In this document: positions 1-64,000 of the stretch, in pieces | How the letters are laid out: each line of letters begins with the position of its first letter | Numbering within the stretch: the first letter of the stretch is position 1 | Source: Clostridiales bacterium Firm_16 | Lineage (GTDB): Bacteria; Bacillota; Clostridia; Saccharofermentanales; Saccharofermentanaceae | Reading direction: 5' to 3' | Length of the DNA stretch: 64,000 nt | NCBI GenBank assembly: GCA_001604185.1 | Contig: LVAV01000098.1 | Location: 46,999 to 110,998, forward strand | Program-made: the position numbers and the translations under genes | Notes under the pieces: generated by a model | The model's database searches: none | What the model saw: only the letters and a program-made list of their open reading frames with translations | Told to the model about the DNA's origin: nothing

Positions 1-310
1 TTTCGAGTACTTCGTCGATCTTCGAGAAGTCCGACTTAACCAGTACCCATCTTTCTTTTCCTTCCAGTTCCTCACGTTTTCTCTCGCAAGTCGCCAGCGC
101 TTCATCATCTTTGTCCAGAGAGATCAGTTTGCCTTTCTCTCCCAGTCTTTTCACGATACCGGAGGAATGTCCCCCGCCACCCGCGGTGCAGTCTACATAC
201 ACGCCGTCTTTCTTGATCGCAAGTCCTTCCATACATTCATCGAAAAGAACCGGCAGATGATGAAAATCACAATGCTGTGAGGTCGAGTCCTTCCAAGTCA
301 ATTTCTTCAC
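1..310 (-). CDS. rsmH: 16S rRNA (cytosine-N4)-methyltransferase RsmH, N-terminal part only (gene runs off the left edge)
   Basis: Minus-strand translation reads ...FHHLPVLFDECMEGLAIKKDGVYVDCTAGGGGHSSGIVKRLGEKGKLISLDKD..., which carries the HxPVL and DxTxGxGGHS SAM-binding motifs of RsmH/MraW. It lies directly downstream of mraZ, as in dcw clusters. I placed the start at a GTG (308-310) overlapping the mraZ stop; that start is uncertain. Confidence 0.8.
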   Translation of the reverse strand, partial: MKKLTWKDSTSQHCDFHHLPVLFDECMEGLAIKKDGVYVDCTAGGGGHSSGIVKRLGEKGKLISLDKDDEALATCERKREELEGKERWVLVKSDFSKIDEVLE

Positions 311-704
311 CATTCTCCTTATCGAGGATCTTCTCCTCGTCATAGAAGTCCTTCGTACAGATTTCCATCATGTCACCGATCTGGTAGATCGCGATCTCCA
401 TGGTGGGAAGAGCACCGATGCGGTCCCAGAGCTCTGCGCTGACCGAGATACGACCCTGACCGTCTGTCTCACACTCTAATGCTTCACCCAGGATCATTCT
501 TCTTGCTTTTCTTACCTTGGCCGAAGTCATCGGCAGAGATTCGAATTCAGCATTCAGTTTCTCAAAACGGGCTTCGCTGTAAACGCTCAGGTAGTTTCTC
601 TGCGGGTTCGGAGCCACGTACACGCGCTTGCCAAGCTTGTCCCTGACTTTCGCCGGAACGAAGATTCTGCCTTTGGCATCGATCTTGTTAAAAAACAGAG
701 CCAT
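267..704 (-). CDS. mraZ: Transcriptional regulator MraZ
   Basis: 145-aa ORF with two MraZ half-domains (IDAKGRIFVPAKVRDKLG and DGQGRISVSAELWDRIG). It is followed by rsmH. Confidence 0.85.
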   Translation of the reverse strand: MALFFNKIDAKGRIFVPAKVRDKLGKRVYVAPNPQRNYLSVYSEARFEKLNAEFESLPMTSAKVRKARRMILGEALECETDGQGRISVSAELWDRIGALPTMEIAIYQIGDMMEICTKDFYDEEKILDKENGEEIDLEGLDLTAL

Positions 705-729
705 GTACCTTTTTCTTCTCCCTAGAATT

Positions 730-778
730 CACCACTTTGCTCCAAGTTGATGTATTGCTACACCACTTCTCACCACTT
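730..778 (-). promoter_or_regulatory. Three direct AAGTGGTG repeats, candidate MraZ boxes
   Basis: The plus strand has caccactt at 730-737, 761-768 and 771-778, giving three exact AAGTGGTG copies on the gene strand. Two copies are spaced exactly 10 nt apart. The array starts 6 nt downstream of the candidate -10 and ends 26 nt upstream of the mraZ ATG. Confidence 0.5.
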
Positions 779-784
779 GAGGTT

Positions 785-813
785 ATTGTAAAGAAATTGC
801 GAGGATATTTCAA
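785..813 (-). promoter_or_regulatory. Candidate sigma-A promoter of mraZ (TTGAAA-17 nt-TACAAT)
   Basis: The minus strand reads cctaTTGAAAtatcctcgcaatttcttTACAATaacctc. Both hexamers are near consensus with a 17-nt spacer. Confidence 0.45.
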
Positions 814-994
814 TAGGATTTCACGTAAAATCGCGTGAAACCCTTGATTTTTCGGGCTTTTTGCGAGCGTTTGTTCGGGTTTTTGATATTCGTTCTATTC
901 AGGATTAAAAAGTGTGCAAATTACTGGAATCTTTACGTTTCCCGTCCCTCCTCTTTCATGTTCGTTTTCGACCAAATCCGAACAATTCAGAACG

Positions 995-1032
995 AAAAAA
1001 GTGACCTTCCGTGAAACATCACAGAAGGTCAC
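995..1032 (-). terminator. Rho-independent terminator closing the rimP...SEDS operon
   Basis: Perfect 9-bp stem gtgaccttc/gaaggtcac (1001-1032), followed on the minus strand by TTTTTT (A-run 995-1000 on plus). It sits about 100 nt downstream of the SEDS gene stop. Confidence 0.6.
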
Positions 1033-1129
1033 TCATTTGAAATATTACATTTTTACTCCACTTCACTTCCAGAACGGAAAGATTTGTGGGAAATCACGCC
1101 ACTTGGGCGCCAAAAAGGCAGATTTTTCC

Positions 1130-2260
1130 TTATAGAGACGAGAACTTTCTATCCATGGATATATTTAATATGAATCCCAGGGATATGAAGTTAACCATCA
1201 TGGCGGTACCTCCATAGCTTACGAAAGGTAGCGGGATACCCGTGATCGGCAGAAGTCCGACGCACATGCCCATGTTCTCGATAAAGTGGAACGCATAAGA
1301 ACCGGCCAGACCTACCACGATATACGAATAGGCGCTTCGGGAGGCTTTAGACGCAACATACAGGCATCGCAGCAGGAAGAAGAACGCCAGTAGCACAATG
1401 GCTGTGGTTCCGATAAATCCCATACGTTCCGATACCGCCGAATAGATAAAGTCGGATTCTTTAACCGGCACTTTAACAAGGATTCCCGTATGGTTGCCCG
1501 TCAGGCCTCCGGAAGCAATCGCCGCCTTGGACTGAACCAGGTTCCACTCTGCCACCGGGTCTGAACCCTCGAATATCAGGGACAGGATCCTCTTCTTCTG
1601 ATAAGGCGCCAGATAGAAGTTCCATACGATCGGGATAACACCTACGATAGCACCGGAGATCGCCAGGAAGAAATAACGGTATTTCATGTTCCAGATAAAG
1701 ATCATGCAGACAAAAGAGAACAGAATAACCATGGCGGTACCGAAGTCCGGCTGCTTGAAGATCAGCAGCAGCGGCGGTCCATAGATCAATCCGAGATAGA
1801 TCCATCCACGCACCATGGAGATCACCTTTTGTCCCATGTCTTCCAGCACATATGCGGTAACAATGACCAGGGCGATCTTCGTCAACTCCGAAGGCTGGAA
1901 GGTTCCAAGGAACGGGAGCTTCATCCAGGAGTCTGCGCCCCAGGTATCCTGCTTGGTGTAACCGTCGATCAGAACCCACACCAGCAATAACAAGGACACA
2001 CCATACATGATCCATCCGATCAGTTTCATAAACTGGGTATCCAGAAGACAGATGACCAGTGCGATCACGATACCGATCACTACGGCCGCCACCTGCTTAT
2101 AGAAAATGCCCGGATAATCGTCAAATCCCTGGGACAACACCAGATTTACCACATAAAGACCGATGGTCGTAATGGACAGCACCGGAATGACCAGCCAATA
2201 GTCGACCATACGAAGGGAGTTATTTCTCAGAAATTCAATTCCGGATTTACTCTGGTTCAT
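1130..2260 (-). CDS. SEDS-family peptidoglycan glycosyltransferase (FtsW/RodA/SpoVE family)
   Basis: 376-aa polytopic membrane protein with the SEDS signatures FQPSELTKIALV, KQPDFGTAMV and LLPITGIPLPFVSYGGTAMM. Confidence 0.85.
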   Translation of the reverse strand: MNQSKSGIEFLRNNSLRMVDYWLVIPVLSITTIGLYVVNLVLSQGFDDYPGIFYKQVAAVVIGIVIALVICLLDTQFMKLIGWIMYGVSLLLLVWVLIDGYTKQDTWGADSWMKLPFLGTFQPSELTKIALVIVTAYVLEDMGQKVISMVRGWIYLGLIYGPPLLLIFKQPDFGTAMVILFSFVCMIFIWNMKYRYFFLAISGAIVGVIPIVWNFYLAPYQKKRILSLIFEGSDPVAEWNLVQSKAAIASGGLTGNHTGILVKVPVKESDFIYSAVSERMGFIGTTAIVLLAFFFLLRCLYVASKASRSAYSYIVVGLAGSYAFHFIENMGMCVGLLPITGIPLPFVSYGGTAMMVNFISLGFILNISMDRKFSSL

Positions 2261-2264
2261 CGGT

Positions 2265-3560
2265 TCACTCGTCCTTTTCAGACTCTTCTACCGACTCCTC
2301 GTCAGAATCATCGGAAGATTCATCTGCATCCTCAGACTTCTCTTCTTCCGACACATCTTCCTCGTCTGCAGATTCGTCCTCAGTTTCCGCATCGGAATCT
2401 TCTTCCTCTGCTTCTTCCTCAGTTTCTTCTGCATCCTCGGATGTATCTTCTTCCGACGCATCCTCTGCGTCGTCACTCTTCTCGTCTTTTTCTTCCGAAT
2501 CTTCAGATTCCTTATCCTCAGACTCCTCGTCATCGTCTTCATCGTCGATGCTGTAAGAAGACTTGGCCAGTCTCTCGACACGGTCCTCTACGTCCTCATC
2601 CTCTTCGAACTCACGCAGACGCTGTTCCTTCTTACGCTTAGCATCTTCACGCATACGCAGATCCGCCTTGACGAACTTCTCCGGAAGCGGTTCCTTCTTC
2701 CAGTCGAAAGCATGACCCAGAGAGATCAGAAGGAATCCGATAACGATCAGGATCAAAGACAGGACCTGGGAGATACGAAGACCGGTAGAACCGATATAGA
2801 GGGAGTCTGTACGCAATCCCTCGATAAAGAAACGTGCAATACCATAAAGAATGAAATACACAGCCGTAGTAGTCCACGGTCTCTTGCTCTTCTTTCTGAC
2901 CTGAAGCAGGATCCAGAAAGTAATAAACGTGCAGACCGATTCATAGAAGAATGTCGGATGTACGGCCATTTCCGAATCCAGATCCGGACAGTTCTTAGAA
3001 AGATAGTGGGCGATCTGGGTACTCTTCATGCCCCAAGGAAGTGTTGTCGTCGTACCGAAAGCTTCCTGGTTAAAGAAGTTGCCCCAACGTCCGATGGCCT
3101 GGCCCAGCGGAATATAAACGATGGCAAAGTCCACAACATTGGCTACCGGGATCTTACGGATCTTACTCATCAGGAAGATGGCAAAGATCGCACCCAGAAC
3201 ACCACCATAGATAGCCAGTCCGCCGCCGCGGAAGTCCAGTATATTTCTCAACGTCGCACCGAAATCTCCGGCCACGTGATACGTATCCCATTCACAGAAA
3301 ACATAATACAGTCTCGCGCCCAGGAAGGCCATCGGCAAAGTCAGCAGACAGTAGTCCACTACCAGATCCGGTGTCATTCTGTATTTGCGAGCCTGGCGCA
3401 GTCCCAGGAAAATGCAAAGCAATACTGCGGATCCGATCAGGATACCGTACCAGTACAACTTCAATCCGCCGATCTCGATCGCTACGCTGTCTATATTGAA
3501 TTTCCAGCCTAAGCCCGGAAATGTTACGACCTCTCTTTGAAAAGCATTTAAAAGATTCAT
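2265..3560 (-). CDS. lgt: Prolipoprotein diacylglyceryl transferase Lgt with a ~140-aa acidic C-terminal tail
   Basis: Lgt signature GRWGNFFNQEAFG and HPTFFYES, with about 7 TM helices in the first ~285 aa. The remaining ~140 aa are almost entirely D/E/S/K. Confidence 0.85.
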   Translation of the reverse strand: MNLLNAFQREVVTFPGLGWKFNIDSVAIEIGGLKLYWYGILIGSAVLLCIFLGLRQARKYRMTPDLVVDYCLLTLPMAFLGARLYYVFCEWDTYHVAGDFGATLRNILDFRGGGLAIYGGVLGAIFAIFLMSKIRKIPVANVVDFAIVYIPLGQAIGRWGNFFNQEAFGTTTTLPWGMKSTQIAHYLSKNCPDLDSEMAVHPTFFYESVCTFITFWILLQVRKKSKRPWTTTAVYFILYGIARFFIEGLRTDSLYIGSTGLRISQVLSLILIVIGFLLISLGHAFDWKKEPLPEKFVKADLRMREDAKRKKEQRLREFEEDEDVEDRVERLAKSSYSIDDEDDDEESEDKESEDSEEKDEKSDDAEDASEEDTSEDAEETEEEAEEEDSDAETEDESADEEDVSEEEKSEDADESSDDSDEESVEESEKDE

Positions 3561-3599
3561 CGTGTAACCTCTTTCCTCTCTATATCACGCAATATAATA

Positions 3600-4586
3600 T
3601 CATAGATAGCCCTCAAACCGAATAGGTTTTTGCCTCTCGGTGTGATAACGCCAAACTATATCCTGGTCTTTCTGCATCTGCTCTTTCAGTTCATCTACGG
3701 ACCCGAACTGTCTTTCCGGGCGGATAAACTTCAGAAGTAATACCGTACCCTTTGTGCCGTAAAGCTGGATATGCTCATTGAAAAGCATCGTCTCCGTCAA
3801 AGGTACATCGTCATTCTTATTCACTGTCGGCCGCATGCCGATATTGGTCAGTCCTTTATACAGTTTTCCGTCATAAAGATAGGCAGATGCATATACGCCG
3901 AACCTCGGCACCATCTTCTGTTTCGGAATACGGATATTCGCTGTCGGGAAACCCAGTTTTCTTCCCAGCTGCTGGCCCTTCTCCACGATGCCGCAGCATC
4001 CCACAGGATGGCATAGCAATGTCTCGGCCATTTCCACGTCGCCGGATGCGATCAGCTCCCGCACCCATGTAGAAGATACCCTTCTTCCCTCGAAAAGCTC
4101 TGGCTCCACGGCGACTACGGTAATACCATTCTTATCGCCCCATTTCCGGAGCATCGTCACATCGCCCTCGCGGCCTTTACCGAAACGGTAATCCCGTCCA
4201 ACGATAACGGCTTTCGCCTTCATCCAGTCCTTCACGCAGATCTCCAGGAAATCCATCGGACTCATGGAACGCACTCTCTCGTTAAAAGGCAGAGCGAAAA
4301 GATCATCCACGCCAAGAGAAGCCACGATACCGCAGCGTTCCGGATAGGTAGTGATCAGATTATTCTGGGATTTGGAAGCCGGTGGATTGTCGAAAGTCTG
4401 CACCGCTGTCCGCAGGTTCATCTCGGAAGCCACATCCTGCATGGTACGGAAGATCTTCTGGTGTCCGAGATGCACACCGTCGAAATAGCCCAGCGCCACT
4501 GCACGGGATGCTGTGATCTCCGTTGCACTGGAAGGCGTAGACACCAGCTTGCCTTGTTCGTTGATCAGACAGTTCCAGACGATCAT
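3600..4586 (-). CDS. ribF: Bifunctional riboflavin kinase / FMN adenylyltransferase
   Basis: ALGYFDGVHLGHQKI (nucleotidyltransferase HxGH) and a C-terminal riboflavin-kinase block GFPTANI...GVY. I chose the start at ATG 4586 (MIVWNC...), which is ATGA-overlapped with the truB stop and preceded by GGAGG. The 30-aa upstream extension in the track was rejected. Confidence 0.85.
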   Translation of the reverse strand: MIVWNCLINEQGKLVSTPSSATEITASRAVALGYFDGVHLGHQKIFRTMQDVASEMNLRTAVQTFDNPPASKSQNNLITTYPERCGIVASLGVDDLFALPFNERVRSMSPMDFLEICVKDWMKAKAVIVGRDYRFGKGREGDVTMLRKWGDKNGITVVAVEPELFEGRRVSSTWVRELIASGDVEMAETLLCHPVGCCGIVEKGQQLGRKLGFPTANIRIPKQKMVPRFGVYASAYLYDGKLYKGLTNIGMRPTVNKNDDVPLTETMLFNEHIQLYGTKGTVLLLKFIRPERQFGSVDELKEQMQKDQDIVWRYHTERQKPIRFEGYL

Positions 4587-5551
4587 CTTTCCTCCAGTAC
4601 CCTTTCTTCGCGGATCTGCAGTTTTCCCTGCTCTTCCTGCACATAGATCACGGCCACGGGACGATCTGCATAGCATGCCAGTACCCGCTGTCCGTTAAGA
4701 ATATCATCTACTTTAATCATTCTATCCTTAAAAGGGGAGAAATCAAGTTTCTTTCCGTTACCGATATCTTTGGCTTCCGATCCGTTAACCTCGATCCTCG
4801 GAAGTCCCGACAATGCCAGATCTTCAGAAAGCAGAAAGGAAAAATCCATTTCCGAAACCTTTTTCTCGATTTCTTCCAGCGTATAGGCTGATCCGATCTC
4901 GAACTGCCCGCTCTTTAATCTTCGCAGATTCTGGCAGTACGCGCCGTACCCCAGTTTATCTCCGATATCTTCACACAACGTACGGATATAGGTGCCCTTC
5001 GAACAGGAAACCGTCATATCCACGTAGAAGGTTTCATTCTCCTCCCGAATCTCCGAAACAACGATATCGAAGATCGTCACCTTCCGCTCCGGGATCGTCA
5101 CTTCCTGCCCTTTTCTGGCATAGTCATAGGCGGGTCTTCCCGCGATCTTGATCGCCGAATACTTAGAAGGGATCTGCGTGATCTCCCCTACCATAGAGGA
5201 AACAGCATTCCGGATCATCGCAAAATCGTTTTCCCGCAAAGCCGCGCGTTCTGCTTCTTCCGGCATCTTCCCGCCGACGACTTCTCCTTCCGGATCTCCG
5301 GTGGAAGTCTTCTTTCCCAGCACCATTGTGGCCCGGTAGGTCTTATCGTAATTCTCCATATAACGAAGCACGCGGGTCGCCCGTCCCACTGCCAGAGTCA
5401 GAAGACCGGTGGCAAAAGGATCCAGTGTCCCCGCGTGTCCTATTTTCTTTACTTGAAGGATCTTTCGCAGACGAGAAACTACCGAGAAGGAAGTGATTCC
5501 CTCCGGCTTATCGATCAGGATAATGCCGTTATGCAGAAATGCTTCACTCAT
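4583..5551 (-). CDS. truB: tRNA pseudouridine(55) synthase TruB
   Basis: [10 protein letters not shown] and the catalytic [14 protein letters not shown] motif. Its position downstream of rbfA/nrnA is conserved. Confidence 0.9.
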
Positions 5552-6585
5552 GCTCTCTCCAGAAAGGCCGTCGCTTTGGCCACGATCTCCTCCGCAAAGG
5601 CATCGATGGTAAGGGTCTTGGTGCGGAATCCTGCCGCACGCTTATGTCCGCCGCCGCCCATCGTCACGGCAAATTCCGCGCAGTCGAAGCCCTGCTTGCT
5701 TCTGCAGCTGACACGGATCTCCTCGGTATCGGTTTCACGAAGCACGAATGCTACCAGCACGGTGTCGATATCCCGAAGAATATTGACCACACCCTCGCTG
5801 GCGCCTTCCGGTGCCCCGGTTTCCTGCATCATCTTATTTGTTACTTTGGTAAGGGCGATCTTTCCGTTATCGAAAAGCTCCATTCCGGCCAGCGCCGCGC
5901 CATGCAGTAATACCTTCCCCTTCGACGTCTCATCGAAAAGATGGTACGCATTATCGGCAACATTCGCACCCAGTTCCATCAGGTCAGCTGCGATCCGCAT
6001 CGTGATCGGACGCGTACTCTCGAAGCTGAATTTTCCGGAATCCGACTGGATCCCCACCATCAGGAAATCGGCGATAGTCTGGTCCAGGACCTTTTTACCG
6101 CTCAGATCCTCCATCTCCCGCAGGAACTGATAGACCAGTTCCGCAGCCGAAGCTGACTTCGGATCCACATAGGCGGTCTCGATACTCGGAACCGTCGAAA
6201 CATGGTGATCGATCACCATCTTCTCTTTTCCCTGCTCGAAAAGCTCTTCCACAGCTCCCATTCTATGTCCCTCGGAGCAGTCCACCGCGAAAGCGCATCC
6301 CTGACGGGCCGCCATCGCATCCAGCTCTTCCGGCTTAAAAACGGTATATAAGGAAGCAGGGACCTTCATGAAAGAAAGTCTCTGGGGGATCTCACATTCC
6401 AGCACCACTGTTGCGGAATAACCCATGCGCTGTAATCCCATAGCCAGGGCACAGGCGGATCCGACACAGTCCCCGTCCACATTGGCATGGGGGAAGATCT
6501 GGATCTGCCGGTCCTTGTCCATCTGACTCAGACAGGTAGAAACACTCTGAGCGAAGTCACTCATCTTTGTGTGCACGTTTTTCAT
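5548..6585 (-). CDS. nrnA: DHH/DHHA1 phosphoesterase (NrnA-like nanoRNase / pAp phosphatase)
   Basis: Motifs HANVDGDCVGS, VIDHH and GGGH. The start may instead be the internal Met at 6564. Confidence 0.75.
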   Translation of the reverse strand: MKNVHTKMSDFAQSVSTCLSQMDKDRQIQIFPHANVDGDCVGSACALAMGLQRMGYSATVVLECEIPQRLSFMKVPASLYTVFKPEELDAMAARQGCAFAVDCSEGHRMGAVEELFEQGKEKMVIDHHVSTVPSIETAYVDPKSASAAELVYQFLREMEDLSGKKVLDQTIADFLMVGIQSDSGKFSFESTRPITMRIAADLMELGANVADNAYHLFDETSKGKVLLHGAALAGMELFDNGKIALTKVTNKMMQETGAPEGASEGVVNILRDIDTVLVAFVLRETDTEEIRVSCRSKQGFDCAEFAVTMGGGGHKRAAGFRTKTLTIDAFAEEIVAKATAFLERA

Positions 6586-6931
6586 CCTCCTTGATGGTCC
6601 GGTCGATCAGGTCCATCAACTCCATACCCTTCTCAATGGATTCATCCAGCTTGAAGTGAAGTTCCGGAGCCACACGAAGCTTGATGCGCTGGGCCACTTC
6701 ATGACGGATAAATCCGGAAGCGCGCTCCAGAGCCTTCATGCACGCCTGCTTCTCCTCCTGTGTTCCATATACAGAAAGATATACATTGGCATGTGTCAGG
6801 TCAGAAGACATACGCACTTCCATAACAGACGTCATGACCGGAATACCCGGATCCTTGACCTCCGTCAGCAGGAGCTGGGAGATCACTTTCTGCATCTCAT
6901 CGCCCACACGGGCAGCTCGATTCTGTCTCAT
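6557..6931 (-). CDS. rbfA: Ribosome-binding factor A
   Basis: 124 aa, R..RV......I...L...V.DP pattern (RAARVGDEMQKVISQLLLTEVKDP). It lies directly after infB. Confidence 0.85.
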   Translation of the reverse strand: MRQNRAARVGDEMQKVISQLLLTEVKDPGIPVMTSVMEVRMSSDLTHANVYLSVYGTQEEKQACMKALERASGFIRHEVAQRIKLRVAPELHFKLDESIEKGMELMDLIDRTIKEDEKRAHKDE

Positions 6932-6946
6932 GTATCTATCCTTTAA

Positions 6947-9781
6947 TTATTTTCTCTTAATTTCTCTCATCTCGAATGCTTCGATGATGTCGCCTTCCGC
7001 GATGTCATTGTAGTTCTCGATAGACAGACCGCACTCATAACCGGCAGCCACTTCCTTGGCATCGTCCTTGAAACGCTTCAGGGAAGCCAGCTTGCCCTGG
7101 TGAACTACGATACCGTTACGAACGATACGTACTTCGGAAGAGCGCAGGATCTTACCATCCTGAACATAAGCACCACCGATGGTACCGACAGAAGACACCT
7201 TGAAGGTCTGACGGATCTCCACATGACCGATGACCACTTCTTCGAACTGCGGCTTAAGCATACCACGCATAGCAGCCTGGATATCCTCGATGGCGTTATA
7301 GATAACGCTGTAGAGCTTGATATCTACGCCGACCGACTTGGCCTGCTCGGTAACAACAGCACTCGGACGAACGTTAAATCCGATGATGATCGCGTTCGAA
7401 ACATCTGCCAGAGTAACATCGGATTCGGTAATCGTACCAACACCACCATGGATGATCTTAACGCGTACCTCTTCGTTAGACAGCTTCTCCAGAGACTGGG
7501 TAACGGCCTCGACAGAACCCTGTACGTCTGCCTTGATGATAAGGTTGAGATCCTTGATCTCGCCCTCGGCCAGTACCTGGGAGAGCGTCTCCAGAGTCAT
7601 TCTGGAAGACTTATGCAGCTGTTCTTCTCTCTGCTTGATACGACGCTTTTCAACCAACTGACGAGCCATCTTCTCATCGGTTACCGCATAGAATGTCTCA
7701 CCGGCTTCCGGTACTTCCGGAAGACCGAGGATCTCAACCGGTACGGAAGGACCTGCCTTCTTCTGCGGCGCACCGTTCTCGTCGTACATTGCACGGATGT
7801 GACCGAAGATCGGACCCGTAACAACGGTATCGCCGGCACGGAGTGTACCACGCTGTACCAGAACGGTCGCAACCGGACCTCTGTTCTTATCCAGCTTTGC
7901 CTCGATAACTGTACCCTTGGCCTGACGCTTCGGGTCAGCCTTCAATTCCATAACATCTGCCGTCAGGAGTACCATCTCCAGAAGGTCATCGATACCTTCA
8001 CCGGACTTAGAGGAAACCGGAACCATAGTCGTGGTTCCACCCCACTCTTCCGGAAGGAGTCCCTGAGAGGACAGTTCCTGCTTAACACGATCCGGATTTG
8101 CGCCGACCTTATCGATCTTTGTGATAGCTACGATGATCTCGGTATTGGCAGCACGTGCATGGTTGATCGCCTCGATGGTCTGCGGCATGACACCGTCATC
8201 GGCAGCGACAACCAGGATCGCGATATCTGTAACCTGCGCACCACGGGCACGCATGGTGGTAAATGCTTCGTGACCCGGTGTATCCAGGAAGGTGATCGGA
8301 CGGCCCTTGCAACGTACGGTGTAAGCACCGATGTGCTGGGTAATACCACCGGCCTCACCCTTAACAACGGATGTAGAACGGATCTTATCCAGAAGGGAAG
8401 TTTTACCATGGTCAACGTGACCCATTACGACCACGATCGGCGGACGCGGTTTCATGTTCTCTTCTTTATCTTCGCTCTCGTCGAAGAGGATATCTTCCTC
8501 GGTAACCTCTACGATTGGCTCAGCCGTGATTCCGTACTCAGAAGCAACCAGTGCTGCTGTATCGAAGTCCAGTTCCTGGTTCAAGGTAACGATCATGCCC
8601 ATACCCATCAATGTCTTGATGATCTCGGCACTTCTCTTCTCCAGACCTTCAGCCAGTTCTTTGACCGTGATGAAAGGCGGCAGCTCAACATGTGTCAGCT
8701 GCGGCTTCACGACCGGTGCCGCTGCTACGAAGGACTGACGCTTGATCTTCTTCTTGCCCTTGTTGCCCATGTACATCGAATCGAGTACATTCTCATCCGA
8801 AAGCAGTTCGGATGCATTACCGGTGAACTGATTTGCGCGCTTGTTGCCGGAACGACGGTCATTGACCACGTTCTTCTGGTTGTCCTTCTTGGAATCCTTC
8901 TGCGGTTCCTTACGGCTCTTCTCGTATGCATCACGTGCGGCAAAATTCGCCTTCTCCTTTGTTGCCTCCGGCGGGAGTTCCTGCTTCGGCTTCGAAGGCT
9001 TCTTCACCTGGTTGCGGTTGTTGTTGTAAATATCGTCATCGTCCTTATCCTTCGGAGAATATCCGCCGAAGTTTCCGCCACGATTGTTATTCTTGCCCTG
9101 GAAAGAGTTGCCGCCCGGACGTCCGCCCTGCTGTCTGTCATCTCTTCCTGCATATCCGCCGGTTCTTCCGCCACCCTGGTAGTTGCCACGGTTTCCGCCG
9201 GAAGGACGGACGAAAGTAGAAGTCTCACGTGTATATCCGGAGCTCGGTGCCTTAACAACAGCAGACGAAAGACGTACACCCTCCTTCGGGGCTTCTGTCT
9301 TCGGCGCTTCTGCCTTCGGTGCCGCAGGCTTCACTTCTTCCTTCTTCGGTGCTTCGACAGGTTTTTCTGCCGGCACTTCCACTACCGGTTCAACGACTTC
9401 CTTCTTCGGAGCAGCCGGTGCTTCCGGAGCCTTTGTCGGCTTCGGCTTTTCTACCTTGGCCGGTTCCTTTTCTGCCGCAACCGTCTTCTTGGGGGCTTCC
9501 TTCTTCGGCGCCTCCTTCTTCGGTGCTTCTTCCTTCGGAGTTTCCTTAACTACCGGCTTCTTCTCTTCTTTAGCTGCCTCAGGCTTCGGTGCTTCCGTTA
9601 CAGGCTCCTTGACTTCTTCACCTGCTTCCGGCTGAGGTTTCTTGGCCTTCTTATTGACACGACCAACTCGAAGAGTCTTAGTTCCGGAAATACCGCTTAC
9701 CGTTCTCTTAAGACCTTCCGAAGAATCGATCTTCTCGTTCTTCTCTTCTGCCTGTGGTGCTTTCTTCTCTTTTTCTGCCAT
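6947..9781 (-). CDS. infB: Translation initiation factor IF-2
   Basis: GTPase block [24 protein letters not shown] and TKID, plus the conserved C-terminal domains. I chose the start at ATG 9781 (MAEKEKK), preceded by AGGAGG. The N-terminal ~350 aa are K/E/P/A-rich low complexity. Confidence 0.95.
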
Positions 9782-9795
9782 CGTTACCTCCTGTA

Positions 9796-10158
9796 TCACT
9801 CTGCCTTATCCGGCAATACATTACTATATTCATCAATCATCGACTTCAACTTCCCTGCGAAACCCTCGTCCAGGATCGCTATGGCAATCCGCGAATCCCG
9901 TCCGATGGCGCGTCCTAGTTCTTCACTGGTTCCGAACTCCTTGAGAGGAACCTCTTCTTCCCTGGCGATACGCACCAGTTTCTGTTTCTGTTTCTCCGAT
10001 CCGTCAGTCGACAGGATCAGAAGTCCTACTGCACCGGAATGCAATGCCAGTTCAACTGCATCGAAGCCGGATGTGAGGAGAGACGCCCGGTACGCAAGTC
10101 CGACGCTGGAGAGGATCCTCTCCTTCGTGACCGGTTTTGCCGATCCACCTCTTCCCAT
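9796..10158 (-). CDS. ylxQ: L7Ae-family RNA-binding protein (YlxQ-like)
   Basis: 120 aa with [11 protein letters not shown]...[16 protein letters not shown]...VPL...[10 protein letters not shown], matching the L7Ae/YlxQ pattern. It sits in the canonical slot between ylxR and infB. Confidence 0.75.
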
Positions 10159-10430
10159 CAGGCGTCACCGCCTTCCTCTTTCTGCTCGAAAAGCGACGAT
10201 ACCTGTTCTGCATCGACTTTACAGTGGAGTCCCGCATCAAAGCGATGCTGCTTGATGGCCTTCTCCAGGCACTCCGGATTGGAACAAACATATGCTCCAC
10301 GTCCCGGCATCCTTCCTGTGGGATCCACCTTGACTTCTCCGTCCGGAGACGCCACGATGCGGGTCAACTCCTTCTTCGGGAACCGCTCCCGGCAGGTCAC
10401 GCACATTCTCATTGGTATCTTCTTCGCCAT
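10158..10430 (-). CDS. ylxR: YlxR/RnpM family (DUF448) RNA-binding protein
   Basis: 90 aa with PMRMCVTCRERFPKKELTRIV...GRGAYVC. It sits in the canonical slot after nusA. Confidence 0.75.
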   Translation of the reverse strand: MAKKIPMRMCVTCRERFPKKELTRIVASPDGEVKVDPTGRMPGRGAYVCSNPECLEKAIKQHRFDAGLHCKVDAEQVSSLFEQKEEGGDA

Positions 10431-10466
10431 ATCCGAATGTCCTCTTCGCTCTCGATAGTGCTTACC

Positions 10467-11606
10467 TTAAGCCTGCTCGTCCGAATCCGGAACGTCATCA
10501 ACGACAGTAAAGTTCGCCTCGAAATCATCCTTGACCATCTGCTGGAACTGGGATGTGCTCTTGATATCGATCTTCCAGCCGGTCAGTCTTGCAGCAAGAC
10601 GTACATTCTGTCCGGAACGGCCGATTGCCAGAGAATACTGCTGATCCGGTACTACGACCTGAGCATTCATCTCCTTGGTACCATCCTCGTTGGTGATGAT
10701 CTCTGTATCTACACGCTCAACCTTTGCCGGAGAGAGTGCATTGCTGATATAGATCGCCGGATCCTCGCTGTACTGGATCACATCGATCTTCTCCTGACCC
10801 AGCTCATCCATGATAGCCTGGATACGTGTGCCACGCTGACCTACGCATGCGCCCAGCGGATCTACATCCGGATCACGGGAAACAACGGCAACCTTGGAAC
10901 GGGAACCGGCCTCACGGGCAACGGATACGATCTCTACGATACCATCGTGGATCTCCGGAACTTCCTGCTCCAGGAGTTTCTTGACCAGCATCGGATGACT
11001 TCTGGAAACAATGATCACCGGACGCTCCTTCTGTGTCTCGACGCGGAGGATGAGGAACTTCATTCTCTTATTGAACTCATATGTCTCACCCTTGACCTGT
11101 TCCTTTCTCGGGAGGGTCGCCTCAGCACGGTCGATGTCTACGAACACGTACTTGTCATCGGTTCTCTGGATCACGCCGGATGCCAGCTCGTTGATCTTAT
11201 CGGAGAACTCCGACTCGATGCGGTTATTCTCTGTATCACGAAGTTTCTTGTTGATGGCAGCCTTAGCAGCGCCGGCAGCCAGACGTCCCAGAGACTCAAC
11301 AGGGATCGTCATGTCGATGGTATCGCCCTCTTCCAGGTCGGAATCGATCTCCTGTGCTTCTTCCAGAGAAATCTGTGTGTTCGGATCCGTTACTTCCTTA
11401 ACGACTTCCAGTGTTTCGAAGATCGAGATCTCACCGGTCTCGCGGTCGATCTCAGCGGAAACTTCCGAGTTCAGTTTCGTGGAAGAGAACTCTCTCTTAT
11501 AAGCAGTAACAAGAGCTTCCTCGATCGATTCGAAAAGCATCTCCTCTTCGAGACCTCTCTCTTTGCACAATGCACGGATCGCCTGCAACAATTCTTCGTT
11601 TTTCAT
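10467..11606 (-). CDS. nusA: Transcription termination/antitermination factor NusA
   Basis: 379 aa with an N-terminal domain, an S1 domain and two KH domains (GACVGQRGTRIQ, AIGRSGQNVRLAARLTGWKIDI). Confidence 0.95.
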   Translation of the reverse strand: MKNEELLQAIRALCKERGLEEEMLFESIEEALVTAYKREFSSTKLNSEVSAEIDRETGEISIFETLEVVKEVTDPNTQISLEEAQEIDSDLEEGDTIDMTIPVESLGRLAAGAAKAAINKKLRDTENNRIESEFSDKINELASGVIQRTDDKYVFVDIDRAEATLPRKEQVKGETYEFNKRMKFLILRVETQKERPVIIVSRSHPMLVKKLLEQEVPEIHDGIVEIVSVAREAGSRSKVAVVSRDPDVDPLGACVGQRGTRIQAIMDELGQEKIDVIQYSEDPAIYISNALSPAKVERVDTEIITNEDGTKEMNAQVVVPDQQYSLAIGRSGQNVRLAARLTGWKIDIKSTSQFQQMVKDDFEANFTVVDDVPDSDEQA

Positions 11607-11642
11607 AAAATCTCTCCTTTATTATTCACCTTTATAATCGGC

Positions 11643-12104
11643 TTAGAATTTCAGTGTTCTCTGGGCCTTCGCAATCTGTGCCCACTCTATCGTAATTGTT
11701 TCTTTACCCGTATCAAGCTCCAGCTTCTCCTCATCGGCATTCGCGATGATCCCTTCCAGATGCTTCTGTCCGTTCAAGGGAGAAAACAGGGAGACTTCGA
11801 TCTCCTCGCCCTGGTGACGCAGATAATCCGCCAGACAGGTAAAGGGCCGGGTCGCTCCCGGAGAGGATACTTCAAAGTAATCCGGATCTGCATGGATCTT
11901 GCCTTCCATCGCCGTATCCAGTTCACGGCTCACGGCTTCGCAATCCTCGATGGAGATGCCGCCGCGCTTATCGATAAACATGCGAAGAAAGTAGTACTGT
12001 CCTTCTTTCTTATACTCGCAGTCCACCAGGTCGAAACCCAAAGATTTCACGATCGGTTCCGCCACATCGAAAGCTTCCTGCGCAAGCTTGGATCTGCCTT
12101 TCAT
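11643..12104 (-). CDS. rimP: Ribosome maturation factor RimP
   Basis: Its position upstream of nusA, the LRMFIDKRGGISIEDCEAVSRELD block and the SSPG motif. I chose the start at ATG 12104, preceded by GGAGGG. Confidence 0.8.
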   Translation of the reverse strand: MKGRSKLAQEAFDVAEPIVKSLGFDLVDCEYKKEGQYYFLRMFIDKRGGISIEDCEAVSRELDTAMEGKIHADPDYFEVSSPGATRPFTCLADYLRHQGEEIEVSLFSPLNGQKHLEGIIANADEEKLELDTGKETITIEWAQIAKAQRTLKF

Positions 12105-12301
12105 ATTCCCTCCATTGACTGATAAACAAAAGAGCGGGCCAAAACCCACTCTCATGAATCAACTACTCTAGCAACGGTAATATGATAACACTTATATATT
12201 ATATTAGCAAGCGTTTTCCCGAAAAAGTAAGGATCCGACAACTCTTTCTCCTTTTTTGTTTTATTTACACAAGTTTAACCAATTTTTTGTATCATTTGCT
12301 A

Positions 12302-12330
12302 TTCAAATTATCCAAGATATCATGTAGAAT
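12302..12330 (+). promoter_or_regulatory. Candidate promoter (TTCAAA-17 nt incl. TG-TAGAAT)
   Basis: The sequence reads aTTCAAAttatccaagatatcaTGTAGAATag, about 50 nt upstream of the 12383 start. Confidence 0.3.
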
Positions 12331-12382
12331 AGTATTAATCCAAAAGGTGTTGGATAATCAACAAAACAAGGAGATGATGCCA

Positions 12383-12787
12383 ATGATAAAGGTAATTGCA
12401 GGAGAAAAGGGAACAGGAAAGACAGCCCAGCTGGTTGAGGATATCAATGAGCAGGCAACAACAGACAACAACATCGTATGCATCCAGCGCGGACACCGCC
12501 TCGACAGACTTTTGAAGTACAGAGTCCGCCTCGTAGACTTAGATGAATATCCGGTAGAAGGTTTCGAACAGTTCTTGAGTTTCGTAGCCGGTATTTGTGC
12601 CAAGGACTATGACGTTACACACATTTACGTAGACAGCATCCTGAAGATCACAGGAGAAACAGATTACGAAAGATTTGGAGCTTTCCTTGATAAGTTCAAT
12701 TCTTTCCTGGGGGACAAAATTACAGCGACAATCATCTGCAGCCGCGCGGCTGACGTTCTTCCTGAGAGCGTAACCAAGTACTGCTGA
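12383..12787 (+). CDS. Small P-loop protein, function unknown
   Basis: Walker A AGEKGTGKT near the N-terminus. I chose the start at the third ATG (MIKVIAG), 9 nt after AAGGAG. The long upstream extension in the track (from 12182) lies in AT-rich promoter-like DNA. Confidence 0.6.
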   Translation: MIKVIAGEKGTGKTAQLVEDINEQATTDNNIVCIQRGHRLDRLLKYRVRLVDLDEYPVEGFEQFLSFVAGICAKDYDVTHIYVDSILKITGETDYERFGAFLDKFNSFLGDKITATIICSRAADVLPESVTKYC

Positions 12788-12826
12788 GAAATATAAACAA
12801 CGCATCCAAAACTAAACAGAAAAATC

Positions 12827-12858
12827 GAAGAGGTTGTCTCAACAGAGGCAACCTCTTC
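12827..12858. terminator. Hairpin between convergent genes (bidirectional terminator candidate)
   Basis: gaagaggttgtctc-aaca-gaggcaacctcttc forms a 14-bp stem with one G-U pair. It lies between the 12787 (+) and 12937 (-) stops. Confidence 0.6.
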
Positions 12859-12936
12859 TCATCTGATCCGCTTTTGGGTTACAGTGAAAACTCAACAGCA
12901 ACTCGATACGTTTTTCTCTCAATGATCTCACCATCT

Positions 12937-14694
12937 TTATAGGTGAATAAGTTCACTGAACGATGCAACATCCATCTCGCCCAGTTCCTGCTTTCCTTCT
13001 TCCGCATCGCGGCTTCGGACAGACATGGAGTGATTCTTCATCTCCGTCTCTCCCACCACGATGATGTACGGCACTTTCTCCATTCTTGCCGCGCGGATCT
13101 TGTAACCCAGTTTCTCATCCGATTCGTCAAGTTCCACACGTACATCCTTCTCACTCAGTTCAGAAGCCAAGGACTTAGCATATGCAAGATACTTGTCCGA
13201 TACCGGAAGGATCTTTGCCTGTACCGGAGAAAGCCATACCGGGAATTTTCCTGCATAGTGTTCGATCAGGATGCCGAGGAAACGGTCAATGGAACCAAAC
13301 ACGACACGGTGCAGCATGATTGGTCTGTGCTTCTCGCCATCTTGTCCGATGTAGTCGAGATCAAATCTCTGTGGAAGTTGGAAATCCAGCTGGATCGTGC
13401 CGCATTGCCACGTTCTTCCGATGGAGTCCTTGATATGGAAGTCCAGCTTCGGTCCGTAAAAAGCTCCGTCGCCTTCGTTGATGGCATAGGGTTTTCCAAC
13501 CCCTTCCACAGCGGACTTAAGTGAGTTGATCGCCAGTTCCCATTCTTCATCACTGCCAATGGAATTCTCCGGTCTCGTAGACAGTTCGATCTCATACTTA
13601 AATCCGAATCGTCCATAGAACTCATCGATCAGACGCATGACACCCTGGATCTCTGATTCCACCTGGTCTTCCCGCATAAAGATATGGGCATCATCCTGCG
13701 TGAAACATCTGGCGCGCATCAGGCCATGGAGCGTACCCGACTTTTCTGCGCGGTGCACGATACCAAGCTCACCGACACGCATCGGGAATTCTTTGTAAGA
13801 ATGCTGCTTGGATTTATAAACCAGCATACCGCCCGGACAGTTCATGGGTTTGATCGCATAATCCATATCGTCCACACTCGTCGTATACATATTCTCTCTG
13901 TAGTGATCCCAGTGACCGGATTTTTCCCAGAGCGATCTCACCAGCATGATCGGCGTACTGATCTCCTGATACCCTTCTCTTCTATGGATCTTTCTCCAGT
14001 AGTCGATCAGAAGATTCTTCATCATGAGTCCCTTCGGGAAATAAAACGGAAGTCCCGGACCTTCATCCATCAACGCGAAAAGCTCTAGTTCTTTGCCCAG
14101 TTTTCTATGATCTCTTGCACGCGCTTCCTCGAGCTGGTGCAGGTATTCTTCCAGCATAGAAGCCTTCGGGAACGAGATTCCATAGATTCTCGTGAGCATC
14201 GGGTTATGCTCGTCACCGCGCCAGTAGGCTCCCGCTACCGAGAGAAGCTTAATCGCCTTAATGTGACTGACGTTCCCGATATGCGGTCCGGCACAGAACT
14301 CAGCATAATCCCCCTGTTTATAGAACGTGATACGTACATCTTCCGGCATCTCGCGGATCAGTTCCATCTTGAAGGACTCATTTCTTTCTTCCATGTACGC
14401 ATACGCTTCGTCTTTACTTACCTCGTACACCTGAAGTGAAAGCGATTCTTTCACGATCTCTTTCATCTTCTCTTCCACTGCACGAAGATGTTCTTCGGAG
14501 AAAGGGAAACCGAAATCGAAGTCATAGTAGAATCCGTTCTCGATCGCAGGACCGATGGCGCACTTTGCCTCCGGATACAGACGCTTCACCGCCTGCGCCA
14601 GAACATGTGCACTCGTGTGCCAGAAAGCCTTTTTCCCTTCTTTGCTTTCAAATGCCGCTTCCAAAACCTGTTGATCATTCAATAAAATCTTCAT
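12937..14694 (-). CDS. thrS: Threonine--tRNA ligase, lacking the N-terminal TGS domain
   Basis: Editing-domain HTSAHVLAQAVKRLYP, class II catalytic motifs (FPMRVGELGIVHRAEKSG, RCFTQDDAHIF, QCGTIQLDF) and an anticodon-binding C-terminus. I chose the start at ATG 14694, preceded by AAGGAGG. Confidence 0.9.
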   Translation of the reverse strand: MKILLNDQQVLEAAFESKEGKKAFWHTSAHVLAQAVKRLYPEAKCAIGPAIENGFYYDFDFGFPFSEEHLRAVEEKMKEIVKESLSLQVYEVSKDEAYAYMEERNESFKMELIREMPEDVRITFYKQGDYAEFCAGPHIGNVSHIKAIKLLSVAGAYWRGDEHNPMLTRIYGISFPKASMLEEYLHQLEEARARDHRKLGKELELFALMDEGPGLPFYFPKGLMMKNLLIDYWRKIHRREGYQEISTPIMLVRSLWEKSGHWDHYRENMYTTSVDDMDYAIKPMNCPGGMLVYKSKQHSYKEFPMRVGELGIVHRAEKSGTLHGLMRARCFTQDDAHIFMREDQVESEIQGVMRLIDEFYGRFGFKYEIELSTRPENSIGSDEEWELAINSLKSAVEGVGKPYAINEGDGAFYGPKLDFHIKDSIGRTWQCGTIQLDFQLPQRFDLDYIGQDGEKHRPIMLHRVVFGSIDRFLGILIEHYAGKFPVWLSPVQAKILPVSDKYLAYAKSLASELSEKDVRVELDESDEKLGYKIRAARMEKVPYIIVVGETEMKNHSMSVRSRDAEEGKQELGEMDVASFSELIHL

Positions 14695-14744
14695 AATGTG
14701 TTGCCTCCTTTTGCTTTGAATCAATAGGTGTATATTCGCAACAA

Positions 14745-14985
14745 CATAAGAAAAGCACCCCAAAGATCACCTCGATCTTAAGGGTGCACTAATGCACGGT
14801 TCCACCTTAACTTTTCACTTCAGATTCCAACAAATCCTAGCCTTTAACGCAGACATACGGTAACACTTACTGTTATTTCAGCATTACAGCTCGGGAATGG
14901 TTTTCGTCCGCTATCCTCATAAGTGACTTCCACCATATGTCACTCTCTCTGGCTGATTCACTACGGACTACTCTTTTCCGTCAAT
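14745..14985 (-). promoter_or_regulatory. T-box leader (Thr, specifier ACC) with terminator/antiterminator
   Basis: The minus strand shows, in order: AGAGAG, GGTGGAAGT in the distal region, and a specifier-loop-like GACGAAAACCA (ACC followed by a purine). Next comes the T-box sequence AAGGTGGAACCGTGC, then the terminator GCACCC...GGGGTGC followed by TTTTCTT (stem 14754-14789). Confidence 0.8.
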
Positions 14986-15008
14986 GCTTTTCTTATGTTA
15001 TTATGCTG

Positions 15009-15038
15009 ATAGTAGCAGAAGATTCCTGCTCGTGTCAA
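15009..15038 (-). promoter_or_regulatory. Candidate promoter of the thrS leader (TTGACA-18 nt-TACTAT)
   Basis: The minus strand reads cggcTTGACAcgagcaggaatcttctgcTACTATcagc, directly upstream of the T-box leader. Confidence 0.45.
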
Positions 15039-15146
15039 GCCGATCCATACATGAAAACTGTTGAAAAAATCAGAGCTGATTTCCCATCAGAGAATCACCA
15101 TTCCAAAGCACAAGTAAATACTGGCGCATCTGCAAGGATTTGCGTA

Positions 15147-15220
15147 GCACATTATTGCACACTCGAATTCGGTTTAGCACAGACTGAGTAATAAAATAAT
15201 AACGTCTCAGCGCGTTTACG
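15147..15220. repeat. Direct repeat copy 1 flanking the AT-rich islet
   Basis: gcacattattgcacactcGaattcGGtttagcacagactgag ... agcgcgtttacg. The 42-nt block differs from the copy at 19418 at 3 positions. A divergent A-rich spacer follows, then an identical 12-mer. Confidence 0.75.
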
Positions 15221-15247
15221 GCTCCTACATATTTCCAAAGTGCACCT

Positions 15248-15907
15248 TCATCTACCTGATAACTCCTTTTTCCTTTTTTGTAAAAGGATAAAGTACAATA
15301 CAAACCACAAGACAATACTACTCGAGATTGAAATCACAAACGCTTTCGGATGAAACAGTTTCGGGCGCGTAACCTCTTCAATACTCGTCCATTCAACAGG
15401 AATCTCCATTAGTTCACCATGGGAGGCATAGGTAACAAATTGACCAGACAAATCTCCATCAACTGAATATACACTTTTCAGATGACCACTTTCAATAGTA
15501 GATGCTGTAACAAAGATATCGAAATTCTGTGGGTTGGCAGAGATATCTCTCAGCACTGAAGTCAACTGCTCCTCTGACATATATGAATCGGGATCGTTGG
15601 GCAAATTGATTCTGCTGTTTTCTATATCGATAAGGGCGGGTACATAAACGATTATCGTGCTTTCACTCCGTATCCATTTGTATGTCCATCCCACACTAGA
15701 GGTGCATTTTTCAACTAACAGTTTTTCTTTGTCGTCCACACTCAAGTAATACACCGGCGCTTCAGAGGCGAGTGAAAAATTTGCTCGCGTTACAATTTCA
15801 TCCGGACTGATTAATTGTTTTATTTCCTTCGAAATAAAGATAGAATATAAAGCCAATCCAAGCAAACTACAGAGGATGACATTAGTCAGCATTCTTGTTT
15901 TTCCCAC
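15248..15907 (-). CDS. Hypothetical bitopic membrane protein (TM helix at each end)
   Basis: 219-aa ORF with a GTG start preceded by GAGAGG at 8 nt. It has an N-terminal hydrophobic helix (LTNVILCSLLGLALYSIFI) and a C-terminal helix (ISISSSIVLWFVLYFILL) followed by a KRKK stop-transfer. It begins 24 nt after the large upstream gene. Confidence 0.6.
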   Translation of the reverse strand: MGKTRMLTNVILCSLLGLALYSIFISKEIKQLISPDEIVTRANFSLASEAPVYYLSVDDKEKLLVEKCTSSVGWTYKWIRSESTIIVYVPALIDIENSRINLPNDPDSYMSEEQLTSVLRDISANPQNFDIFVTASTIESGHLKSVYSVDGDLSGQFVTYASHGELMEIPVEWTSIEEVTRPKLFHPKAFVISISSSIVLWFVLYFILLQKRKKELSGR

Positions 15908-15931
15908 TTTACTGACCTCTCTTTCAACAAA

Positions 15932-18900
15932 TCACTGAAAATATGGAAGTGGCGGAAACCTATCCCCATACGACGTCACAACTACCCCACTTGCTGTATC
16001 AGAGAACGAATTATACGTTCCATAATCGTCCCCCCAAAATCTTGTCGAATAGCAATAGCCAAACTTATAACCAGTTTTCCCAGACCATGCAAAGACAACA
16101 CTGACAGATTTATGTTTAGCGAACTCTTTGGCAATACAAGTCCTTCCTAGTCCTCGATGATAGCCATCTCGTCCAGTAAAACAGACCTGAATATCTAAAA
16201 AACGCACTTCACACAACTGAGTTAATTTTCCTAAAACATCTTCAGATCTCAATGTTACATCACTTGCCATGCAATCAAAATCTATGGAGTTTTCATTATT
16301 GCCATGTGCAATAATCACACATGATTCGACACTAGAATAAGCAATTTTCTCACTTAACTGCTCTTTCTCCAAATCACAAGTCAAATGATTGAGCACATAC
16401 CATGGAACTTCATAAGAATAAAAATCTTTTTCCAATTCATCATATACCACTTTAACTTTCTCGCTCAGAGGGCTGTTTTCCCATATGTCGATTACCACAA
16501 CATTTTTGTCTTTGGCTTTAAACGCATTGATATATGGTTGTCTCATACGACTTAAAGAATCTTCCCCAGGATTATCTTTTCCAATTAATATGTAATTGAT
16601 TGTCCCATTCTTGCGTCTCGGTGTCGCATCCTCTCCATCATTGGCATGATCTCCATCCGTATCAGTTTCACTCGGATCAGAAATCACACTGTAAATTACC
16701 CAATCTCCCTGTCCAAAGCCGGCAAACGTAAGATAATTAGTATCATTTGAGTAAACCGGCTCGCCATCTACAGTAACATTTCCATGGTCATCCACAGACA
16801 GCTTGATCTCCGCACCCATTTCTTCTCTATCTGGTACACTGTCCTTGTCAGAATTTGGCTTTTCAGGATCAGAGTGATATATTGTGCCATTTGTTCCTAC
16901 CATTCCTTTATCTTCAGCAATATCAAGCAGACCGTCTTTATCTCCATCTGCGCCTTGATTCAGAAGGTATAGACGACAAAATTCATCATATGGGTTTTCC
17001 ACTCTATCACAGTCTATCAGACCACCTCTGGAATTAGCGTTGAAGATACTTATCGCATCAGATGAATAAGAACTATCAGGAAGTTCGAACAGATAGGTTG
17101 ACGGATATCCCCATCCGCTCAACTTTTTTATCCCGTCCGCAAGCATTGCTGCTCGTCCAGAATAAGAATAGGACAGTTTATTCTGGAAAATGACGGAAAC
17201 AATCTCATGCGAATCAAGAAATTTAATTCTGTTATCCAGATGAGGGGCTATAAAAAGCCAAGAAACCTCTCCACTTCCGGTCATACCACTCACAGAAGGA
17301 CAATAACTACTAATGCTTTCGTAAATGGATTTAAGTTCCGCCTTATCATTTATCGGATCCCAACCATTTTGCGTGTAATTACCAAAAACCCAGTTCATGC
17401 TCCAATCTACAAATTGAATACGATCAAATGGACGAAGATTATCAATGAATTGATATACGATTTCTGTCTGAGCGTTTAGTTGCTCACTCGACATTGTGTC
17501 GTCATATTGAACGCAAAGTACGTAATCAATTCCTCTGGATAGACCATTACTATCCGGATTTGTTGCTCTGTTTTGGCCATGTCTTTGAAGTTCATATGTC
17601 CAACGATAGTTCCATGCAACTTTCCAGTAAAGCATATACTCGCTGAAATGAGTAGTTTGGCAGGAAACCGTATTGTTATTCGTATCTACGGTTGCACCAC
17701 AATCTACAAAGAGCCCACTTTCTTCGTCGTACCAAAGAATACCCAAATCCTCTTCTCTAAACTCTTCATCGCATGTACTATCTTCAAGATTCATACTTTC
17801 TGTAGATAACTTAGTCTCGTCATAGTGAAAAGTGATCGTTGCTTCATCAAAGCTACCCTCATATTCGATACTGACAGGAACACCTACGAGGCTTACGAGG
17901 TCACTGCAGTATGAATCTTCGTTATACATATCCTTAATGGTCATAGCAGAACCCAGGCATCCTGTACCTGTAAGAGATACCTCAACTTTGTTAACCACAG
18001 GTCTTTCCGTATCTTCTATCACTTCACTTCGTACCTGAGGAAAGCGCTCCTGTCCATCCGGGATTCCGTCTCCATCACTATCATTACTCGTCGGACTTAA
18101 TCCAAGTTTTAGTTCATCTCCGTCTTCGATACCGTCTCCGTCTGTATCCTCATTAAGAGGATCTGTTCCATACATATGGATCTCCTCGCCATCCGAGATT
18201 CCATCAACATCAGAATCATCAGTCCACGTATAGGTTTCATGTTCGATTTCTTCCGCTAACGTCAGTCCATCACTGTCGTCATCTTCCTGCGAATCCGGAA
18301 TACCGTCGCCATCCGAATCGGCGGAAAGAGGATCCATACCCAATGCTACTTCCACACCATCTTCAATCCCGTCGTTGTCAGAATCCTTGGAATTCGGATC
18401 TGTTCCGAGTTGTTTCTCATAATAGTCCGGTACTCCGTCACCATCTGTGTCCAGTTCAAGATCAATATCCGGATCATCCTGTTGCTGTCCTTGTCCAACA
18501 CGCTCCAGAATATCGGCTATACCGTTATTGTTCTCATCCTGAGTCAGCATTATAGGATAAGTAATCGTTCTTACGGAAAGAAGTGTCAGCTGCAAGCCTG
18601 TTCCTTCTCCTCCATTGAAAGTTAAGGGAAGACTGGAATGCCCTTCGATATTTGCATTATTACCATTGTTGGAAAGTGTATAGCTCCCATCTTCATCCTG
18701 AGTAAGGATAGCATTGGATACTTCCGTTATCGGTCGGTTTGATGAAAAACGGATCGTCCAGTCCATGATCGGGAAATCAACATTGCTTTTCAGGGTAAGA
18801 CTTCCATTACAGCCTTGTCCCCAATCTGAATACAACTGTGTATTCACAGAGAGTGAAGATAGTTCTAATTCAAAAGTGTTCGTATTCAGGAACATAAAAG

Positions 18901-19327
18901 TAGGTATATCACTTACAGCCGATCCATCCGTCGATTTCACGGTCATACCGAAGGAAACCTTCTGGTTAGGGAGGATATCCATATTATGTCCACCGTTCAT
19001 GACGGTATACATATTATTCGCATGTTCGATAAGATTAGCTCCCCAGATTCCTTCTATCTCGTAAGGAAGATTGAAAGAAACAAACCAGTTATGGATCGTT
19101 TTCTCTCCGGTATTTGTGATCTCAAACTGAAGATTCGCATGATCCCCCCAGGAAGATGTAGTAGAAACCTGGGAAGATATTGAAAGATCTTCCTGATAAG
19201 AATAACAGTTGTCAATTGAAACGGTATTATCTGCCAAGACTGACGGATGGGATGCAGAAACTAGGATCGTCATGGCCAGGATTAGACTAACGAGTCGGAA
19301 AAGAGATACTCTTTTACATATAGACAA
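15932..19327 (-). CDS. Secreted 1131-aa multidomain protein: signal peptide, two CBM2-like modules, TSP3-type calcium-binding repeats, unknown middle, C-terminal His/Cys domain
   Basis: The signal peptide is MSICKRVSLFRLVSLILAMTILVSASHPSVLA-DN. Two modules show the W.G....L.F.I.N.G...I..W pattern. There are at least 8 DxDxDGxxDxxE repeats (for example DTDGDGVPDYYE, DSDNDGIEDGVE, DSDGDGIPDSQE). The start is a TTG with no obvious SD, so it is uncertain. Confidence 0.8.
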   Translation of the reverse strand: MSICKRVSLFRLVSLILAMTILVSASHPSVLADNTVSIDNCYSYQEDLSISSQVSTTSSWGDHANLQFEITNTGEKTIHNWFVSFNLPYEIEGIWGANLIEHANNMYTVMNGGHNMDILPNQKVSFGMTVKSTDGSAVSDIPTFMFLNTNTFELELSSLSVNTQLYSDWGQGCNGSLTLKSNVDFPIMDWTIRFSSNRPITEVSNAILTQDEDGSYTLSNNGNNANIEGHSSLPLTFNGGEGTGLQLTLLSVRTITYPIMLTQDENNNGIADILERVGQGQQQDDPDIDLELDTDGDGVPDYYEKQLGTDPNSKDSDNDGIEDGVEVALGMDPLSADSDGDGIPDSQEDDDSDGLTLAEEIEHETYTWTDDSDVDGISDGEEIHMYGTDPLNEDTDGDGIEDGDELKLGLSPTSNDSDGDGIPDGQERFPQVRSEVIEDTERPVVNKVEVSLTGTGCLGSAMTIKDMYNEDSYCSDLVSLVGVPVSIEYEGSFDEATITFHYDETKLSTESMNLEDSTCDEEFREEDLGILWYDEESGLFVDCGATVDTNNNTVSCQTTHFSEYMLYWKVAWNYRWTYELQRHGQNRATNPDSNGLSRGIDYVLCVQYDDTMSSEQLNAQTEIVYQFIDNLRPFDRIQFVDWSMNWVFGNYTQNGWDPINDKAELKSIYESISSYCPSVSGMTGSGEVSWLFIAPHLDNRIKFLDSHEIVSVIFQNKLSYSYSGRAAMLADGIKKLSGWGYPSTYLFELPDSSYSSDAISIFNANSRGGLIDCDRVENPYDEFCRLYLLNQGADGDKDGLLDIAEDKGMVGTNGTIYHSDPEKPNSDKDSVPDREEMGAEIKLSVDDHGNVTVDGEPVYSNDTNYLTFAGFGQGDWVIYSVISDPSETDTDGDHANDGEDATPRRKNGTINYILIGKDNPGEDSLSRMRQPYINAFKAKDKNVVVIDIWENSPLSEKVKVVYDELEKDFYSYEVPWYVLNHLTCDLEKEQLSEKIAYSSVESCVIIAHGNNENSIDFDCMASDVTLRSEDVLGKLTQLCEVRFLDIQVCFTGRDGYHRGLGRTCIAKEFAKHKSVSVVFAWSGKTGYKFGYCYSTRFWGDDYGTYNSFSDTASGVVVTSYGDRFPPLPYFQ

Positions 19328-19336
19328 GAGATGACA

Positions 19337-19390
19337 TTGATTGCTTGATTGCTTGATTGATTGCTTGATTGATTGCTTGGATTCTTGCTT
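19337..19390. repeat. Tandem TTGATTGC / TTGATTGATTGC microsatellite-like array
   Basis: ttgattgc ttgattgc ttgattgattgc ttgattgattgc ttggattc ttgc, starting 10 nt upstream of the TTG start of the 1131-aa gene. Confidence 0.8.
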
Positions 19391-19417
19391 TCGTACATTA
19401 TTTTAACCTCACTTCCG

Positions 19418-19495
19418 GCACATTATTGCACACTCAAATTCATTTTAGCACAGACTGAGCGTTAAAACAAAAAAGCATGTCGAAGCGCGTTTACG
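19418..19495. repeat. Direct repeat copy 2 flanking the AT-rich islet
   Basis: gcacattattgcacactcAaattcATtttagcacagactgag ... agcgcgtttacg. See copy 1 at 15147. Confidence 0.75.
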
Positions 19496-19554
19496 CAGGG
19501 CGAAGCCCGAGTACCGGCGCTGAGACATGTTTTTTGTTCGATTGAGTGCTGTTT

Positions 19555-19594
19555 TAACTAAAACAAGGACTGCTTCATTTCTGAAGCAGTCCTT
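19555..19594 (-). terminator. Rho-independent terminator of the SPFH operon
   Basis: Perfect 13-bp stem aaggactgcttca/tgaagcagtcctt with a 4-nt loop. It is followed on the minus strand by GTTTTAGTT and lies 35 nt after the stop at 19629. Confidence 0.7.
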
Positions 19595-19628
19595 GGAATC
19601 TACAATTCGGATCAAATCCTTAAGTGGA

Positions 19629-20954
19629 TCAAGCCTTTGCCTTACCGCACTCACCGCAGAACTTACCGGTGTTGCCTGTTTTACCGCAGGAGCATGTCCA
19701 TGTGCCATCATCTGCCGGCTTAGCTCCGCCACAGTTAGAGCAGAACTTACCCTTATTACCGGTCTGACCGCAGGAGCATGTCCAACCTGCATCCTCAACC
19801 GGCTTTGCACCACCGCAGTTAGCGCAGAACTTGCCCTGGTTGCCTGTCTGGCCGCAGGAACATGTCCAGCCTGCTGCTGCCGGAGCAGCTGCCGCTGCCT
19901 GCTGCTGTTGCTGCTGCATCATCTGCTGCTGCTGCAAGAATGCCATACCCTGATTGCCAGGATTTATTCCGCTTGCACCGAAACCACCAACGAGACCAAC
20001 GCCCATCATGGTGTTGCCTGCGCCTGCCTGGTTACCTGCAGCGGTCTTCATAGCATCCACAGAACCCTTGACCTGGTAACCGGCAGCCATGTTCGGGTTG
20101 TTACCAAACATGAGACCATCGTCCATAGCCTCGATTCTCTCTCTGGACTTCTCGTCCGGAGTAACGGACATAACAGCAACCTGCTCAACGATCATACCAC
20201 GACCCTGGAGCCAATCTTCGTCCAGAACTTCGTTCATGTATTTAGCAAGCTTAACCTGCTGGGACTGAATGCGGTTGTACTGAACGCCTTCTCCGCCGGC
20301 ACCCATCTTGTTGAGTGCTTCGCCGAGGTACATCAGGAACTCAGCTTTGCCCTGACCAGGCTGACCATTCTTACCCATCAGTTCATCACGACGATACTCG
20401 CTGGAAACGTTACCGGCGATCTTCTTGAAGAATGTAACCGGATCAACGATCTTGAAAGAGAAAGTACCGTTCATGCGGATATAGATACCACGATATGTCG
20501 GATCATCATAAGCCAACGGAGCAGCTGTACCGAACTTGTTGTCCAGGATCTCCAGCATGTTTACGAAGTAAACTCTCTGCTGTGTCAGCGGCTCACCACC
20601 GGCCTTAATACGGCTCCAGATATCTGCGCAGGACTTCTTAACGCCATCGAGGAATCCGCTTGTGCCGAAGCAAGAAGGTGCGGAGGATGTATCCCAAGTA
20701 TACATACCTGCCTCAGTTGTAAAATCAACAACACGTCCATTATCTACCAGGATCAATGCTGTTCCCTCCGGAACTGCGATCTTAGATCCGTTCGAGATGA
20801 TTTCCGCATCACCCTTGTTGCTACCATTACGTACGACTTTCGCACCGCGACGGAGCAAAACTTCCTGGCCCAGTGAATCACATGTGAAGAACTCGAGGTA
20901 CTGATCTCTTAAGTTTCCACCAACGGCCTGAATTGCAGCTTTAATTAAGCCCAT
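19629..20954 (-). CDS. SPFH-type protein (YdjI / virion-core-protein-like family) with poly-Q linker and three C-terminal zinc ribbons
   Basis: The N-terminal ~300 aa resemble B. subtilis YdjI-type SPFH proteins (GLIKAAI...V.NGS.I.V.EG....V.NG...D....G.Y). A QQQQMMQQQQQQAAAAA linker follows, then three WTCSCG.TGN.GKFC..CG repeats. A strong RBS (GGGAGGAG) is present. Confidence 0.75.
   Translation of the reverse strand: MGLIKAAIQAVGGNLRDQYLEFFTCDSLGQEVLLRRGAKVVRNGSNKGDAEIISNGSKIAVPEGTALILVDNGRVVDFTTEAGMYTWDTSSAPSCFGTSGFLDGVKKSCADIWSRIKAGGEPLTQQRVYFVNMLEILDNKFGTAAPLAYDDPTYRGIYIRMNGTFSFKIVDPVTFFKKIAGNVSSEYRRDELMGKNGQPGQGKAEFLMYLGEALNKMGAGGEGVQYNRIQSQQVKLAKYMNEVLDEDWLQGRGMIVEQVAVMSVTPDEKSRERIEAMDDGLMFGNNPNMAAGYQVKGSVDAMKTAAGNQAGAGNTMMGVGLVGGFGASGINPGNQGMAFLQQQQMMQQQQQQAAAAAPAAAGWTCSCGQTGNQGKFCANCGGAKPVEDAGWTCSCGQTGNKGKFCSNCGGAKPADDGTWTCSCGKTGNTGKFCGECGKAKA
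19632..19871. repeat. Three tandem 84/84/72-nt coding repeats (zinc-ribbon modules)
   Basis: GWTCSCGQTGNQGKFCANCGGAKPVEDA / GWTCSCGQTGNKGKFCSNCGGAKPADDG / TWTCSCGKTGNTGKFCGECGKAKA. The similarity is also visible at the nucleotide level. Confidence 0.85.
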
Positions 20955-20983
20955 GTTAATCTCCTCCCTACAAGAAAAAATTT

Positions 20984-21814
20984 TCAGAGTTCGAGCAACT
21001 TGTCAACAAGCCAGACTCGCATATCTACTGTCTGTATCGCTGTTCCACAGTAAGGGCAAATGTCATTACCCAGATGCTTTACCGCAGCTCCGCAATGCGG
21101 ACAGTTGAAACCTACTCCCTTTGTATCTTCCATTGCAAGCCTTGAAGCATCCAGTATATTTACTACTGTGACGTTGTATCTGGCCTGCGTTGGAGCCGCT
21201 CGATTGCCTGATATAAATTTACCATTTCTTTCCTGGTATTGCAAATATTGTAACGAATATTGGAAGGTAATTTCCACCGTCGAAGCGGTCTTTTTATACT
21301 CGTTAATTCCGCCCTTATGCACACTTACATCGCGGTAAATCAGAGTTCGGCCTTCTGCCCTGGCTCCACCGATCTTCTGGTCCAGGTTCTGGCACAGGGA
21401 ACGGGTCACTCCGATACCGCAGTCACACAGTTCCCGCTCGATTCTATCGATGGTATCTCCGTTGGTCGGTGTCGTCATTTCCATCTGAAGCTGGAAGCTC
21501 TTAAGGAGCACAGCCCGGGCCGCGCTCTGCATCTCCGTAATGTTCAGATTCGGGAAGTCTCTTCCGATCCTCGGGATCAATGTTTCAGACAGGTCCGACA
21601 CAGATTTCGGTGACTGAAGCATGCTTCTGTCAAACTTCAGATCCTCCGGTCCGACCTTACCCTGCCGGATCTCATCTTTCACACCCTGAGAAATCACACC
21701 GAGAAGAGAATTTCTCCATGCAGCTCTCACCTTTCTGACGGCAACGGCGATCACCAGTATGCCCAGTAGTCCACCACCTGCGATCAATCCGATCGTAATC
21801 AAAGAACTTGGCAT
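20984..21814 (-). CDS. Membrane-anchored protein with C-terminal zinc ribbon (Tim44-like middle domain suspected)
   Basis: 276 aa with an N-terminal TM helix (LITIGLIAGGGLLGILVIAVAV) and NCPHCGAAVKHLGNDICPYCG near the C-terminus. The Tim44-like assignment is from recollection of similar proteins only. Confidence 0.65.
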   Translation of the reverse strand: MPSSLITIGLIAGGGLLGILVIAVAVRKVRAAWRNSLLGVISQGVKDEIRQGKVGPEDLKFDRSMLQSPKSVSDLSETLIPRIGRDFPNLNITEMQSAARAVLLKSFQLQMEMTTPTNGDTIDRIERELCDCGIGVTRSLCQNLDQKIGGARAEGRTLIYRDVSVHKGGINEYKKTASTVEITFQYSLQYLQYQERNGKFISGNRAAPTQARYNVTVVNILDASRLAMEDTKGVGFNCPHCGAAVKHLGNDICPYCGTAIQTVDMRVWLVDKLLEL

Positions 21815-21839
21815 TTTCCTATCCCCCTAGTTTATATAA

Positions 21840-22541
21840 TCAGTATGTGTAAAGTACGTTTCTGTCCATGCGAAGCACCGGAATTCCGTTTGGTGTCTTC
21901 TCTTTCCAGTTATCAGGAAGCACCTGATCCAGTCCGGTCTGGTATACCACCGGGATCCCTGTAAGTTCCTGTGCCTCCAGAAGCACTTTCTCGCCCTCGA
22001 TCAACTCTTCTTCTGTTGTCTCCTCCAGGAGATTGGAGTTGTTGATGAACCCATGGATCGGAAGTCTTGCGGCTTCAGCAAGTTCCTGGGCCATCTGCCG
22101 GATGCTTTCCGCATCCGATGTGAAGGGCCGGAATGCGTTCACGACCATGAATACCCGATATTCTATTTTCTGGAAACGACTGAGCATAGCCCCCAGAACG
22201 CGCGCGCCCAGGTCTTCTCCGCCGATATCGAACACCGCCACCGTATCATCCTGGTCAAATGCGGAATACACTTCACCGGAAAGTGCCGGAACATCAACAT
22301 TGGTATTGGCGTACTCCGGCACGATCACACGGATGCCTTCTTTCTCAAGCGCATCCTTCGCGTCCGCCGAACGGTAATACGGATTGACGATATCCAGATC
22401 CGCCAGCATTACCTTGGCTGAGGGATCTTTCTTCTTAAGCATGTGGGCAAAATGCACCGAAACTTCGGACTTTCCGCTTCCGTACGCGCCTACAAAGACA
22501 TAAAGTCTGACTTTCTCATTCGTTTTCTCGTTCATTTTCAT
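21840..22541 (-). CDS. SIMIBI-class P-loop NTPase (MinD/ParA-like fold), function unknown
   Basis: Walker A VGAYGSGKSE and a Walker B-like VAVFDIGGED. The start may be the second ATG at 22535, 6 nt after GAGGA. Confidence 0.7.
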   Translation of the reverse strand: MKMNEKTNEKVRLYVFVGAYGSGKSEVSVHFAHMLKKKDPSAKVMLADLDIVNPYYRSADAKDALEKEGIRVIVPEYANTNVDVPALSGEVYSAFDQDDTVAVFDIGGEDLGARVLGAMLSRFQKIEYRVFMVVNAFRPFTSDAESIRQMAQELAEAARLPIHGFINNSNLLEETTEEELIEGEKVLLEAQELTGIPVVYQTGLDQVLPDNWKEKTPNGIPVLRMDRNVLYTY

Positions 22542-22545
22542 TCCT

Positions 22546-22591
22546 CAAACAAAGAAATATTCGGGTGGTGCGAGACATCGCACCGCCCGAA
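22546..22591 (-). terminator. Strong hairpin + T-rich tail immediately upstream of the P-loop gene (terminator or leader structure)
   Basis: The minus strand reads TTCGGGCGGTGCGA-tgtc-TCGCACCACCCGAA followed by TATTTCTTTGTTTG. It lies 120 nt after the mutS2 stop and ends about 5 nt before the RBS of the next gene. Confidence 0.45.
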
Positions 22592-22712
22592 CATAAGCAT
22601 ACCATTTATCAATAGAAAAGACTACCGACCGCGCTCGCGAAATAGAGTTCTTTTCACGTATTGTTCACGGCAAAAGCCTGTTTGCCGCGCCAAGTCAGTT
22701 CACACCGGTTTT

Positions 22713-25163
22713 TCAGCGCAGTTCGGCAATAGTCACACCGTCTTCGCCTTCACCGAAAGTACCCAGACGGAAGCTCCGTACGCGACGGTCCTTCTTCAGA
22801 AACTGGTCCACTGCCGCACGAAGAGCACCGGTACCTTTACCATGCACGATGCGGATGTTGGAGATATTACTGAGCACACAGTCATCCAGATAGCGGTCCA
22901 GTTCACGGAGTGCCTCGTCTACCGTCATACCCAGAAGCTGGATCTCCGGCATCATGGTGGAAGACTTCTTCAGGCGGATATTATCTGCCCGGGAAGTAGA
23001 AGACTTACGCGCTGATCTTCGATCCTGAAGAGCATTCTTCTTCACTTCTTCTTTCTTCGGATAACGCAGAGAATCCGCAGATACCGTAAGTTTCAGCGGT
23101 CCGGAAGAAAGGATACAGTTGTTCTTGCTGTCCGGTCCCTTGATCACGATACCGGTAACATCCAGTGTCGGTGAATAATAAAGTCCACCTTCTCGGATCT
23201 TGTCCGGCTTCTCACCCGGGATCTCCTTGACCCCATCGTCATCGTCTCGTTCTGCATCGATATCGGCCAGACCGGCACGCAGGTTCTGACGGATGGCACG
23301 AAGTTTTCTTTCGGCTTCGTGGCTGTTCTCCATCTTCTGCAGTTCTTTGATCTCGTCCAGCACTTCGTCCGCCTTCTCCAGGACTTCTTCCAGCATTTCC
23401 TGCTTCTCGGAACGGGCCTGGGCCAGGACTCTCTTTCTTTCCTTCTCGATCTGCTTACGCTGGTTATCCAGATCTTCCGACTGTTTCTTGATCTGGTCAC
23501 GAAGGTCCGCGATCTCCTGTTGCAGTTTCGCACTTTCACGGTTATGCCGTTCTGCAGAAGAAAGCAGTTCCTCTACCTTCAGGCTTTCCTCAGAAAGGAT
23601 GCTCTGGGCCGATTCGATGATCGGATTCGGAAGTCCCAGTTTTCTGGAAATAACAAACGCATTACTTACGCCGGGAAGGCCGATCATGAGGCGATACGTA
23701 GGAGACAGGGTCTCGGTATCGAATTCACAGCAGGCGTTCTCCACACCTTCCTGCTCCACGGCATAGGCTTTCAGTTCCTTATAGTGTGTCGTGGCAACGG
23801 TAACCGCACCTTTTTTCCTGCACTCGTCCAGGATCGCGATAGCCAATGCGGCACCTTCAGACGGGTCAGTTCCGCTTCCTAATTCGTCCACCAGCACCAA
23901 TGTAGATTTCTTGGTCAGTTTCAGGATCTGGACCAGATTTGTCATATGAGCCGAGAACGTAGACAGACTCTGTTCGATACTCTGCTCATCTCCGATATCT
24001 GCCAGTACCTTCGTAAAGGTCGAGATCTCCGAGTTATCCAGGCATGGGATAAAGAGTCCCGCCATACCCATGAGGCTGATGAGGCCGCATGTCTTCAAGG
24101 ACACGGTCTTACCACCGGTATTCGGTCCCGTGATCACCAGTGTTCTGTATCTGGTGCCCACTTCAAAATCGATAGGCACGACCCGTTCCTTGTCGATCAG
24201 AGGATGACGTGCTTTTCTGAGCACGATCCGGCCTTCCTGATTGAGTCTCGGACGGGATGCATCCAGCTCCAGTGCGAACTGAGCCTTGGCCTGCATGAAA
24301 TCTATATGACCGATCAAGGCAATATCCGTCAGGATCGTAGTCTTATTCAATCCGACCTTCGCCGTCAGGATCCCCAGGATACGGTTGATCTCTTCCTGTT
24401 CCGCTGCCGTCCATTCACGGATCTTGTTATTCAGTTCCACGACCGCCATCGGCTCAATGAAAAGTGTCTGTCCGGAAGAAGATGTGTCATGGACCACACC
24501 GGGTACTTCACTCTTCTTCTCCGGTCTTACCGGCACACAATAACGGCCGTCACGCATGGTTACCAGCTGTTCCTGAAGCGCCTGCGGATTCTTACGGATC
24601 AGGCGTTCCAGGATCTCACGGATACTGCTCTGGGCTTCCCGGATCTGTCGTCTTATGGCATAAAGCTCACTGCTGGCCCGGTCATTCATCTCATTCTCAC
24701 CGGTAATAGCCGACGAGATGTCCGCTTCCAGGTCCTTCAGCGGCATAAGCTGTCTTAACTCTGCCAGAAGCAGGTGGCAGGAATCTTCTTCATCGATGGT
24801 CTTCGGCGTCACGCTGTGAAGCCGCTCCACCGTTCTAAGAAACTGGGCTACGCTGAGCAGGTGCTTCATGGAAAGCGTCGTTCCGGTATCCGAGAAACGC
24901 ACGGCGTCACGGATATCGTTGACACCACCTAACGGAAGTGCCCCTTCCTTCACCAGGAATTCCAGAGAATCCTGCGTTTCCTGCTGCCACTGTTCAACAA
25001 GGGCGATATCCGATGTCGGAAGCAGCCCATAGCATAACTCACGCCCGTAGATCGTACGAGCGTGGTTGACCAGAAGGTCCAGTATCTTGTCATACTCTAA
25101 TATGGAAAGAGAGCGGCCACGTACAAGTTTTCTTGCCGCTTCTTCTTCAAATGTCGTATACAT
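22713..25163 (-). CDS. mutS2: Endonuclease MutS2 (MutS domain + C-terminal Smr)
   Basis: Walker A ITGPNTGGKTV, DELGSGTDP and a C-terminal Smr domain IRIVHGKGTGALR. Confidence 0.9.
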   Translation of the reverse strand: MYTTFEEEAARKLVRGRSLSILEYDKILDLLVNHARTIYGRELCYGLLPTSDIALVEQWQQETQDSLEFLVKEGALPLGGVNDIRDAVRFSDTGTTLSMKHLLSVAQFLRTVERLHSVTPKTIDEEDSCHLLLAELRQLMPLKDLEADISSAITGENEMNDRASSELYAIRRQIREAQSSIREILERLIRKNPQALQEQLVTMRDGRYCVPVRPEKKSEVPGVVHDTSSSGQTLFIEPMAVVELNNKIREWTAAEQEEINRILGILTAKVGLNKTTILTDIALIGHIDFMQAKAQFALELDASRPRLNQEGRIVLRKARHPLIDKERVVPIDFEVGTRYRTLVITGPNTGGKTVSLKTCGLISLMGMAGLFIPCLDNSEISTFTKVLADIGDEQSIEQSLSTFSAHMTNLVQILKLTKKSTLVLVDELGSGTDPSEGAALAIAILDECRKKGAVTVATTHYKELKAYAVEQEGVENACCEFDTETLSPTYRLMIGLPGVSNAFVISRKLGLPNPIIESAQSILSEESLKVEELLSSAERHNRESAKLQQEIADLRDQIKKQSEDLDNQRKQIEKERKRVLAQARSEKQEMLEEVLEKADEVLDEIKELQKMENSHEAERKLRAIRQNLRAGLADIDAERDDDDGVKEIPGEKPDKIREGGLYYSPTLDVTGIVIKGPDSKNNCILSSGPLKLTVSADSLRYPKKEEVKKNALQDRRSARKSSTSRADNIRLKKSSTMMPEIQLLGMTVDEALRELDRYLDDCVLSNISNIRIVHGKGTGALRAAVDQFLKKDRRVRSFRLGTFGEGEDGVTIAELR

Positions 25164-25175
25164 ATTTTCCTCTCA

Positions 25176-26225
25176 TCAGGAGAGAAGCTTCGCCCTTTCG
25201 ACATCGTCCATGGAAATGGTCTTGTTCATGGCAAGCCCCTCTTCTATATCAACATCAGTGATCTCACCGTGCTTATACACGATGAGTCGGTTCAATTTCT
25301 TCTGCTGGATGCATTCGATAGCACGGATGCCCATCAGGCTGGCCATCGTTCTGTCACGAAGCGACGGACTGCCGCCACGTTGCAGATGTCCGAGGATCGT
25401 AGGACGGGATTCGATCTCCGTTGCTTCCTCGATCTGCTTGGCAATCTCTGTCGCACTGCCGGCACCTTCTGCAACGATAACGATATAATGACGCTTACCG
25501 CGATTTCTGCAATCCAGGATATTTCTGATTACATCCTTTATGTCCCACGGAACTTCCGGGAGAAGGATGATCTCTGCGCCGGTCGCAATACCGACATTCA
25601 AAGCAATATAACCTGCATGCCGGCCCATAACTTCGATTACGCTGCAACGCTCATGCGAAGAAGCAGTATCACGAAGTTTGTCGATAGCTTCCATCGCCGT
25701 ATTCATAGCCGTATCATAACCGATGGTATATTCTGTGCTGGCTATATCGTTATCGATGGTGCCCGGAATACCGATGACCGGAATACCGAGACGGGCCAGG
25801 TCTCTTGCGCCTTTGAAAGATCCGTCACCGCCGATGACGACCATACAGTCGATGCCGAAGATCTCACAATTCTTCGCACCCTTTAATACTCCTTCCGGTG
25901 TCTCCCAGCTCTTGGATCTGGCTGTCATCAGGAAAGTACCGCCACGCTGCAAAGTCTCGGAAACATCGCGATGACCCAGTTCCTTGATCTCGCCCTTCCA
26001 AAGTCCGTGATAGCCACGGGTCACGCCCATCATCTTAAAGCCCATCTTCGTACCGGCACGAACCACTGCACGGATCGTCGCATTCATACCCGGAGCGTCA
26101 CCGCCACTGGTCAGAACACCGATACCCTTCACCGGCTCGACAGTATCCAGATCGATCTTGTCGTAGTTCGTCGCGACCATTTCCTTCAGATTCGGCAGAT
26201 TATCACTATTATATTGTTCAAACAT
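25176..26225 (-). CDS. pfkA: ATP-dependent 6-phosphofructokinase
   Basis: IGVLTSGGDAPGMNA, VIGGDGS, PGTIDND and MGR. The start may be the internal Met (MVATNY...). Confidence 0.9.
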   Translation of the reverse strand: MFEQYNSDNLPNLKEMVATNYDKIDLDTVEPVKGIGVLTSGGDAPGMNATIRAVVRAGTKMGFKMMGVTRGYHGLWKGEIKELGHRDVSETLQRGGTFLMTARSKSWETPEGVLKGAKNCEIFGIDCMVVIGGDGSFKGARDLARLGIPVIGIPGTIDNDIASTEYTIGYDTAMNTAMEAIDKLRDTASSHERCSVIEVMGRHAGYIALNVGIATGAEIILLPEVPWDIKDVIRNILDCRNRGKRHYIVIVAEGAGSATEIAKQIEEATEIESRPTILGHLQRGGSPSLRDRTMASLMGIRAIECIQQKKLNRLIVYKHGEITDVDIEEGLAMNKTISMDDVERAKLLS

Positions 26226-26290
26226 ATCTCTTCTCCTCGCATGAATGCATGCTGTTCACTTCAAATTTGCACTATATTATACCAAATCCG

Positions 26291-29200
26291 TTAAAACAGG
26301 GAAATATTATCCATGCCAAAACGGTTCGCCAGGATCTGACAAACTTCACGGTTCCAGAGGATGTTATATTCCGGGGCAAGAGGAACATACCGATGCTCCT
26401 TCGGAAGCGCGATGGTCACCGGCACATTTCCGTGGAAATACGCGCAGGTCGCCAGAAGCTGCTTATAGCCTTCGTCATTCTCGTTTCCGAAATAGCGAAT
26501 CGCCAGACGTAAAGTCTTGGTCTGCGGGACCGGCGCCGTGTTCGTGGTACCCGGAGCCGCCTCCGGACCGGCAGAAGTTTCCTTATCCGGCGCTTTCGGA
26601 GCTTCCTTTCTCGGAGCAGAATAATTCTTCGCATAAGACGGACCCGGCAACTGGCATAACGGTTCATCGTCACGACTGAGACCGACAGCGTCGTCCAGTA
26701 CCAGCTTGATCTCTTCATCTCCAAGCTGCACCTGTCCGCGAATCAGCAACGCTTTGGAAGACGCGATCACGTTACCGTAGCGGTTATACCGATCCGGGAA
26801 TACCAGCACTTCGTAATCGCTGTAAAGATCCTCCAGACGAAGGATACACATCGCCTTGCCCTGCTTGGTCATGCGCTGTTTCGCAGATACGATCAGTCCG
26901 GCCATGACCACTCTTTCCCGATCCTTCAGGATCCTGCCGGTCGGTACATCTTCTCCCATTGTCTTCTGCAAGGAGGTACTGTCGGTATCCGCCAGTTCCA
27001 GTGCTTTCTTATAGTTCTCCAGAGGATGTCCGGAAACATAAAGTCCCAGCATCTCCTTCTCCTTCATCAATCGTTCCTCGAGAGGATACTCATTGACATT
27101 CGGAAGTACCGGCTCCTCCTCAGCCGCTTTCGCCTCGTCACCGGAAAGGAGACTGAAGATAGAGATCTGTCCCTCCATTGTCTGGTGTCTGCTGGCGGAA
27201 AGCCGGTTCATATAAGGTTCGAAAGCCCCCATCATCTGGGCTCTCGGAATACCGAATTCATCCAAGGCAGAAGAATAGATCAGACTCTCGATCATCTTCT
27301 TGTTGATCTCCAGTTTATCCGCCCGCTTCAGGAAATTTCCGAAAGACGTAAACGGACCGTTCACTTCTCGATCGATAACGATCTTCTCTACCGCATTCTC
27401 ACCTACGTTCTTGACCGCGGTCAGACCGATACGGATCGCCCTGTCACCCTCAGTACTGAACTTGACCTGGCTCTTATTCACCGACGGCGGGAGAATGGAG
27501 ATCCCCATCTTCTTGGAACATCCGGTATACCATGCGGACTGGGCCTGATTACCCAGGAAACTGTTGAGCATGGCAGCCATGAATTCAGTCGGATAGTGAT
27601 ACTTCAGATAGGCGGTGAAATAACCTACTACCGCATAGGCCGCAGCATGGGACTTGTTGAAGGCATAACCGGCAAACTGGGTCACGTCGTCGAAGATCTT
27701 TCTGGCGACAGGTTCCGATACCCCGTTAGCGATAGCACCGGCTACCTCTCTGCCCTTCTCATCCTTACCGCCATAGATAAAGGTCTGACGGTATTTCTCC
27801 ATGAGGGACGCTTTCTTCTTCGCCATGGCACGCCGGATATTATCTGACTGACCCATAGAGAAACCGGCCAGGTCTCGCACGATCTGCATGACCTGCTCCT
27901 GATAGATCATACAACCATATGTCATGTTCAGGATCGGTTCCAGAAGCGGATGATCGTACTTGATCAGTGACGGATCATGACGGGCCGCAACATACTTCGG
28001 GATCTGGTCCATCGGACCCGGACGATAAAGAGAGATACCTGCAATGATATCCTCAAGCGAAGATGGCTTGAGATCCATCATGAAGGACGTCATGCCCGAA
28101 CTTTCAAGCTGGAACACGCCCTCGGTCTCACCTCGGGAGATCATGTCGAAGATCCCCTTCTCATCCATCGGGATCCGGTCAAAATCGATGGTGATTCCGT
28201 AATTATCCAGAACCATCTGGGCCGTATCCCGCATTACCGTCAATGTACGAAGGCCCAGGAAGTCGAACTTCAGAAGTCCGATCTCCTCGGAATTGGCTTT
28301 TGCAAACTGTACGACCACAGATTCATCGTTCTTAGAAAGCGGCGCAATATCCGTAAGAGGTTTGGCAGAAATAATGACACCTGCGGCATGGGTCGATGCA
28401 TGACGGGGCATACCCTCGAACAGCATGGCCGTATCCAGCACCTGCTTGACCACAGGAGAATTCTCATATTCTTCCTTCAATTCCGGAGAATTCTTCAGCG
28501 CATCCGGAATCGTGATTCCCAGATTATTCGGGATCAGCTTGGCGATACGGTCGCTCTCGGCATAAGGAACATCCAGCGCTCTTGCCACATCCTTAATACA
28601 GGCTTTGGCGGCCAGAGTACCGAAAGTGATAACCTGTGCCACGCGGTCTTCACCGTATTTACGTGTTACGTAATCGATGACTTCCTGACGTCGTTCATAA
28701 CAGAAATCTACGTCAAAGTCAGGCATGCTGACACGTTCGTTATTCAGGAAACGCTCGAAGATCAGGCCATACTTGATCGGATCGATATTTGTAATCTGAA
28801 GTGCATAGGCAACAAGAGATCCTGCACCGGAACCACGTCCCGGTCCCACCATGATCCCCTGGCTCTTGGCATAGTGGATAAAGTCCCACACGATGAGATA
28901 ATAGTCTGTATATCCCATGGATGTGATGACGGATAACTCATACTCTGCACGGTCGATATACTGCTTTCGCAGTTCCTCGTCCTCGCACCATTCCAGGCGC
29001 TTCGTAAGACCTTCGTCACACAGAGATCGCAGGTATTCCTCTGCATCTGCATATTCCAGCGGTACATCGAAAGCCGGAAGATGGATCTGGTCGAAAGTAT
29101 AGCCTGCATGACACATGCTGGCGATCTTAGTCGTATTTTCAATGGCAGACGGCACGGCGGCGAAATACTGCCGCATCTCTTCTTCCGACTTAATGTAGAA

Positions 29201-29938
29201 ATCCTTCGTAGGCATCTTCATTCTGTCCGGATCACTCATGCGCTTGCCGGTCTGCATACAAAGAAGCACTTCATGGGCTTCACTGTCAGAAGGATACATA
29301 TAGTGGCAGTCGTTTGTGGCAACTAACGGGATACCGGTCTCATTCGAAAGCAGGATGAGATGCTGGTTTACTCTGGCCTGTTCCGAAAGCTGATTGCTCT
29401 GGATCTCCAGATAATAGTTGCCTCTTCCGAACACCCGGTCATACCACAGTGCCGCTTCCTTCGCCTTATCAAATTCTTCATTCAGAACATGCGTGGCGAC
29501 TTCGCCGGAAACACAGGCAGAAAGAGCAATCAGCCCTTTCGAATACTTCTCCAGAAGCTCGTGGTCGATCCTGGGCTTATAGTAAAATCCTTCGGTAAAA
29601 CCGGCCGAGACCAGACGGTTCAGATTACGAAGGCCTTCGTCATTCTTAGCAAGAAGTACCAGATGGTAACTGTGCCGGTCCTCGAACTCCTTCAGAAAAC
29701 GTCCACGAGGAGCGACATAACACTCACATCCGATGATCGGATGGATCCCTTCTTCCTGCATGGCTTTATAAAATTCAACGCAGCCATACATGACACCATG
29801 GTCCGTGATGGCGCAGGACGTCATACCCAGTTCCTTGAGCCGGGCAGCCAGGCGCTTGATACGGATCGCTCCATCCAGGAGACTGTATTCCGTATGTAAG
29901 TGAAGATGTACAAAACCTTGTAGATTCTCTTCTGCCAT
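26291..29938 (-). CDS. dnaE: DNA polymerase III alpha subunit (DnaE type)
   Basis: N-terminal PHP domain FVHLHLHTEYSLLDG, polymerase core PDFDVDF and an OB-fold region; 1215 aa. Confidence 0.95.
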   Translation of the reverse strand: MAEENLQGFVHLHLHTEYSLLDGAIRIKRLAARLKELGMTSCAITDHGVMYGCVEFYKAMQEEGIHPIIGCECYVAPRGRFLKEFEDRHSYHLVLLAKNDEGLRNLNRLVSAGFTEGFYYKPRIDHELLEKYSKGLIALSACVSGEVATHVLNEEFDKAKEAALWYDRVFGRGNYYLEIQSNQLSEQARVNQHLILLSNETGIPLVATNDCHYMYPSDSEAHEVLLCMQTGKRMSDPDRMKMPTKDFYIKSEEEMRQYFAAVPSAIENTTKIASMCHAGYTFDQIHLPAFDVPLEYADAEEYLRSLCDEGLTKRLEWCEDEELRKQYIDRAEYELSVITSMGYTDYYLIVWDFIHYAKSQGIMVGPGRGSGAGSLVAYALQITNIDPIKYGLIFERFLNNERVSMPDFDVDFCYERRQEVIDYVTRKYGEDRVAQVITFGTLAAKACIKDVARALDVPYAESDRIAKLIPNNLGITIPDALKNSPELKEEYENSPVVKQVLDTAMLFEGMPRHASTHAAGVIISAKPLTDIAPLSKNDESVVVQFAKANSEEIGLLKFDFLGLRTLTVMRDTAQMVLDNYGITIDFDRIPMDEKGIFDMISRGETEGVFQLESSGMTSFMMDLKPSSLEDIIAGISLYRPGPMDQIPKYVAARHDPSLIKYDHPLLEPILNMTYGCMIYQEQVMQIVRDLAGFSMGQSDNIRRAMAKKKASLMEKYRQTFIYGGKDEKGREVAGAIANGVSEPVARKIFDDVTQFAGYAFNKSHAAAYAVVGYFTAYLKYHYPTEFMAAMLNSFLGNQAQSAWYTGCSKKMGISILPPSVNKSQVKFSTEGDRAIRIGLTAVKNVGENAVEKIVIDREVNGPFTSFGNFLKRADKLEINKKMIESLIYSSALDEFGIPRAQMMGAFEPYMNRLSASRHQTMEGQISIFSLLSGDEAKAAEEEPVLPNVNEYPLEERLMKEKEMLGLYVSGHPLENYKKALELADTDSTSLQKTMGEDVPTGRILKDRERVVMAGLIVSAKQRMTKQGKAMCILRLEDLYSDYEVLVFPDRYNRYGNVIASSKALLIRGQVQLGDEEIKLVLDDAVGLSRDDEPLCQLPGPSYAKNYSAPRKEAPKAPDKETSAGPEAAPGTTNTAPVPQTKTLRLAIRYFGNENDEGYKQLLATCAYFHGNVPVTIALPKEHRYVPLAPEYNILWNREVCQILANRFGMDNISLF

Positions 29939-30010
29939 AACGACGTCCTTTCTCTCGTCGGGTACGTTTACCCGAACGCATCTTCTCTATATATAATATC
30001 TGCTGTCCGG

Positions 30011-32032
30011 TTAATTGTCTCCCAGTTTTCCCTTTACTACGACCAGCAGATCACGAAGCCTTGCCGCTTCCTCGAAAGCCAGTTCCTTCGCGGCAGCCTT
30101 CATCTCCTTGTCCAGGCGGGCCGCCAGTTTCTCCAATTCTTTACGCGACATACTGGTCTTCTTCTGGTTCACCAGATTGTTCAGATCCTTCATGTCGATC
30201 TGATCCTCGCGGCTGACTTCCTCCATCGTATCCAGTACATCCCGGACTTCCTTCGAGACACTCTTCGGAATAATATGGTTCTCTTCATTATACTTGATCT
30301 GGATCTCACGTCGACGATTCGTCTCCGAAACCGCGGCGAACATCGAGTCGGTCACATCATCGGCATAGAAAATAACACGGCCGTTGACGTTTCTCGCTGC
30401 ACGTCCGATCATCTGGATCAACGAGCGGGTTGAACGCAGGAAGCCTTCCTTGTCGGCATCCAGGATCATAAGCAAGGAAACCTCCGGAATATCCAGACCT
30501 TCACGAAGCAGGTTGATACCTACCAGTACATCGAATTCTCCCTGTCGCAGCTGACGCAGGATCTTCATACGGTCTACGGTATCGATATCCGAATGCAGAT
30601 ACTTTACCCGGATGTCTTCCTGTTTCAGATAATCCGTCAGGTCTTCCGACATCTTCTTGGTCAGCGTCAGGATCAAGGCACGCTCGCCCTTGCTTACCGT
30701 ATCGCGGATCTCGGTGAGGATATCCTCCATCTGTCCGTCTACCGGGCGGATCGAGATCTCCGGATCCAGAAGTCCTGTCGGTCGGATGATCTGCTCGACT
30801 GTCTGACTGCTGTGTTCAGCTTCATATGTAGAAGGCGTCGCCGAAACAAAGATCGTCTGTCCCATCTTCTTCTCGAACTCCTCGAACTTCAAAGGTCGGT
30901 TATCGAAAGCCGACGGCAGGCGGAAACCATAATCCACCAAAGTCGTCTTACGAGAACGGTCACCGTTATACATGGCTCCGATCTGCGGTACCGTGACATG
31001 GGACTCGTCGATCATAAGAAGATAATCCTTCGGCATAAAGTCCATCAGAGTAAACGGAGGTGATCCCGGCTCACGTCGGGTCAGATGACGGGAATAGTTC
31101 TCGATGCCCTTTACAAAACCCGTCTCTGCCAGCATCTCCAGATCGTACCGGGTCTTCTGCTCCAGGCGGTAAGCCTCGATCAGTTTGCCCTGGTCACGCA
31201 GCTCCTTCAGACGTTCGTCCAGTTCTTCCTCTATAGTGACAAGCGCATGCTGCATCTTCTCCTTCGTCGTCGCATAGTGGGACGCAGGAAAGATCACGGC
31301 ATAGTTTCTCGCCCACATGACCTTACCGGTCAGGTAGTGCACTTCCGTGATCTTCTCGATCTCATCACCGAAAAAAGTCACACGTGTCAGCAGCTCCTCG
31401 GATGACGGCGGGAAGATATCCAGTGTATCTCCCTTCACCCGGAAGGCACCACGTGTGATGGCAAAATCATTACGTACATACTGAAGATCTACCAGCTGAC
31501 GGATCACATCATCTCTGGACTTCATCATGCCGACCCGAAGGTTGATCATGAGGTCCTTATAGTCAGAAGGATCACCGAGACCATAGATACAGGAAACAGA
31601 TGCCACGACGATCACATCTCTTCTCTCCAGAAGAGAACTGGTGGCGCTGTGACGCATACGATCGATCTCATCGTTGATGTCACAATCCTTCTCAATATAG
31701 GTATCCGTCGAAGCAATATAAGCTTCCGGCTGATAGTAATCGTAATAGGAAACAAAAAATTCCACGGCATTATCCGGGAAAAACGCCTTGAACTCGGCGG
31801 CCAGCTGGGCCGCCAGAGTCTTGTTCGGCGCAATGACCAGCGTCGGGCGCTGGGTCTTCTCTATAATGTTCGCCATGGTAAAGGTCTTACCCGAACCGGT
31901 AACGCCCAGAAGTGTCTGGGCCCGCATTCCTTCGGAAAGACCACTGACCAGTTTCTCGATGGCCTGAGGCTGATCACCGGTCGGTGCAAATGGCGAATGT
32001 ATAACAAATTGGTTCTTCGACTCTGCTTCCAT
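30011..32032 (-). CDS. uvrB: Excinuclease ABC subunit B
   Basis: [16 protein letters not shown], helicase motifs and a C-terminal UVR domain ([11 protein letters not shown]). Confidence 0.95.
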
Positions 32033-32055
32033 ACTTCTGTCCTATTCTGATCATT

Positions 32056-32069
32056 CGAACATATTTTCG
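32056..32069 (-). promoter_or_regulatory. LexA (Cheo-type SOS) box candidate upstream of uvrB
   Basis: The minus strand reads CGAAAATATGTTCG, one mismatch from the Firmicutes consensus CGAACATATGTTCG. It lies 8 nt downstream of a TATACT -10-like hexamer and 23 nt upstream of the uvrB ATG. Confidence 0.5.
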
Positions 32070-32116
32070 TTTCGTTCAGTATAGCACAGATCGGATGAAA
32101 GCGAAAGACTTTTTTC

Positions 32117-32347
32117 TTAGTCGACAGTGTCTACGACCAGGATCCTCTCGATCGGAACATTAAACGTGAGGGAAAGCACGACCAGATTGTCGATAGTCGG
32201 CATACTCACGCCCCGTTGCCACTTGTAGATCGCCTGAGGTGTTGCAAATCCGAAGATATCCTGTAATTCGCGTACCGAAAGGCCGACGCTTTCGCGCAGC
32301 TTCACGATATTACTTCCTGTCTCTTCCATGTTGATGATTGGTAACAT
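32117..32347 (-). CDS. XRE-family helix-turn-helix transcriptional regulator
   Basis: 76 aa with IVKLRESVGLSVRELQDIFGFATPQAIYKWQRGVSMPTIDNLVVLS, matching an HTH_3 pattern. Confidence 0.75.
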   Translation of the reverse strand: MLPIINMEETGSNIVKLRESVGLSVRELQDIFGFATPQAIYKWQRGVSMPTIDNLVVLSLTFNVPIERILVVDTVD

Positions 32348-32378
32348 AGGTCACTCCCCCATTTCTGTTATTAAAATG

Positions 32379-32417
32379 AAAAAAACCGCTTTTCCTTGAC
32401 GCACAGGAAAAGCGGTT
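32379..32417 (-). terminator. Rho-independent terminator after the small ORF
   Basis: 12-bp stem aaccgcttttcc/ggaaaagcggtt, followed on the minus strand by a T7 run. Confidence 0.6.
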
Positions 32418-32441
32418 CAATGTCGTTCTAGTTGTGAAACC

Positions 32442-32594
32442 TTATATTCCAAAGTGTTCCACAAGCACTCTTCCTGTATTGTCGAAATTAATTACGCGCA
32501 CAAGCTGAATTTCATGTGCATACACACCACACTTGACGACCCAAGTTCTGGCTGCTGATGTTGCGGTAATGGATTTAATCGTAATATTATTCAT
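32442..32594 (-). CDS. Small hypothetical protein, 50 aa (below the ORF-track cutoff)
   Basis: My own translation gives MNNITIKSITATSAARTWVVKCGVYAHEIQLVRVINFDNTGRVLVEHFGI. It is preceded by AAAGGAG and followed by its own terminator. I recognise no family. Confidence 0.45.
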   Translation of the reverse strand: MNNITIKSITATSAARTWVVKCGVYAHEIQLVRVINFDNTGRVLVEHFGI

Positions 32595-32673
32595 CACTTC
32601 TGAAACACTCCTTTCTTAAATTTCGTTCAGTTATCTTACTGATATTTGTTACTTTACCACTCTTGTTTGTGTT

Positions 32674-32689
32674 TGTCAGTATACTGACA
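32674..32689. promoter_or_regulatory. Perfect 16-bp palindrome TGTCAGTATACTGACA (operator candidate)
   Basis: The palindrome is exact and contains TATACT. It lies 80 nt upstream of the 50-aa ORF, in the gap after the 152-aa gene. Confidence 0.4.
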
Positions 32690-32718
32690 GTATAAAATTT
32701 GAAGAAATTTTTCTACTG

Positions 32719-33177
32719 TTATTCAGCATAGTACATATATAAATATGGCTCGGCCGAACCCTCCAGATCCACAAAGCCCACAACAGAGCCTGTTGCAAGT
32801 CTTCCAACGATGACCCAGGAGACAGTGGTCGGATTCGGAATGAGTTTCTGACCGGAAAACAGTGAATACTTCTGGACTTCAAAATCCGAGATTTCGATCT
32901 CGTGATGGTCAGCACCGTAAAGGCCATATAATGTAGTGATCACTTCATTCATGTGTTCGACCGTATCGATCTTGACCTTCACTTCGAATCCGGTACGGTT
33001 GAAAATCGATCCGTATCCGACATAGTCTTCGATCGTGCAGTAATCCGGAAGCTTATAATTCGTCTTTCTCTCGATCACGCTGGTCTTTCTGTCACGGATA
33101 AAGAATACAGCCAGTACTATACCCATCGCAACAATGAGTACGATCAAGATCGGAACAGTCTTCTTATTTCCACCCAT
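32719..33177 (-). CDS. Hypothetical N-terminally anchored protein
   Basis: 152 aa with a single N-terminal TM helix (VPILIVLIVAMGIVLAVFFI). Its start overlaps the tatD stop (TGATG). Confidence 0.6.
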   Translation of the reverse strand: MGGNKKTVPILIVLIVAMGIVLAVFFIRDRKTSVIERKTNYKLPDYCTIEDYVGYGSIFNRTGFEVKVKIDTVEHMNEVITTLYGLYGADHHEIEISDFEVQKYSLFSGQKLIPNPTTVSWVIVGRLATGSVVGFVDLEGSAEPYLYMYYAE

Positions 33178-33986
33178 CAGGTATCCTTTCCGAAAAGACG
33201 CTGCGCATTCTCTGTCGTGATCCTGGCCATTTCTTCTGCCGGGATCCCCTTGATCCGCGCCATCTCTTCTACCACATATTTCACATAAGCCGGCTCATTC
33301 CTGTGTCCGCGATGCGGTACCGGAGCCATATACGGAGAATCAGTCTCCACCAGAAGCCTGTCCAGCGGGCACATCCGGATCACATCCGGAGCCTTGCGTG
33401 CGTTCTTAAAAGTGATCGGTCCATCAAATCCCAGATAGAATCCCATCTTCAGAAGGATCTCTGCCGTCTCCGGGCTTCCGGAGAAGCAATGCAGTACACC
33501 GGGCACTTCACGGAGTACGTGCTGCTCGTGAAGAGAGCGCAGGATAAACAGCGTATCTTCACAGGCATCTCTCTCATGGATCACGGCAGGAAGATCGTAA
33601 CGGTAAGCAAGTCCCATCTGGTAGATGAAGGCCGTGGCCTCGTGAACCGGGGACGCATCGTCATAGTGATAATCCATTCCGATCTCACCTACAGCCACGA
33701 TCCCCAGATCATCTTTATGCTTCAGCCAGTCCTCCAGGCGGAACTTCGCCTCTTCATCGAAGCTCTGAGCCGTTTCCGGATGCACGCCGACCATACAGGA
33801 TAACTTTACACCGCAGTCTTGCTTCATTTGACGAAGTTGAAGTGCGATCTGGCTGTCCTCGATCGTCGAACTGGCCAGCAGGATGTGATTCACCCCCGCA
33901 TCCTTTGCGTTGGTCAGCACCGCATCGATATCTTCTTTATATTCTTCACGCCAGTTCAGATGAGCATGCGTGTCAAACATCTCCAT
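33177..33986 (-). CDS. tatD: TatD-family metal-dependent hydrolase
   Basis: MFDTHAHL at the N-terminus, IGEIGMDYH, HCFSG and ETDSPY. Confidence 0.85.
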   Translation of the reverse strand: MEMFDTHAHLNWREEYKEDIDAVLTNAKDAGVNHILLASSTIEDSQIALQLRQMKQDCGVKLSCMVGVHPETAQSFDEEAKFRLEDWLKHKDDLGIVAVGEIGMDYHYDDASPVHEATAFIYQMGLAYRYDLPAVIHERDACEDTLFILRSLHEQHVLREVPGVLHCFSGSPETAEILLKMGFYLGFDGPITFKNARKAPDVIRMCPLDRLLVETDSPYMAPVPHRGHRNEPAYVKYVVEEMARIKGIPAEEMARITTENAQRLFGKDT

Positions 33987-33989
33987 GGA

Positions 33990-35933
33990 TCAGGAAACCT
34001 CCGCTCCCGGCTCCACACCTTCCGGAACAGAAAGAAGTGCATAATCACCGTTAGGCTTCTCTGCACAGAGGATCATGCCGTAGGAATCGAAACCACGAAG
34101 TTTTCTCGGTGCCAGGTTTGCCACCCAGACGACCATCTTTCCTACCATCTCTTCCGGTGTGTAGTACTGTGCGATACCGGACAATACCTGCATCTTTCTG
34201 TCACCGACATCCAGCTGCATGCGAAGGAGCTTATCTGCCTTCGGAACCTTCTCACACTCCAGGACCTTCGCCGCGCGAAGCTCCAGTTTTGCAAAATCGT
34301 CATAAACGATCTCGTCCTTATGCTCCAGCACTTTGCCCTTGGCCGCTGCTTCTGCAGCAGCAGAGATCTTGCCGAGTTCCTCCATCTCTTTCTCCATATC
34401 CAGACGCGGGAAGAGCACTTCACCCTTCTGTACGGTCACGTCAGAAGAAAGCACGCCTGTCTCACCGGACTTGTCCCATGTGGTCTGGTCTTCGGATGCA
34501 CCGATCTGTTTCCAGATCTCCGGGCAGGTATTCGGCATTACCGGATTCAGGAGGATCGAGCAGATACGAACGGTATCCAGAAGGTTATAAAGCACGGTGG
34601 CCAGTCTGGCCTTCTTGCTCTCGTCCTTCGCCAGTACCCAAGGTGCTGTCTCGTCGATATACTTATTCGCACGGGCGATGACCTTGAAGATCTCAGCCAG
34701 TGCATTGGCGATATGAAGGGTCTCGTAGTTCTCTTCTACGAACGGCTTGAGGTTCTTCGCCATGGTCAGGAGCTCCTCGTCGAGCGGATCGGATTCACGG
34801 TCTGCCGGAAGCTTGCCGTCAAAATACTTGATCGCCATGGCCACTGTTCTGGAAACCAGGTTTCCGAGGTCATTGGCCAGGTCGTTGTTGATTCTCTGAA
34901 CCATCTGCTCATTGCTGAACGGACAGTCTGCACCGAAAGGCATCTCGCGGAGGAGATGGTAACGGACAGCGTCTACTCCATAGCGGTCAGCCAGGATAAA
35001 CGGATCGATGACGTTACCTGTGGACTTACCCATCTTGGCACCGCCGAATGTGATCCATCCGTGGCCATAGATATGCTTCGGAAGCGGCAGATCCAGCGCC
35101 ATCAGCATTGCCGGCCAGATCAGGGAGTGGAAACGAACGATCTCTTTCGCCATAACGTGAATGTCAGCCGGCCAGTATTTCTCGAAATCGTTATATGTGC
35201 TGTTACCATAGCCCAGGGCCGTGATATAGTTGCTGAGCGCGTCGATCCATACGTATACGACGTGCTTCTCATCGAAGGTTACCGGGATGCCCCACTTAAA
35301 GCTGGTACGGGATACACAGAGATCCTCCAGACCCGGCTTGATGAAGTTGTTGATCATCTCGTTGACACGGGACTTCGGCTCCAGGAAATTTCTCTCCTCA
35401 TCAAGAAGGAGCTCTTCCAGCTTGCCGCTGAACTCAGAAAGCTTAAAGAAGTAAGCCTCTTCCTCTGCGTCCACAACGTCACGTCCGCAGTCCGGGCACT
35501 TGCCGTCCTTCAGCTGGCTCTCGGTCCAGAAAGACTCACAAGGTGTGCAGTACTTGCCGACATATTTGCTCTTATAGATGTAGCCCTTGTCATACAGATC
35601 CTTGAAGATCTTCTGCACGGACTCCACGTGATACGGATCCGTAGTACGGATGAAACGGTCATAAGTAATGTCCAGGCGCTCCCAGAGTTTCTTGAAGTTC
35701 GCAACGATACCGTCTACATAGGCTCGCGGCGTAGTACCTACCTCCAAAGCCTTCTTCTCGATCTTCTGGCCATGCTCATCGGTTCCGGTCAGAAACATGA
35801 CATCAAAACCCTGCATTCGCTTATATCTGGATACAACGTCGCATGCCAGCGTCGTGTAGCAGTGTCCCACGTGCGGATTGCCCGATGGGTAATAAATCGG
35901 AGTTGTGATGTAATACTTCTGTTTTTCGGCCAT
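33990..35933 (-). CDS. metG: Methionine--tRNA ligase with C-terminal tRNA-binding (Trbp111/EMAP-like) domain
   Basis: PIYYPSGNPHVGH (HIGH), a CPDCG zinc knuckle, KMGKS (KMSKS) and the C-terminal OB domain LRAAKVLECEKVPKADKLL. Confidence 0.95.
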   Translation of the reverse strand: MAEKQKYYITTPIYYPSGNPHVGHCYTTLACDVVSRYKRMQGFDVMFLTGTDEHGQKIEKKALEVGTTPRAYVDGIVANFKKLWERLDITYDRFIRTTDPYHVESVQKIFKDLYDKGYIYKSKYVGKYCTPCESFWTESQLKDGKCPDCGRDVVDAEEEAYFFKLSEFSGKLEELLLDEERNFLEPKSRVNEMINNFIKPGLEDLCVSRTSFKWGIPVTFDEKHVVYVWIDALSNYITALGYGNSTYNDFEKYWPADIHVMAKEIVRFHSLIWPAMLMALDLPLPKHIYGHGWITFGGAKMGKSTGNVIDPFILADRYGVDAVRYHLLREMPFGADCPFSNEQMVQRINNDLANDLGNLVSRTVAMAIKYFDGKLPADRESDPLDEELLTMAKNLKPFVEENYETLHIANALAEIFKVIARANKYIDETAPWVLAKDESKKARLATVLYNLLDTVRICSILLNPVMPNTCPEIWKQIGASEDQTTWDKSGETGVLSSDVTVQKGEVLFPRLDMEKEMEELGKISAAAEAAAKGKVLEHKDEIVYDDFAKLELRAAKVLECEKVPKADKLLRMQLDVGDRKMQVLSGIAQYYTPEEMVGKMVVWVANLAPRKLRGFDSYGMILCAEKPNGDYALLSVPEGVEPGAEVS

Positions 35934-36044
35934 ATAATATGCGCCTCCTTTACCTTTGCTAAATGCAATTATTGATTATAGCAACTTTGTGATGATAAAA
36001 TCAATGAATATCAGAAAGTTAGACTAGGAGTTTACGTATCCGAG

Positions 36045-36878
36045 ATGTTCTTCTTCGTATGTGCCCTCTATGCAGAGGCCAAACCGCTGATTTCCGCTCT
36101 TTCCCTAAGGAAAGACGCTTTCTCATGCCCATACGAGACCTATTTTGACGAAGACAGCTCCTGTGTATTGACTCTGTCCGGCATGGGCCCGGTGGCCGCA
36201 GCTTCCGCCACAGCCTATCTTCTCACCCGTTTCGGCTTCCGAAGCGACCGGGATTTTCTCATTAATTTCGGCTCTTGCGCCGGCGCGGGAGAAGGTCTTC
36301 ACATCGTAAACAAGATCACAGACAGTCTGACGGGACGCGACTACTACCCGGACATGCTCTACGATCTTTCTTCCTGCGGTCTTCCCGCTTCTTCGGAAAA
36401 AGCTCTGACTACGGTCAGCCGGGTCGTTTCTACTTTAGCGGACCCCGATTCACTTTACGAGATGGAAGCATCCGGTATTTTCCAGGCCGCTTCCCGCTTT
36501 CTTCCGCCACATCGGATGCTTTTCCTGAAATATGTGTCCGATTCCGGAGTTGAGGATCCCGGATCCATCACGGGGGAACTTCTGACCCTGCGTGCCGAAC
36601 AGCATATTCCTACCGTTCTTGCGGTACTGGAGAAGTTGAAAGGCGCCTGTGAAGAAACCTCCTCCATCGACGAAGACCTGTTTCTTTCCACATCCTATGC
36701 CCTTCACTTAAGCGAGACCATGCGGCACGAGCTCTATCAGCTCTTCGCCTATGCCCGGGCTTCCGGAACGGCCATCGAGCCGATCCTTACGGAACTGGAA
36801 TCTGAAGGCAAGATCCCGACATCATCCAAACGCGAGGGAAAGGTGGTGCTCGATGCAATCCGGCAACGACTTATTTAA
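36045..36878 (+). CDS. PNP/UDP-1 (MTA/SAH-nucleosidase-like) family protein with C-terminal extension
   Basis: MFFFVCALYAEAKPL and LSGMGPVAAASATAYLLTRFG resemble the nucleosidase GIGKVNAA block, and EMEASG resembles the catalytic-loop region. The assignment rests on motif resemblance only. Confidence 0.5.
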   Translation: MFFFVCALYAEAKPLISALSLRKDAFSCPYETYFDEDSSCVLTLSGMGPVAAASATAYLLTRFGFRSDRDFLINFGSCAGAGEGLHIVNKITDSLTGRDYYPDMLYDLSSCGLPASSEKALTTVSRVVSTLADPDSLYEMEASGIFQAASRFLPPHRMLFLKYVSDSGVEDPGSITGELLTLRAEQHIPTVLAVLEKLKGACEETSSIDEDLFLSTSYALHLSETMRHELYQLFAYARASGTAIEPILTELESEGKIPTSSKREGKVVLDAIRQRLI

Positions 36879-37881
36879 CTATCCTTTCTCCCACATTTAC
36901 GTGGAAGAATCCGTCCGGGACCACGAACTTGTCCGCAGCATCCTTGCCCGCTTTGCCAAGTCAGTGGTGATCCCCATCACCCACTATAAGGACATCTTTA
37001 ACCGAAGCCGGCAGAGCTTCGGCCTGCAGAAATCTTCCCAGGCCCTGATTCTTGCCAGGAACACAGGTGCTTCGATCTTCCCCGGCGCACCGGTCTGTCA
37101 GGATTTCGGATATGATCACTTCTACTATGCAAGCAGCATCCGAAACTGCTTCTACGATTGCGAATACTGTTTTCTGAAAGGCATGTACGGTTCCGGCAAC
37201 ATCGTTGTCTTTGTGAATCTGGAAGATACTTTTGCCGAACTGGAGACTCTGCTGAAAGAACACCCGGTTTATCTGTGTGTCTCGTATGACACCGACCTCA
37301 TCGCATTAGAATCTCTGACCGGCTTTGCTACCCGCTGGGCGGAATTTACCGCAAGCCATGAAAATCTGACCATCGAGATTCGTACCAAGTCTTTCCGCAA
37401 AGACATCTACGACAAGATCCCGCCCTGTGACCGCGTGATCTTCGCATACACTCTTTCACCGGAAGAAGTTATTACCCGTTACGAGAAGAAGACCGCTTCT
37501 CTTTCGGAACGACTCGCCGCCGCTGCCTGCGCTATGGAAAAAGGATTCCCGGTCCGGTTGTGTTTCGACCCCATGATCTACTTCCCGAACTGGAAAGATT
37601 CATATACATCAATGTGTAAAACCGTCCAAGAAAGCATAGACACACATCGATTAAAGGACATCAGCCTGGGGTCTTTCCGCATCTCCGCCGAGTACATCAA
37701 GAAGCTCAGAAGAGACTTCCCGGATTCCGCCATCTGCCAGTTCCCGTATGAAAACAAAGACGGCTTCTTCCAATACCCGGAAAACATCCGGAAAGATATG
37801 GAAAATACCCTTTTGACACTGTTACAAACCTTGATATCTGAGGATAAGATATTTAGAATCGATAATACAGAGAATGCTTGA
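36853..37881 (+). CDS. Spore-photoproduct-lyase-family radical SAM protein
   Basis: CFYDCEYC (CxxxCxxC) at residues ~99-106 and an overall SplB-like layout. I chose the start at ATG 36853 (MQSGNDL), overlapping the upstream gene by 26 nt. The track's 36751 start lies inside the previous gene. Confidence 0.65.
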   Translation: MQSGNDLFNYPFSHIYVEESVRDHELVRSILARFAKSVVIPITHYKDIFNRSRQSFGLQKSSQALILARNTGASIFPGAPVCQDFGYDHFYYASSIRNCFYDCEYCFLKGMYGSGNIVVFVNLEDTFAELETLLKEHPVYLCVSYDTDLIALESLTGFATRWAEFTASHENLTIEIRTKSFRKDIYDKIPPCDRVIFAYTLSPEEVITRYEKKTASLSERLAAAACAMEKGFPVRLCFDPMIYFPNWKDSYTSMCKTVQESIDTHRLKDISLGSFRISAEYIKKLRRDFPDSAICQFPYENKDGFFQYPENIRKDMENTLLTLLQTLISEDKIFRIDNTENA

Positions 37882-37894
37882 AGGAGGCACTTCC

Positions 37895-38509
37895 ATGAAC
37901 GATATCCGACTCAATAACAAACACAAAATGCGGCCCGAAGACGTCCGTAACTGCCCCAAATGCGGAGCTCCGATCCTCTCGGAAGTATGCCAGTTCTGCG
38001 GCACCTATATCGGCAAAGTCGCCACCTCTGATCTGACTCCGGAATATCCGGTAGTCGAATGCAAACTCGCCAAGATCGGGTTCTGGACAGTCGGTTTTCC
38101 GCTCATGTTCGGCGGCATTTTTACATGTGCATCTATTCCTTTTCTTTTCGCTTCGGATGCACTTGAGAAAGCAGATTCGCCCGTTTCCATGAAAGCATTT
38201 CTCATCCCGTTCATACTGATCGGACTTGTATCTTTAGGATTCGCGCTTTACCGCATCTTCCGTACACTTCAGGTCAAGATCTCCGGAACACAGAGAAGCG
38301 GCGTCATTTACGGCTACATGGACGATACCGTCGCCTACAACGGAGTCAATGGTCAGAAAGTTAAGATCCTGGTGGATACCGCAGAAGGCAAGAAGTTCAT
38401 CTTACTGCCCCTGGGTACTACGTCGAAGCCCTACGAAGTGAACAGCGCAGTAGATGTCCGACTTCTGGACAAGTGGGCCGTCATTCTTCCCAAGAAGACA
38501 AACTGGTGA
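37895..38509 (+). CDS. Zinc-ribbon membrane protein, function unknown
   Basis: CPKCGAPILSEVCQFCG followed by 2-3 TM helices and a C-terminal beta-rich domain. The start ATG is 7 nt after AAGGAGG. Confidence 0.6.
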   Translation: MNDIRLNNKHKMRPEDVRNCPKCGAPILSEVCQFCGTYIGKVATSDLTPEYPVVECKLAKIGFWTVGFPLMFGGIFTCASIPFLFASDALEKADSPVSMKAFLIPFILIGLVSLGFALYRIFRTLQVKISGTQRSGVIYGYMDDTVAYNGVNGQKVKILVDTAEGKKFILLPLGTTSKPYEVNSAVDVRLLDKWAVILPKKTNW

Positions 38510-38524
38510 TCAAGGAGCAGAAAT

Positions 38525-39229
38525 ATGGCAAGAACAGCGATCGTCACAGGCGCCTCCTCCGGAATCGGAAAAGCGATCTGTCAGGCACTTTCTGATATGG
38601 ACTATGAGATCTACGGCATCGGAAGAGATTTCTCCGATGCACAGGAGCTTATATCGAATCCGTCTTTTCACAAGGTTGAGCTTGATCTTCTGAAGACAAA
38701 TGAATTAGAACAGGAAATTCGTTCTATTTCGAAAGGCAAGACGATCAATCTTCTGGTAAACTGTGCCGGTGTGGGGTACTATGGTCTGCACGAAGAACTC
38801 TCTACTAAGAGCATTTCCGAAATGGTCAGAACCAATCTGGAAGTACCGCTTCTTCTTTCTAACCTTCTTCTTCGCAAGTTGAAAGAAAGCCACGGAATGA
38901 TCCTGAACATCGCCTCCGTTACCGCTTCACAGAGTAATCCACATGGAGCAGCCTATGGCGCTACCAAGGCCGGACTTCAGAGCTTCGCACGAAGTCTGTG
39001 GGATGAAGCCAGAAAATACGGTGTTAAGGTCACCACGATCCTCCCGGACATGACCGATACGAATCTCTACCGTAACGCAGATTTTGAAGCTTCGAAAGAA
39101 GAAAACGCACGGCTTCTTCCGCAGGACATAGCCGATGCCGTGAAGTACATTCTTCAGGCTGATCCGCATATGACCATTACAGAATTCACCGTGCGTCCGC
39201 AATTACATCGTATTGAGAAAAAGCAATGA
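38525..39229 (+). CDS. Short-chain dehydrogenase/reductase (SDR)
   Basis: TGASSGIGKAI (NAD(P)-binding), NCAG and the catalytic S...YGATK. Confidence 0.85.
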   Translation: MARTAIVTGASSGIGKAICQALSDMDYEIYGIGRDFSDAQELISNPSFHKVELDLLKTNELEQEIRSISKGKTINLLVNCAGVGYYGLHEELSTKSISEMVRTNLEVPLLLSNLLLRKLKESHGMILNIASVTASQSNPHGAAYGATKAGLQSFARSLWDEARKYGVKVTTILPDMTDTNLYRNADFEASKEENARLLPQDIADAVKYILQADPHMTITEFTVRPQLHRIEKKQ

Positions 39230-39248
39230 CCGTTAATGAGTCGTCGCA

Positions 39249-40136
39249 TCAGAGTTCGAAGATAAAATACCGTGTCATCTTATTCTCTCTCTTCTCATCC
39301 AGGACATCCTTCTTGAGGTTCTCCAGGCTGAATCCGGCGTGCCAGAAGAAATCGTAGTCTTCGGCCTTCTCATCATGGACTCTGTCCGGAAGCGTGACCG
39401 TACCATCAGATGAAACAGTGATGCCGTACAAAACGACACAATCGTATGCAGTCTTCGTGTCTCCTTGTTTCGTTGCGATGGTTGTCTCATAGATGAAATA
39501 CAATCCATTTTTATTCTCACTAGAGATGTAATATTTTTCCAGAAGCTTCGGCGTGCCGGAAATATTCCAGATTTCCAAAGAGGAGATCAGGATACCACGA
39601 TCATGCTGATCCGTGACATATTCCAGCGCCATCTTCTCGGCTTTCTCCATGACAGAAGGATCCGCAAGGATATCCGACTTTCCGACCTGATTGTTCTTAC
39701 GTACCTTCTCCTTGTTGGTAGTCGTCGTATTCACCGTAGCGCGCTGCGCTTTTGTTTCCTTGATCTTATCGAAAAGGATCGGACCCAGCATTCTCACTGC
39801 CACAAACAGAACTATAATGATGATGCAACTCTTGAGCATGGACTTCAGACGACGAACCATACCTTCGATCTTTCTCTTACGCTGTCTGCGGGCTTCCTCC
39901 TCTTCTTTCTCCAGCTGCTTACGCTCTTGTTCTGCATAGTATTCCTGCAGTTCGGCTTTCTTGTTCTGGAGAGAACGACGGATGAATTCCTCGGCATTGG
40001 CGATCTGCTCATAAGCAATATCGTTGGAATCTTTCTCGATCTCCTTGTTAAAACCACAGTATTCGCAGACCAGTCTCTCACCTTCCAGGTGCAGAGGGGC
40101 TTCACATTGCGGACAGGATTGGATCTTCAGTTTCAT
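39249..40136 (-). CDS. Zinc-ribbon / coiled-coil / TM / C-terminal-domain protein, paralog 3 of 3
   Basis: MKLKIQSCPQCEAPLHLEGERLVCEYCG, a charged coiled-coil segment and one TM helix. The start ATG is 7 nt after AAGGAGGTG and ATGA-overlaps the upstream stop. 295 aa. Confidence 0.65.
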   Translation of the reverse strand: MKLKIQSCPQCEAPLHLEGERLVCEYCGFNKEIEKDSNDIAYEQIANAEEFIRRSLQNKKAELQEYYAEQERKQLEKEEEEARRQRKRKIEGMVRRLKSMLKSCIIIIVLFVAVRMLGPILFDKIKETKAQRATVNTTTTNKEKVRKNNQVGKSDILADPSVMEKAEKMALEYVTDQHDRGILISSLEIWNISGTPKLLEKYYISSENKNGLYFIYETTIATKQGDTKTAYDCVVLYGITVSSDGTVTLPDRVHDEKAEDYDFFWHAGFSLENLKKDVLDEKRENKMTRYFIFEL

Positions 40137-41020
40137 CCCTTGGCACCTCCTTCCGAGAGCATATAGGAAATATCCAGTTTCGTAGCATAGAGCCGGTAGC
40201 TGCCCAGAATGCATTGTCTGTAGAGCTGATCGAACTCACGGTATCCACCGAATGTTCCGCTGGACTGATTTCCGAAGTCCGGAATATAATCCGTCTTCAG
40301 CGCCCCGTTCTTGTCCAGATCGAAATTCAAGAACCGGACACAGTCGTAGACAGGGACTTCTTCCTGTGTATCTGTGTATGTGTAGATCGTCTTATAGATC
40401 AGGTACAGCGCCGTGTCATTCGCGGTCGTCGACTGCATCAGATAGGCGTCGACCAATTCCGCTTCCGCAGTCCTTCTTGCGTCACGGGTAGAAAGATAAT
40501 TCTCATCGTTCACATTCTCGTATTGTCTTGTAGTGACATAGTACTGTGCAGTGAGATCCGCATTGTCCAGATAATCCTTTCGGTTCTTCAAGATCTCGAC
40601 GATCTTGGACACGGACTCCGCGCTCCTCACTTTCTGATCGCTGGTACTCTTTCTGACACCGGAAAAGATATAGAATAATCCGCCCACCATCAGGCCGACA
40701 GAAATCACGCCTACCACGATATATGAGAGAGTGATCCTGAAGATCGTACGCAGATCCTTCTTTCTTTCATTGACCCATTCACGTCTCTCCTGACGTTGTG
40801 CCATGTCTTCTCTCAGCTGGTACTGAGTCTGCATGACTTCCAGATCTCTGGCAAGCAGCTGTCTGGTACGGTCTGCCTGGGTCACCAGATCTGTGTATTT
40901 CACGTCTGCCTCATCGTAGTCGATGGTAAAAGCCGTACCACAGCTGGAGCAGAAGAAGGATTCTCCCTGCTGGTTCAGGAAACCATTGCACTGAGGACAG
41001 TTGAGATTGGTAAGTTTCAT
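40133..41020 (-). CDS. Zinc-ribbon / coiled-coil / TM / C-terminal-domain protein, paralog 2 of 3
   Basis: MKLTNLNCPQCNGFLNQQGESFFCSSCG with the same architecture. AAGGAGGG lies 6 nt upstream. 295 aa. Confidence 0.65.
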   Translation of the reverse strand: MKLTNLNCPQCNGFLNQQGESFFCSSCGTAFTIDYDEADVKYTDLVTQADRTRQLLARDLEVMQTQYQLREDMAQRQERREWVNERKKDLRTIFRITLSYIVVGVISVGLMVGGLFYIFSGVRKSTSDQKVRSAESVSKIVEILKNRKDYLDNADLTAQYYVTTRQYENVNDENYLSTRDARRTAEAELVDAYLMQSTTANDTALYLIYKTIYTYTDTQEEVPVYDCVRFLNFDLDKNGALKTDYIPDFGNQSSGTFGGYREFDQLYRQCILGSYRLYATKLDISYMLSEGGAKG

Positions 41021-41032
41021 CTTTTGCCCTCC

Positions 41033-41920
41033 TTATCCTTTTTTATTTCCGTCTGCGACGGCCGCATCCGATACCTTGACCGGAATGACTTTGGAAGATG
41101 ATTCTGTCAACGCATTATCTGCATACAGCTCCTCAAGGCTGGCATATCCGCCGTCCGTGAAGGAAAAAGCATCTCCATATACCTGATTCGTGCTGTATGA
41201 ACAATTGACTTTATCTTCGTCCTGCATCTTAATAAGAAAGATCTTGTAGCAGAGATACTTCTCGACCATGCGGTCACTTCCCTCTACCTGATAATCATTC
41301 TTATAGACCATGTAATAGAAATAATCTGCCGTACCATCCACCACGAAGCTTTCGATAAACTCAGGTTCGCCTGTTCGAATAGCTACTTCATCGGAATCGG
41401 AAAGTTTGATCTGCTGCCGGGTCTCGTATTTCGCTTCATAGGCGCCGCTGGCAATGGCATTCTTCTGAAATTCTGCATCCTTCTCGATCAGGATCTTCAG
41501 ATCCGTGACAGTTACATTTTTCTGTGTACTCACCTCGCCATCATCGATCTTCTCGGCCATACCACGGAAGAGCATGCTGAGAATGAAAGGTTGCACGAGG
41601 GATCCGATCATGAGAAGAAAGAACACACCACCGACGATAATGAACGGACGGAGGATTCTGGTCCAGGTCTTCTTGGCTTCTCGTCTGGCCTGATTTCTCT
41701 GTTCGACCATCTGGATCTGCTGACGTGTCTGGGTAAGAGTCTGAATACGCTCGGCCTCGGCATTGGCACGCTCCTGAGCAGTCGCCTGACGGGCCCGCTC
41801 CACGTCCATGTTTTCCCAATCCAGTACAAAAGCGGTACCGCAATTGGTGCATACCCATTGATTATTCTGGAAGGCCAGCTGACCACCGCAATTTCCACAT
41901 TTTCTTGTTTCCATCTGCAT
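41033..41920 (-). CDS. Zinc-ribbon / coiled-coil / TM / C-terminal-domain protein, paralog 1 of 3
   Basis: MQMETRKCGNCGGQLAFQNNQWVCTNCG with the same architecture. I chose the start at ATG 41920, 7 nt after GGAGGG. The 45-aa upstream extension in the track was rejected. 295 aa. Confidence 0.65.
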   Translation of the reverse strand: MQMETRKCGNCGGQLAFQNNQWVCTNCGTAFVLDWENMDVERARQATAQERANAEAERIQTLTQTRQQIQMVEQRNQARREAKKTWTRILRPFIIVGGVFFLLMIGSLVQPFILSMLFRGMAEKIDDGEVSTQKNVTVTDLKILIEKDAEFQKNAIASGAYEAKYETRQQIKLSDSDEVAIRTGEPEFIESFVVDGTADYFYYMVYKNDYQVEGSDRMVEKYLCYKIFLIKMQDEDKVNCSYSTNQVYGDAFSFTDGGYASLEELYADNALTESSSKVIPVKVSDAAVADGNKKG

Positions 41921-41983
41921 GATTGTTCCCTCCAAACATTCAGATTCTTTCGGTCCTTGAACCGAGAAATAAGGCGCATCGGC

Positions 41984-42016
41984 GAGATCGCCGATCTCCT
42001 TCCATTTCGAATTATA
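41984..42016 (-). promoter_or_regulatory. Extended -10 (TGcTATAAT) followed by 7+1+7 palindrome GAGATCGgCGATCTC
   Basis: The minus strand reads ttaTGcTATAATtcgaaatggaagGAGATCGGCGATCTCgcc, located 65-95 nt upstream of the first paralog start. Confidence 0.3.
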
Positions 42017-42124
42017 GCATAAGCCCGTCAAGCGAAATATGCGAAAGATGTTCATTTTTGATGCGTTTATTTCGAAGAATGAACAAGATTAGCAAACCTT
42101 TTCCGATGCCGGCCCCTTGTATCT

Positions 42125-42177
42125 GGAGAACAAAACAACACACTTTCCCGTTTTTTACTACGTTTCGGGAAAGTGTG
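42125..42177 (-). terminator. Terminator after rho
   Basis: 12-bp stem cacactttcccg/cgggaaagtgtg, followed on the minus strand by TTGTTTTGTT. It lies 45 nt after the rho stop. Confidence 0.6.
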
Positions 42178-42222
42178 CATGTGTTGTTCTTTTTATTCTC
42201 TACATATTCGGTATTCCGAACG

Positions 42223-44376
42223 TCATTCCTTCGCCGTACTGCTCTGGCTGCCGGTTCCGCGCATGGCGTCGAATACTTCTTTATCGGCAAAAGATACCTT
42301 AACAGAGCGGATGAAGTGATCGTTGGAGTTGGTCCGCAACAGAAGGTTGATGATGGTCTCGGTGACCGGAGCGGTCTCCATCTGAGAGAAGGCCTTACGG
42401 ATCGTCCATACGGCATCCAGTTCTTCCTGAGTCATCAACAGATCCTCACGACGTGTACCGGACTTGTTGATATCGATCGCCGGGAAGATACGCTTCTCGG
42501 AAAGCTTTCTGTCGAGGTACACTTCCATATTACCTGTACCCTTGAACTCTTCGAAAATAACTTCGTCCATTCTCGAACCGGTCTCGATCAACGAGGTCGC
42601 AACGATTGTCAGGCTTCCGCCGTTCTCGATATTTCTCGCCGCACCGAAGAAACGCTTCGGGCCATAGAGAGATCCCGGATCCAGACCACCGGAAAGGGTT
42701 CTTCCTGTAGGTGTGATAGTCAGGTTATACGCACGGGCCAGACGAGTCATGGAGTCGAGGAGGATCACGACATCCTCACCCATTTCAACAAGTCTCATGG
42801 CACGTTCCAGAACCAGTTCCGTAACTCTTGTATGGTTCTCCGGTTTCTTATCGAATGTGGAATACACAACTTCACCCTTGATCGAACGCTGCATATCCGT
42901 AACTTCCTCCGGACGCTCGTCGATGAGAAGCACGATGAGCTTGGTCTTCGGGCTGTTCTGGGAGATCGCGTTGGCGATCTTCTGCAGAAGGATCGTCTTA
43001 CCTGCTTTCGGCGGGGAAACGATCATACCTCGCTGACCCTTACCGATCGGAGATACCAGATCGATGATCCTGGTGGAGAGCTCCTGTTTTCCTGTCTCCA
43101 GACGGAAACGTTCATCCGGATAGATCGGCGTCAATCTTTCGAAATGAGGACGTCTTCCAAGCTTATCGAGTTCCACATCGTTGACGGTAGTAATATAGCT
43201 CAGAGCCAGGTTCTTATCCTGATTCTTCTTGGCAAAAGCAAAGCCTTCGATCTTATCGCCCATACGCAGACCGAATCTGCGGATCAGATTGTTCGGTACG
43301 AAAATATCCTGCGGAGACGGCAGATAATTCTCTCTTCTTACGAAACCATATCCTCCGTCGGATACGATCTCCAGTACACCGGAGAAAGCAACCGGCTCGT
43401 TCTGCGGCTTCGGCGGTTCAGAAGCATTCTCGCCCTCTGCCTGTGCTTTCTCATCCGTATTCTCTTCTGCATTCTCAGAAGGTGCCGAAGGACTTCCTGC
43501 CGGACGGATCTCCACACTTCTGTGGCGGGACTTCTGCTTCTTATTCTTCTGCTGACCCGGACGGTCATTCTTCTTATTCTCGTCCCGGTTTTCTTCTTTA
43601 TTCTCAGGTTTGGACTCTGTCTCAGCAGGTGTGTTCTCGGAAGTTTCCTTCTGCGGAACCTCTTCTGCCTTCGGCTCATCCTTCTTCTCGTTATCGGAAG
43701 CAGGCTTCTCTTCCTTCTTTGCGCCCTTCTTCTGGCGGTTGTTCTTGCTCTTGGAAGAATTCTTCGCGTCTTCCTTCTTCTCGGAAGACGGATCAGAAGG
43801 TGTCTCAGAGGAAGCTTCCTCTTTCTGTTCCTTCTTCTCTTCTACCGCAGGCGCTTGTTCTGCAGAAGCATCCTTGGCCGGTTCTACTGCCTTCGTCTTC
43901 TTAGTGGTGCGCTTGGAAGTCTTAGAAGCCTTCGGCGCTTCTTCCTTCTTCTGAGGCTCTTCCGTCTTGGCGGCAGTCTCCTCCTTCGGGAGTTCTTCGG
44001 AAGGTTTCTCTTCCTTCGTCTTCTTAGCAGTACGCTTGGAAGGCTTGGCGGCTTTCTCCGCTTTCGGCGCTTCCTTTACTTCAGAAGTTTCTGCTTTCGC
44101 TTCTTCTTTTACTTCAGAAGCGGCTTCTTCCTTTACCTCTTTCTTCTTGGAAGTCTTGGCAGGAGCCTTCTTCGCCGCAGTCTTGGCCTTGGCCTTCGGC
44201 GCTTCTTCCGAAGCAGCCTTACTGTCCTGCTGAGACTTCTTCTGTTCCCGGGAAAGAAGCTGGGCCAGTTCCTTCTGACTCATGGCTTCTGCTTCGATGG
44301 GCGTCAGAATATTGAACGCAGTAGCAAGTGCGGCAAGTTGTTCTTTGCTCTTTGCTGAAAATTCGTCTTTAGACAC
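42223..44376 (-). CDS. rho: Transcription termination factor Rho with ~280-aa K/E/A-rich N-terminal insertion
   Basis: C-terminal RecA-type core ([33 protein letters not shown]), a CSD-like RNA-binding domain ([15 protein letters not shown]) and an N-terminal Rho_N helix. 717 aa in total. Confidence 0.9.
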
Positions 44377-44550
44377 AGAAATACCTCGTAAAAAATCTTG
44401 GAATCGGTTTACATAAACATAGAAGGATCATGCCTTCGAATCAAAAAGTGTATTAGTCATTCAAGAGAAAAATAATAAATTAACAAAACACTCCGTCGTG
44501 CTCCATCGGCGATCGGACAGCTCGATGCAAACACTATCTAAACCGATGTT

Positions 44551-44580
44551 ATTATAAGATTTCTCCTGTCAAATTGTCAA
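44551..44580 (-). promoter_or_regulatory. Consensus promoter for rho (TTGACA-18 nt-TATAAT)
   Basis: The minus strand reads TTGACAatttgacaggagaaatctTATAAT, which predicts a 5-prime UTR of about 165 nt. Confidence 0.55.
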
Positions 44581-44581
44581 T

Positions 44582-44614
44582 AAAAAACTTTCCGGACACC
44601 GAGGCGCCGGAAAG
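44582..44614 (-). terminator. Terminator after mreB
   Basis: 8-bp stem ctttccgg/ccggaaag, followed on the minus strand by TTTTTT. It lies 45 nt after the mreB stop. Confidence 0.7.
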
Positions 44615-44658
44615 CTGAAATTGACATGTGAAAGATTTATGTGACCGACTCTTCCGGA

Positions 44659-45669
44659 TCAGGTATCTCCGAGGGCCGCGAACTTGTCCATCATGCTCAG
44701 GGCTTTACCTGTTCCGATGGCTACGCAGCTGACGGTATCTTCTGCAACATATACATCAATACCGATCTTGGTGGCAAGCATACGGTCCAGACCATAAAGC
44801 AGGGCACCACCACCGGTCATAACGATACCACGCTGGGAGATATCTGCCATCAACTCCGGTGGAGTTCTCTCGAGTACGGAGTGAACGGCATCGAAGATCG
44901 CGGCAACCGGCTCCTCGAGAGCTTCCAGCATCTCGGTGGAAGATACGGTAACGGTAGCCGGAAGACCTGTGATCAGGTTTCTGCCTCGAACGTCCATCGT
45001 CATTTCTTCTTCTCTCGGATAAGCACATCCGATGTTGATCTTCAATTCTTCAGCTGTCTTCTCACCAATCAGAACGTTGTGCTTACGACGAACGTGCTTT
45101 ACGATCGCTTCGTCGAACTTGTCGCCGGCAACCTTCAGGGAGAAGTCTACTACAGGCTCGCAGAGGGAGATAACGGCGATATCGGTCGTACCACCACCGA
45201 TATCTACGATCATGGAACCGCAGGCCTTCGTAATATCGATACCGGCACCGATGGCAGCAGCGATCGGCTCACGGATCAGGAATACATCCTTCGCACCTGC
45301 ATGACGGCAGGCATCTTCAACGGCCTTCTGCTCAACCGGCGTAATAACAGACGGTACGCAGACAACAATGGTCGGACGGAAATAGGTGGCACGGATACCC
45401 TGGCACACACGTCCGATAAAAGCCTTCAACATAACTTCGGTAACTTTAAAGTCCGAGATAACACCGTCACGAAGCGGACGGATAGCTTCTACAACGCCCG
45501 GAGTACGGCCCAGCATCAGGCTGGCACTCTCACCTACTGCCAGAACGGTTCCTGTCTTCGTATTAACGGCTACAACAGATGGTTCCTTAAGAACAACGCC
45601 TTTACCGCGCACATAAATAAGCACACTACTCGTGCCCAGATCAATACCAATATCTAGTCCTAAGCCCAT
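44659..45669 (-). CDS. mreB: Rod-shape-determining actin homolog MreB/Mbl
   Basis: IGIDLGTSSVLIYV, DIGGGTTDIAV and GIVMTGGGALL. Confidence 0.9.
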   Translation of the reverse strand: MGLGLDIGIDLGTSSVLIYVRGKGVVLKEPSVVAVNTKTGTVLAVGESASLMLGRTPGVVEAIRPLRDGVISDFKVTEVMLKAFIGRVCQGIRATYFRPTIVVCVPSVITPVEQKAVEDACRHAGAKDVFLIREPIAAAIGAGIDITKACGSMIVDIGGGTTDIAVISLCEPVVDFSLKVAGDKFDEAIVKHVRRKHNVLIGEKTAEELKINIGCAYPREEEMTMDVRGRNLITGLPATVTVSSTEMLEALEEPVAAIFDAVHSVLERTPPELMADISQRGIVMTGGGALLYGLDRMLATKIGIDVYVAEDTVSCVAIGTGKALSMMDKFAALGDT

Positions 45670-45806
45670 GATTCAACACCTCATATATATAGAAAAATAC
45701 GCTCTGCGTATTGTTAATGCACAAATAAGCACGTTAATGATACAATAAATATGCTTATCTTTCAACGTTGCTAGTTTGCATTCATTTTACAAATTGGAGT
45801 GGAATT

Positions 45807-46649
45807 GTGAAGAAGATATTGGCATATTTACTCATGATTTGCGGTGTTGTCGCCTGTTTCTTTGACGGGCTTCTTCCCTCTTCTGCTCTTTTTTTACTTC
45901 AGATCCTGGGATACATCTCGATGCCGTTTTTTGCCCAGCGGATCGTAGAAGGTTTTTTCCTTACAAGAAACATTTACCGTTACTTCGTACGTCTTGCATT
46001 ATTCGCGTATCTTTCGCATCTGGCGCATTTTCTGATCTGCCTTTTATGGCCGGAGATTCCTTACCCTGCCAGAATGAATATCCTATTTTCCTGGATGATC
46101 GCGCTGACGGGGCTGATCGGACTGGAATTTCTACTTTCTCTTCCTCGCGACCGCATCGCATCCATGAATCTTTTAAACGCCAACCAGGTCACGAATTCCA
46201 CGCGTTATGATGTCATCATCACCAGCGAAGAAGCCCAGAATCTTCCCCGTGGCCTGAAGGTCCCGAAGTGGCCGAAATCCACCTTCTATGCCATCGCACT
46301 TGTTCTTCTGTCCATCTGCACTGTCGTGATTGCATTTCTTCCCTTGACGATGTCACTTCTCCCGCTGTTCTGTGTCCTGGTCTTCTACTGTCTCCACCGA
46401 TGGAAACTGCAGTCCCGGATCCTGCTCGCCACGATTGTGTTCAGTGCTTTTGCCGCCGCATATACATTCACGTATTACCGCCTCTCCGGCTCCATATCGT
46501 GGGAATGGACCTCACTCGCAGGCTTTCTGATCTGCCTTCTCATTCCCGAGAAGCGCCGCAGAAAATCACCCTGGCTCTACCGGGCACTATATCTGATTTA
46601 TCCCGTAAGCATCGTCATTACAGGAATACTGGCCGCACTATTATTCTGA
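45807..46649 (+). CDS. Polytopic membrane protein, TraX-family-like
   Basis: LGYISMPFFAQRIVEGFFLTRNIYRYFVRLALFAYLSH resembles the TraX block (FP.FAFLL.EGF.HT.N...Y..RL). I chose the GTG start at 45807, 7 nt after GGAG. The family call is tentative. Confidence 0.5.
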   Translation: MKKILAYLLMICGVVACFFDGLLPSSALFLLQILGYISMPFFAQRIVEGFFLTRNIYRYFVRLALFAYLSHLAHFLICLLWPEIPYPARMNILFSWMIALTGLIGLEFLLSLPRDRIASMNLLNANQVTNSTRYDVIITSEEAQNLPRGLKVPKWPKSTFYAIALVLLSICTVVIAFLPLTMSLLPLFCVLVFYCLHRWKLQSRILLATIVFSAFAAAYTFTYYRLSGSISWEWTSLAGFLICLLIPEKRRRKSPWLYRALYLIYPVSIVITGILAALLF

Positions 46650-46669
46650 CGATCCTTTGTCACAACTTT

Positions 46670-47998
46670 TTATTGCTCGGACTCGGATTTCTTCATTTTC
46701 GAGTTTCTATTCCGCTCCCACTTGACCAGGTTTTTAAAGATTTCGCCGATCTGGCACTCTGCGACCCGGCCCTTCGCGTTAAGGGCTTTGACCTTATGGT
46801 TTGCTTCGTGAAGACTCTCCCCGATGATCTCCTTGATGTCGATCGCGTCGAGGATCCTTTCGTCCACACCGTAACCGTAACCTTTTTCCCTGGCACGCTC
46901 GCGCGCTTCCTCCAGTTCCTCCATATAACCATCGACATGCGCCATGCCGTCGTCGAGGCGCTTCTGGCGGAGCATGCTCTGTTTCGACGGACTTACGCTC
47001 AGATTGTAGCTCTTGATCCACGGAATGATCTTCTTGAACATTTCGAAATATGCTGTGTCGATCTCCTTGCACTTCTCGATCGCTTCATTGATGCGTGCTT
47101 CAAACGCAGTAAGATACACTTTGTTCATGCGTCTGATTACATTGACCGTCTGGATCGTCGGCCATGTCGCCGCGCAAAGGATACGTCCGCGAAGTGCTTC
47201 GAAGTTTGACGGATCTACTGTCAGGATATAAGAATAGATCGCGTCCGCCTTGATGAACTGAGACCTCGCAAGTGCCCTCGCCGCTTCATTTGCCGCGGTT
47301 TCGTCGCGGATATAATCGAAGTCGAAAGTAAGACCGCAGAACGGGCATTCATAAAGCTGTCTGTTTAAGTTTACGATCAGTTCACCGCCGCAGCCGGTAC
47401 AGCACTGTGAATTCTGAAGATTTACCGTCGTGACGTTTTTCATCTTTTCGTTCTCGCCGTCTTCTTCGATGCCCGGCTTTTCAAGACCCAGAGGATCGAG
47501 TTCGAACAGTTTTACCGAAAGCTCTACAAACTGATCATGAACCGCTTTTCTCTCCGCGGTCGTTGCCGTCGGCGGGTTTTGTTCTTCGCAGTATTTTTCG
47601 GCAAGGGCGTTCATCTCCAGGAGCGTCTCAAAATAGGGCTTATGCTCGGAAAATGCTTTTTCCTCGGTTTCAGAAATGGCCTTCGGACTGATCTGCGCGA
47701 CACGCGCGATCTTCGAAAGCTCGGACGGACGGTTGATCTTGGATTCACTTAAGAGTTTCCCACGAAGCGCGACAAAATTGTGCGGTTCTTTCTGAAGAAG
47801 GAAATCATACTTTTCTATAGCAGATTCAAATTGAAGGACCTTTTGTGAAGAGGCCGCCTGATCCAGGATATCCTGGGAGCGGAAATACTCATAATTGAAA
47901 AAAACGCTGCAATACGGACATTCGTACTGCTGGCGATCGTTATGGACGGTCAACGCACCGCCGCATTTGGTACATAAGTGGCTCTTGATCAATGTCAT
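46670..47998 (-). CDS. Cytoplasmic protein with two zinc-ribbon + TPR-like-helix modules (internal duplication)
   Basis: CTKCGGALTVHNDRQQYECPYCSVFFNYEYFR ... EPHNFVALRGKLL, and then CTGCGGELIVNLNRQLYECPFCGLTFDFDYIR ... DPSNFEALRGRIL. Confidence 0.6.
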   Translation of the reverse strand: MTLIKSHLCTKCGGALTVHNDRQQYECPYCSVFFNYEYFRSQDILDQAASSQKVLQFESAIEKYDFLLQKEPHNFVALRGKLLSESKINRPSELSKIARVAQISPKAISETEEKAFSEHKPYFETLLEMNALAEKYCEEQNPPTATTAERKAVHDQFVELSVKLFELDPLGLEKPGIEEDGENEKMKNVTTVNLQNSQCCTGCGGELIVNLNRQLYECPFCGLTFDFDYIRDETAANEAARALARSQFIKADAIYSYILTVDPSNFEALRGRILCAATWPTIQTVNVIRRMNKVYLTAFEARINEAIEKCKEIDTAYFEMFKKIIPWIKSYNLSVSPSKQSMLRQKRLDDGMAHVDGYMEELEEARERAREKGYGYGVDERILDAIDIKEIIGESLHEANHKVKALNAKGRVAECQIGEIFKNLVKWERNRNSKMKKSESEQ

Positions 47999-48165
47999 TT
48001 CCCGAAGCCCTCCCGAAAAACTCTAAAACCAAAATCCCTAAGGCATTTCGTCTACAAATTGAATATAACGAAATGGCGGGGACATATCAAGAGATTCTGA
48101 TTCCGTATAAAGGAGTGCTATTTCGTGACGAGTTTCCAAATAAATATCGCGCGTGTGTGAAAATC

Positions 48166-48174
48166 TGATATAAT
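48166..48174 (+). promoter_or_regulatory. Extended -10 element TGaTATAAT upstream of leuS
   Basis: tcTGaTATAATggtg, 39 nt upstream of the leuS ATG. There is no good -35 and no room for a T-box leader. Confidence 0.35.
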
Positions 48175-48212
48175 GGTGTTTCGTAAGTTTCTATATAAAG
48201 AGAGGTATGCAT

Positions 48213-50687
48213 ATGGCGTATTCAACAGACATTGACCGCAAATGGCAAAAGAAATGGGAAGAAACCAAGCTTTACAAATATGACCCCAACAAGAAGGGCG
48301 AGAAGCTATACGTTCTGGAGATGTTCTCCTACCCTTCCGCAGCTAACCTACACCTCGGTCACTGGTATAACTACTCTCTGACCGACTCCTGGTCCCGTAT
48401 GAAGCGCATGCAGGGATTCAACGTATTCCACCCGATGGGATTCGACTCTTTCGGTCTTCCTGCCGAGAACTACGCGATCAAGACCGGTATCCATCCGAAG
48501 GATTCTACGCTGCATAACATCGAGATCATGGAAAAGCAGCTGAAGAATATGGGTGCGACTTATGACTGGGATTATGAGATCGCAACATGCAAGCCGGAAT
48601 ACTACAAGTGGAACCAGTGGATCTTCCTCCGCCTTCTGGAGAAGGGTCTGGCTTATAGAAAGAATGCACCGGTTAACTGGTGTCCGCAGTGTAATACGGT
48701 TCTTGCCAACGAGCAGGTCATCGATGGTGCCTGCGAGCGTTGCCATACTGAGGTCGAGCACAAGAACATGACCCAGTGGTTCTTCAAGATCACTGCTTAT
48801 GCCCAGGAACTTCTGGACTGCCTGCCGCAGCTGGACTGGCCGGAGAAGACCAAGAAGATCCAGACCAACTGGATCGGCCGCTCCGAAGGTACACAGATCT
48901 CCTTCCTGTGCGAGAAGAACGGTGAGCGTCTTAAGGACGAAGACGGAAGCGATCTGAAGCTTTCCGTATTCACCACCCGTGCCGATACCCTCATGGGTGT
49001 CTCCTACGTAGTTGTCGCTCCGGAATCTCCGCTGTGCACGATCCTGACGACTGACGAGTGCCGTGAGAAAGTTGAAGAATATCAGGCTTACACCAAGAAA
49101 GCTTCCGATATCGACCGTATGTCCACTACCCGTGAGAAGACCGGTGTCTTCACAGGTTCCTATGCGATCCACCCGATCACCGGCAAGAAAGTTCCGATCT
49201 GGGCTTCCGATTATGTTATCGCTACCTATGGTACCGGTGTGGTCATGGCGGTTCCGGCTCACGATGAACGTGACTATGAATTCGCGAAGAAATTCGACCT
49301 GCCGATCCAAAGAGTCATTGCTTCCAGTGCTGATGCGTCGGATGAACTTCCATTCATTGAAAAAGGCGTACTGGTGAACTCCGGTGAATTCGATGGTCTG
49401 AACTTCAAGACTGCTATCGATGCCATCATCGAGAAACTGGCTCCGCAGGGCATGGCAGAAAGAAAGATCAACTACCGTCTCCGTGACTGGCTGATCTCCC
49501 GTCAGCGTTACTGGGGCACACCGATCCCGGTGGTACACTGCGAGAAGTGCGGTGTGGTTCCGGTACCGGATGATCAGCTCCCGGTACTTCTCCCCTACGA
49601 CGTGGAATTCCGTCCGGATGGAGAATCTCCGCTGGCTAAGTGCGAAAGCTTCATGAACACCACCTGCCCGAAGTGTGGTGCGCCGGCTAAGCGTGATCCG
49701 GATACCATGGATACTTTCGTAGACTCTTCCTGGTACCAGCTCCGTTACCCGGATAATAAGAACGATAAAGAGCCTTTCAACCGTGAACTCATCGACAAGA
49801 TGTGCCCGGTAGATAAGTACGTCGGTGGTCCGGAGCATGCTGCCATGCATCTTCTCTACACCCGTTTCTTCTGTAAGGCACTCCGTGATATGGGCTACCT
49901 GGATTTCGACGAGCCGTTTACTTCACTCGTTCATCAGGGAATCATCCTTGGACCGGACGGTAACAGAATGAGTAAGTCCAGAGGCAACACCGTTGCACCG
50001 GATCCGTACATCCAGAAATATGGTTCTGACGTATTCAGAACTTATCTGGCCTTCGGTTTCGCTTATACCGATGGTGGTCCGTGGAGTGAGAGCGGCCTGC
50101 AGGCCATCGTGAAGTTCACCACACGTATCGACCGTCTGGTAGAAGATGTATGTAAGATCGAAAAAGGACTTGCACTTCCTTCTACTCTTTCCGAAGAGGA
50201 TAAGGCACTTCTTTACAGCCTGAACTACACCATCAAGGCAGTTACCACCGATACCGAGAAGTTCCAGTTCAACACTTCCATCGCACGTCTCATGGAGCTG
50301 CTGAATGCCATCGGTAAGTATCAGGGTGCCGCCAACAAGAACGATGCACTGCTGAGAAGCACAGTAGAGACTTTCCTTCTGCTTTATGCTCCGTACGCTC
50401 CGCACTTCACCGAAGAAGCCTGGGAGAGAATGGGCAACGAATACTCCATCTTTAATCAGGCATGGCCGGTATGCGATGAGAGCAAGCTCGTGAAGGATAC
50501 CATCGAGATCGCCGTACAGATCAACGGTCAGGTCAAGTTCCGTATCAACATCTCCCCTGACGCTACATCGGAGGAAGTCGAGAAACTCGTACACGAAGAT
50601 TCTCACCTTGAGACCGCTCTTGCCGGCAGAAACATCGTGAAGTTCATCTACGTAAAAGGAAGATTGGCAAACATCGTAGCAAAATAA
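48213..50687 (+). CDS. leuS: Leucine--tRNA ligase
   Basis: [10 protein letters not shown] (HIGH), the CP1 editing domain, KMSKSRGN (KMSKS) and a Zn-binding CPQC...CERC. I chose the start at the second ATG (48213), 7 nt after GAGAGG. Confidence 0.95.
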
Positions 50688-50710
50688 AGGCAACGCCGGA
50701 TGGAGGAAGC

Positions 50711-51835
50711 ATGAGTTTTCGAAGCAAGCTTTTCTCACAAAAGAAGATCTATGATCTCGAACCGACAAACGAGCTGTTTTTGCGTGCTATGAAAGAAAAC
50801 TGTGCATTCCATTATGCGCATTGTGAAGAATACAGAAAAGTATTAGATGGCGAGGGTTTTTCTCCGGAAGACCTCGCCTCTTTTTCTGATCTTGCAAAGC
50901 TTCCTTTCCTGCCCACGCTTTTCTTTAAAAAGCACCACATCTATTCTCTTCCGAACCGGCGTCTTCCGATCAAGGTGACATCGTCCGGAACAAGCGGTCA
51001 CTTCAGCCGCATGGGATTTGCATGGAGTGAGCTTTGGTATGCACTGAAGATGTCACTGCGGGTAGTCAGCAAGCGTCATCTGATTTCTCTTCGTCCGTGC
51101 AACTATATTGTTTTCGGATACAAACCCAACCGTCACAACAAGACAGGTGTTACCAAGACCGCCTTTATAACGACACTTCTGGCACCGGCCCGGCATCGTA
51201 CCTATGCCTTGAAATACCACGATGGAAAATACGAACCGGATCTGGAAGGCGTGATCAAGGCTATTGAAAAATATGCGAAAAAGAAGACTCCTGTCCGCTT
51301 CATGGGATTTCCTTCCTATACGACTTTTGTCATGCAGATGATGGAAGATCGAAAAGCTTTTGTACAGCTTCCCAAGGGATCCAAGATCCTGCTCGCCGGT
51401 GGCTGGAAACAGTTCTATGCCGAGGAAGTGGAAAAGAGTGTCTTCTATGATCTGGCCAAGCGTGTGCTTGGAATCACAGATGATAACATCGTCGAGTTTT
51501 TCGGTGCGGTTGAACATCCGATCCTTTATTGCGACTGCCCACACCACCATTTCCATGTTCCCGTTTATGGCCGTGTCCTGATCCGGGACGTCAATACTCT
51601 GGAACCCGTTCCCAATGGCACGCCGGGTCTTGTGAATCTTCTGACGCCGCTTGTAAAAGGTACACCATTGACAAGCGTCATGACAGACGATCTTGGAATC
51701 CTGCATGACGGCAGCACATGCCCCTGCGGACAGAATTCCCCGTACCTTGAGATCCTTGGCCGTGTTGGTCTGAAAGACATCAAGACCTGTGCGGCAGGTG
51801 CAGCAGAATATCTGGATAAAGGAGGCCTGAAATGA
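50711..51835 (+). CDS. LuxE-family acyl-protein synthetase / adenylate-forming enzyme
   Basis: 374 aa with TSSGTSG (AMP-binding P-loop-like motif) and the overall layout of LuxE-type proteins. It starts 23 nt after leuS. Confidence 0.7.
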   Translation: MSFRSKLFSQKKIYDLEPTNELFLRAMKENCAFHYAHCEEYRKVLDGEGFSPEDLASFSDLAKLPFLPTLFFKKHHIYSLPNRRLPIKVTSSGTSGHFSRMGFAWSELWYALKMSLRVVSKRHLISLRPCNYIVFGYKPNRHNKTGVTKTAFITTLLAPARHRTYALKYHDGKYEPDLEGVIKAIEKYAKKKTPVRFMGFPSYTTFVMQMMEDRKAFVQLPKGSKILLAGGWKQFYAEEVEKSVFYDLAKRVLGITDDNIVEFFGAVEHPILYCDCPHHHFHVPVYGRVLIRDVNTLEPVPNGTPGLVNLLTPLVKGTPLTSVMTDDLGILHDGSTCPCGQNSPYLEILGRVGLKDIKTCAAGAAEYLDKGGLK

Positions 51836-53106
51836 TTCTTTTCAACGGAACTCTTTTCGAGACCAAAGAGCAGAACCGTCTTCTTGACGAACTGCCTTCG
51901 AAACTGTCAGACACACTCCTGCACCAGACGCTCGACCGTGAAAAAGTAATACGGGCTTTTGACAACATCAGCCAGCGGCTGGCTGCCGGTGAATTTGAAT
52001 CACTTCTCCAGTCTGTGGATCCGGATTCTGCTTCTCTATATATGGATCAGATTGTCCGCATGATGAGCCGTGATTATCTTCAGAAAAAAACAGAGATCGA
52101 GTTTCACGGTGTAAGAAACGACAGCGAAAAGATCCAGACGCAGGAAGTCCCGCTTGGCGTAGTTTTCCATATCGCCGCGGGTAATATGGACGTGCTTCCG
52201 ATTGCCAGTATCGGAGAAGGTCTTCTTGCCGGAAACATCAACATTCTTAAACTTCCAAGTGTCGACCATGGCCTTACGATCCAGGCACTCAAGATGCTTG
52301 TCGATACTGAACCGGCGCTGAAGGACTTCATCTATGTATTTGATACACCGTCCTCCGATATCGCTGCTATTAAAAAACTGGCCGATCTTTCTGACGGCAT
52401 TGCCATCTGGGGCGGCGACGAAGTCGTGCACGCAGTAAGAGCTTTTGCCAAACCGGGAACAAGGCTGATCGAATGGGGTCACAAACTTGGATTTGCCTAT
52501 ATCTCCGGATACGAAAACGAAGAGGAAGAACTTACCGAACTTGCAGATCACATCCTGATGACCCGCCAGTTACTCTGCAGTTCCTGTCAGGTCATTTACA
52601 TTGATACTGATCAATATGATGAGGCGCTGGCTTTTGCCGGAAGATTTCTTCCCTATCTGGAACGCGCATTTGAAAAGCACCCGATCCGGGAGATCGGTGG
52701 TGTGGCTGAGCTTACACTCAGGCGGTATGAAGAAAGGATCGAGAAACATCTTCAAGGCGAAGAAACTTCGGATGAAAAGAGATCCCGTTTTCAGGGGCAG
52801 CATACAAGCGTTACGGTCAAAAAAGAACCGGACCTGGAATTGTCGTACATGTACGGAAATGTGATCGTGAAACCTCTCCCCGCCAAGAATATGACCGATG
52901 TACTCCGCAAAAGCAAAGGATATCTTCAGACAGCCGGCCTGATCTGCAGTCCTGAGAAAAGAGATGCGCTTACCCGTCAGCTGACCCGCTGCGGTGTCCA
53001 ACGCGTTACACGTGCCGGACACATGTCGAGTCTTTTTGAAGGAGAAGCGCATGATGGCGAATTTGCACTCGCACGTTACAGTCGTTTCATCAATATAGAG
53101 AACTAA
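51832..53106 (+). CDS. LuxC-family acyl-CoA reductase-like protein
   Basis: 424 aa and ATGA-coupled to the LuxE-like gene. It has an aldehyde-dehydrogenase-superfamily-like layout with HIAAGNMDVLPI and a conserved LLCSSCQVIY (candidate catalytic Cys). The call comes from pairing and motif resemblance. Confidence 0.65.
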   Translation: MILFNGTLFETKEQNRLLDELPSKLSDTLLHQTLDREKVIRAFDNISQRLAAGEFESLLQSVDPDSASLYMDQIVRMMSRDYLQKKTEIEFHGVRNDSEKIQTQEVPLGVVFHIAAGNMDVLPIASIGEGLLAGNINILKLPSVDHGLTIQALKMLVDTEPALKDFIYVFDTPSSDIAAIKKLADLSDGIAIWGGDEVVHAVRAFAKPGTRLIEWGHKLGFAYISGYENEEEELTELADHILMTRQLLCSSCQVIYIDTDQYDEALAFAGRFLPYLERAFEKHPIREIGGVAELTLRRYEERIEKHLQGEETSDEKRSRFQGQHTSVTVKKEPDLELSYMYGNVIVKPLPAKNMTDVLRKSKGYLQTAGLICSPEKRDALTRQLTRCGVQRVTRAGHMSSLFEGEAHDGEFALARYSRFINIEN

Positions 53107-53193
53107 ACTCCGGTCCGGTCCTCACAATCCATTCGATCTCAGTTGCAGATGAAAAAGGTATAAATAAGGGGTTGCCCCCTTTAGATCGAGCCA

Positions 53194-53229
53194 CCAAAGT
53201 CGGAATCCAACTTTGGGGGTTCTTCTTTT
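53194..53229 (+). terminator. Weak terminator candidate after the LuxC-like gene
   Basis: 7-bp stem ccaaagt/actttgg followed by gggttcttctttt. Confidence 0.35.
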
Positions 53230-53284
53230 AGAGACAACCCCACGGGGTAAACCTGACGTCCGATAAAATCGGATATGCTGTTAC

Positions 53285-56200
53285 TTAAAGCGGCGTTTCG
53301 CCTACAGTCTCATCCATCGCTTTCTGTCCGGAAGACTTCTTCTTCGGTTCGTCTACGGGCGAAGTCTTCACTGTTTCCTCAGATGTCTGGAGACTGGACG
53401 ATCCCACCGAGACCGCATCCTGGCTCCATACCGTATAGATGATCGCCGTATCCCAAATCTCACCTTTGACCCACAACGTGGTATCGTCATAGTAGTGCAG
53501 TTCTTCCTCTGTCTGCGGCTCAAATATCTGTGACGGGTCATCCGATCCGGGATACTGACTTCCGTTGTTTCCCATGATGAAATACCATTCATAGCTCTGT
53601 CCTTCACGTGGTGCGACATCCGGCATAGCCGCCTTCACAGAACTCCAGGTACATCCGTTCTCAAACTGCGCCGTTTTCAGTGTTGTACCGTTGGCGGAAC
53701 CGTCTCTCCAGATTACCGTGAAGTACTCCGGTTCCGGCTCCGGTGCTTCCACTACCGTAAGCTGGACATCTACTTCTGCATAGGTATCAAGATCCTTATC
53801 TGCAGGTCGGATATGGACGGACAGCTTAACGCCAGGCTCAATATCACCGATACGTGTACCAGGTTTGCTCCACGTCACTGTCGCCCCCTCCAGATCCCAG
53901 CGGTCATTGGACATGCAGCCATTGCTTGTGGCGGCCGGCCACCAATAAGAGAGGATATAATCATAGTCTGACAGTTTTCCATCCGGATCATCGAGGAATT
54001 CGGCCATGCTGATCGTCAGCGTATCATCTTCATTGATCAGTGTCGGCTTAACCTTGATGACTTTGTTTTCCAGTACTTTGCCGCAGACTGAACATGTTAC
54101 GACTGAAGATCCGACATGCCATCCTTCTGTGCAGTATCCATCCTCATTCAGGATCGGATAGGGTTCCGTACGCACGGTTTTTGTAACATGGGCATCGGGG
54201 TCAACCGGGATCACCCAGGAATCCTTGGCGATCTCATGCTGACACTTCTCGTCGCTGAAATACTTATCGCAACGTTTGCAGTGCCAGTAAGCACTGTTTC
54301 CGGCCTCTTTACATGTAGCGGCTTTGGCTTTGTAAGAAACCAGGTCATGACCGAGAGCCGGGATCGTCTTCTTCACACGAGAGAGTTCCTCATGACAGGT
54401 TGCGCAGTAGACGACCTCATCGAAACTGCCGGCTTCCTCACAAGTCGGGTCAACGTAGTTCTCCATCGTCGGCTCCATCGGATCATGCTCGTGAACAACG
54501 GTCAGTGTCGCGATCATCTCAACATACTGCTCGGTATCGGAAGGCGTGATGCGTACCTTAAAGACATCACCTGCCTGGATCTCTTCCAGTCTGACAGAGC
54601 TGTAATTCTCTGCCCAGGTCAGAGTTGCGTCGACGACCTGACCTTTTCCGTTACCGGAAAGTTCTCCGACATAAGCCCACAGCTGCAGATCCTTAAACGG
54701 ATCCAGTTCACTGAGATAGGTCTTCTGTTCAGCCTCATACATTTCAGATGCATAGTTCCAGAGAACCGTCTTCTCGATAGCGGCTCCGCCGTCTTTGGCT
54801 TTGTATTCACTGCCAAGTTTCGGCTTCTTTATTATCCGCAGTTTCTCTGTCTTTGTATCTGTGTATGTTTCACCTTCGAAAACAACGGTTGCGGTATAGA
54901 CAACGGAACCTTCTTCCGTCTCCGTAGGTTCTGTACGTACGCTCGTGATCGTCGCTTGTACTTTTTCCGTATGGTCAGCATCGTTTTTACATGTAAATGT
55001 TGCCGTTGCTGCCGTGTAGCCTGTCCATGTCCAACCGATCAGTTCATAGTCGTGACCGAATGCAGGGATCGCCTTACCTTCAGAAATCATCGCACCACAG
55101 CTTGTGCAATACGTATCACCGGTATATCCGTCTTCCGTACAGGTTGCTTCCTTGGCATCCCGGAGTTCAGTTTCTCCGACATGGTTATGCGGATCGATCG
55201 GGAGTTCTTCGGTCTTTGTCTTGCCACAATCCGTACAGGTATAGGTTATGCTGCCTGTATGTATGCAGGTGGCCGGAGTGATGACCGTTCCCTCATCCCA
55301 CGTATGCTCATGCTCAACGAACTGCGGATAGAGCGTCACATCTTCATACGGCGGGTACTCATATGTCTTACCGTCGGCATCTGCCCAGCCCATAAACGTA
55401 AAGCCTTTTCGGCTGATCTCCTTCGGAGGAGTCAGTTTTCTGCCTACCCAGTTGGTTGTCACGACATCGCCGTCATCATACTTCCACGTTACCTTCACCA
55501 TTACAGGAGAACGACGAAGAATATATGTACTGTTGTAAGCATAGAACAGCGTGCTGTTGTATACAGGTTTCCAATTGTTTTTCTGTGCTTTGACATTATC
55601 GATACCGGTAGTGTAGATGCGTAAGAAATCATATGTATACCTTGTATCCGAAGTATACTTAGAAACCGCCTCCGGCATATTCTCCAGCGCCTTGTCTCCT
55701 GCAAGCGTTTCCTGACTTCTGAACTCGCTTGCCAGTGAAACATACTTACCGTTACCGGTGTCATACAGCACCCAGTCACATTGATACGTATATATACCGT
55801 ACAGAGTCAGGTCCTTCTTGGGCATCTCGTACTCTTCGTTGATCGTGGTCAGAAGATCACCCTTCGTCGTAGTCCAGTTGATGCCCTGATTATTGGTCTT
55901 GAAAGGACAAGTGGAGAGCGGATTTGTTCCTGCCTTGGCCTTGGAAGTTTTTGTCTGCCCGTCCAGGATCCAGGTAATCGTGTATTCGCCACCGACAAAT
56001 TTCGGATACAGTGTCAGATTTTTTGCCGGCATGGTCTTGTACTGATTTCCGTCTTTATCCTGCCAATACTGGAAAGTGTATCCTTGGCGGACCGGCGTAG
56101 ACGGCGCTTTGAGTGCTTCACCGTACTTAACTTTAGTAGTCTTGTCACCGTCATCGTATTTCCATGTGACTGTAAAGGTTTTCGGTGTGCGGATAGCAAA

Positions 56201-59200
56201 GAACACCGTGTCTTTTGCCGGGATCTTAGTCGTGTCATCCATTTTGCGCCACTTGCTCTTATCGCCGATGAACTCACTGAAAGCCGGCATATTGATCAAT
56301 TCTATTCCTTTGTCGGATGTGTATTTTTCACTGAAGTCCCAATCTCTGACTACTTCTCTGGTCTTAACATTGCGGACATTAATACAATTCGTATTCTGTG
56401 CCGGATAATAATACCAGTCGTAGTTATAGGCATCGTTCTGAAGTGATTTTTTCAAAGCATCAGGGATACTATTCACGGCAGAGGCGTTAGCCGATATTTT
56501 CTGCTCATAGGCAGATGCCAACGGCTTTTTACTATCAGCCTTCTCGTTCAGGATATGCCAGTCTGACTCCGATTCATAGAAATTGAAGTACAGATCGGCC
56601 TTTGTGCTCGGGGCATGCATCATAAAATACAGGTACTCATCGCCCGGGAACACCATAAGCCATCCTCGGCTGTTCTTATCGCCCTGGACGACTTCGCTCT
56701 CATAGAGAAGACCGCGGAACAACTCCACAAACAGATTGGATTTTCCTTCTGTGAATCGAGTTAAATATGCTTCCCAGGCGAGTTCGTCATACGTCTCTTT
56801 GGCAAATGCCAGATTGTAACCAGGATAACGCTCTACAAGGTTGTCCACGTCCATGTAGTATAGCACGCCGTCCAGGCCGTCAAACTCGATGGTCTCTTTC
56901 TTGTTGTAATAAGACTTCGGATTTGCAAACATAGGCTGACATTCATCTTTGAATTCCAGGCCCTTCCCCTTCGTTTTGCAGAGGTATACATCCGCAGTAC
57001 CCTTGACCGGTGTACCTGTCCAGTGTACTTTGACTGTTCGCTCGATCTTGCGGGTATTCAGACCAAAGCCTGCTCCGTAGTTCAGAAGGGACTTGGTCTT
57101 TGCCGGTTCACCCTGATACCAGGTAAAAGTGAACTCACCCCAGAGCTCTGTGTCTTGCACAGAGTTCGGCTTGGCGTAGATCATATTGGTGACAGGATCG
57201 TACAGGAATGCGCCCTTCTTCTTATCCTCTTCGGTAGCATCGGAGAAGTCCTTGCCCTTTGGTGTAAAGTCTACATGGAAGTTTCTCTCATCCTTCTGAA
57301 CATAGTTCATGCCCCATGCGGTGAAGCTGCTGCTGCCGCCTACTGCCACACTTCTGTCCATGTTATCGCTGTCGATATCGCCGGTATCGATCTCCATGAA
57401 CTGAATATTGAACAGATCATCCGGTACTTTGATGGAAGCGCCACCAATAACTTTCGTGTCTGTGTTTTTCTCGTTTTTGTTCTTTTCCGTCCGTGCTTCG
57501 ATGGTCAGATTCAGTTTCTCGTCGTCATCTTCTATCTCGAAGTCCAGGGCGCAGAACTCATCTCCCAATGACAATAGCGGCCATCGGACATCATAGATAT
57601 CAAAACGTTGCTCCAGTTTGCCCTCTCCCATCTGCATCTTGAAATCGATATCAAGGTACAGTCCGAACTGAGCCAGAAGTGAACCGAACATCTCGGTGCT
57701 GGAGCCCTTTCCACTCTCCCACTTATAACCGACGTAGAAGTATCCGAAGAATTCCAGATACACACCGATCTCTGCGGTAACACCAAGAGATGCGAGAGAT
57801 GTGGACAGTAAGCCGATTCGGAAGTCAAACTCGAATCCTACACGGATACCTACCATACCGAAAATGAAGAAGTCTACCTGGAAATTAGGCGTCTCCAGAT
57901 CGCCGCACGTAGAACTGCTGCTCGGATGGAATACAGTAAAGTTGGCAGTGATCTGCTTTGCATTCCCGTATGTAATGGACACACCAAGCATAACGTTCAA
58001 CTTAAATTTCACGACAAAGTTGATACCAAGGCTCAGAGCAATTACATGCAGCGGATCCGCCGGCAGTTCAAACTTTGCCAGTGGTTTATTCACCAGAGTC
58101 ACGTATTTGGCATCGCTATCCTGGATAAAGCCGGCATACTTTTCCTCGAAGCTGCCACCTACGCTGTTATGCATCTCCTCCGTTCCTTCGCCGTCTTTAC
58201 CGTAGTCTTTATTATCATTTTTCTTCGTAATGGTTTTGTTCGTAGCGCCACCCGGAATGTGTGTGATACCCAGTCCGTCAGAACCGAACTTACTGAGCTT
58301 GGCAATACCTTGAATACCGGTACCCAGCTTCTTCACATCCAGATAAGCTTTACCTCGCTTGCCCGGAGCAGCCGTGGTTTCGTCCTTCGGCATCAGCTCC
58401 TTGACCGGCGGTTCCTCTTTATCCGCATCCACCGTCTGTACAGTGACAGTAATACCAGCGCCGACATAAATGCCCGCGTGCAGTCCTACCGTACCGCCGA
58501 CGTCGTAAATATACGGGAAGATTTTCCACTTACGCCATTCCACTTCCCACTTAATGGTCAGACCGAATGCCACTTCGACTTCGATCATGGCCACTACCGT
58601 GATCTTGATATCGGCGTCGTCGTTTATCTTGATCTTGATGGTCATCTCTGCCGCCAGTTCAGCACGAAGACCTGTACCGGTAAAGTGCTGCAGGCCAAGG
58701 CCCATCAAGAATGACAGCTTCGGTGGCCATTCCACTTCCACCTTGCTTCCGCCTGCAAGCTGCTGGACTTCTTCGAGAGAGATCTCTCCACCGCCATCGC
58801 GCTGGAATTTGATTTCCTTCAATGCATCCGAATATTTAGAATCCGGAAGTACGGCTTCATCGTTGCCGCTGATCAGTTCACCGATGTACTCCGCAGAGTC
58901 CTCCAGGAAACCACTTTCTTCAACGTCCTTCTTAATTGCTTCGCCTACTTCTTTCAATTCTTCATCTGACATAGGAACCGGAACATTGTCCAGCTGCATG
59001 AACATATCAGTAGAACGACGCAGTTTCTGCTCGCTGACCTCATCATAAAGAACCTGCAGTCCGCCGTCTTTCTCTTCCACAGCCGTAATGCAGCCATAAC
59101 CAGTCAGTTCCATGGAGTCAGCATTCAAGCTGCCTTTGTAAACCGCGATAAAATCACCCGGCTCCACTACTGTATCAGAGTCAAGGCCCGCATCTTTGTA

Positions 59201-60760
59201 TTGACCGTTGCCAAACTGAAGCTGATCGGCAGAAATGAAAATCTTTCCGTCTTTAAAACTGCCGTCATCCTGAACAGGAATGATGTCCGGCAGGAAGATC
59301 ACTTCTTCGAAATCCGGAGTTTCGTACGCGTACTGACCCTTTCCCTTCACTTCAGTGATCTTAAAATATCCGATGGAACCGTCCACAGATCCGTCAGAGC
59401 TCAGTTTGCCGTCATATACTGCAACTTTCGTTCCGACTTCGATGGACTTGTCTCCATTATAGGTCAGAACACCTTTATCGTCATTGGGAACGACGGTCAT
59501 GTCATCGCCGTCCGAATCTGCCTTGAAGAGACCGTTATCCAGCGATACACCGGATACCTGATCAAGAGGCAGGAACACGACACTGCTGTTCAGTTTCATG
59601 TTATTAAAGTCATCCTGATGGACGGTGATGTTGTAGTAAACAACATATTCCGTGCATTCAATATTGTCTCGGAAGAATCGCAATAATGTGGTATCCAGTA
59701 TCTCGACCTGATGCATATCACCACGATTCCATCCACCTGGGCAGCGCACTGAATAATGGGCAGCAGGAAGCTCCTTCAGGACATCTGCGAAGCGTTCCTC
59801 AAGATTGATCACTTCATCTCCCATTTCCTCGAATTTGCTGTCTTTCTCTATACCTGTCTGCTGCAGTTCCACGTCTGACAGAAGACCGGCAAGCTGTGTG
59901 AGTGTGATCTTCTTCGGATCCAGCTTAGCCTTATAGACACGGTCCAGCAGGTCAGCCGCTTCCATTGCTTCGGAAAAATCTGACTCCATCGGAGCGTAGA
60001 ATAATACCAGTTCAGCAATGACCGCATCTGTCAATGCCGGCACCTCTTCGCCTGCTTCATCTTTTGTAACGATCGCCTTCAGCACGTCCGTCAGCTTATC
60101 GCCAAGTTCACCGGCCTGCGCCTTCAGGCAGGCATCCTTAGCCAATGTGCGTACACGGGTGTCCGGAATCAGATTGGCCATATCCGGAGCAAGTCTTTCC
60201 AGTACGAACTCTTCCGCACCTTCCACCTTAGAAAGGTTTGTTGCCTTCATGCGCTCTTTGATCTGCTCTTCAGACAGTCCGTAGGCAACGATCTCCATGG
60301 CAAAGTCCGGCTCGACATCCAATGTAGAAATATAGTTGATACGGAATGTATCATCATAGTTCTGCAATGGTGCAAAAGACGGATACAACGTCATATTACG
60401 ATCCACGCTGTCTGCTCCGTCTGCAGGCTTGGTAAGTGCGGCATCGTAATACCAACCGGCAAATCCATAGTTTTCACGAGTCGGTTCCGCTACTGCATAG
60501 ATCAGTGTACCTGCCGGAAGCATCATCGGTTCCGGAAGTTTGATCTCGTCTTTTTCATCCTGGGTAAGACCCTTCGGCAGCGCAAAGCTGACCTCATAGT
60601 AAACGGTGTTTTCGTCCTTGGTATCCTGCACGGACTTATCAGACGATGCCGAATACGGATCGGTCGCCGCCGCGATATCACGGAACGGCAGGATGCCGAT
60701 CACCATGATGAACGTCAGCAGCCAGGATATCGTTCGCTTTTTATTCCACCTAATGCTCAT
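53285..60760 (-). CDS. Giant secreted protein (2491 aa): signal peptide, Listeria-Bacteroides (Flg_new) repeats, central amphipathic beta block, Cys-rich modules
   Basis: The signal peptide is MSIRWNKKRTISWLLTFIMVIGILPFRDIAAA. Flg_new-type repeats are present (GFAGWYYDA...MTLYPSF, GYTFQYWQDKDGN...LTLYPKF, GFTFMGWADADGK...VTLYPQF). Repeated H.H...C...G...Y.C..CG Cys modules occur. RBS GGAGG lies 8 nt upstream. I saw no LPXTG, SLH or C-terminal TM. Confidence 0.85.
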   Translation of the reverse strand: MSIRWNKKRTISWLLTFIMVIGILPFRDIAAATDPYSASSDKSVQDTKDENTVYYEVSFALPKGLTQDEKDEIKLPEPMMLPAGTLIYAVAEPTRENYGFAGWYYDAALTKPADGADSVDRNMTLYPSFAPLQNYDDTFRINYISTLDVEPDFAMEIVAYGLSEEQIKERMKATNLSKVEGAEEFVLERLAPDMANLIPDTRVRTLAKDACLKAQAGELGDKLTDVLKAIVTKDEAGEEVPALTDAVIAELVLFYAPMESDFSEAMEAADLLDRVYKAKLDPKKITLTQLAGLLSDVELQQTGIEKDSKFEEMGDEVINLEERFADVLKELPAAHYSVRCPGGWNRGDMHQVEILDTTLLRFFRDNIECTEYVVYYNITVHQDDFNNMKLNSSVVFLPLDQVSGVSLDNGLFKADSDGDDMTVVPNDDKGVLTYNGDKSIEVGTKVAVYDGKLSSDGSVDGSIGYFKITEVKGKGQYAYETPDFEEVIFLPDIIPVQDDGSFKDGKIFISADQLQFGNGQYKDAGLDSDTVVEPGDFIAVYKGSLNADSMELTGYGCITAVEEKDGGLQVLYDEVSEQKLRRSTDMFMQLDNVPVPMSDEELKEVGEAIKKDVEESGFLEDSAEYIGELISGNDEAVLPDSKYSDALKEIKFQRDGGGEISLEEVQQLAGGSKVEVEWPPKLSFLMGLGLQHFTGTGLRAELAAEMTIKIKINDDADIKITVVAMIEVEVAFGLTIKWEVEWRKWKIFPYIYDVGGTVGLHAGIYVGAGITVTVQTVDADKEEPPVKELMPKDETTAAPGKRGKAYLDVKKLGTGIQGIAKLSKFGSDGLGITHIPGGATNKTITKKNDNKDYGKDGEGTEEMHNSVGGSFEEKYAGFIQDSDAKYVTLVNKPLAKFELPADPLHVIALSLGINFVVKFKLNVMLGVSITYGNAKQITANFTVFHPSSSSTCGDLETPNFQVDFFIFGMVGIRVGFEFDFRIGLLSTSLASLGVTAEIGVYLEFFGYFYVGYKWESGKGSSTEMFGSLLAQFGLYLDIDFKMQMGEGKLEQRFDIYDVRWPLLSLGDEFCALDFEIEDDDEKLNLTIEARTEKNKNEKNTDTKVIGGASIKVPDDLFNIQFMEIDTGDIDSDNMDRSVAVGGSSSFTAWGMNYVQKDERNFHVDFTPKGKDFSDATEEDKKKGAFLYDPVTNMIYAKPNSVQDTELWGEFTFTWYQGEPAKTKSLLNYGAGFGLNTRKIERTVKVHWTGTPVKGTADVYLCKTKGKGLEFKDECQPMFANPKSYYNKKETIEFDGLDGVLYYMDVDNLVERYPGYNLAFAKETYDELAWEAYLTRFTEGKSNLFVELFRGLLYESEVVQGDKNSRGWLMVFPGDEYLYFMMHAPSTKADLYFNFYESESDWHILNEKADSKKPLASAYEQKISANASAVNSIPDALKKSLQNDAYNYDWYYYPAQNTNCINVRNVKTREVVRDWDFSEKYTSDKGIELINMPAFSEFIGDKSKWRKMDDTTKIPAKDTVFFAIRTPKTFTVTWKYDDGDKTTKVKYGEALKAPSTPVRQGYTFQYWQDKDGNQYKTMPAKNLTLYPKFVGGEYTITWILDGQTKTSKAKAGTNPLSTCPFKTNNQGINWTTTKGDLLTTINEEYEMPKKDLTLYGIYTYQCDWVLYDTGNGKYVSLASEFRSQETLAGDKALENMPEAVSKYTSDTRYTYDFLRIYTTGIDNVKAQKNNWKPVYNSTLFYAYNSTYILRRSPVMVKVTWKYDDGDVVTTNWVGRKLTPPKEISRKGFTFMGWADADGKTYEYPPYEDVTLYPQFVEHEHTWDEGTVITPATCIHTGSITYTCTDCGKTKTEELPIDPHNHVGETELRDAKEATCTEDGYTGDTYCTSCGAMISEGKAIPAFGHDYELIGWTWTGYTAATATFTCKNDADHTEKVQATITSVRTEPTETEEGSVVYTATVVFEGETYTDTKTEKLRIIKKPKLGSEYKAKDGGAAIEKTVLWNYASEMYEAEQKTYLSELDPFKDLQLWAYVGELSGNGKGQVVDATLTWAENYSSVRLEEIQAGDVFKVRITPSDTEQYVEMIATLTVVHEHDPMEPTMENYVDPTCEEAGSFDEVVYCATCHEELSRVKKTIPALGHDLVSYKAKAATCKEAGNSAYWHCKRCDKYFSDEKCQHEIAKDSWVIPVDPDAHVTKTVRTEPYPILNEDGYCTEGWHVGSSVVTCSVCGKVLENKVIKVKPTLINEDDTLTISMAEFLDDPDGKLSDYDYILSYWWPAATSNGCMSNDRWDLEGATVTWSKPGTRIGDIEPGVKLSVHIRPADKDLDTYAEVDVQLTVVEAPEPEPEYFTVIWRDGSANGTTLKTAQFENGCTWSSVKAAMPDVAPREGQSYEWYFIMGNNGSQYPGSDDPSQIFEPQTEEELHYYDDTTLWVKGEIWDTAIIYTVWSQDAVSVGSSSLQTSEETVKTSPVDEPKKKSSGQKAMDETVGETPL

Positions 60761-60799
60761 ATTTTTACTCCTCCATCTCCTATGGCAAATTTAGTTTTC

Positions 60800-61528
60800 T
60801 CAGTCGTTAAGAAGTTCCAGGATCTTATCCGCAGGTGTTGCCAGATTCAGATTCTGCGCTTTTTCATAGGTACCCATGACCATACCCGTCACTTGTCCCT
60901 GATTGTTTAAAACCGGTCCGCCACTACACCCCGCGGACACCGGTGCGGAAAACAGGATCCAGTCCGCCTCCTGCGCCTTCCACATGCCACATACATTTCC
61001 CTTACTTACCAGATTCGTTAATCCGAACTGGCTTCCTATTACCAGGATTTCTTCGCCTCGCAAGGGTCTGCTTGTCGCAACTGGAAGGGCTTTCAGTCCG
61101 GCATCCTCCGGCAGCGGACAGATGGCTATGTCTGCATCTGTGTCGGCCACCGACGCGTGATCGATACGGAAAGAAGTTCCGTCATCCCGCCAGGCGGTCA
61201 TGTATGCCATGTTATGGATCACGTGGGCAGCTGTGACCAGCACGACCGGATCCCCTATGGCAAAGCCGCTGCCTGTGCCGATCTTATCACCGTTCGCGTC
61301 GAAAACTTCAAGTCGCACCGCACTGGCCGCCGCTTTTTCGATCGATTCCGGATCCGAAAGGAAGGTATCGTTTCTCTCCTCCGGTACAGAAACGGTATCA
61401 CGCTGGATCTCATCTGATGCCGTTCCGTCCGTATCCCGGGTCAGGCAGGCGCCCGTTACGAGACCGAACAGTATCGGCATACAAAGCAGCCATACAAGAT
61501 ACCGTTGCCTTTGATTCTTTCGTTTCAT
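60800..61528 (-). CDS. Signal-anchored trypsin-fold (S1 family) serine protease
   Basis: Catalytic triad context VTAAHVI, DADIAIC and GCSGGPVLN, with an N-terminal hydrophobic anchor LVWLLCMPILFGLVTGA. It is ATGA-coupled to the upstream gene. Confidence 0.8.
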   Translation of the reverse strand: MKRKNQRQRYLVWLLCMPILFGLVTGACLTRDTDGTASDEIQRDTVSVPEERNDTFLSDPESIEKAAASAVRLEVFDANGDKIGTGSGFAIGDPVVLVTAAHVIHNMAYMTAWRDDGTSFRIDHASVADTDADIAICPLPEDAGLKALPVATSRPLRGEEILVIGSQFGLTNLVSKGNVCGMWKAQEADWILFSAPVSAGCSGGPVLNNQGQVTGMVMGTYEKAQNLNLATPADKILELLND

Positions 61529-61866
61529 GTGTCACCTTCTTTCCGTTCACCGTCAGGATCTTTCTTCTGTTTGCGCTTTCTCATGTATATGCATAGCAGT
61601 GTCACCGTTACACCTAATGCAAAAGCAATCACCGCCGCCAGTACATATCCTCCGGCTTCCCGGGTCAGAAGTAGAGAGCCATACACCGATTCATCGGCAG
61701 TACCGGTCTCCATTCTCGTCATGGCAGCGATCACGAGAACAAGTGCGACACATATCGTCCCTGTTGCAACAGAGAGCACCCGGCAGAATCTGCGTTCTTT
61801 CCGTACACGGATCTGCTCGCTTCGATGAAGGATCTCCGACAAAGCTTCCTCCGCTGTGTATTTCAT
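61525..61866 (-). CDS. Small 2-TM protein, paralog B of the anti-sigma-like protein at 63446
   Basis: 113 aa. It shares CVAL, YGSLLL, GYV and IAFALGV.VTLL blocks and the same helix/TM/loop/TM layout with the 108-aa protein. Confidence 0.6.
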   Translation of the reverse strand: MKYTAEEALSEILHRSEQIRVRKERRFCRVLSVATGTICVALVLVIAAMTRMETGTADESVYGSLLLTREAGGYVLAAVIAFALGVTVTLLCIYMRKRKQKKDPDGERKEGDT

Positions 61867-61976
61867 TGCATTCTCACCTCCAAACGCATCGTCGTTCTTG
61901 TTCGCCTTTTACTACTTAGTAACAGTTCCCGTCGGATTTACTCATACGATTTTTCATTTTTTTCGCTTTTTTTTGC

Positions 61977-62008
61977 AAAAAACACCGCCGCCCCGGAAGG
62001 GCAGCGGT
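61977..62008 (-). terminator. Rho-independent terminator after the PrsW-like gene
   Basis: The minus strand reads ACCGCTGCCC-ttccg-GGGCGGCGGT followed by GTTTTTT. Confidence 0.65.
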
Positions 62009-62043
62009 TTGCAGGATTTCTTATTCCAATTTTTTCTCGAGTT

Positions 62044-62676
62044 TTATTCCATCGTCTTCTCGAGTTTCCGGTACAGGAAGTACAACCCGACAGTTGCCAC
62101 CAACGGCAACAGATACCCGAGGGTCCTCGGCACACCGGGCTCAGAAACAAGCAGATTATAAAGGGCATGGAATGTCATGGCTATGGAAAGACCGCCCGCG
62201 ACGGCCGGGAAAGAGAATACCCGCAGGCGCTTGGCAATAATGAACCATATACAAAGCGACAGGATACTCTCAACATGCATGACGCCCACGGCGAGTCCAC
62301 GGATCAGGATATAGGTCACGCTTTCTGCTCCGAAGGTCAGAATGTAGCAGCAATTCTCGAAGGTGGCAAATCCCGTACCTATTGCTACCGCAAGCATCGT
62401 CATCGTACGATCCTCCGGTTCAAACAGAACCGCGAAGAAAAGGAGCGGTAAAAGCTTCATGAGTTCCTCCACCACAGGTGAAAGGAAAATGGATGTGTCG
62501 TTGGCACTCATGCCCGTGACCAGATTCAGGAATCCGCCGATATAGGCAGAGAGCAGACACATGCCCATACCCAGCAGAAATGCCGTCACATAGCTACGGA
62601 CTTTTCCTCGGACGAACAGAGTGGATACCAGAAGCGGAATGGCAATGCACAGGAGAATGTGTTCAGCATAGATCAT
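62044..62676 (-). CDS. PrsW-family intramembrane protease-like protein
   Basis: 210-aa polytopic protein with VVEELMK (EExxK), GFATFEN and FHALYN, the three PrsW signature blocks. It is ATGA-coupled to the upstream gene. Confidence 0.6.
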   Translation of the reverse strand: MIYAEHILLCIAIPLLVSTLFVRGKVRSYVTAFLLGMGMCLLSAYIGGFLNLVTGMSANDTSIFLSPVVEELMKLLPLLFFAVLFEPEDRTMTMLAVAIGTGFATFENCCYILTFGAESVTYILIRGLAVGVMHVESILSLCIWFIIAKRLRVFSFPAVAGGLSIAMTFHALYNLLVSEPGVPRTLGYLLPLVATVGLYFLYRKLEKTME

Positions 62677-63449
62677 GCCTGCGCCACCTCCCTTCGGAGT
62701 GCCATAAGCATCAACGGGAAACTAATCGTGGCCATCATAAAAAACGCCATATAAAAGTATCCGTCACTCATATACATAGATATAATCGACCATGCGAATG
62801 CCGCAAAAGCGCGGCTGACCATCTGGGAGGCCTGTCGTTCTGTCCGGTAAGCCACGACTGCACGAATAATCGAATACGTGGTCATCGCAAACAAAAGGCA
62901 ATAGCAGAAAAGATCCATAGGGGTTCGGACGGTCTCCGTCACGAAAAAAGTTCCGGTCTGTGCGCAGATGAGGATCAAGCTGGTAAGACCGGTCAGCCAC
63001 CATTCCCATCTGGGGAACACGTCTGACTGCTTGATCTCCGCCACCAGATGGCAGAGGAAATATCCCAGGACCACACCTGTGAGAATATCCTGGACCCATT
63101 CGCCGGACCACGCGATCCATAAGGCTGTATTGGCCGCCGCAAACAAAGCGGCAAAAAACATCTCCTTCGTGGCAAAACGGTGATGTGACCTGTTCTGCAA
63201 GGAGGCGCCAACCATCAAGAACATCGCCCACTCACCGATCTCATTCGCGGCAAAGGGCATGCGGGTCTCCGGACGCAAGAGAGAATAGGCCTGCCAATAC
63301 AGATTACTGAGCATGGCACTTGCTATGGCAAAAGCAAAGAATACCAGGTATACGGTATTCTTCTCATTTCTGATCAGTCGTATCGCGCCGAGGAAAACAA
63401 GTAACAGTACACTTGTCTGAAGCACATTCAGAATAGTTTCCGGACTCAT
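62673..63449 (-). CDS. Polytopic (about 7-8 TM) membrane protein, unknown family
   Basis: Highly hydrophobic ORF. I chose the start at ATG 63449 (MSPETIL), ATGA-overlapped with the upstream stop. The track's 63485 start would overlap by 40 nt. Confidence 0.6.
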   Translation of the reverse strand: MSPETILNVLQTSVLLLVFLGAIRLIRNEKNTVYLVFFAFAIASAMLSNLYWQAYSLLRPETRMPFAANEIGEWAMFLMVGASLQNRSHHRFATKEMFFAALFAAANTALWIAWSGEWVQDILTGVVLGYFLCHLVAEIKQSDVFPRWEWWLTGLTSLILICAQTGTFFVTETVRTPMDLFCYCLLFAMTTYSIIRAVVAYRTERQASQMVSRAFAAFAWSIISMYMSDGYFYMAFFMMATISFPLMLMALRREVAQA

Positions 63450-63772
63450 TTGCGGGCCTGCTCCTTCTGTCGCAGTCTCTTCCAATGAACACCGAGCAGC
63501 GTAACACAGACCCCAAGTGCAAAAGCGATCAAAGCGACCACAACGTAGCCTGTATACGGGGCCGCCAGCAGAAGACTACCGTACTGCTGCATCTCATTCT
63601 TCTGTGTCAAAGGTTCCAGCCGTGGGAGATAGACCGCAACAACGACCAGCAAAGCCACGCACACGCCTGACGCCGCCAGACTTGCATAGATTTGATTTCT
63701 GATCGTCCTTTTTTCCTTGACGACTTCAGCCCTCTTCATGATTTCCAGCAGCTGTTCATCAGTACTACGCAT
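63446..63772 (-). CDS. Small 2-TM protein in anti-sigma position (paralog A)
   Basis: 108 aa. Its start codon overlaps the sigma-factor stop (ATGCGTAG). It has an N-terminal charged helix and then two TM helices. Confidence 0.6.
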   Translation of the reverse strand: MRSTDEQLLEIMKRAEVVKEKRTIRNQIYASLAASGVCVALLVVVAVYLPRLEPLTQKNEMQQYGSLLLAAPYTGYVVVALIAFALGVCVTLLGVHWKRLRQKEQARK

Positions 63773-64000
63773 CTATAAATCCCATCCTTCTCAATTCGTC
63801 TTTCAACGCTTTCTTGCCTCGTTCTGCAAGATTATAGATCTGCTTTCGGTTCTTTCCCATTACGCGTCCGGCTTCCTCACAGGACATCTGTTCGAAGAAC
63901 AATAATGTCAGGATCTGCCGGTAATCCTCGTGAAGGTTCCATAGCGCTTGATAAAGCTGCCGGTTCCTCTCCTCTTTCAGGATATTCCATTCCGGTGTTT
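63765..64000 (-). CDS. Sigma-70-family (ECF-like) sigma factor, C-terminal part only (gene runs off the right edge)
   Basis: My own minus-strand translation gives ...EWNILKEERNRQLYQALWNLHEDYRQILTLLFFEQMSCEEAGRVMGKNRKQIYNLAERGKKALKDELRRMGFIDA, which is a region 4 HTH. Confidence 0.75.
   Translation of the reverse strand, partial: TPEWNILKEERNRQLYQALWNLHEDYRQILTLLFFEQMSCEEAGRVMGKNRKQIYNLAERGKKALKDELRRMGFIDA

What the first reader, a model, noticed from the sequence alone, without database searches (positions are those of the whole stretch)
15147..19495. AT-rich two-gene islet between thrS and the SPFH operon, bracketed by a ~75-nt imperfect direct repeat
Seen in the sequence: the block gcacattattgcacactc[G/A]aattc[GG/AT]tttagcacagactgag occurs at both 15147 and 19418 in the same orientation. 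Each copy is followed by a short A-rich spacer and the identical 12-mer agcgcgtttacg. The repeats bracket exactly two minus-strand genes (219 aa and 1131 aa). Their DNA is visibly more AT-rich than the flanks: my spot counts of single 60-nt lines gave roughly 30-45% GC inside versus about 50-60% in infB. These genes also lack the long codon-aligned antisense ORFs typical of the core genes here. There is no integrase, transposase or tRNA at the borders. Inference: a horizontally acquired cassette inserted by recombination that duplicated, or used, this ~75-nt sequence. The alternative is a duplicated regulatory or terminator module.
Basis: partly seen in the sequence, partly recalled or inferred. 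Interest (0 to 1): 0.65.

Follow-up and report, generated by a model that had tools for sequence, protein, structure and literature searches.

The report
Acquired surface-protein islet with leftover promoter copy
The AT-rich two-gene block upstream of thrS really is foreign DNA gained by this rumen-type Lachnospiraceae lineage, but the 75-nt repeat did not mediate the insertion; it is most likely the big gene's own upstream terminator/promoter piece, with a second orphan copy left after the gene's tail and its partner gene were swapped.

Summary
A 74/78-nt direct repeat lies at 15147-15220 and 19418-19495: a 42-mer matching 39/42, a divergent T-rich spacer, and an identical 12-mer. None is expected by chance. 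The DNA between the copies is the lowest-GC stretch of the window (40.9% against 49.9%).

Eight contigs from four related lineages carry an empty site, where a 58-nt terminator joins the SPFH gene directly to the thrS promoter. None holds any copy of the repeat. The true islet is 15042-19618, about 105-125 nt wider on each side, with no target duplication, integrase, transposase or tRNA.

The closest relative, L084, shares the islet and its right junction but lacks repeat copy A. Against L084 the 1131-aa protein is 94% identical over its first 910 residues and only 36% in its C-terminal His/Cys (caspase-like) domain. The downstream membrane-protein gene is 28% identical. Copy A abuts a 45-nt remnant of the L084-type partner gene.

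So copy B is the half-terminator plus probable promoter just 5' of the big gene. Copy A is an orphan copy left by a module replacement.

In passing: a CAAT/CAAG tract between the SD-ATG and the signal peptide looks like a phase-variation switch.

The parts
15042..19618 (-). Inserted islet (4577 nt, 40.9% GC). It replaces the 58-nt SPFH terminator that empty-site relatives have between the SPFH stop codon and the thrS -35 box.
   Evidence: BLASTN against L081 loses homology at window 19619 and regains it at 15041. The junction sequences were read directly.
19564..19595 (-). Strong hairpin plus T-run just after the SPFH stop codon. It serves as the SPFH terminator in islet-bearing genomes and differs in sequence from the terminator at empty sites.
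   Evidence: Terminator scan found 14 pairs. It also appears in the RNA fold. Compared with empty sites.
19469..19529 (-). Hairpin 2: CATGTCTCAGCGC...GCGCTTCGACATG, flanked by A6 and T6, which looks like a bidirectional terminator. Its loop and 3' arm begin repeat copy B.
   Evidence: The RNA fold of 19400-19630 has z = -5.9, and the stem is present in both the MFE and centroid structures. Sequence read.
19418..19495 (-). Repeat copy B. It comprises the 12-mer CGTAAACGCGCT (hairpin-2 loop and 3' arm), a T-rich spacer and the 42-mer. The 42-mer carries two extended -10-like motifs: TGcTAAAAT at 19450-19442, with TTGTTT 17 nt upstream, and TGcAATAAT at 19430-19422. It also holds three TGTGC pentamers. 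Copy B ends 8 nt before the SD GAGG.
   Evidence: establish the repeat. The promoter-like motifs were read from the sequence and are an inference; the strict scan did not call them.
19336..19387 (-). Tract of 11 CAAG/CAAT tetranucleotide units. It lies between the SD-ATG (GAGG 19410-19407, ATG 19398) and the signal-peptide coding part of the big ORF. ATG 19398 is out of frame and gives a 38-aa uORF ending at 19282. A change of +4 or -8 nt would fuse it to the big ORF.
   Evidence: TRF and frame analysis. L084 has pure (CAAT)>=7 here, and its contig ends inside the tract.
15932..19327 (-). The 1131-aa secreted protein. It has a signal peptide, CBM2-like domains, bacterial TSP3 calcium-binding repeats, a middle domain, and a C-terminal domain of about 220 aa with an invariant His-Gly...Cys motif. 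It is a mosaic: 19363-16564 is about 94% identical to L084, and 16563-15932 is below 50%.
   Evidence: Pfam, protein comparison, sliding identity, N-terminal versus C-terminal identities, invariant H129/C170, AF2 model with pLDDT 88.6, and weak clan-CD fold hits.
15248..15907 (-). The 219-aa partner protein, with hydrophobic segments at both ends and no known family. It is 28% identical to the 258-aa protein of L084. Similarly placed genes of 218, 250 and 223 aa, unrelated by BLAST, follow family members at other loci.
15147..15220 (-). Repeat copy A, an orphan copy of the hairpin-2 3' arm, T-rich spacer and 42-mer. It lacks the 5' arm and does not fold. Its 3' arm GCGCTGAGAC is the exact complement of copy B's 5' arm GTCTCAGCGC, so it descends from a complete hairpin.
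   Evidence: (z = +0.6). The same junctions are present in the independent contig L090 (97% identity).
15102..15146 (-). A 45-nt remnant of an L084-type 258-aa partner gene, covering codons of about 40-55. It reads TQILADAPVFTCALE, against TKILADAPVFICTLD in L084.
   Evidence: BLASTN of 15146-15102 against L084 3557-3601 gives 88.9% identity. Sequences.
15042..15099 (-). Right end of the islet, shared with L084. It holds the last 13 nt of the L084-type partner gene (15099-15087), a weak hairpin with T6 (15082-15064), and a spacer up to the thrS -35 box. Relative to L084, 600 nt (L084 3602-4201) are missing.
15009..15038 (-). The thrS sigma-A-type promoter, TTGACA-18-TACTAT. It is conserved at empty sites.
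14777..14993 (-). T-box leader of thrS.
   Evidence: Rfam RF00230 scores 116 bits against a gathering score of 93, E = 8e-26.
12937..14694 (-). thrS (585 aa, starting at ATG 14694).
   Evidence: Pfam, start codon and SD read, homologues.
19629..20954 (-). SPFH/Band-7 protein (441 aa), the last gene of the upstream conserved operon.
   Evidence: Pfam. Synteny holds in L081, L086, L087 and L095.

Best explanation
The window comes from an uncultured Lachnospiraceae-type Firmicute related to ruminant-gut MAGs. In the common ancestor of this genome and of L084, a 4.6-kb low-GC operon was inserted between the SPFH operon and the thrS promoter. It replaced the 58-nt SPFH terminator and left no target duplication. 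No recombinase gene was found among the neighbouring ORFs tested.

The operon encodes two proteins. The first is a secreted CBM2/TSP3-repeat protein with a C-terminal His/Cys, probably caspase-like (clan CD), domain. The second is a small membrane protein.

The 75-nt repeat is not an insertion scar. Copy B is the stretch between the loop of a terminator hairpin and the ribosome-binding site of the big gene. That makes it the hairpin's 3' arm and T-run plus the probable promoter/operator of the operon.

Copy A is a truncated second copy of that same 5' region. It lies downstream of the partner gene and directly abuts a 45-nt remnant of a different (L084-type) partner gene.

The most economical history is that a block of about 1.4 kb was exchanged by recombination with a second module of the same family. 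That block holds the C-terminal domain, the partner gene and the next module's 5' region. The second module was either a tandem neighbour later destroyed by deletions or imported DNA. Either way, an orphan promoter piece and gene debris were left in front of thrS.

Shown here: the boundaries, the empty sites, the mosaic structure, the remnant, and the truncation of copy A. Inferred: promoter function of the 42-mer, the tandem-versus-import history, and the biochemical role of the proteins.
For: Empty sites and direction of change
- Empty sites with identical architecture (SPFH stop, 58-nt terminator, thrS -35 box) occur in L081/82/83/98, L095, L096 and L086/87.
- On the thrS tree the occupied genomes are monophyletic and the empty genomes are outgroups.
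- No copy of the repeat occurs in any empty-site locus, or in 97 fetched loci totalling 1.56 Mb, apart from the orthologous copy A in L090.
- Islet limits are 19618 and 15042. GC is 40.9% against 49.9%, and GC3 is 0.35-0.39 against 0.53-0.61.

Evidence for a module exchange
- L084 shares the right junction but has an intact 258-aa gene and no copy A.
- Identity to L084 drops abruptly at about 16563-16560, from 84-100% to below 50%, and recovers only at 15146.
- The N-terminal 910 aa are 93.8% identical to L084, but the C-terminal domain is 36%. That is no closer than to family members whose N-terminal regions are only 44-48% identical.
- The partner proteins are 28% identical.

Evidence that copy A is a truncated relic
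- Copy A abuts the 45-nt remnant of the L084-type gene, followed by a 600-nt deletion.
- Copy A lacks the 5' hairpin arm and has no significant fold. Copy B sits in a strong hairpin.
- An independent assembly, L090, reproduces the copy-A junctions.

Evidence that the repeat is the gene's 5' region
- Copy B ends 8 nt before the SD GAGG and ATG 19398.
- The same two-gene module occurs at unrelated loci. In L097 two paralogous big genes lie 4.7 kb apart on one contig, and their upstream 110 nt are about 80% identical. This shows that repeated 5' regions accompany arrays of this family.
Against: - No transcript data exist. The strict promoter scan did not call a promoter in copy B, so the proposed -35 (TTGTTT) and extended -10 elements are my own reading of the sequence.
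- The left junction and copy B could not be seen in any other genome, because the L084 contig ends in the tetranucleotide tract. Conservation of copy B is therefore untested.
- Both boundaries of copy A are breakpoints, and a further 600-nt deletion is needed. The history therefore requires at least three non-homologous events, and tandem decay cannot be told apart from imported DNA.
- No donor carrying this C-terminal domain plus the 219-aa gene was found. The only 219-aa homologue is L090.
- The two 42-mers are much better conserved (39/42) than the spacer between the blocks. That could mean copy A is still under selection rather than being a passive relic.
- Only 64 kb of the genome was available, so further copies elsewhere are not excluded.
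Confidence: 0.68

Rival explanations
1. One reading: the 75-nt repeats are recombination sites or a duplication created when the cassette was inserted. They would be an att-like or long target-site duplication bracketing the mobile unit.
For: The two copies are in direct orientation and flank exactly the two foreign genes. Composition inside is foreign.
Against: - Empty sites contain no copy, whereas one would be expected.
- The insertion boundaries lie 105 and 123 nt outside the repeats.
- L084 has the same islet and right junction without copy A.
- Copy A is flanked by a remnant of a displaced gene rather than by host sequence.
- No integrase, transposase or tRNA was found: no tRNA in the window, and no such domain in the neighbouring ORFs tested.
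- The copies are about 80% identical overall with indels, which is older than expected for a scar of the same event. The N-terminal gene parts of the window and L084 differ by only 6%.
Confidence: 0.04
2. The 42-mer is a dispersed multi-copy element, or the operator of a regulon, that sits independently at both places. It could be a transcription-factor site with three phased TGTGC boxes. Copy A would then be kept because it regulates something, for example read-through toward the thrS leader or a short transcript ending at the weak terminator at 15082-15064.
For: - Block-wise conservation: 12/12 and 39/42 identical, flanking a spacer that is poorly conserved and differs in length.
- TGTGC occurs three times at 20- and 10-nt spacing (sequence).
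- Copy A is conserved at 97% in L090.
Against: - Only two copies occur in 64 kb.
- The motif pattern has no match in GTDB species representatives, JGI metagenomes or IMG/VR.
- It is absent upstream of the paralogous modules in L091, L094 and L097.
- Copy A also carries the adjacent half-hairpin and T-run, which an independent operator would not.
- thrS has its own promoter and T-box, conserved in relatives that lack the repeat.
- The first -10-like motif is damaged in copy A: TAAACC against TAAAAT.
Confidence: 0.12
3. The repeat and the patchwork around copy A are an artefact of metagenome assembly, that is, a chimeric join of reads from co-occurring strains with different alleles.
For: The source appears to be a MAG-like contig. 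Related contigs break inside repeats, as L084 does in the tetranucleotide tract. L090 shows odd deletions in the T-box.
Against: The string of 219-aa gene, 27 nt, copy A, 45-nt remnant and last 13 nt is reproduced at 97-98% identity in an independent assembly from another sample, with its own point differences (L090). The reading frames of both genes are intact. The breakpoint inside the big gene preserves the frame and the domain boundary.
Confidence: 0.03

Closest known systems
C-terminal displacement and orphan modules in polymorphic toxin loci (Rhs and CdiA-CT/CdiI; see Koskiniemi et al. 2014, PMC3967940, and the review PMC9086364)
   Same: A large secreted protein with a conserved N-terminal body (94% identity) and an abruptly divergent C-terminal domain (36%). 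The small gene immediately downstream is replaced along with it. Debris of the displaced downstream gene remains 3' of the new module. Arrays of related modules with homologous segments exist elsewhere (L097).
   Different: The C-terminal domains belong to one fold with the same invariant His/Cys rather than to unrelated toxin folds. No toxin family, no Rhs/YD, LXG, WXG or filamentous-haemagglutinin delivery domain, and no T5/T6/T7 secretion genes were found; there is only a Sec-type signal peptide. The partner is a membrane protein of unknown function, and immunity is untested. The duplicated segment here is intergenic (terminator/promoter), not a piece of the toxin's coding region.
Genomic islets, meaning small strain- or lineage-specific insertions between conserved core genes without mobility genes
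   Same: 4.6 kb in size, with a compositional anomaly, a clean empty site in sister lineages, no integrase, tRNA or target duplication, and replacement of a short native spacer.
   Different: Nothing essential. This is an ordinary example, apart from the internal mosaic and the orphan promoter copy.
Simple-sequence contingency loci, such as Haemophilus influenzae lic1 (CAAT)n and Neisseria opa (CTCTT)n in the signal-peptide region (from my own knowledge)
   Same: A tetranucleotide CAAT-type tract lies between the SD-ATG and the signal peptide of a surface protein. The frame depends on the number of units. The tract differs between close relatives, being mixed CAAG/CAAT x11 in the window and pure CAAT in L084.
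   Different: The host is a Gram-positive anaerobe. The tract is imperfect in the window. No population-level length variation was observed, and the alternative TTG start is not excluded.
Myxococcus CglD / MtsD-type TSP3-repeat surface adhesins (NCBIfam NF033765, NF047639)
   Same: They share calcium-binding bacterial thrombospondin type-3 repeats and an extracellular location.
   Different: Scores of 71 and 37 bits are far below the family cut-offs of 400 and 800. The similarity is limited to the repeats, and the domain architecture is different.

Membership tests
Integrase-mediated genomic island (att direct repeats) | The direct repeat is present once at the empty site (attB) | tested here: not met
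   Eight empty-site contigs carry no copy.
Integrase-mediated genomic island (att direct repeats) | A tyrosine or serine recombinase gene, or a tRNA/tmRNA target, at a border | tested here: not met
   There is no tRNA or tmRNA in the window. Pfam and NCBIfam scans of the islet genes and nine neighbouring ORFs found no recombinase.
Integrase-mediated genomic island (att direct repeats) | The repeats coincide with the ends of the inserted DNA | tested here: not met
   The insert is 15042-19618, while the repeats are at 15147-15220 and 19418-19495.
IS / transposon / MITE insertion | Terminal inverted repeats, a short target-site duplication and a transposase | tested here: not met
   No inverted repeat was reported at the ends. 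The junction sequences show no duplication. No transposase domain was found.
Dispersed intergenic repeat (REP/MITE-like) | Many copies at unrelated sites, and a palindromic structure | tested here: inconclusive
   Two copies occur in 64 kb. There are none in 1.56 Mb of related loci except the orthologous copy in L090, and none in three public collections by motif pattern. Copy A has no significant fold. The rest of this genome was not available.
Polymorphic toxin / immunity locus | Conserved N-terminal region with an abruptly variable C-terminal domain | tested here: met
   93.8% against 36% identity to L084, with a sharp breakpoint near 16560.
Polymorphic toxin / immunity locus | The downstream small gene co-varies with the C-terminal domain | tested here: met
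   The 219-aa and 258-aa proteins are 28% identical and were replaced in the same block. This rests on one pair only.
Polymorphic toxin / immunity locus | The C-terminal domain is a recognised toxin, and the downstream protein neutralises it | not testable with these tools
   There is no Pfam, NCBIfam, PADLOC or PDB sequence match. The fold is only weakly caspase-like. Activity and immunity need experiments.
Polymorphic toxin / immunity locus | A dedicated delivery domain or secretion system (Rhs/YD, LXG/WXG-T7SS, TPS, T6SS) | tested here: not met
   Only CBM2 and TSP3 repeats and a signal peptide were found. The neighbours are SPFH-operon genes and thrS.
Clan CD (caspase-haemoglobinase fold) cysteine peptidase | A His...Cys dyad at the C-terminal ends of adjacent beta-strands, conserved in the family | tested here: met
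   H129 (followed by G130) and C170 are invariant in 24 sequences. In the AF2 model they follow strands 118-127 and 161-168.
Clan CD (caspase-haemoglobinase fold) cysteine peptidase | Significant structural similarity to solved members | tested here: inconclusive
   The top Foldseek hits are caspase-11, caspase-1, Csx29, PmC11, clostripain and separase. However, E-values are 7e-3 to 9e-2 and TM-scores only 0.29-0.37.
Simple-sequence contingency (phase-variable) locus | A short tandem repeat inside the 5' coding region whose unit number sets the reading frame | tested here: met
   The tract is 11 tetranucleotide units. ATG 19398, which has an SD, lies 71 nt from the ORF frame, so +4 or -8 nt restores the frame.
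Simple-sequence contingency (phase-variable) locus | Length variation of the tract within or between populations | tested here: inconclusive
   L084 has a different, pure CAAT tract, but its contig is cut inside it. No other sequence of this region was found.
T-box leader (RF00230) | Covariance-model score above the Rfam gathering threshold, upstream of an aminoacyl-tRNA synthetase gene | tested here: met
   116 bits against 93, full-length match at 14777-14993 directly upstream of thrS.

The most novel reading that the evidence does not exclude
The two-gene module could be an undescribed polymorphic surface or effector system of gut and rumen Clostridia. It would consist of a Sec-secreted, calcium- and carbohydrate-binding carrier with an exchangeable caspase-like C-terminal domain, paired with a cognate membrane partner acting as immunity or docking protein. 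The C-terminal domain and partner would be swapped as cassettes between modules, using the conserved body on one side and the module's 5' intergenic block (the 75-mer) on the other. Expression would be switched ON and OFF by slippage of a CAAT tract in the signal-peptide region.
Probability: 0.15. Interest if true: 0.6.

Novelty: new member of a known kind. Interest (0 to 1): 0.35.

Why it matters
For the scan, the case shows that a direct repeat flanking foreign genes need not be an insertion scar. Comparison with empty sites moved the boundaries outward and reassigned the repeat to the islet's own 5' control region. Biologically the islet itself is ordinary. Three things are of modest wider interest:

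- A widespread, unannotated two-gene module occurs in Lachnospiraceae/Clostridiales. It pairs a CBM2-TSP3 protein carrying a His/Cys domain with a membrane partner.
- Its C-terminal domain and partner are exchanged en bloc between close relatives.
- A CAAT-type tract may make the surface protein phase-variable, which is rarely documented in gut anaerobic Firmicutes.

All three are directly testable.

Tried and rejected
- Exact look-ups of the window's ThrS and SPFH proteins found nothing on record.
- A degenerate pattern of the repeat (22 specified bases) found nothing in GTDB species genomes, JGI metagenomes or IMG/VR. A dispersed element across known species is therefore unlikely, and no extra copies could be studied.
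- The 80 ThrS-related GTDB loci are at most 81% identical and not syntenic, so they were useless for the empty-site test. Closer relatives came from the protein database and contig look-ups.
- The islet has no BLASTN match in plasmid or phage collections.
- An integron attC reading was considered and dropped. The 12-mer does not fit the RYYYAAC/GTTRRRY core sites, and no integrase was found among the ORFs tested (my reading of the sequence).
- WalR/PhoP-type direct-repeat consensus sequences do not fit the TGTGC boxes (my own knowledge; not pursued).
- Extension of the repeat upstream of the 12-mer, suggested by the MAFFT alignment, is not significant.
- The 219-aa protein has a single database homologue and no family.
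- A pattern just 3' of the tetranucleotide tract found nothing in JGI metagenomes, so tract-length variation could not be surveyed.
- The literature search for TSP3 proteins in Lachnospiraceae returned nothing.

Full report
**Observation**

All genes of interest are on the minus strand. In the direction of transcription the order is:
- the SPFH/Band-7 gene (19629-20954)
- repeat copy B (19495-19418)
- a 1131-aa ORF (19327-15932)
- a 219-aa ORF (15907-15248)
- repeat copy A (15220-15147)
- the thrS promoter, T-box and thrS gene

The 42-mer occurs twice with 3 mismatches, against none expected. Local alignment delimits the repeat to exactly 15220-15147 and 19495-19418. Its score is 86, against a shuffle maximum of 30, and nothing significant lies beyond those limits. 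The repeat has three parts: an identical 12-mer, a poorly conserved T-rich spacer of 20 or 24 nt, and the 42-mer at 39/42 identity.

The region is the lowest-GC 4.6-kb stretch of the window. It is 40.9% GC against 49.9% for the rest, and GC3 is 0.35-0.39 against 0.53-0.61 in the neighbouring genes. There is no tRNA in the window, and Pfam and NCBIfam scans of the neighbouring ORFs found no integrase or transposase.

**Source organism and relatives**

The best GTDB species representative has only 81% ThrS identity (an uncultured Butyrivibrio MAG) and is not syntenic. The large protein database holds closer ThrS proteins at 88-97% identity. Their contigs come mostly from ruminant gut metagenome assemblies.

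**Empty sites**

Eight contigs have the SPFH gene followed directly by thrS: L081, L082, L083 and L098 (all one lineage), L095, L096, and L086/L087. In each, the SPFH stop codon is followed by about 12 nt, a 58-nt GAAGGCGTG...CACGCCTTC hairpin with a T-run, and then the thrS TTGACA box. None contains any trace of the repeat.

Against L081, homology stops at window 19619 and resumes at 15041. The inserted DNA is therefore 15042-19618. It is 4577 nt long, 123 and 105 nt wider than the repeats, and it replaced the native terminator without a target duplication.

A thrS neighbour-joining tree puts the window with L084/L085 at 93.9% DNA identity. The empty-site genomes are successive outgroups at 90, 88, 85 and 82%. 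The simplest reading is a single gain in the window and L084 lineage.

**The occupied relative**

L084 carries the islet with the same right-hand junction: 95% identity from window 15099 through thrS. It has a 1136-aa ORF and an intact 258-aa gene, but no copy A. The comparison is sharply mosaic:
- 19363-16564 is about 94% identical.
- From about 16560 down to 15147, identity falls below 50%.
- Identity recovers in two pieces. Window 15146-15102 matches L084 3557-3601, which is codons of about 40-55 of the 258-aa gene, at 89%.
- After a 600-nt deletion relative to L084, window 15099 onward matches L084 4202 onward.

At the protein level, the first 910 residues are 93.8% identical and the last 216 are 36%. 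That is no closer than to family members whose N-terminal regions are only 44-48% identical. The C-terminal domain was therefore replaced rather than diverging in place. The two downstream proteins are 28% identical.

Copy A sits exactly between the new 219-aa gene and the debris of the old 258-aa-type gene. The independent contig L090 reproduces the whole string (219-aa gene, 27 nt, copy A, remnant) at 97-98% identity. This argues against an assembly artefact.

**What the repeat is**

Copy B begins in the loop of a long hairpin, CATGTCTCAGCGC...GCGCTTCGACATG, flanked by A6 and T6. The fold has z = -5.9. This hairpin follows a first strong SPFH terminator at 19595-19564. Copy B runs through the 3' arm, the T-run and the 42-mer, and ends 8 nt before a GAGG ribosome-binding site and ATG 19398. 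It is thus the interval in which the operon's promoter must lie.

Two extended -10-like motifs are present. One is TGcTAAAAT, with TTGTTT 17 nt upstream. The other is TGcAATAAT. Three TGTGC boxes are also present. This is my reading of the sequence; the strict consensus scan did not call a promoter.

Copy A has only the 3' arm and no significant fold (z = +0.6). Its arm GCGCTGAGAC is the perfect complement of copy B's 5' arm GTCTCAGCGC, so it descends from a complete hairpin and is truncated on the left. On the right it is cut at the junction with the gene remnant.

Copy A is therefore an orphan fragment of a second module's 5' region. A parallel exists in L097. There, two paralogous big genes lie 4.7 kb apart on one contig, separated by a 223-aa partner-type gene and seven other small ORFs. 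The 110 nt upstream of the two big genes are about 80% identical.

Two histories fit the data and I cannot separate them:
- A tandem pair of modules, in which the second was destroyed by deletions. L084 would then be the product of homologous deletion between the conserved bodies.
- Import of a C-terminal domain, partner gene and 5'-region fragment from a diverged module.

**The genes**

The big protein has a signal peptide, CBM2-like domains and bacterial TSP3 repeats. It belongs to a family of proteins of 1000-1250 aa in Clostridiales, some with VWA domains. At other loci a small gene of similar size also follows the big gene, between unrelated neighbours; its product begins with a hydrophobic segment.

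The C-terminal domain has an invariant His-Gly and Cys across 24 sequences. A confident AF2 model (pLDDT 88.6) places both residues after adjacent strands. Its best PDB matches are caspases, Csx29, C11 peptidases and separase, but only weakly (E-values 7e-3 to 9e-2, TM-scores 0.29-0.37). No toxin, defence or other family matches.

The en-bloc exchange of the C-terminal domain and the partner gene resembles polymorphic toxin/immunity loci with orphan modules (PMC3967940, PMC9086364). Membership in that class is not established. The fold is the same in both alleles, no delivery system is present, and immunity is untested.

**Side observation**

A tract of 11 CAAG/CAAT units (19336-19387) lies between the SD-ATG (19398) and the signal-peptide region. 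The ORF's first possible start is a TTG with no ribosome-binding site. ATG 19398 is out of frame and gives a 38-aa uORF. One more unit or two fewer would fuse it to the big ORF. L084 has a pure (CAAT)n tract here, and its contig ends inside it. This looks like a slipped-strand ON/OFF switch with the window allele OFF. No population data could be obtained.

**Verdict**

The idea that the repeat mediated or marks the insertion is refuted. The case is an ordinary islet with a tidy internal history. Interest is modest and comes mainly from the uncharacterised module and the possible phase-variable tract.

Noticed in passing
window 19336-19410 (minus strand): A CAAG/CAAT tetranucleotide tract (11 units) sits between a good SD-ATG (GAGG 19410-19407, ATG 19398) and the signal-peptide part of the 1131-aa ORF. 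The ATG is out of frame and gives a 38-aa uORF ending at 19282. A change of +4 or -8 nt would put it in frame. L084 has pure (CAAT)>=7 there, and its contig breaks inside the tract. This is a possible slipped-strand phase-variation switch.
   Followed up: partly
L090 1-1673: An independent 1.7-kb contig carries the 219-aa gene (97% identity), copy A and the remnant. After that, the thrS promoter is deleted, the T-box has two internal deletions, and an IS200/IS605-type tnpA follows instead of thrS. It could be a decayed second copy of the region, a real rearrangement, or a chimeric assembly.
   Followed up: no
L084 6706-7728, L085 2227-3249, L095 11950-13599: The DNA just downstream of thrS also varies among these relatives. 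L084/L085 have an aldo-keto-reductase gene inserted there. L095 has Tox-GHH and DUF4417 genes. The thrS neighbourhood therefore seems to be a general hotspot for small insertions.
   Followed up: no
window 12182-12787 (+): This ORF between thrS and rimP is also low in GC (40.8%, GC3 0.47) and has no family. The DNA is nevertheless conserved in empty-site relatives (90% identity to L081), where a 134-aa gene is called. It is therefore not part of the islet.
   Followed up: partly
window 19645-19896: The C-terminus of the SPFH protein consists of three 84-nt (28-aa) repeats, each with WTCSCG...GKFCxxCG zinc-ribbon-like motifs. These are preceded by a Gln-rich, low-complexity stretch.
   Followed up: no
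L097 1795-13498: Two paralogous big genes (1154 and 1165 aa) lie on one contig. They are separated by a 223-aa partner-type gene and seven small ORFs. Four of these (82, 109, 117 and 123 aa) are paralogues of one another, and the three longer ones have a hydrophobic N-terminus. The layout resembles an array of the module family with possible orphan partner genes.
   Followed up: partly
L091 7600-7800: Two tandem direct repeats of about 90 nt (ggttcgcagattgttcgaaaaagagcagc...) lie in the 515-nt region upstream of the family member P0124. They are unrelated in sequence to the window's 75-mer.
   Followed up: no

Follow-up and report, generated by a model that had tools for sequence, protein, structure and literature searches.

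A conserved, undescribed cassette of ECF sigma factor, nine-helix membrane protein and PrsW-type protease in rumen Clostridia, with a putative adjacent target operon

Among described systems, the sigmaW/RsiW/PrsW pathway of Bacillus subtilis (with RasP) resembles the cassette reported here in its ECF sigma factor, its membrane-bound (in the cassette, candidate) inhibitor and its PrsW-family glutamic intramembrane protease as presumed trigger, PrsW being the site-1 protease for RsiW according to PMC3482391. The cassette differs in that its protease is encoded within the sigma operon and is non-orthologous to PrsW, its candidate inhibitor is a hairpin of about 110 aa with two transmembrane helices (2-TM) and no zinc-binding anti-sigma domain or sizeable outer domain, and a new nine-helix protein (9-TM) is added as an obligate partner. 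Its sigma operon is also not autoregulated, and an inhibitor-like gene heads the target operon. In C. difficile, prsW is to our knowledge not encoded with the genes for the sigma factors CsfT and CsfU, whose anti-sigma factors are conventional. These ECF sigma factors, likewise from Clostridia, depend on a PrsW-type protease for their activity (Ho and Ellermeier 2011, PMC3147581, as cited in PMC7438776), and a 9-TM partner, a 2-TM paralogue and giant cargo are not known to take part there.

Sigma28 (FliA) and FlgM offer a parallel for an inhibitor gene under the promoter of the sigma factor that it inhibits, which creates negative feedback tied to exported cargo, and the Sigma28 promoter resembles that of the cassette in form (TAAA ... 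GCxxxTAA), with a spacer of 15 nt as opposed to 13 nt. FlgM, however, is soluble and removed by export rather than by proteolysis, and Sigma28 is a group-3 sigma factor. The SigI/RsgI pairs of Clostridium thermocellum are likewise modules of a sigma factor and a membrane sensor, present as several paralogues in one genome among Clostridia that degrade plant fibre. Each has its own promoter specificity and controls secreted or surface proteins, but they involve a SigI-like sigma family and a single-pass RsgI with carbohydrate-binding sensor domains, and have no PrsW, 9-TM or 2-TM protein. In the SigM-YhdL-YhdK and SigY-YxlCDE systems of B. subtilis, an ECF sigma factor is jointly held by membrane proteins of about 60–110 aa encoded on the same transcript; these operons are autoregulated and encode no protease, unlike the cassette, and a Pfam/NCBIfam search revealed no sequence relationship between their membrane proteins and the 2-TM proteins. 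PrsW-domain polymorphic toxins (Zhang et al. 2012, PMC3482391) also show a genomic link of a PrsW-family domain to large secreted proteins, whereas the PrsW protein of the cassette is a separate 210-aa product of a regulatory operon and the cargo carries Sec signal peptides.

All open reading frames in positions 53285-64000 of the window, the whole 64-kb stretch of DNA analysed, lie on the minus strand, and the genes, overlaps, motifs and hairpin described in an earlier sequence-only reading were each recovered in place. The four genes of the upstream unit are coupled through stop/start overlaps: the TAG stop of the sigma gene (63767-63765) overlaps the ATG (63772-63770) of a 108-aa reading frame, and ATGA overlaps connect this gene to a 258-aa gene (63449-63446) and the latter to a 210-aa gene (62676-62673). 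In the downstream unit, another ATGA (61528-61525) joins a 113-aa gene to a 242-aa gene. Comparison with related loci, mostly from rumen Lachnospiraceae and other Clostridia, reveals the order sigma, (2-TM), 9-TM, PrsW, followed by 2-TM and cargo, in 62 of the 69 that could be evaluated, at 32–79% identity, bearing out the expectation that the two units co-occur. The order persists even in the remotest 2-TM relatives that were found, among them one with a cargo protein of 7342 aa, and recurrence across dozens of divergent genomes places the arrangement far beyond chance. Conservation of all seven genes had been suggested as a test; it holds for the core of sigma, 258-aa, PrsW-like and 2-TM genes, while the S1 protease, found at 4 loci, and this particular giant, found at 7, are lineage-specific cargo. 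A literature search found no paper describing the cassette, in keeping with the earlier reading, which knew of no such system. On these comparisons, this set of ECF sigma factor, new nine-helix protein and PrsW-type protease appears as a conserved, undescribed cassette of rumen Clostridia.

The ECF-type sigma factor gene is cut by the window end, leaving its 3′ part with region 4 (63765..64000, minus strand), and the 77-aa fragment matches NCBIfam TIGR02937 at 40.5 bits; full-length orthologues of 183–190 aa consist of sigma2 and sigma4 only and score 73–81 bits (cut-off 42.9). Each locus has one copy of a rigid bipartite motif with the consensus GTG(A/G)GTAAA-N13-GCAACTAA, located between the gene for the protease and the 2-TM gene downstream of it. 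The spacer of the motif is an invariant 13 nt; 59 of 67 strong sites (59 loci) are directly upstream of a 2-TM gene. The corresponding putative sigma-dependent promoter of the window (61916..61945, minus strand) is composed of a -35 block, ATGAGTAAA (61945-61937), a 13-nt spacer (61936-61924) and a -10 block, GTTACTAA (61923-61916), and sits 49 nt 5′ of the 113-aa gene, measured to its ATG. It is the sole PWM match in 64 kb, at 23.5 bits, and the region has no match in Rfam.

Base 4 of the -35 block pairs with a residue of the sigma4.2 recognition helix (A with Asn in 33 loci, G with His in 20, C with Ser in 4), exceptionless in 57/57 loci over about 10 independent changes. The window fits this rule, with A at the promoter and Asn, encoded at 63833-63831, as the -35 specificity residue of its sigma factor. 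At base 5 of the -35 block C goes with Lys (6/6 cases), and at base 2 of the -10 block G accompanies Lys or Arg of sigma2.4 in 11/11 and C accompanies Met in 41, with about 7 changes; the -10 type also tracks the sigma2 loop. The 57/57 covariation between base and residue therefore indicates that the sigma factor of the cassette reads the motif promoter. The sequence-only reading had named the downstream unit the probable target operon, and the conserved motif just 5′ of the paralogue, together with this one-to-one covariation, shows it at the level of sequence comparison to be the predicted target of the upstream sigma factor. A motif common to the regions upstream of this operon and of the sigma gene had been expected as well, however upstream of sigma in relatives the motif is absent, with no enrichment (best score -8.7 versus -9.1 for shuffles), and the cassette is therefore not autoregulated. 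Housekeeping-type promoters (TTGAAA-N17-TATAAT-like) are often seen upstream of the sigma operon in relatives, a region that lies outside the window.

The 258-aa polytopic membrane protein (62673..63449, minus strand) represents a new family. Its start was assigned to the ATG at 63449, as homologues are 258 aa in length, including one database protein that is 100% identical; an upstream TTG start yielding 270 aa was rejected on the same grounds. The AlphaFold model (pLDDT 91.6, pTM 0.90) has nine helices and matched no PDB fold (best E = 0.04, TM <= 0.34), and none of 274 homologues contains a Pfam domain. Among 1.84 billion clusters the family counts 317 representatives, all of about 260 aa and stand-alone. 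Two motifs with acidic and aromatic residues, RMPFAANEIGEW and LWIAWSGEWxQDILTG, are invariant and by prediction sit on the outer face. The protein may serve the protease as a sensor or gate.

The 210-aa product of the adjoining gene (62044..62676, minus strand) matches Pfam PrsW-protease PF13367 at 1.9e-17 and 63.9 bits (cut-off 23.5), and 78 loci show no variation in its EExxK, FATFEN and HALYN blocks or at E70, E71, K74, F103, E107, N108, H134, H170 and N174, confirming its earlier assignment as a PrsW-type protease. It is of the glutamic intramembrane kind, with intact catalytic motifs. Orthology with B. subtilis PrsW was considered and rejected (NF033739, 28 bits versus 225). The hairpin and T-run proposed to end the regulatory operon (61977..62008, minus strand) also stand as an intrinsic terminator, with an 11-bp stem, 8 pairs of which are GC, that runs into GTTTTTTG (62008-61984) and a folding energy of -27.8 kcal/mol (z = -2.8); a strict hairpin plus T-run occupies the equivalent position in 35/60 related loci.

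The two small proteins are indeed paralogous, sharing 40% identity (E = 5e-21). At its N-terminus the 108-aa copy beside sigma (63446..63772, minus strand) carries an amphipathic helix that is cytoplasmic; its other features are two TM helices, a basic tail and an outer loop of about 25 aa with YGSLLL at its end. Alignment shows helix, loop motif and tail conserved in both paralogue groups. This copy is found in 42 of the 69 evaluable loci and missing from about 27–29, whereas the downstream copy, which is here 113 aa (61525..61866, minus strand) and opens the sigma-dependent operon, follows the PrsW gene in 62/69 and is divergently placed in 3 more. The downstream gene, which the sequence-only reading had taken for a copy of the anti-sigma-like protein, is thus a paralogue but, being near-universal where the upstream one is optional, not a mere duplicate of it. 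Searches of Pfam, NCBIfam and PDB assigned the 2-TM proteins to no family and revealed no recognisable anti-sigma domain. The 108-aa protein could be a minimal anti-sigma factor, and by analogy with RsiW the 2-TM proteins may be anti-sigma factors cut by PrsW; sigma/2-TM covariation is no stronger than sigma/PrsW or sigma/9-TM covariation in the only about 45–60 pairs available.

The target operon continues with a 242-aa S1 (Trypsin_2/HtrA-like) serine protease, membrane-anchored or lipoprotein-like (60800..61528, minus strand), whose Pfam and NCBIfam matches (Trypsin_2 at 2.7e-20) and His, Asp and GCSGGP serine agree with the trypsin fold and triad previously noted. Beginning 39 nt past its stop, the 2491-aa giant (53285..60760, minus strand) carries a signal peptide, an N-terminal core of about 1450 aa of unknown fold, Flg_new (InlB B-repeat) repeats at about 1500–1700, the only Pfam match, and Cys-rich repeats at about 1800–2250. 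The S1 protease occurs only in L008/L009, L023, L045 and the window, and by its distribution is lineage-specific cargo outside the conserved core; orthologues of the giant are confined to L007, L008/9, L011, L023, L045 and L076. Cargo, usually very large, differs at other loci from that of the window, the types being mutually unrelated, and a signal peptide or anchor is present in 47 of the 55 first cargo proteins. None of the cargo gave a match to a toxin domain.

The reading that we prefer, at a probability of roughly 0.55, treats the cassette as a self-contained signal-transduction unit by which a single neighbouring operon, encoding a large secreted or surface protein, is turned on. A housekeeping-type promoter would drive sigma, (2-TM), 9-helix and PrsW genes as one translationally coupled operon up to the terminator, and the 2-TM hairpins would tether sigma to the membrane via the conserved amphipathic helix at their N-terminus. 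The 9-helix protein may sense a cue from the envelope or the environment through its outward-facing motifs, upon which the PrsW-type protease, as in PrsW/RsiW, would cleave the 2-TM protein within its short outer loop (conserved YGSxLL...GGY) or close to it and so free sigma. Recognition by sigma of the motif immediately downstream, with transcription of the 2-TM paralogue, S1 protease and giant, is the step that the covariation bears out. The 2-TM copy within the target operon would provide negative feedback, and the optional copy beside sigma may tighten the OFF state. Of the regulated-proteolysis switch beside its target operon originally envisaged, the co-occurrence and the reading of the downstream promoter by sigma are retained, and autoregulation and the fixed seven-gene set are not. 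Counting against the proposal, the 29 loci with no 2-TM gene beside sigma would leave sigma free until its own inhibitor is transcribed. The outer loop is also much shorter than the RsiW extracytoplasmic domain cut by PrsW, an anti-sigma domain match is lacking, the cytoplasmic N-terminus is only about 28 aa, and no site-2 protease is encoded within the locus.

The 258-aa protein could instead be the true anti-sigma factor or sigma tether and the substrate of the PrsW-like enzyme, with the 2-TM proteins as accessory modulators, such as protease feedback inhibitors or co-anti-sigma subunits, like YhdK to YhdL. In 29 loci its gene is directly 3′ of sigma, often overlapping the stop (gap -4), which is the usual anti-sigma position, and the protein is present at all loci, by design of a search built on it, with PrsW adjoining in 76/78; ECF groups with polytopic anti-sigma factors of 4 or 6 TM helices also exist (PMC7826278). 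We consider this unlikely, however, as the N-terminus goes straight into the membrane and leaves no cytoplasmic domain, the invariant motifs would lie on the outer face by the positive-inside rule, and the strongly conserved cytoplasmic helix is that of the 2-TM proteins.

It is quite improbable that the PrsW-like protease and 9-TM protein process or export the cargo, with the 2-TM proteins as holin-like or chaperone-like export factors and sigma regulated otherwise. The PaLoc of C. difficile, which also combines a sigma factor with giant secreted proteins and a protein resembling holins, counts in favour of this scheme, as do the holin-like size, N-in/C-in topology and charged tail of the 2-TM proteins, sub-threshold Phage_holin_3_6 matches in 5/25 members, and the frequent ATGA coupling of the downstream 2-TM gene to the first cargo gene. 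A role in extruding and processing fused toxins has moreover been suggested for PrsW-family domains (PMC3482391), but the PrsW protein here is stand-alone with no fusion to cargo, and its gene shares a transcript with sigma, a terminator lying between it and the cargo. Ordinary Sec-type signal peptides on 47/55 cargo proteins, the improbability of a common cleavage site in unrelated cargo types, and the co-translation of the upstream 2-TM copy with sigma rather than cargo in 42 loci also argue against it. That the adjacency is coincidental, with the sigma cassette acting elsewhere and an unrelated promoter driving the downstream operon, would suit the few loci without a downstream 2-TM gene (L077, L080), however this is effectively refuted by gene order and motif kept in about 60 loci, the perfect base/residue covariation and the single motif copy in the window. 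Two genomes contain two cassettes each, and the two differ at the specificity pair.

In the window, the segment 53285-64000 contains seven ORFs on the minus strand, all found exactly as a sequence-only reading had described them. The first, a sigma factor gene (63765-64000, minus strand), is represented by its 3′ part, cut by the window end and translating into an ECF-type region 4; its stop overlaps by 8 nt the start of an ORF for a 108-aa protein with two transmembrane segments (2-TM). The ATGA couplings claimed between the 108-aa and 258-aa genes, the 258-aa and 210-aa genes, and the 113-aa and 242-aa genes are present, as is the reported hairpin, an 11-bp GC-rich stem followed by a T-run at 62008-61977. 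The suggested paralogy of the 108-aa and 113-aa proteins is supported by 40% identity (E = 5e-21). A gene encoding a 2491-aa secreted giant begins 39 nt past that of the 242-aa S1 protease; its product carries a signal peptide, and Flg_new repeats are its only recognisable domains. The surroundings are ordinary chromosome (nusA-infB, metG, dnaE, uvrB, rho, leuS, thrS). Convergent with the end of the giant gene are LuxE-like acyl-protein synthetase and LuxC-like acyl-CoA reductase genes with a 4-nt overlap (50711-53106, plus strand). In the part of the window where GC content is lowest (0.40-0.43 vs about 0.50), a gene at 15932-19327 (minus strand) codes for 1131 aa that include a CBM_2 cellulose-binding domain and bacterial TSP3 repeats.

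A profile of the 258-aa protein identified 130 loci in a collection with one genome per species, 80 of which were fetched; ORFs were called for each locus and assigned by phmmer comparison with the proteins of the window. Homologues of the 258-aa protein number 274, and a Pfam domain is found in 0 of them. Almost all carriers are Clostridia from rumen or gut (Lachnospiraceae, Oscillospiraceae/Ruminococcaceae and Eubacterium), and they include the cultured Eubacterium ruminantium FB3002, Lachnospiraceae bacterium FE2018 and Lachnospiraceae bacterium AD3010. The claim that the sigma-protease unit and the following operon are linked is upheld by a same-strand 2-TM paralogue after the gene for the PrsW-like 210-aa protein in 62 of 69 evaluable loci, defined by the presence of sigma and PrsW genes and at least 700 nt beyond; the paralogue is divergent and upstream in 3 more of the 69, and behind an insertion in one (L045). 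Two architectures were distinguished: type 1, found in 42 loci including the window, consists of sigma, 2-TM, the 258-aa (9-TM) protein and PrsW, then 2-TM and downstream genes (hereafter cargo), and type 2, found in 27 of the 69 evaluable loci and 29 overall, lacks the 2-TM copy beside sigma, the 9-TM gene lying immediately after the sigma gene or overlapping it. Because type 2 loci lack the sigma-adjacent copy, the universal core comprises the sigma factor, the 9-helix protein, PrsW and the downstream 2-TM protein. The proposed seven-gene set is conserved as far as this core, the S1 protease and giant being confined to few loci. The most distant 2-TM relatives detected also lie within such cassettes, one of them preceding a 7342-aa protein. 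Apparent "PrsW" ORFs of 357-401 aa in related loci are an artefact of longest-ORF choice.

Between the PrsW gene and the downstream 2-TM gene lies a bipartite promoter-like motif of fixed spacing, GTG(A/G)GTAAA-N13-GCAACTAA, whose blocks are read as -35 and -10 elements. When both strands of every locus were scanned with a position weight matrix (PWM), 67 sites reached at least 18 bits, 59 of them immediately upstream of a 2-TM gene and 3 further ones directly after PrsW, before an inserted gene preceding the 2-TM gene. The 64-kb window contains a single site (61948-61910, minus strand), with -35 block ATGAGTAAA at 61945-61937 and -10 block GTTACTAA at 61923-61916, the latter 49 nt before the ATG of the 113-aa gene. 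A strict terminator follows PrsW and precedes the motif in 35 or more of 60 loci. The two blocks are not complementary to each other, and no Rfam family matched the motif in a search of window positions 60500-64000, which rules out a known leader RNA as its identity.

The motif covaries with the cassette's sigma factor. Base 4 of the -35 block covaries without exception with a single amino acid of the sigma region-4 helix-turn-helix, located in its second helix (Q-x-Y-[N/H/S]-L): 33 loci combine A with Asn, 20 combine G with His and 4 combine C with Ser, making 57 of 57. On the sigma tree the pair has changed independently about 10 times. The window fits this code with Asn (codon 63833-63831) and A (61942). 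A C at -35 base 5 goes with Lys three residues further on in 6 of 6 cases. At -10 base 2, G occurs with Lys/Arg in the region-2.4 helix (11 of 11) and C with Met in 41, with about 7 changes. The GCAACTAA and GCATTATATA types of the second block follow the sigma2 loop sequence, a reflection of one deep split. Since the covarying residues belong to the regions with which ECF sigma factors recognise the -35 and -10 elements, we regard it as shown that this motif is the promoter used by the sigma factor of the cassette. At base 2 the window's -10 block has T. None of the 57 loci scored there shares it: 45 have C, 11 have G and one has A. The corresponding region-2.4 residue of the window sigma lies past the window end.

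Two genomes carry two cassettes each, an Oribacterium MAG (L005 and L071) and the Lachnospiraceae MAG RUI199 (L021 and L033). In both, the specificity pair differs, with His and G in one copy and Asn and A in the other, suggesting insulation between sister cassettes; L005 and L071 differ in -10 type as well. As a recognition rule, this clean correspondence between promoter bases and residues of regions 4.2 and 2.4 is open to experiment, and it might supply orthogonal sigma/promoter pairs.

ECF factors typically activate their own operon from its promoter, although this trait is not strictly defining. The expectation that the motif would also precede the sigma gene did not hold: across 70 loci, the 300 nt preceding sigma show no enrichment of it (mean best score -8.7 vs -9.1 for shuffles), arguing against autoregulation of the sigma operon, and many sigma genes are preceded instead by TTGAAA-N17-TATAAT-like promoters. 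Among these 70 loci, PWM sites upstream of sigma were found only in L080 (1720-1758) and L059 (9175-9213), neither of which has a 2-TM gene after PrsW, that of L059 being divergent; these two are possibly autoregulated variants. Another locus, L077, has neither the motif nor a downstream 2-TM gene.

ECF (group 4) sigma-70 factors are about 180-200 aa in length and contain regions sigma2 and sigma4 only. The cassette sigma orthologues are of this kind, being 183-192 aa with matches to Sigma70_r2 and Sigma70_r4_2 only, and those of loci L001 and L007 score 81.0 and 73.2 bits against TIGR02937 (sigma70-ECF, NCBIfam; cut-off 42.9), the 77-aa window fragment scoring 40.5 bits; no equivalog-level NCBIfam family was reached. 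The 210-aa protein, previously proposed to be PrsW-type, belongs to the PrsW family (Pfam PF13367; 63.9 bits vs cut-off 23.5, E = 1.9e-17), and for the motifs conserved in that family (EExxK/R, FxxxE, H and HxxxN/D) it has EExxK, FxxxEN, H and HxxYN, without variation across 78 loci (E70, E71, K74; F103, E107, N108; H134; H170, N174). It falls outside the orthologue group of B. subtilis PrsW (NCBIfam NF033739), scoring 28.1 bits vs a cut-off of 225. No gene for a site-2 protease (RasP/M50) was found among the cassette genes. The AlphaFold model of the 258-aa protein is a confident 9-helix bundle (pLDDT 91.6), and its family forms 317 representative clusters among 1.84 billion, all of about 260 aa and stand-alone. 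Foldseek comparison of this model with the PDB yielded no fold match, the hits being GPCR-like noise (TM <= 0.34). Lys/Arg loop counts on the alignment and model predict an N-terminus outside, which would place the invariant RMPFAANEIGEW, WSGEWxQD and MYMS motifs facing outward.

In both groups of 2-TM paralogues the chain begins with an amphipathic helix, M-[RK]-x-[ST]-x-[DE]-[EQ]-x-L-x-E-I-x-x-R, followed by TM1, a loop of about 25 aa ending in YGS[LF][LI]L...GGYV, TM2 and a basic tail. Profile searches of Pfam, NCBIfam and the PDB gave no significant match for this family. Its DUF6338, LapA and holin matches are sub-threshold similarity between TM segments, and the "DUF4179" label given by the source to a distant relative, P0202, was not reproduced. 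Holins are small proteins with at least one TM helix, a charged C-terminal tail and a family HMM match; the 2-TM proteins fit in size, topology and tail, and 25 members gave 5 matches to Phage_holin_3_6, all sub-threshold, the best with E = 0.0026. No class I anti-sigma domain (ASD, zf-HC2 or RskA-like) was detected in the 2-TM proteins. ECF classifications define an anti-sigma factor operationally as a membrane protein at position +1 of the sigma gene and co-transcribed with it. In 42 loci, the window among them, this slot holds a 108-aa-type 2-TM protein, and in 29 it holds the 9-TM protein. Mutual information and parsimony-filtered covariation between sigma and 2-TM proteins are dominated by one deep clade split, with a signal no better than the PrsW and 9-TM controls.

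Of the steps in a possible mechanism, that from sigma factor through promoter to the operon of 2-TM and cargo genes is shown at the level of covariation between protein and DNA. Upstream of this step, the 2-TM hairpins would sequester sigma via their N-terminal helix, the copy in the target operon providing negative feedback and the optional upstream copy tightening repression; the 9-helix protein, facing outward, would gate the PrsW-like enzyme, which would then cut the hairpin and release sigma. Operon linkage is the only support for the putative cutting of a membrane anti-sigma factor by PrsW. Against such a mechanism stand the absence of an anti-sigma domain from the 2-TM proteins, the type 2 loci with no inhibitor gene beside sigma, the lack of signal from protein-protein covariation and the absence of a site-2 protease at the locus. 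The 9-TM protein could itself be the anti-sigma factor, as it holds the +1 position in type 2; in type 1 that position belongs to the 2-TM protein. PrsW and the 2-TM proteins might alternatively act in processing or export of the cargo, like the PrsW-toxin fusions of PMC3482391, however the cargo proteins bear Sec signal peptides and are of types unrelated to each other, and a terminator intervenes between PrsW and cargo. In PrsW-dependent polymorphic toxins the PrsW domain is at the toxin N-terminus, ahead of a variable C-terminal toxin domain, whereas the 210-aa protein is stand-alone and the cargo has no toxin domain. A more far-reaching reading, to which we tentatively assign a probability of roughly 0.4, is that the cassette is a portable, previously undescribed module in which a constitutive ECF sigma factor would be held by a minimal 2-TM hairpin anti-sigma factor, itself the first product of the sigma-dependent operon, and set free by a PrsW-type protease that is encoded in the operon and for which a 9-helix receptor of new fold would act as the gate, with sister cassettes in one genome insulated by a one-residue/one-base code (Asn-A, His-G and Ser-C at -35; Met-C and Lys-G at -10) and each cassette serving a single giant surface protein in rumen Clostridia.

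A module of this kind would work like sigmaW-RsiW-PrsW in its proposed release step and would share its feedback logic with sigma28-FlgM. The cassette differs in five respects: its protease is encoded within the sigma operon, an obligate membrane partner of new fold is present, a minimal 2-TM protein serves as candidate inhibitor, the sigma operon lacks autoregulation, and one adjacent giant-protein operon is served. Literature searches found no description of a system with this composition, in line with what the sequence-only reading had stated, and the main text of the ECF reclassification paper makes no mention of PrsW. With 130 loci at one genome per species, the cassette is a compact regulatory module widespread in rumen bacteria that includes two protein families without annotation. 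It is rare for a PrsW-type protease to share an operon with the sigma pathway in which it presumably acts, and this arrangement would make the poorly understood gating of PrsW proteases directly testable. The cassette would also be what controls the giant surface proteins of fibre-associated Clostridia, which are likely adhesins.

The cargo genes themselves are diverse. A signal peptide or anchor is present in 47 of 55 first cargo proteins, and the first cargo gene is often ATGA-coupled to the 2-TM gene. Orthologues of the window giant (N-terminal ~1450 aa) were found only in L007, L008/9, L011, L023, L045 and L076, and the S1 protease, besides the window, only in L008/9, L023 and L045. As claimed for the 242-aa protein, a trypsin fold (Trypsin_2, 74 bits vs 27.6) and a complete triad are present, with AAHV, DADIA and GCSGGP in the translation; the lack of a PDZ domain indicates that it is not a full HtrA. 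Elsewhere the cargo includes collagen-repeat/FG-GAP, BspA-type LRR, Flg_new and pilin-like isopeptide-domain proteins, Pfam-less giants and, in few cases, non-secreted enzymes. Atypical examples are a radical-SAM/SPASM enzyme (L022:12281-13738) and PI3/PI4-kinase-like proteins without signal peptides (L005:12069-14258 and L040:3012-5003). In L075 a second ECF sigma factor directly follows the 2-TM gene (4512-5072), a possible cascade.

Within the window giant, residues ~640-1110 (window 57400-58850) contain two long, strongly hydrophobic alternating-residue segments, predicted to form very long beta-strands, parted by a Lys/Gly/Asp-rich linker and unlike the flanking repeats. A homologue search with residues 600-1200 returned 2 proteins only, and the AlphaFold model of this region, from 3 sequences only, has a pLDDT of 30.5. 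Residues ~1800-2250 (window 54000-55400) consist of Cys-rich repeat units with paired CxxC, such as TCIHTGSITYTCTDCGK, with sub-threshold zinc-ribbon matches only; similar repeats are common to otherwise unrelated cargo proteins of other loci.

Cassettes were also found in bins assigned outside Bacillota, two labelled Fibrobacter (L059, on a 218-kb contig, and L072) and one labelled Coriobacteriales (L022), which may reflect horizontal transfer or mis-binning. The most distant cassette found, L083 from an Oscillospiraceae genome, has a transposase-like gene after PrsW and a 208-aa membrane protein in the 9-helix slot (2806-3432), which compared with the 9-TM profile gives an hhalign probability of 4% and a faint likeness around the LYWL...PF...W motif.
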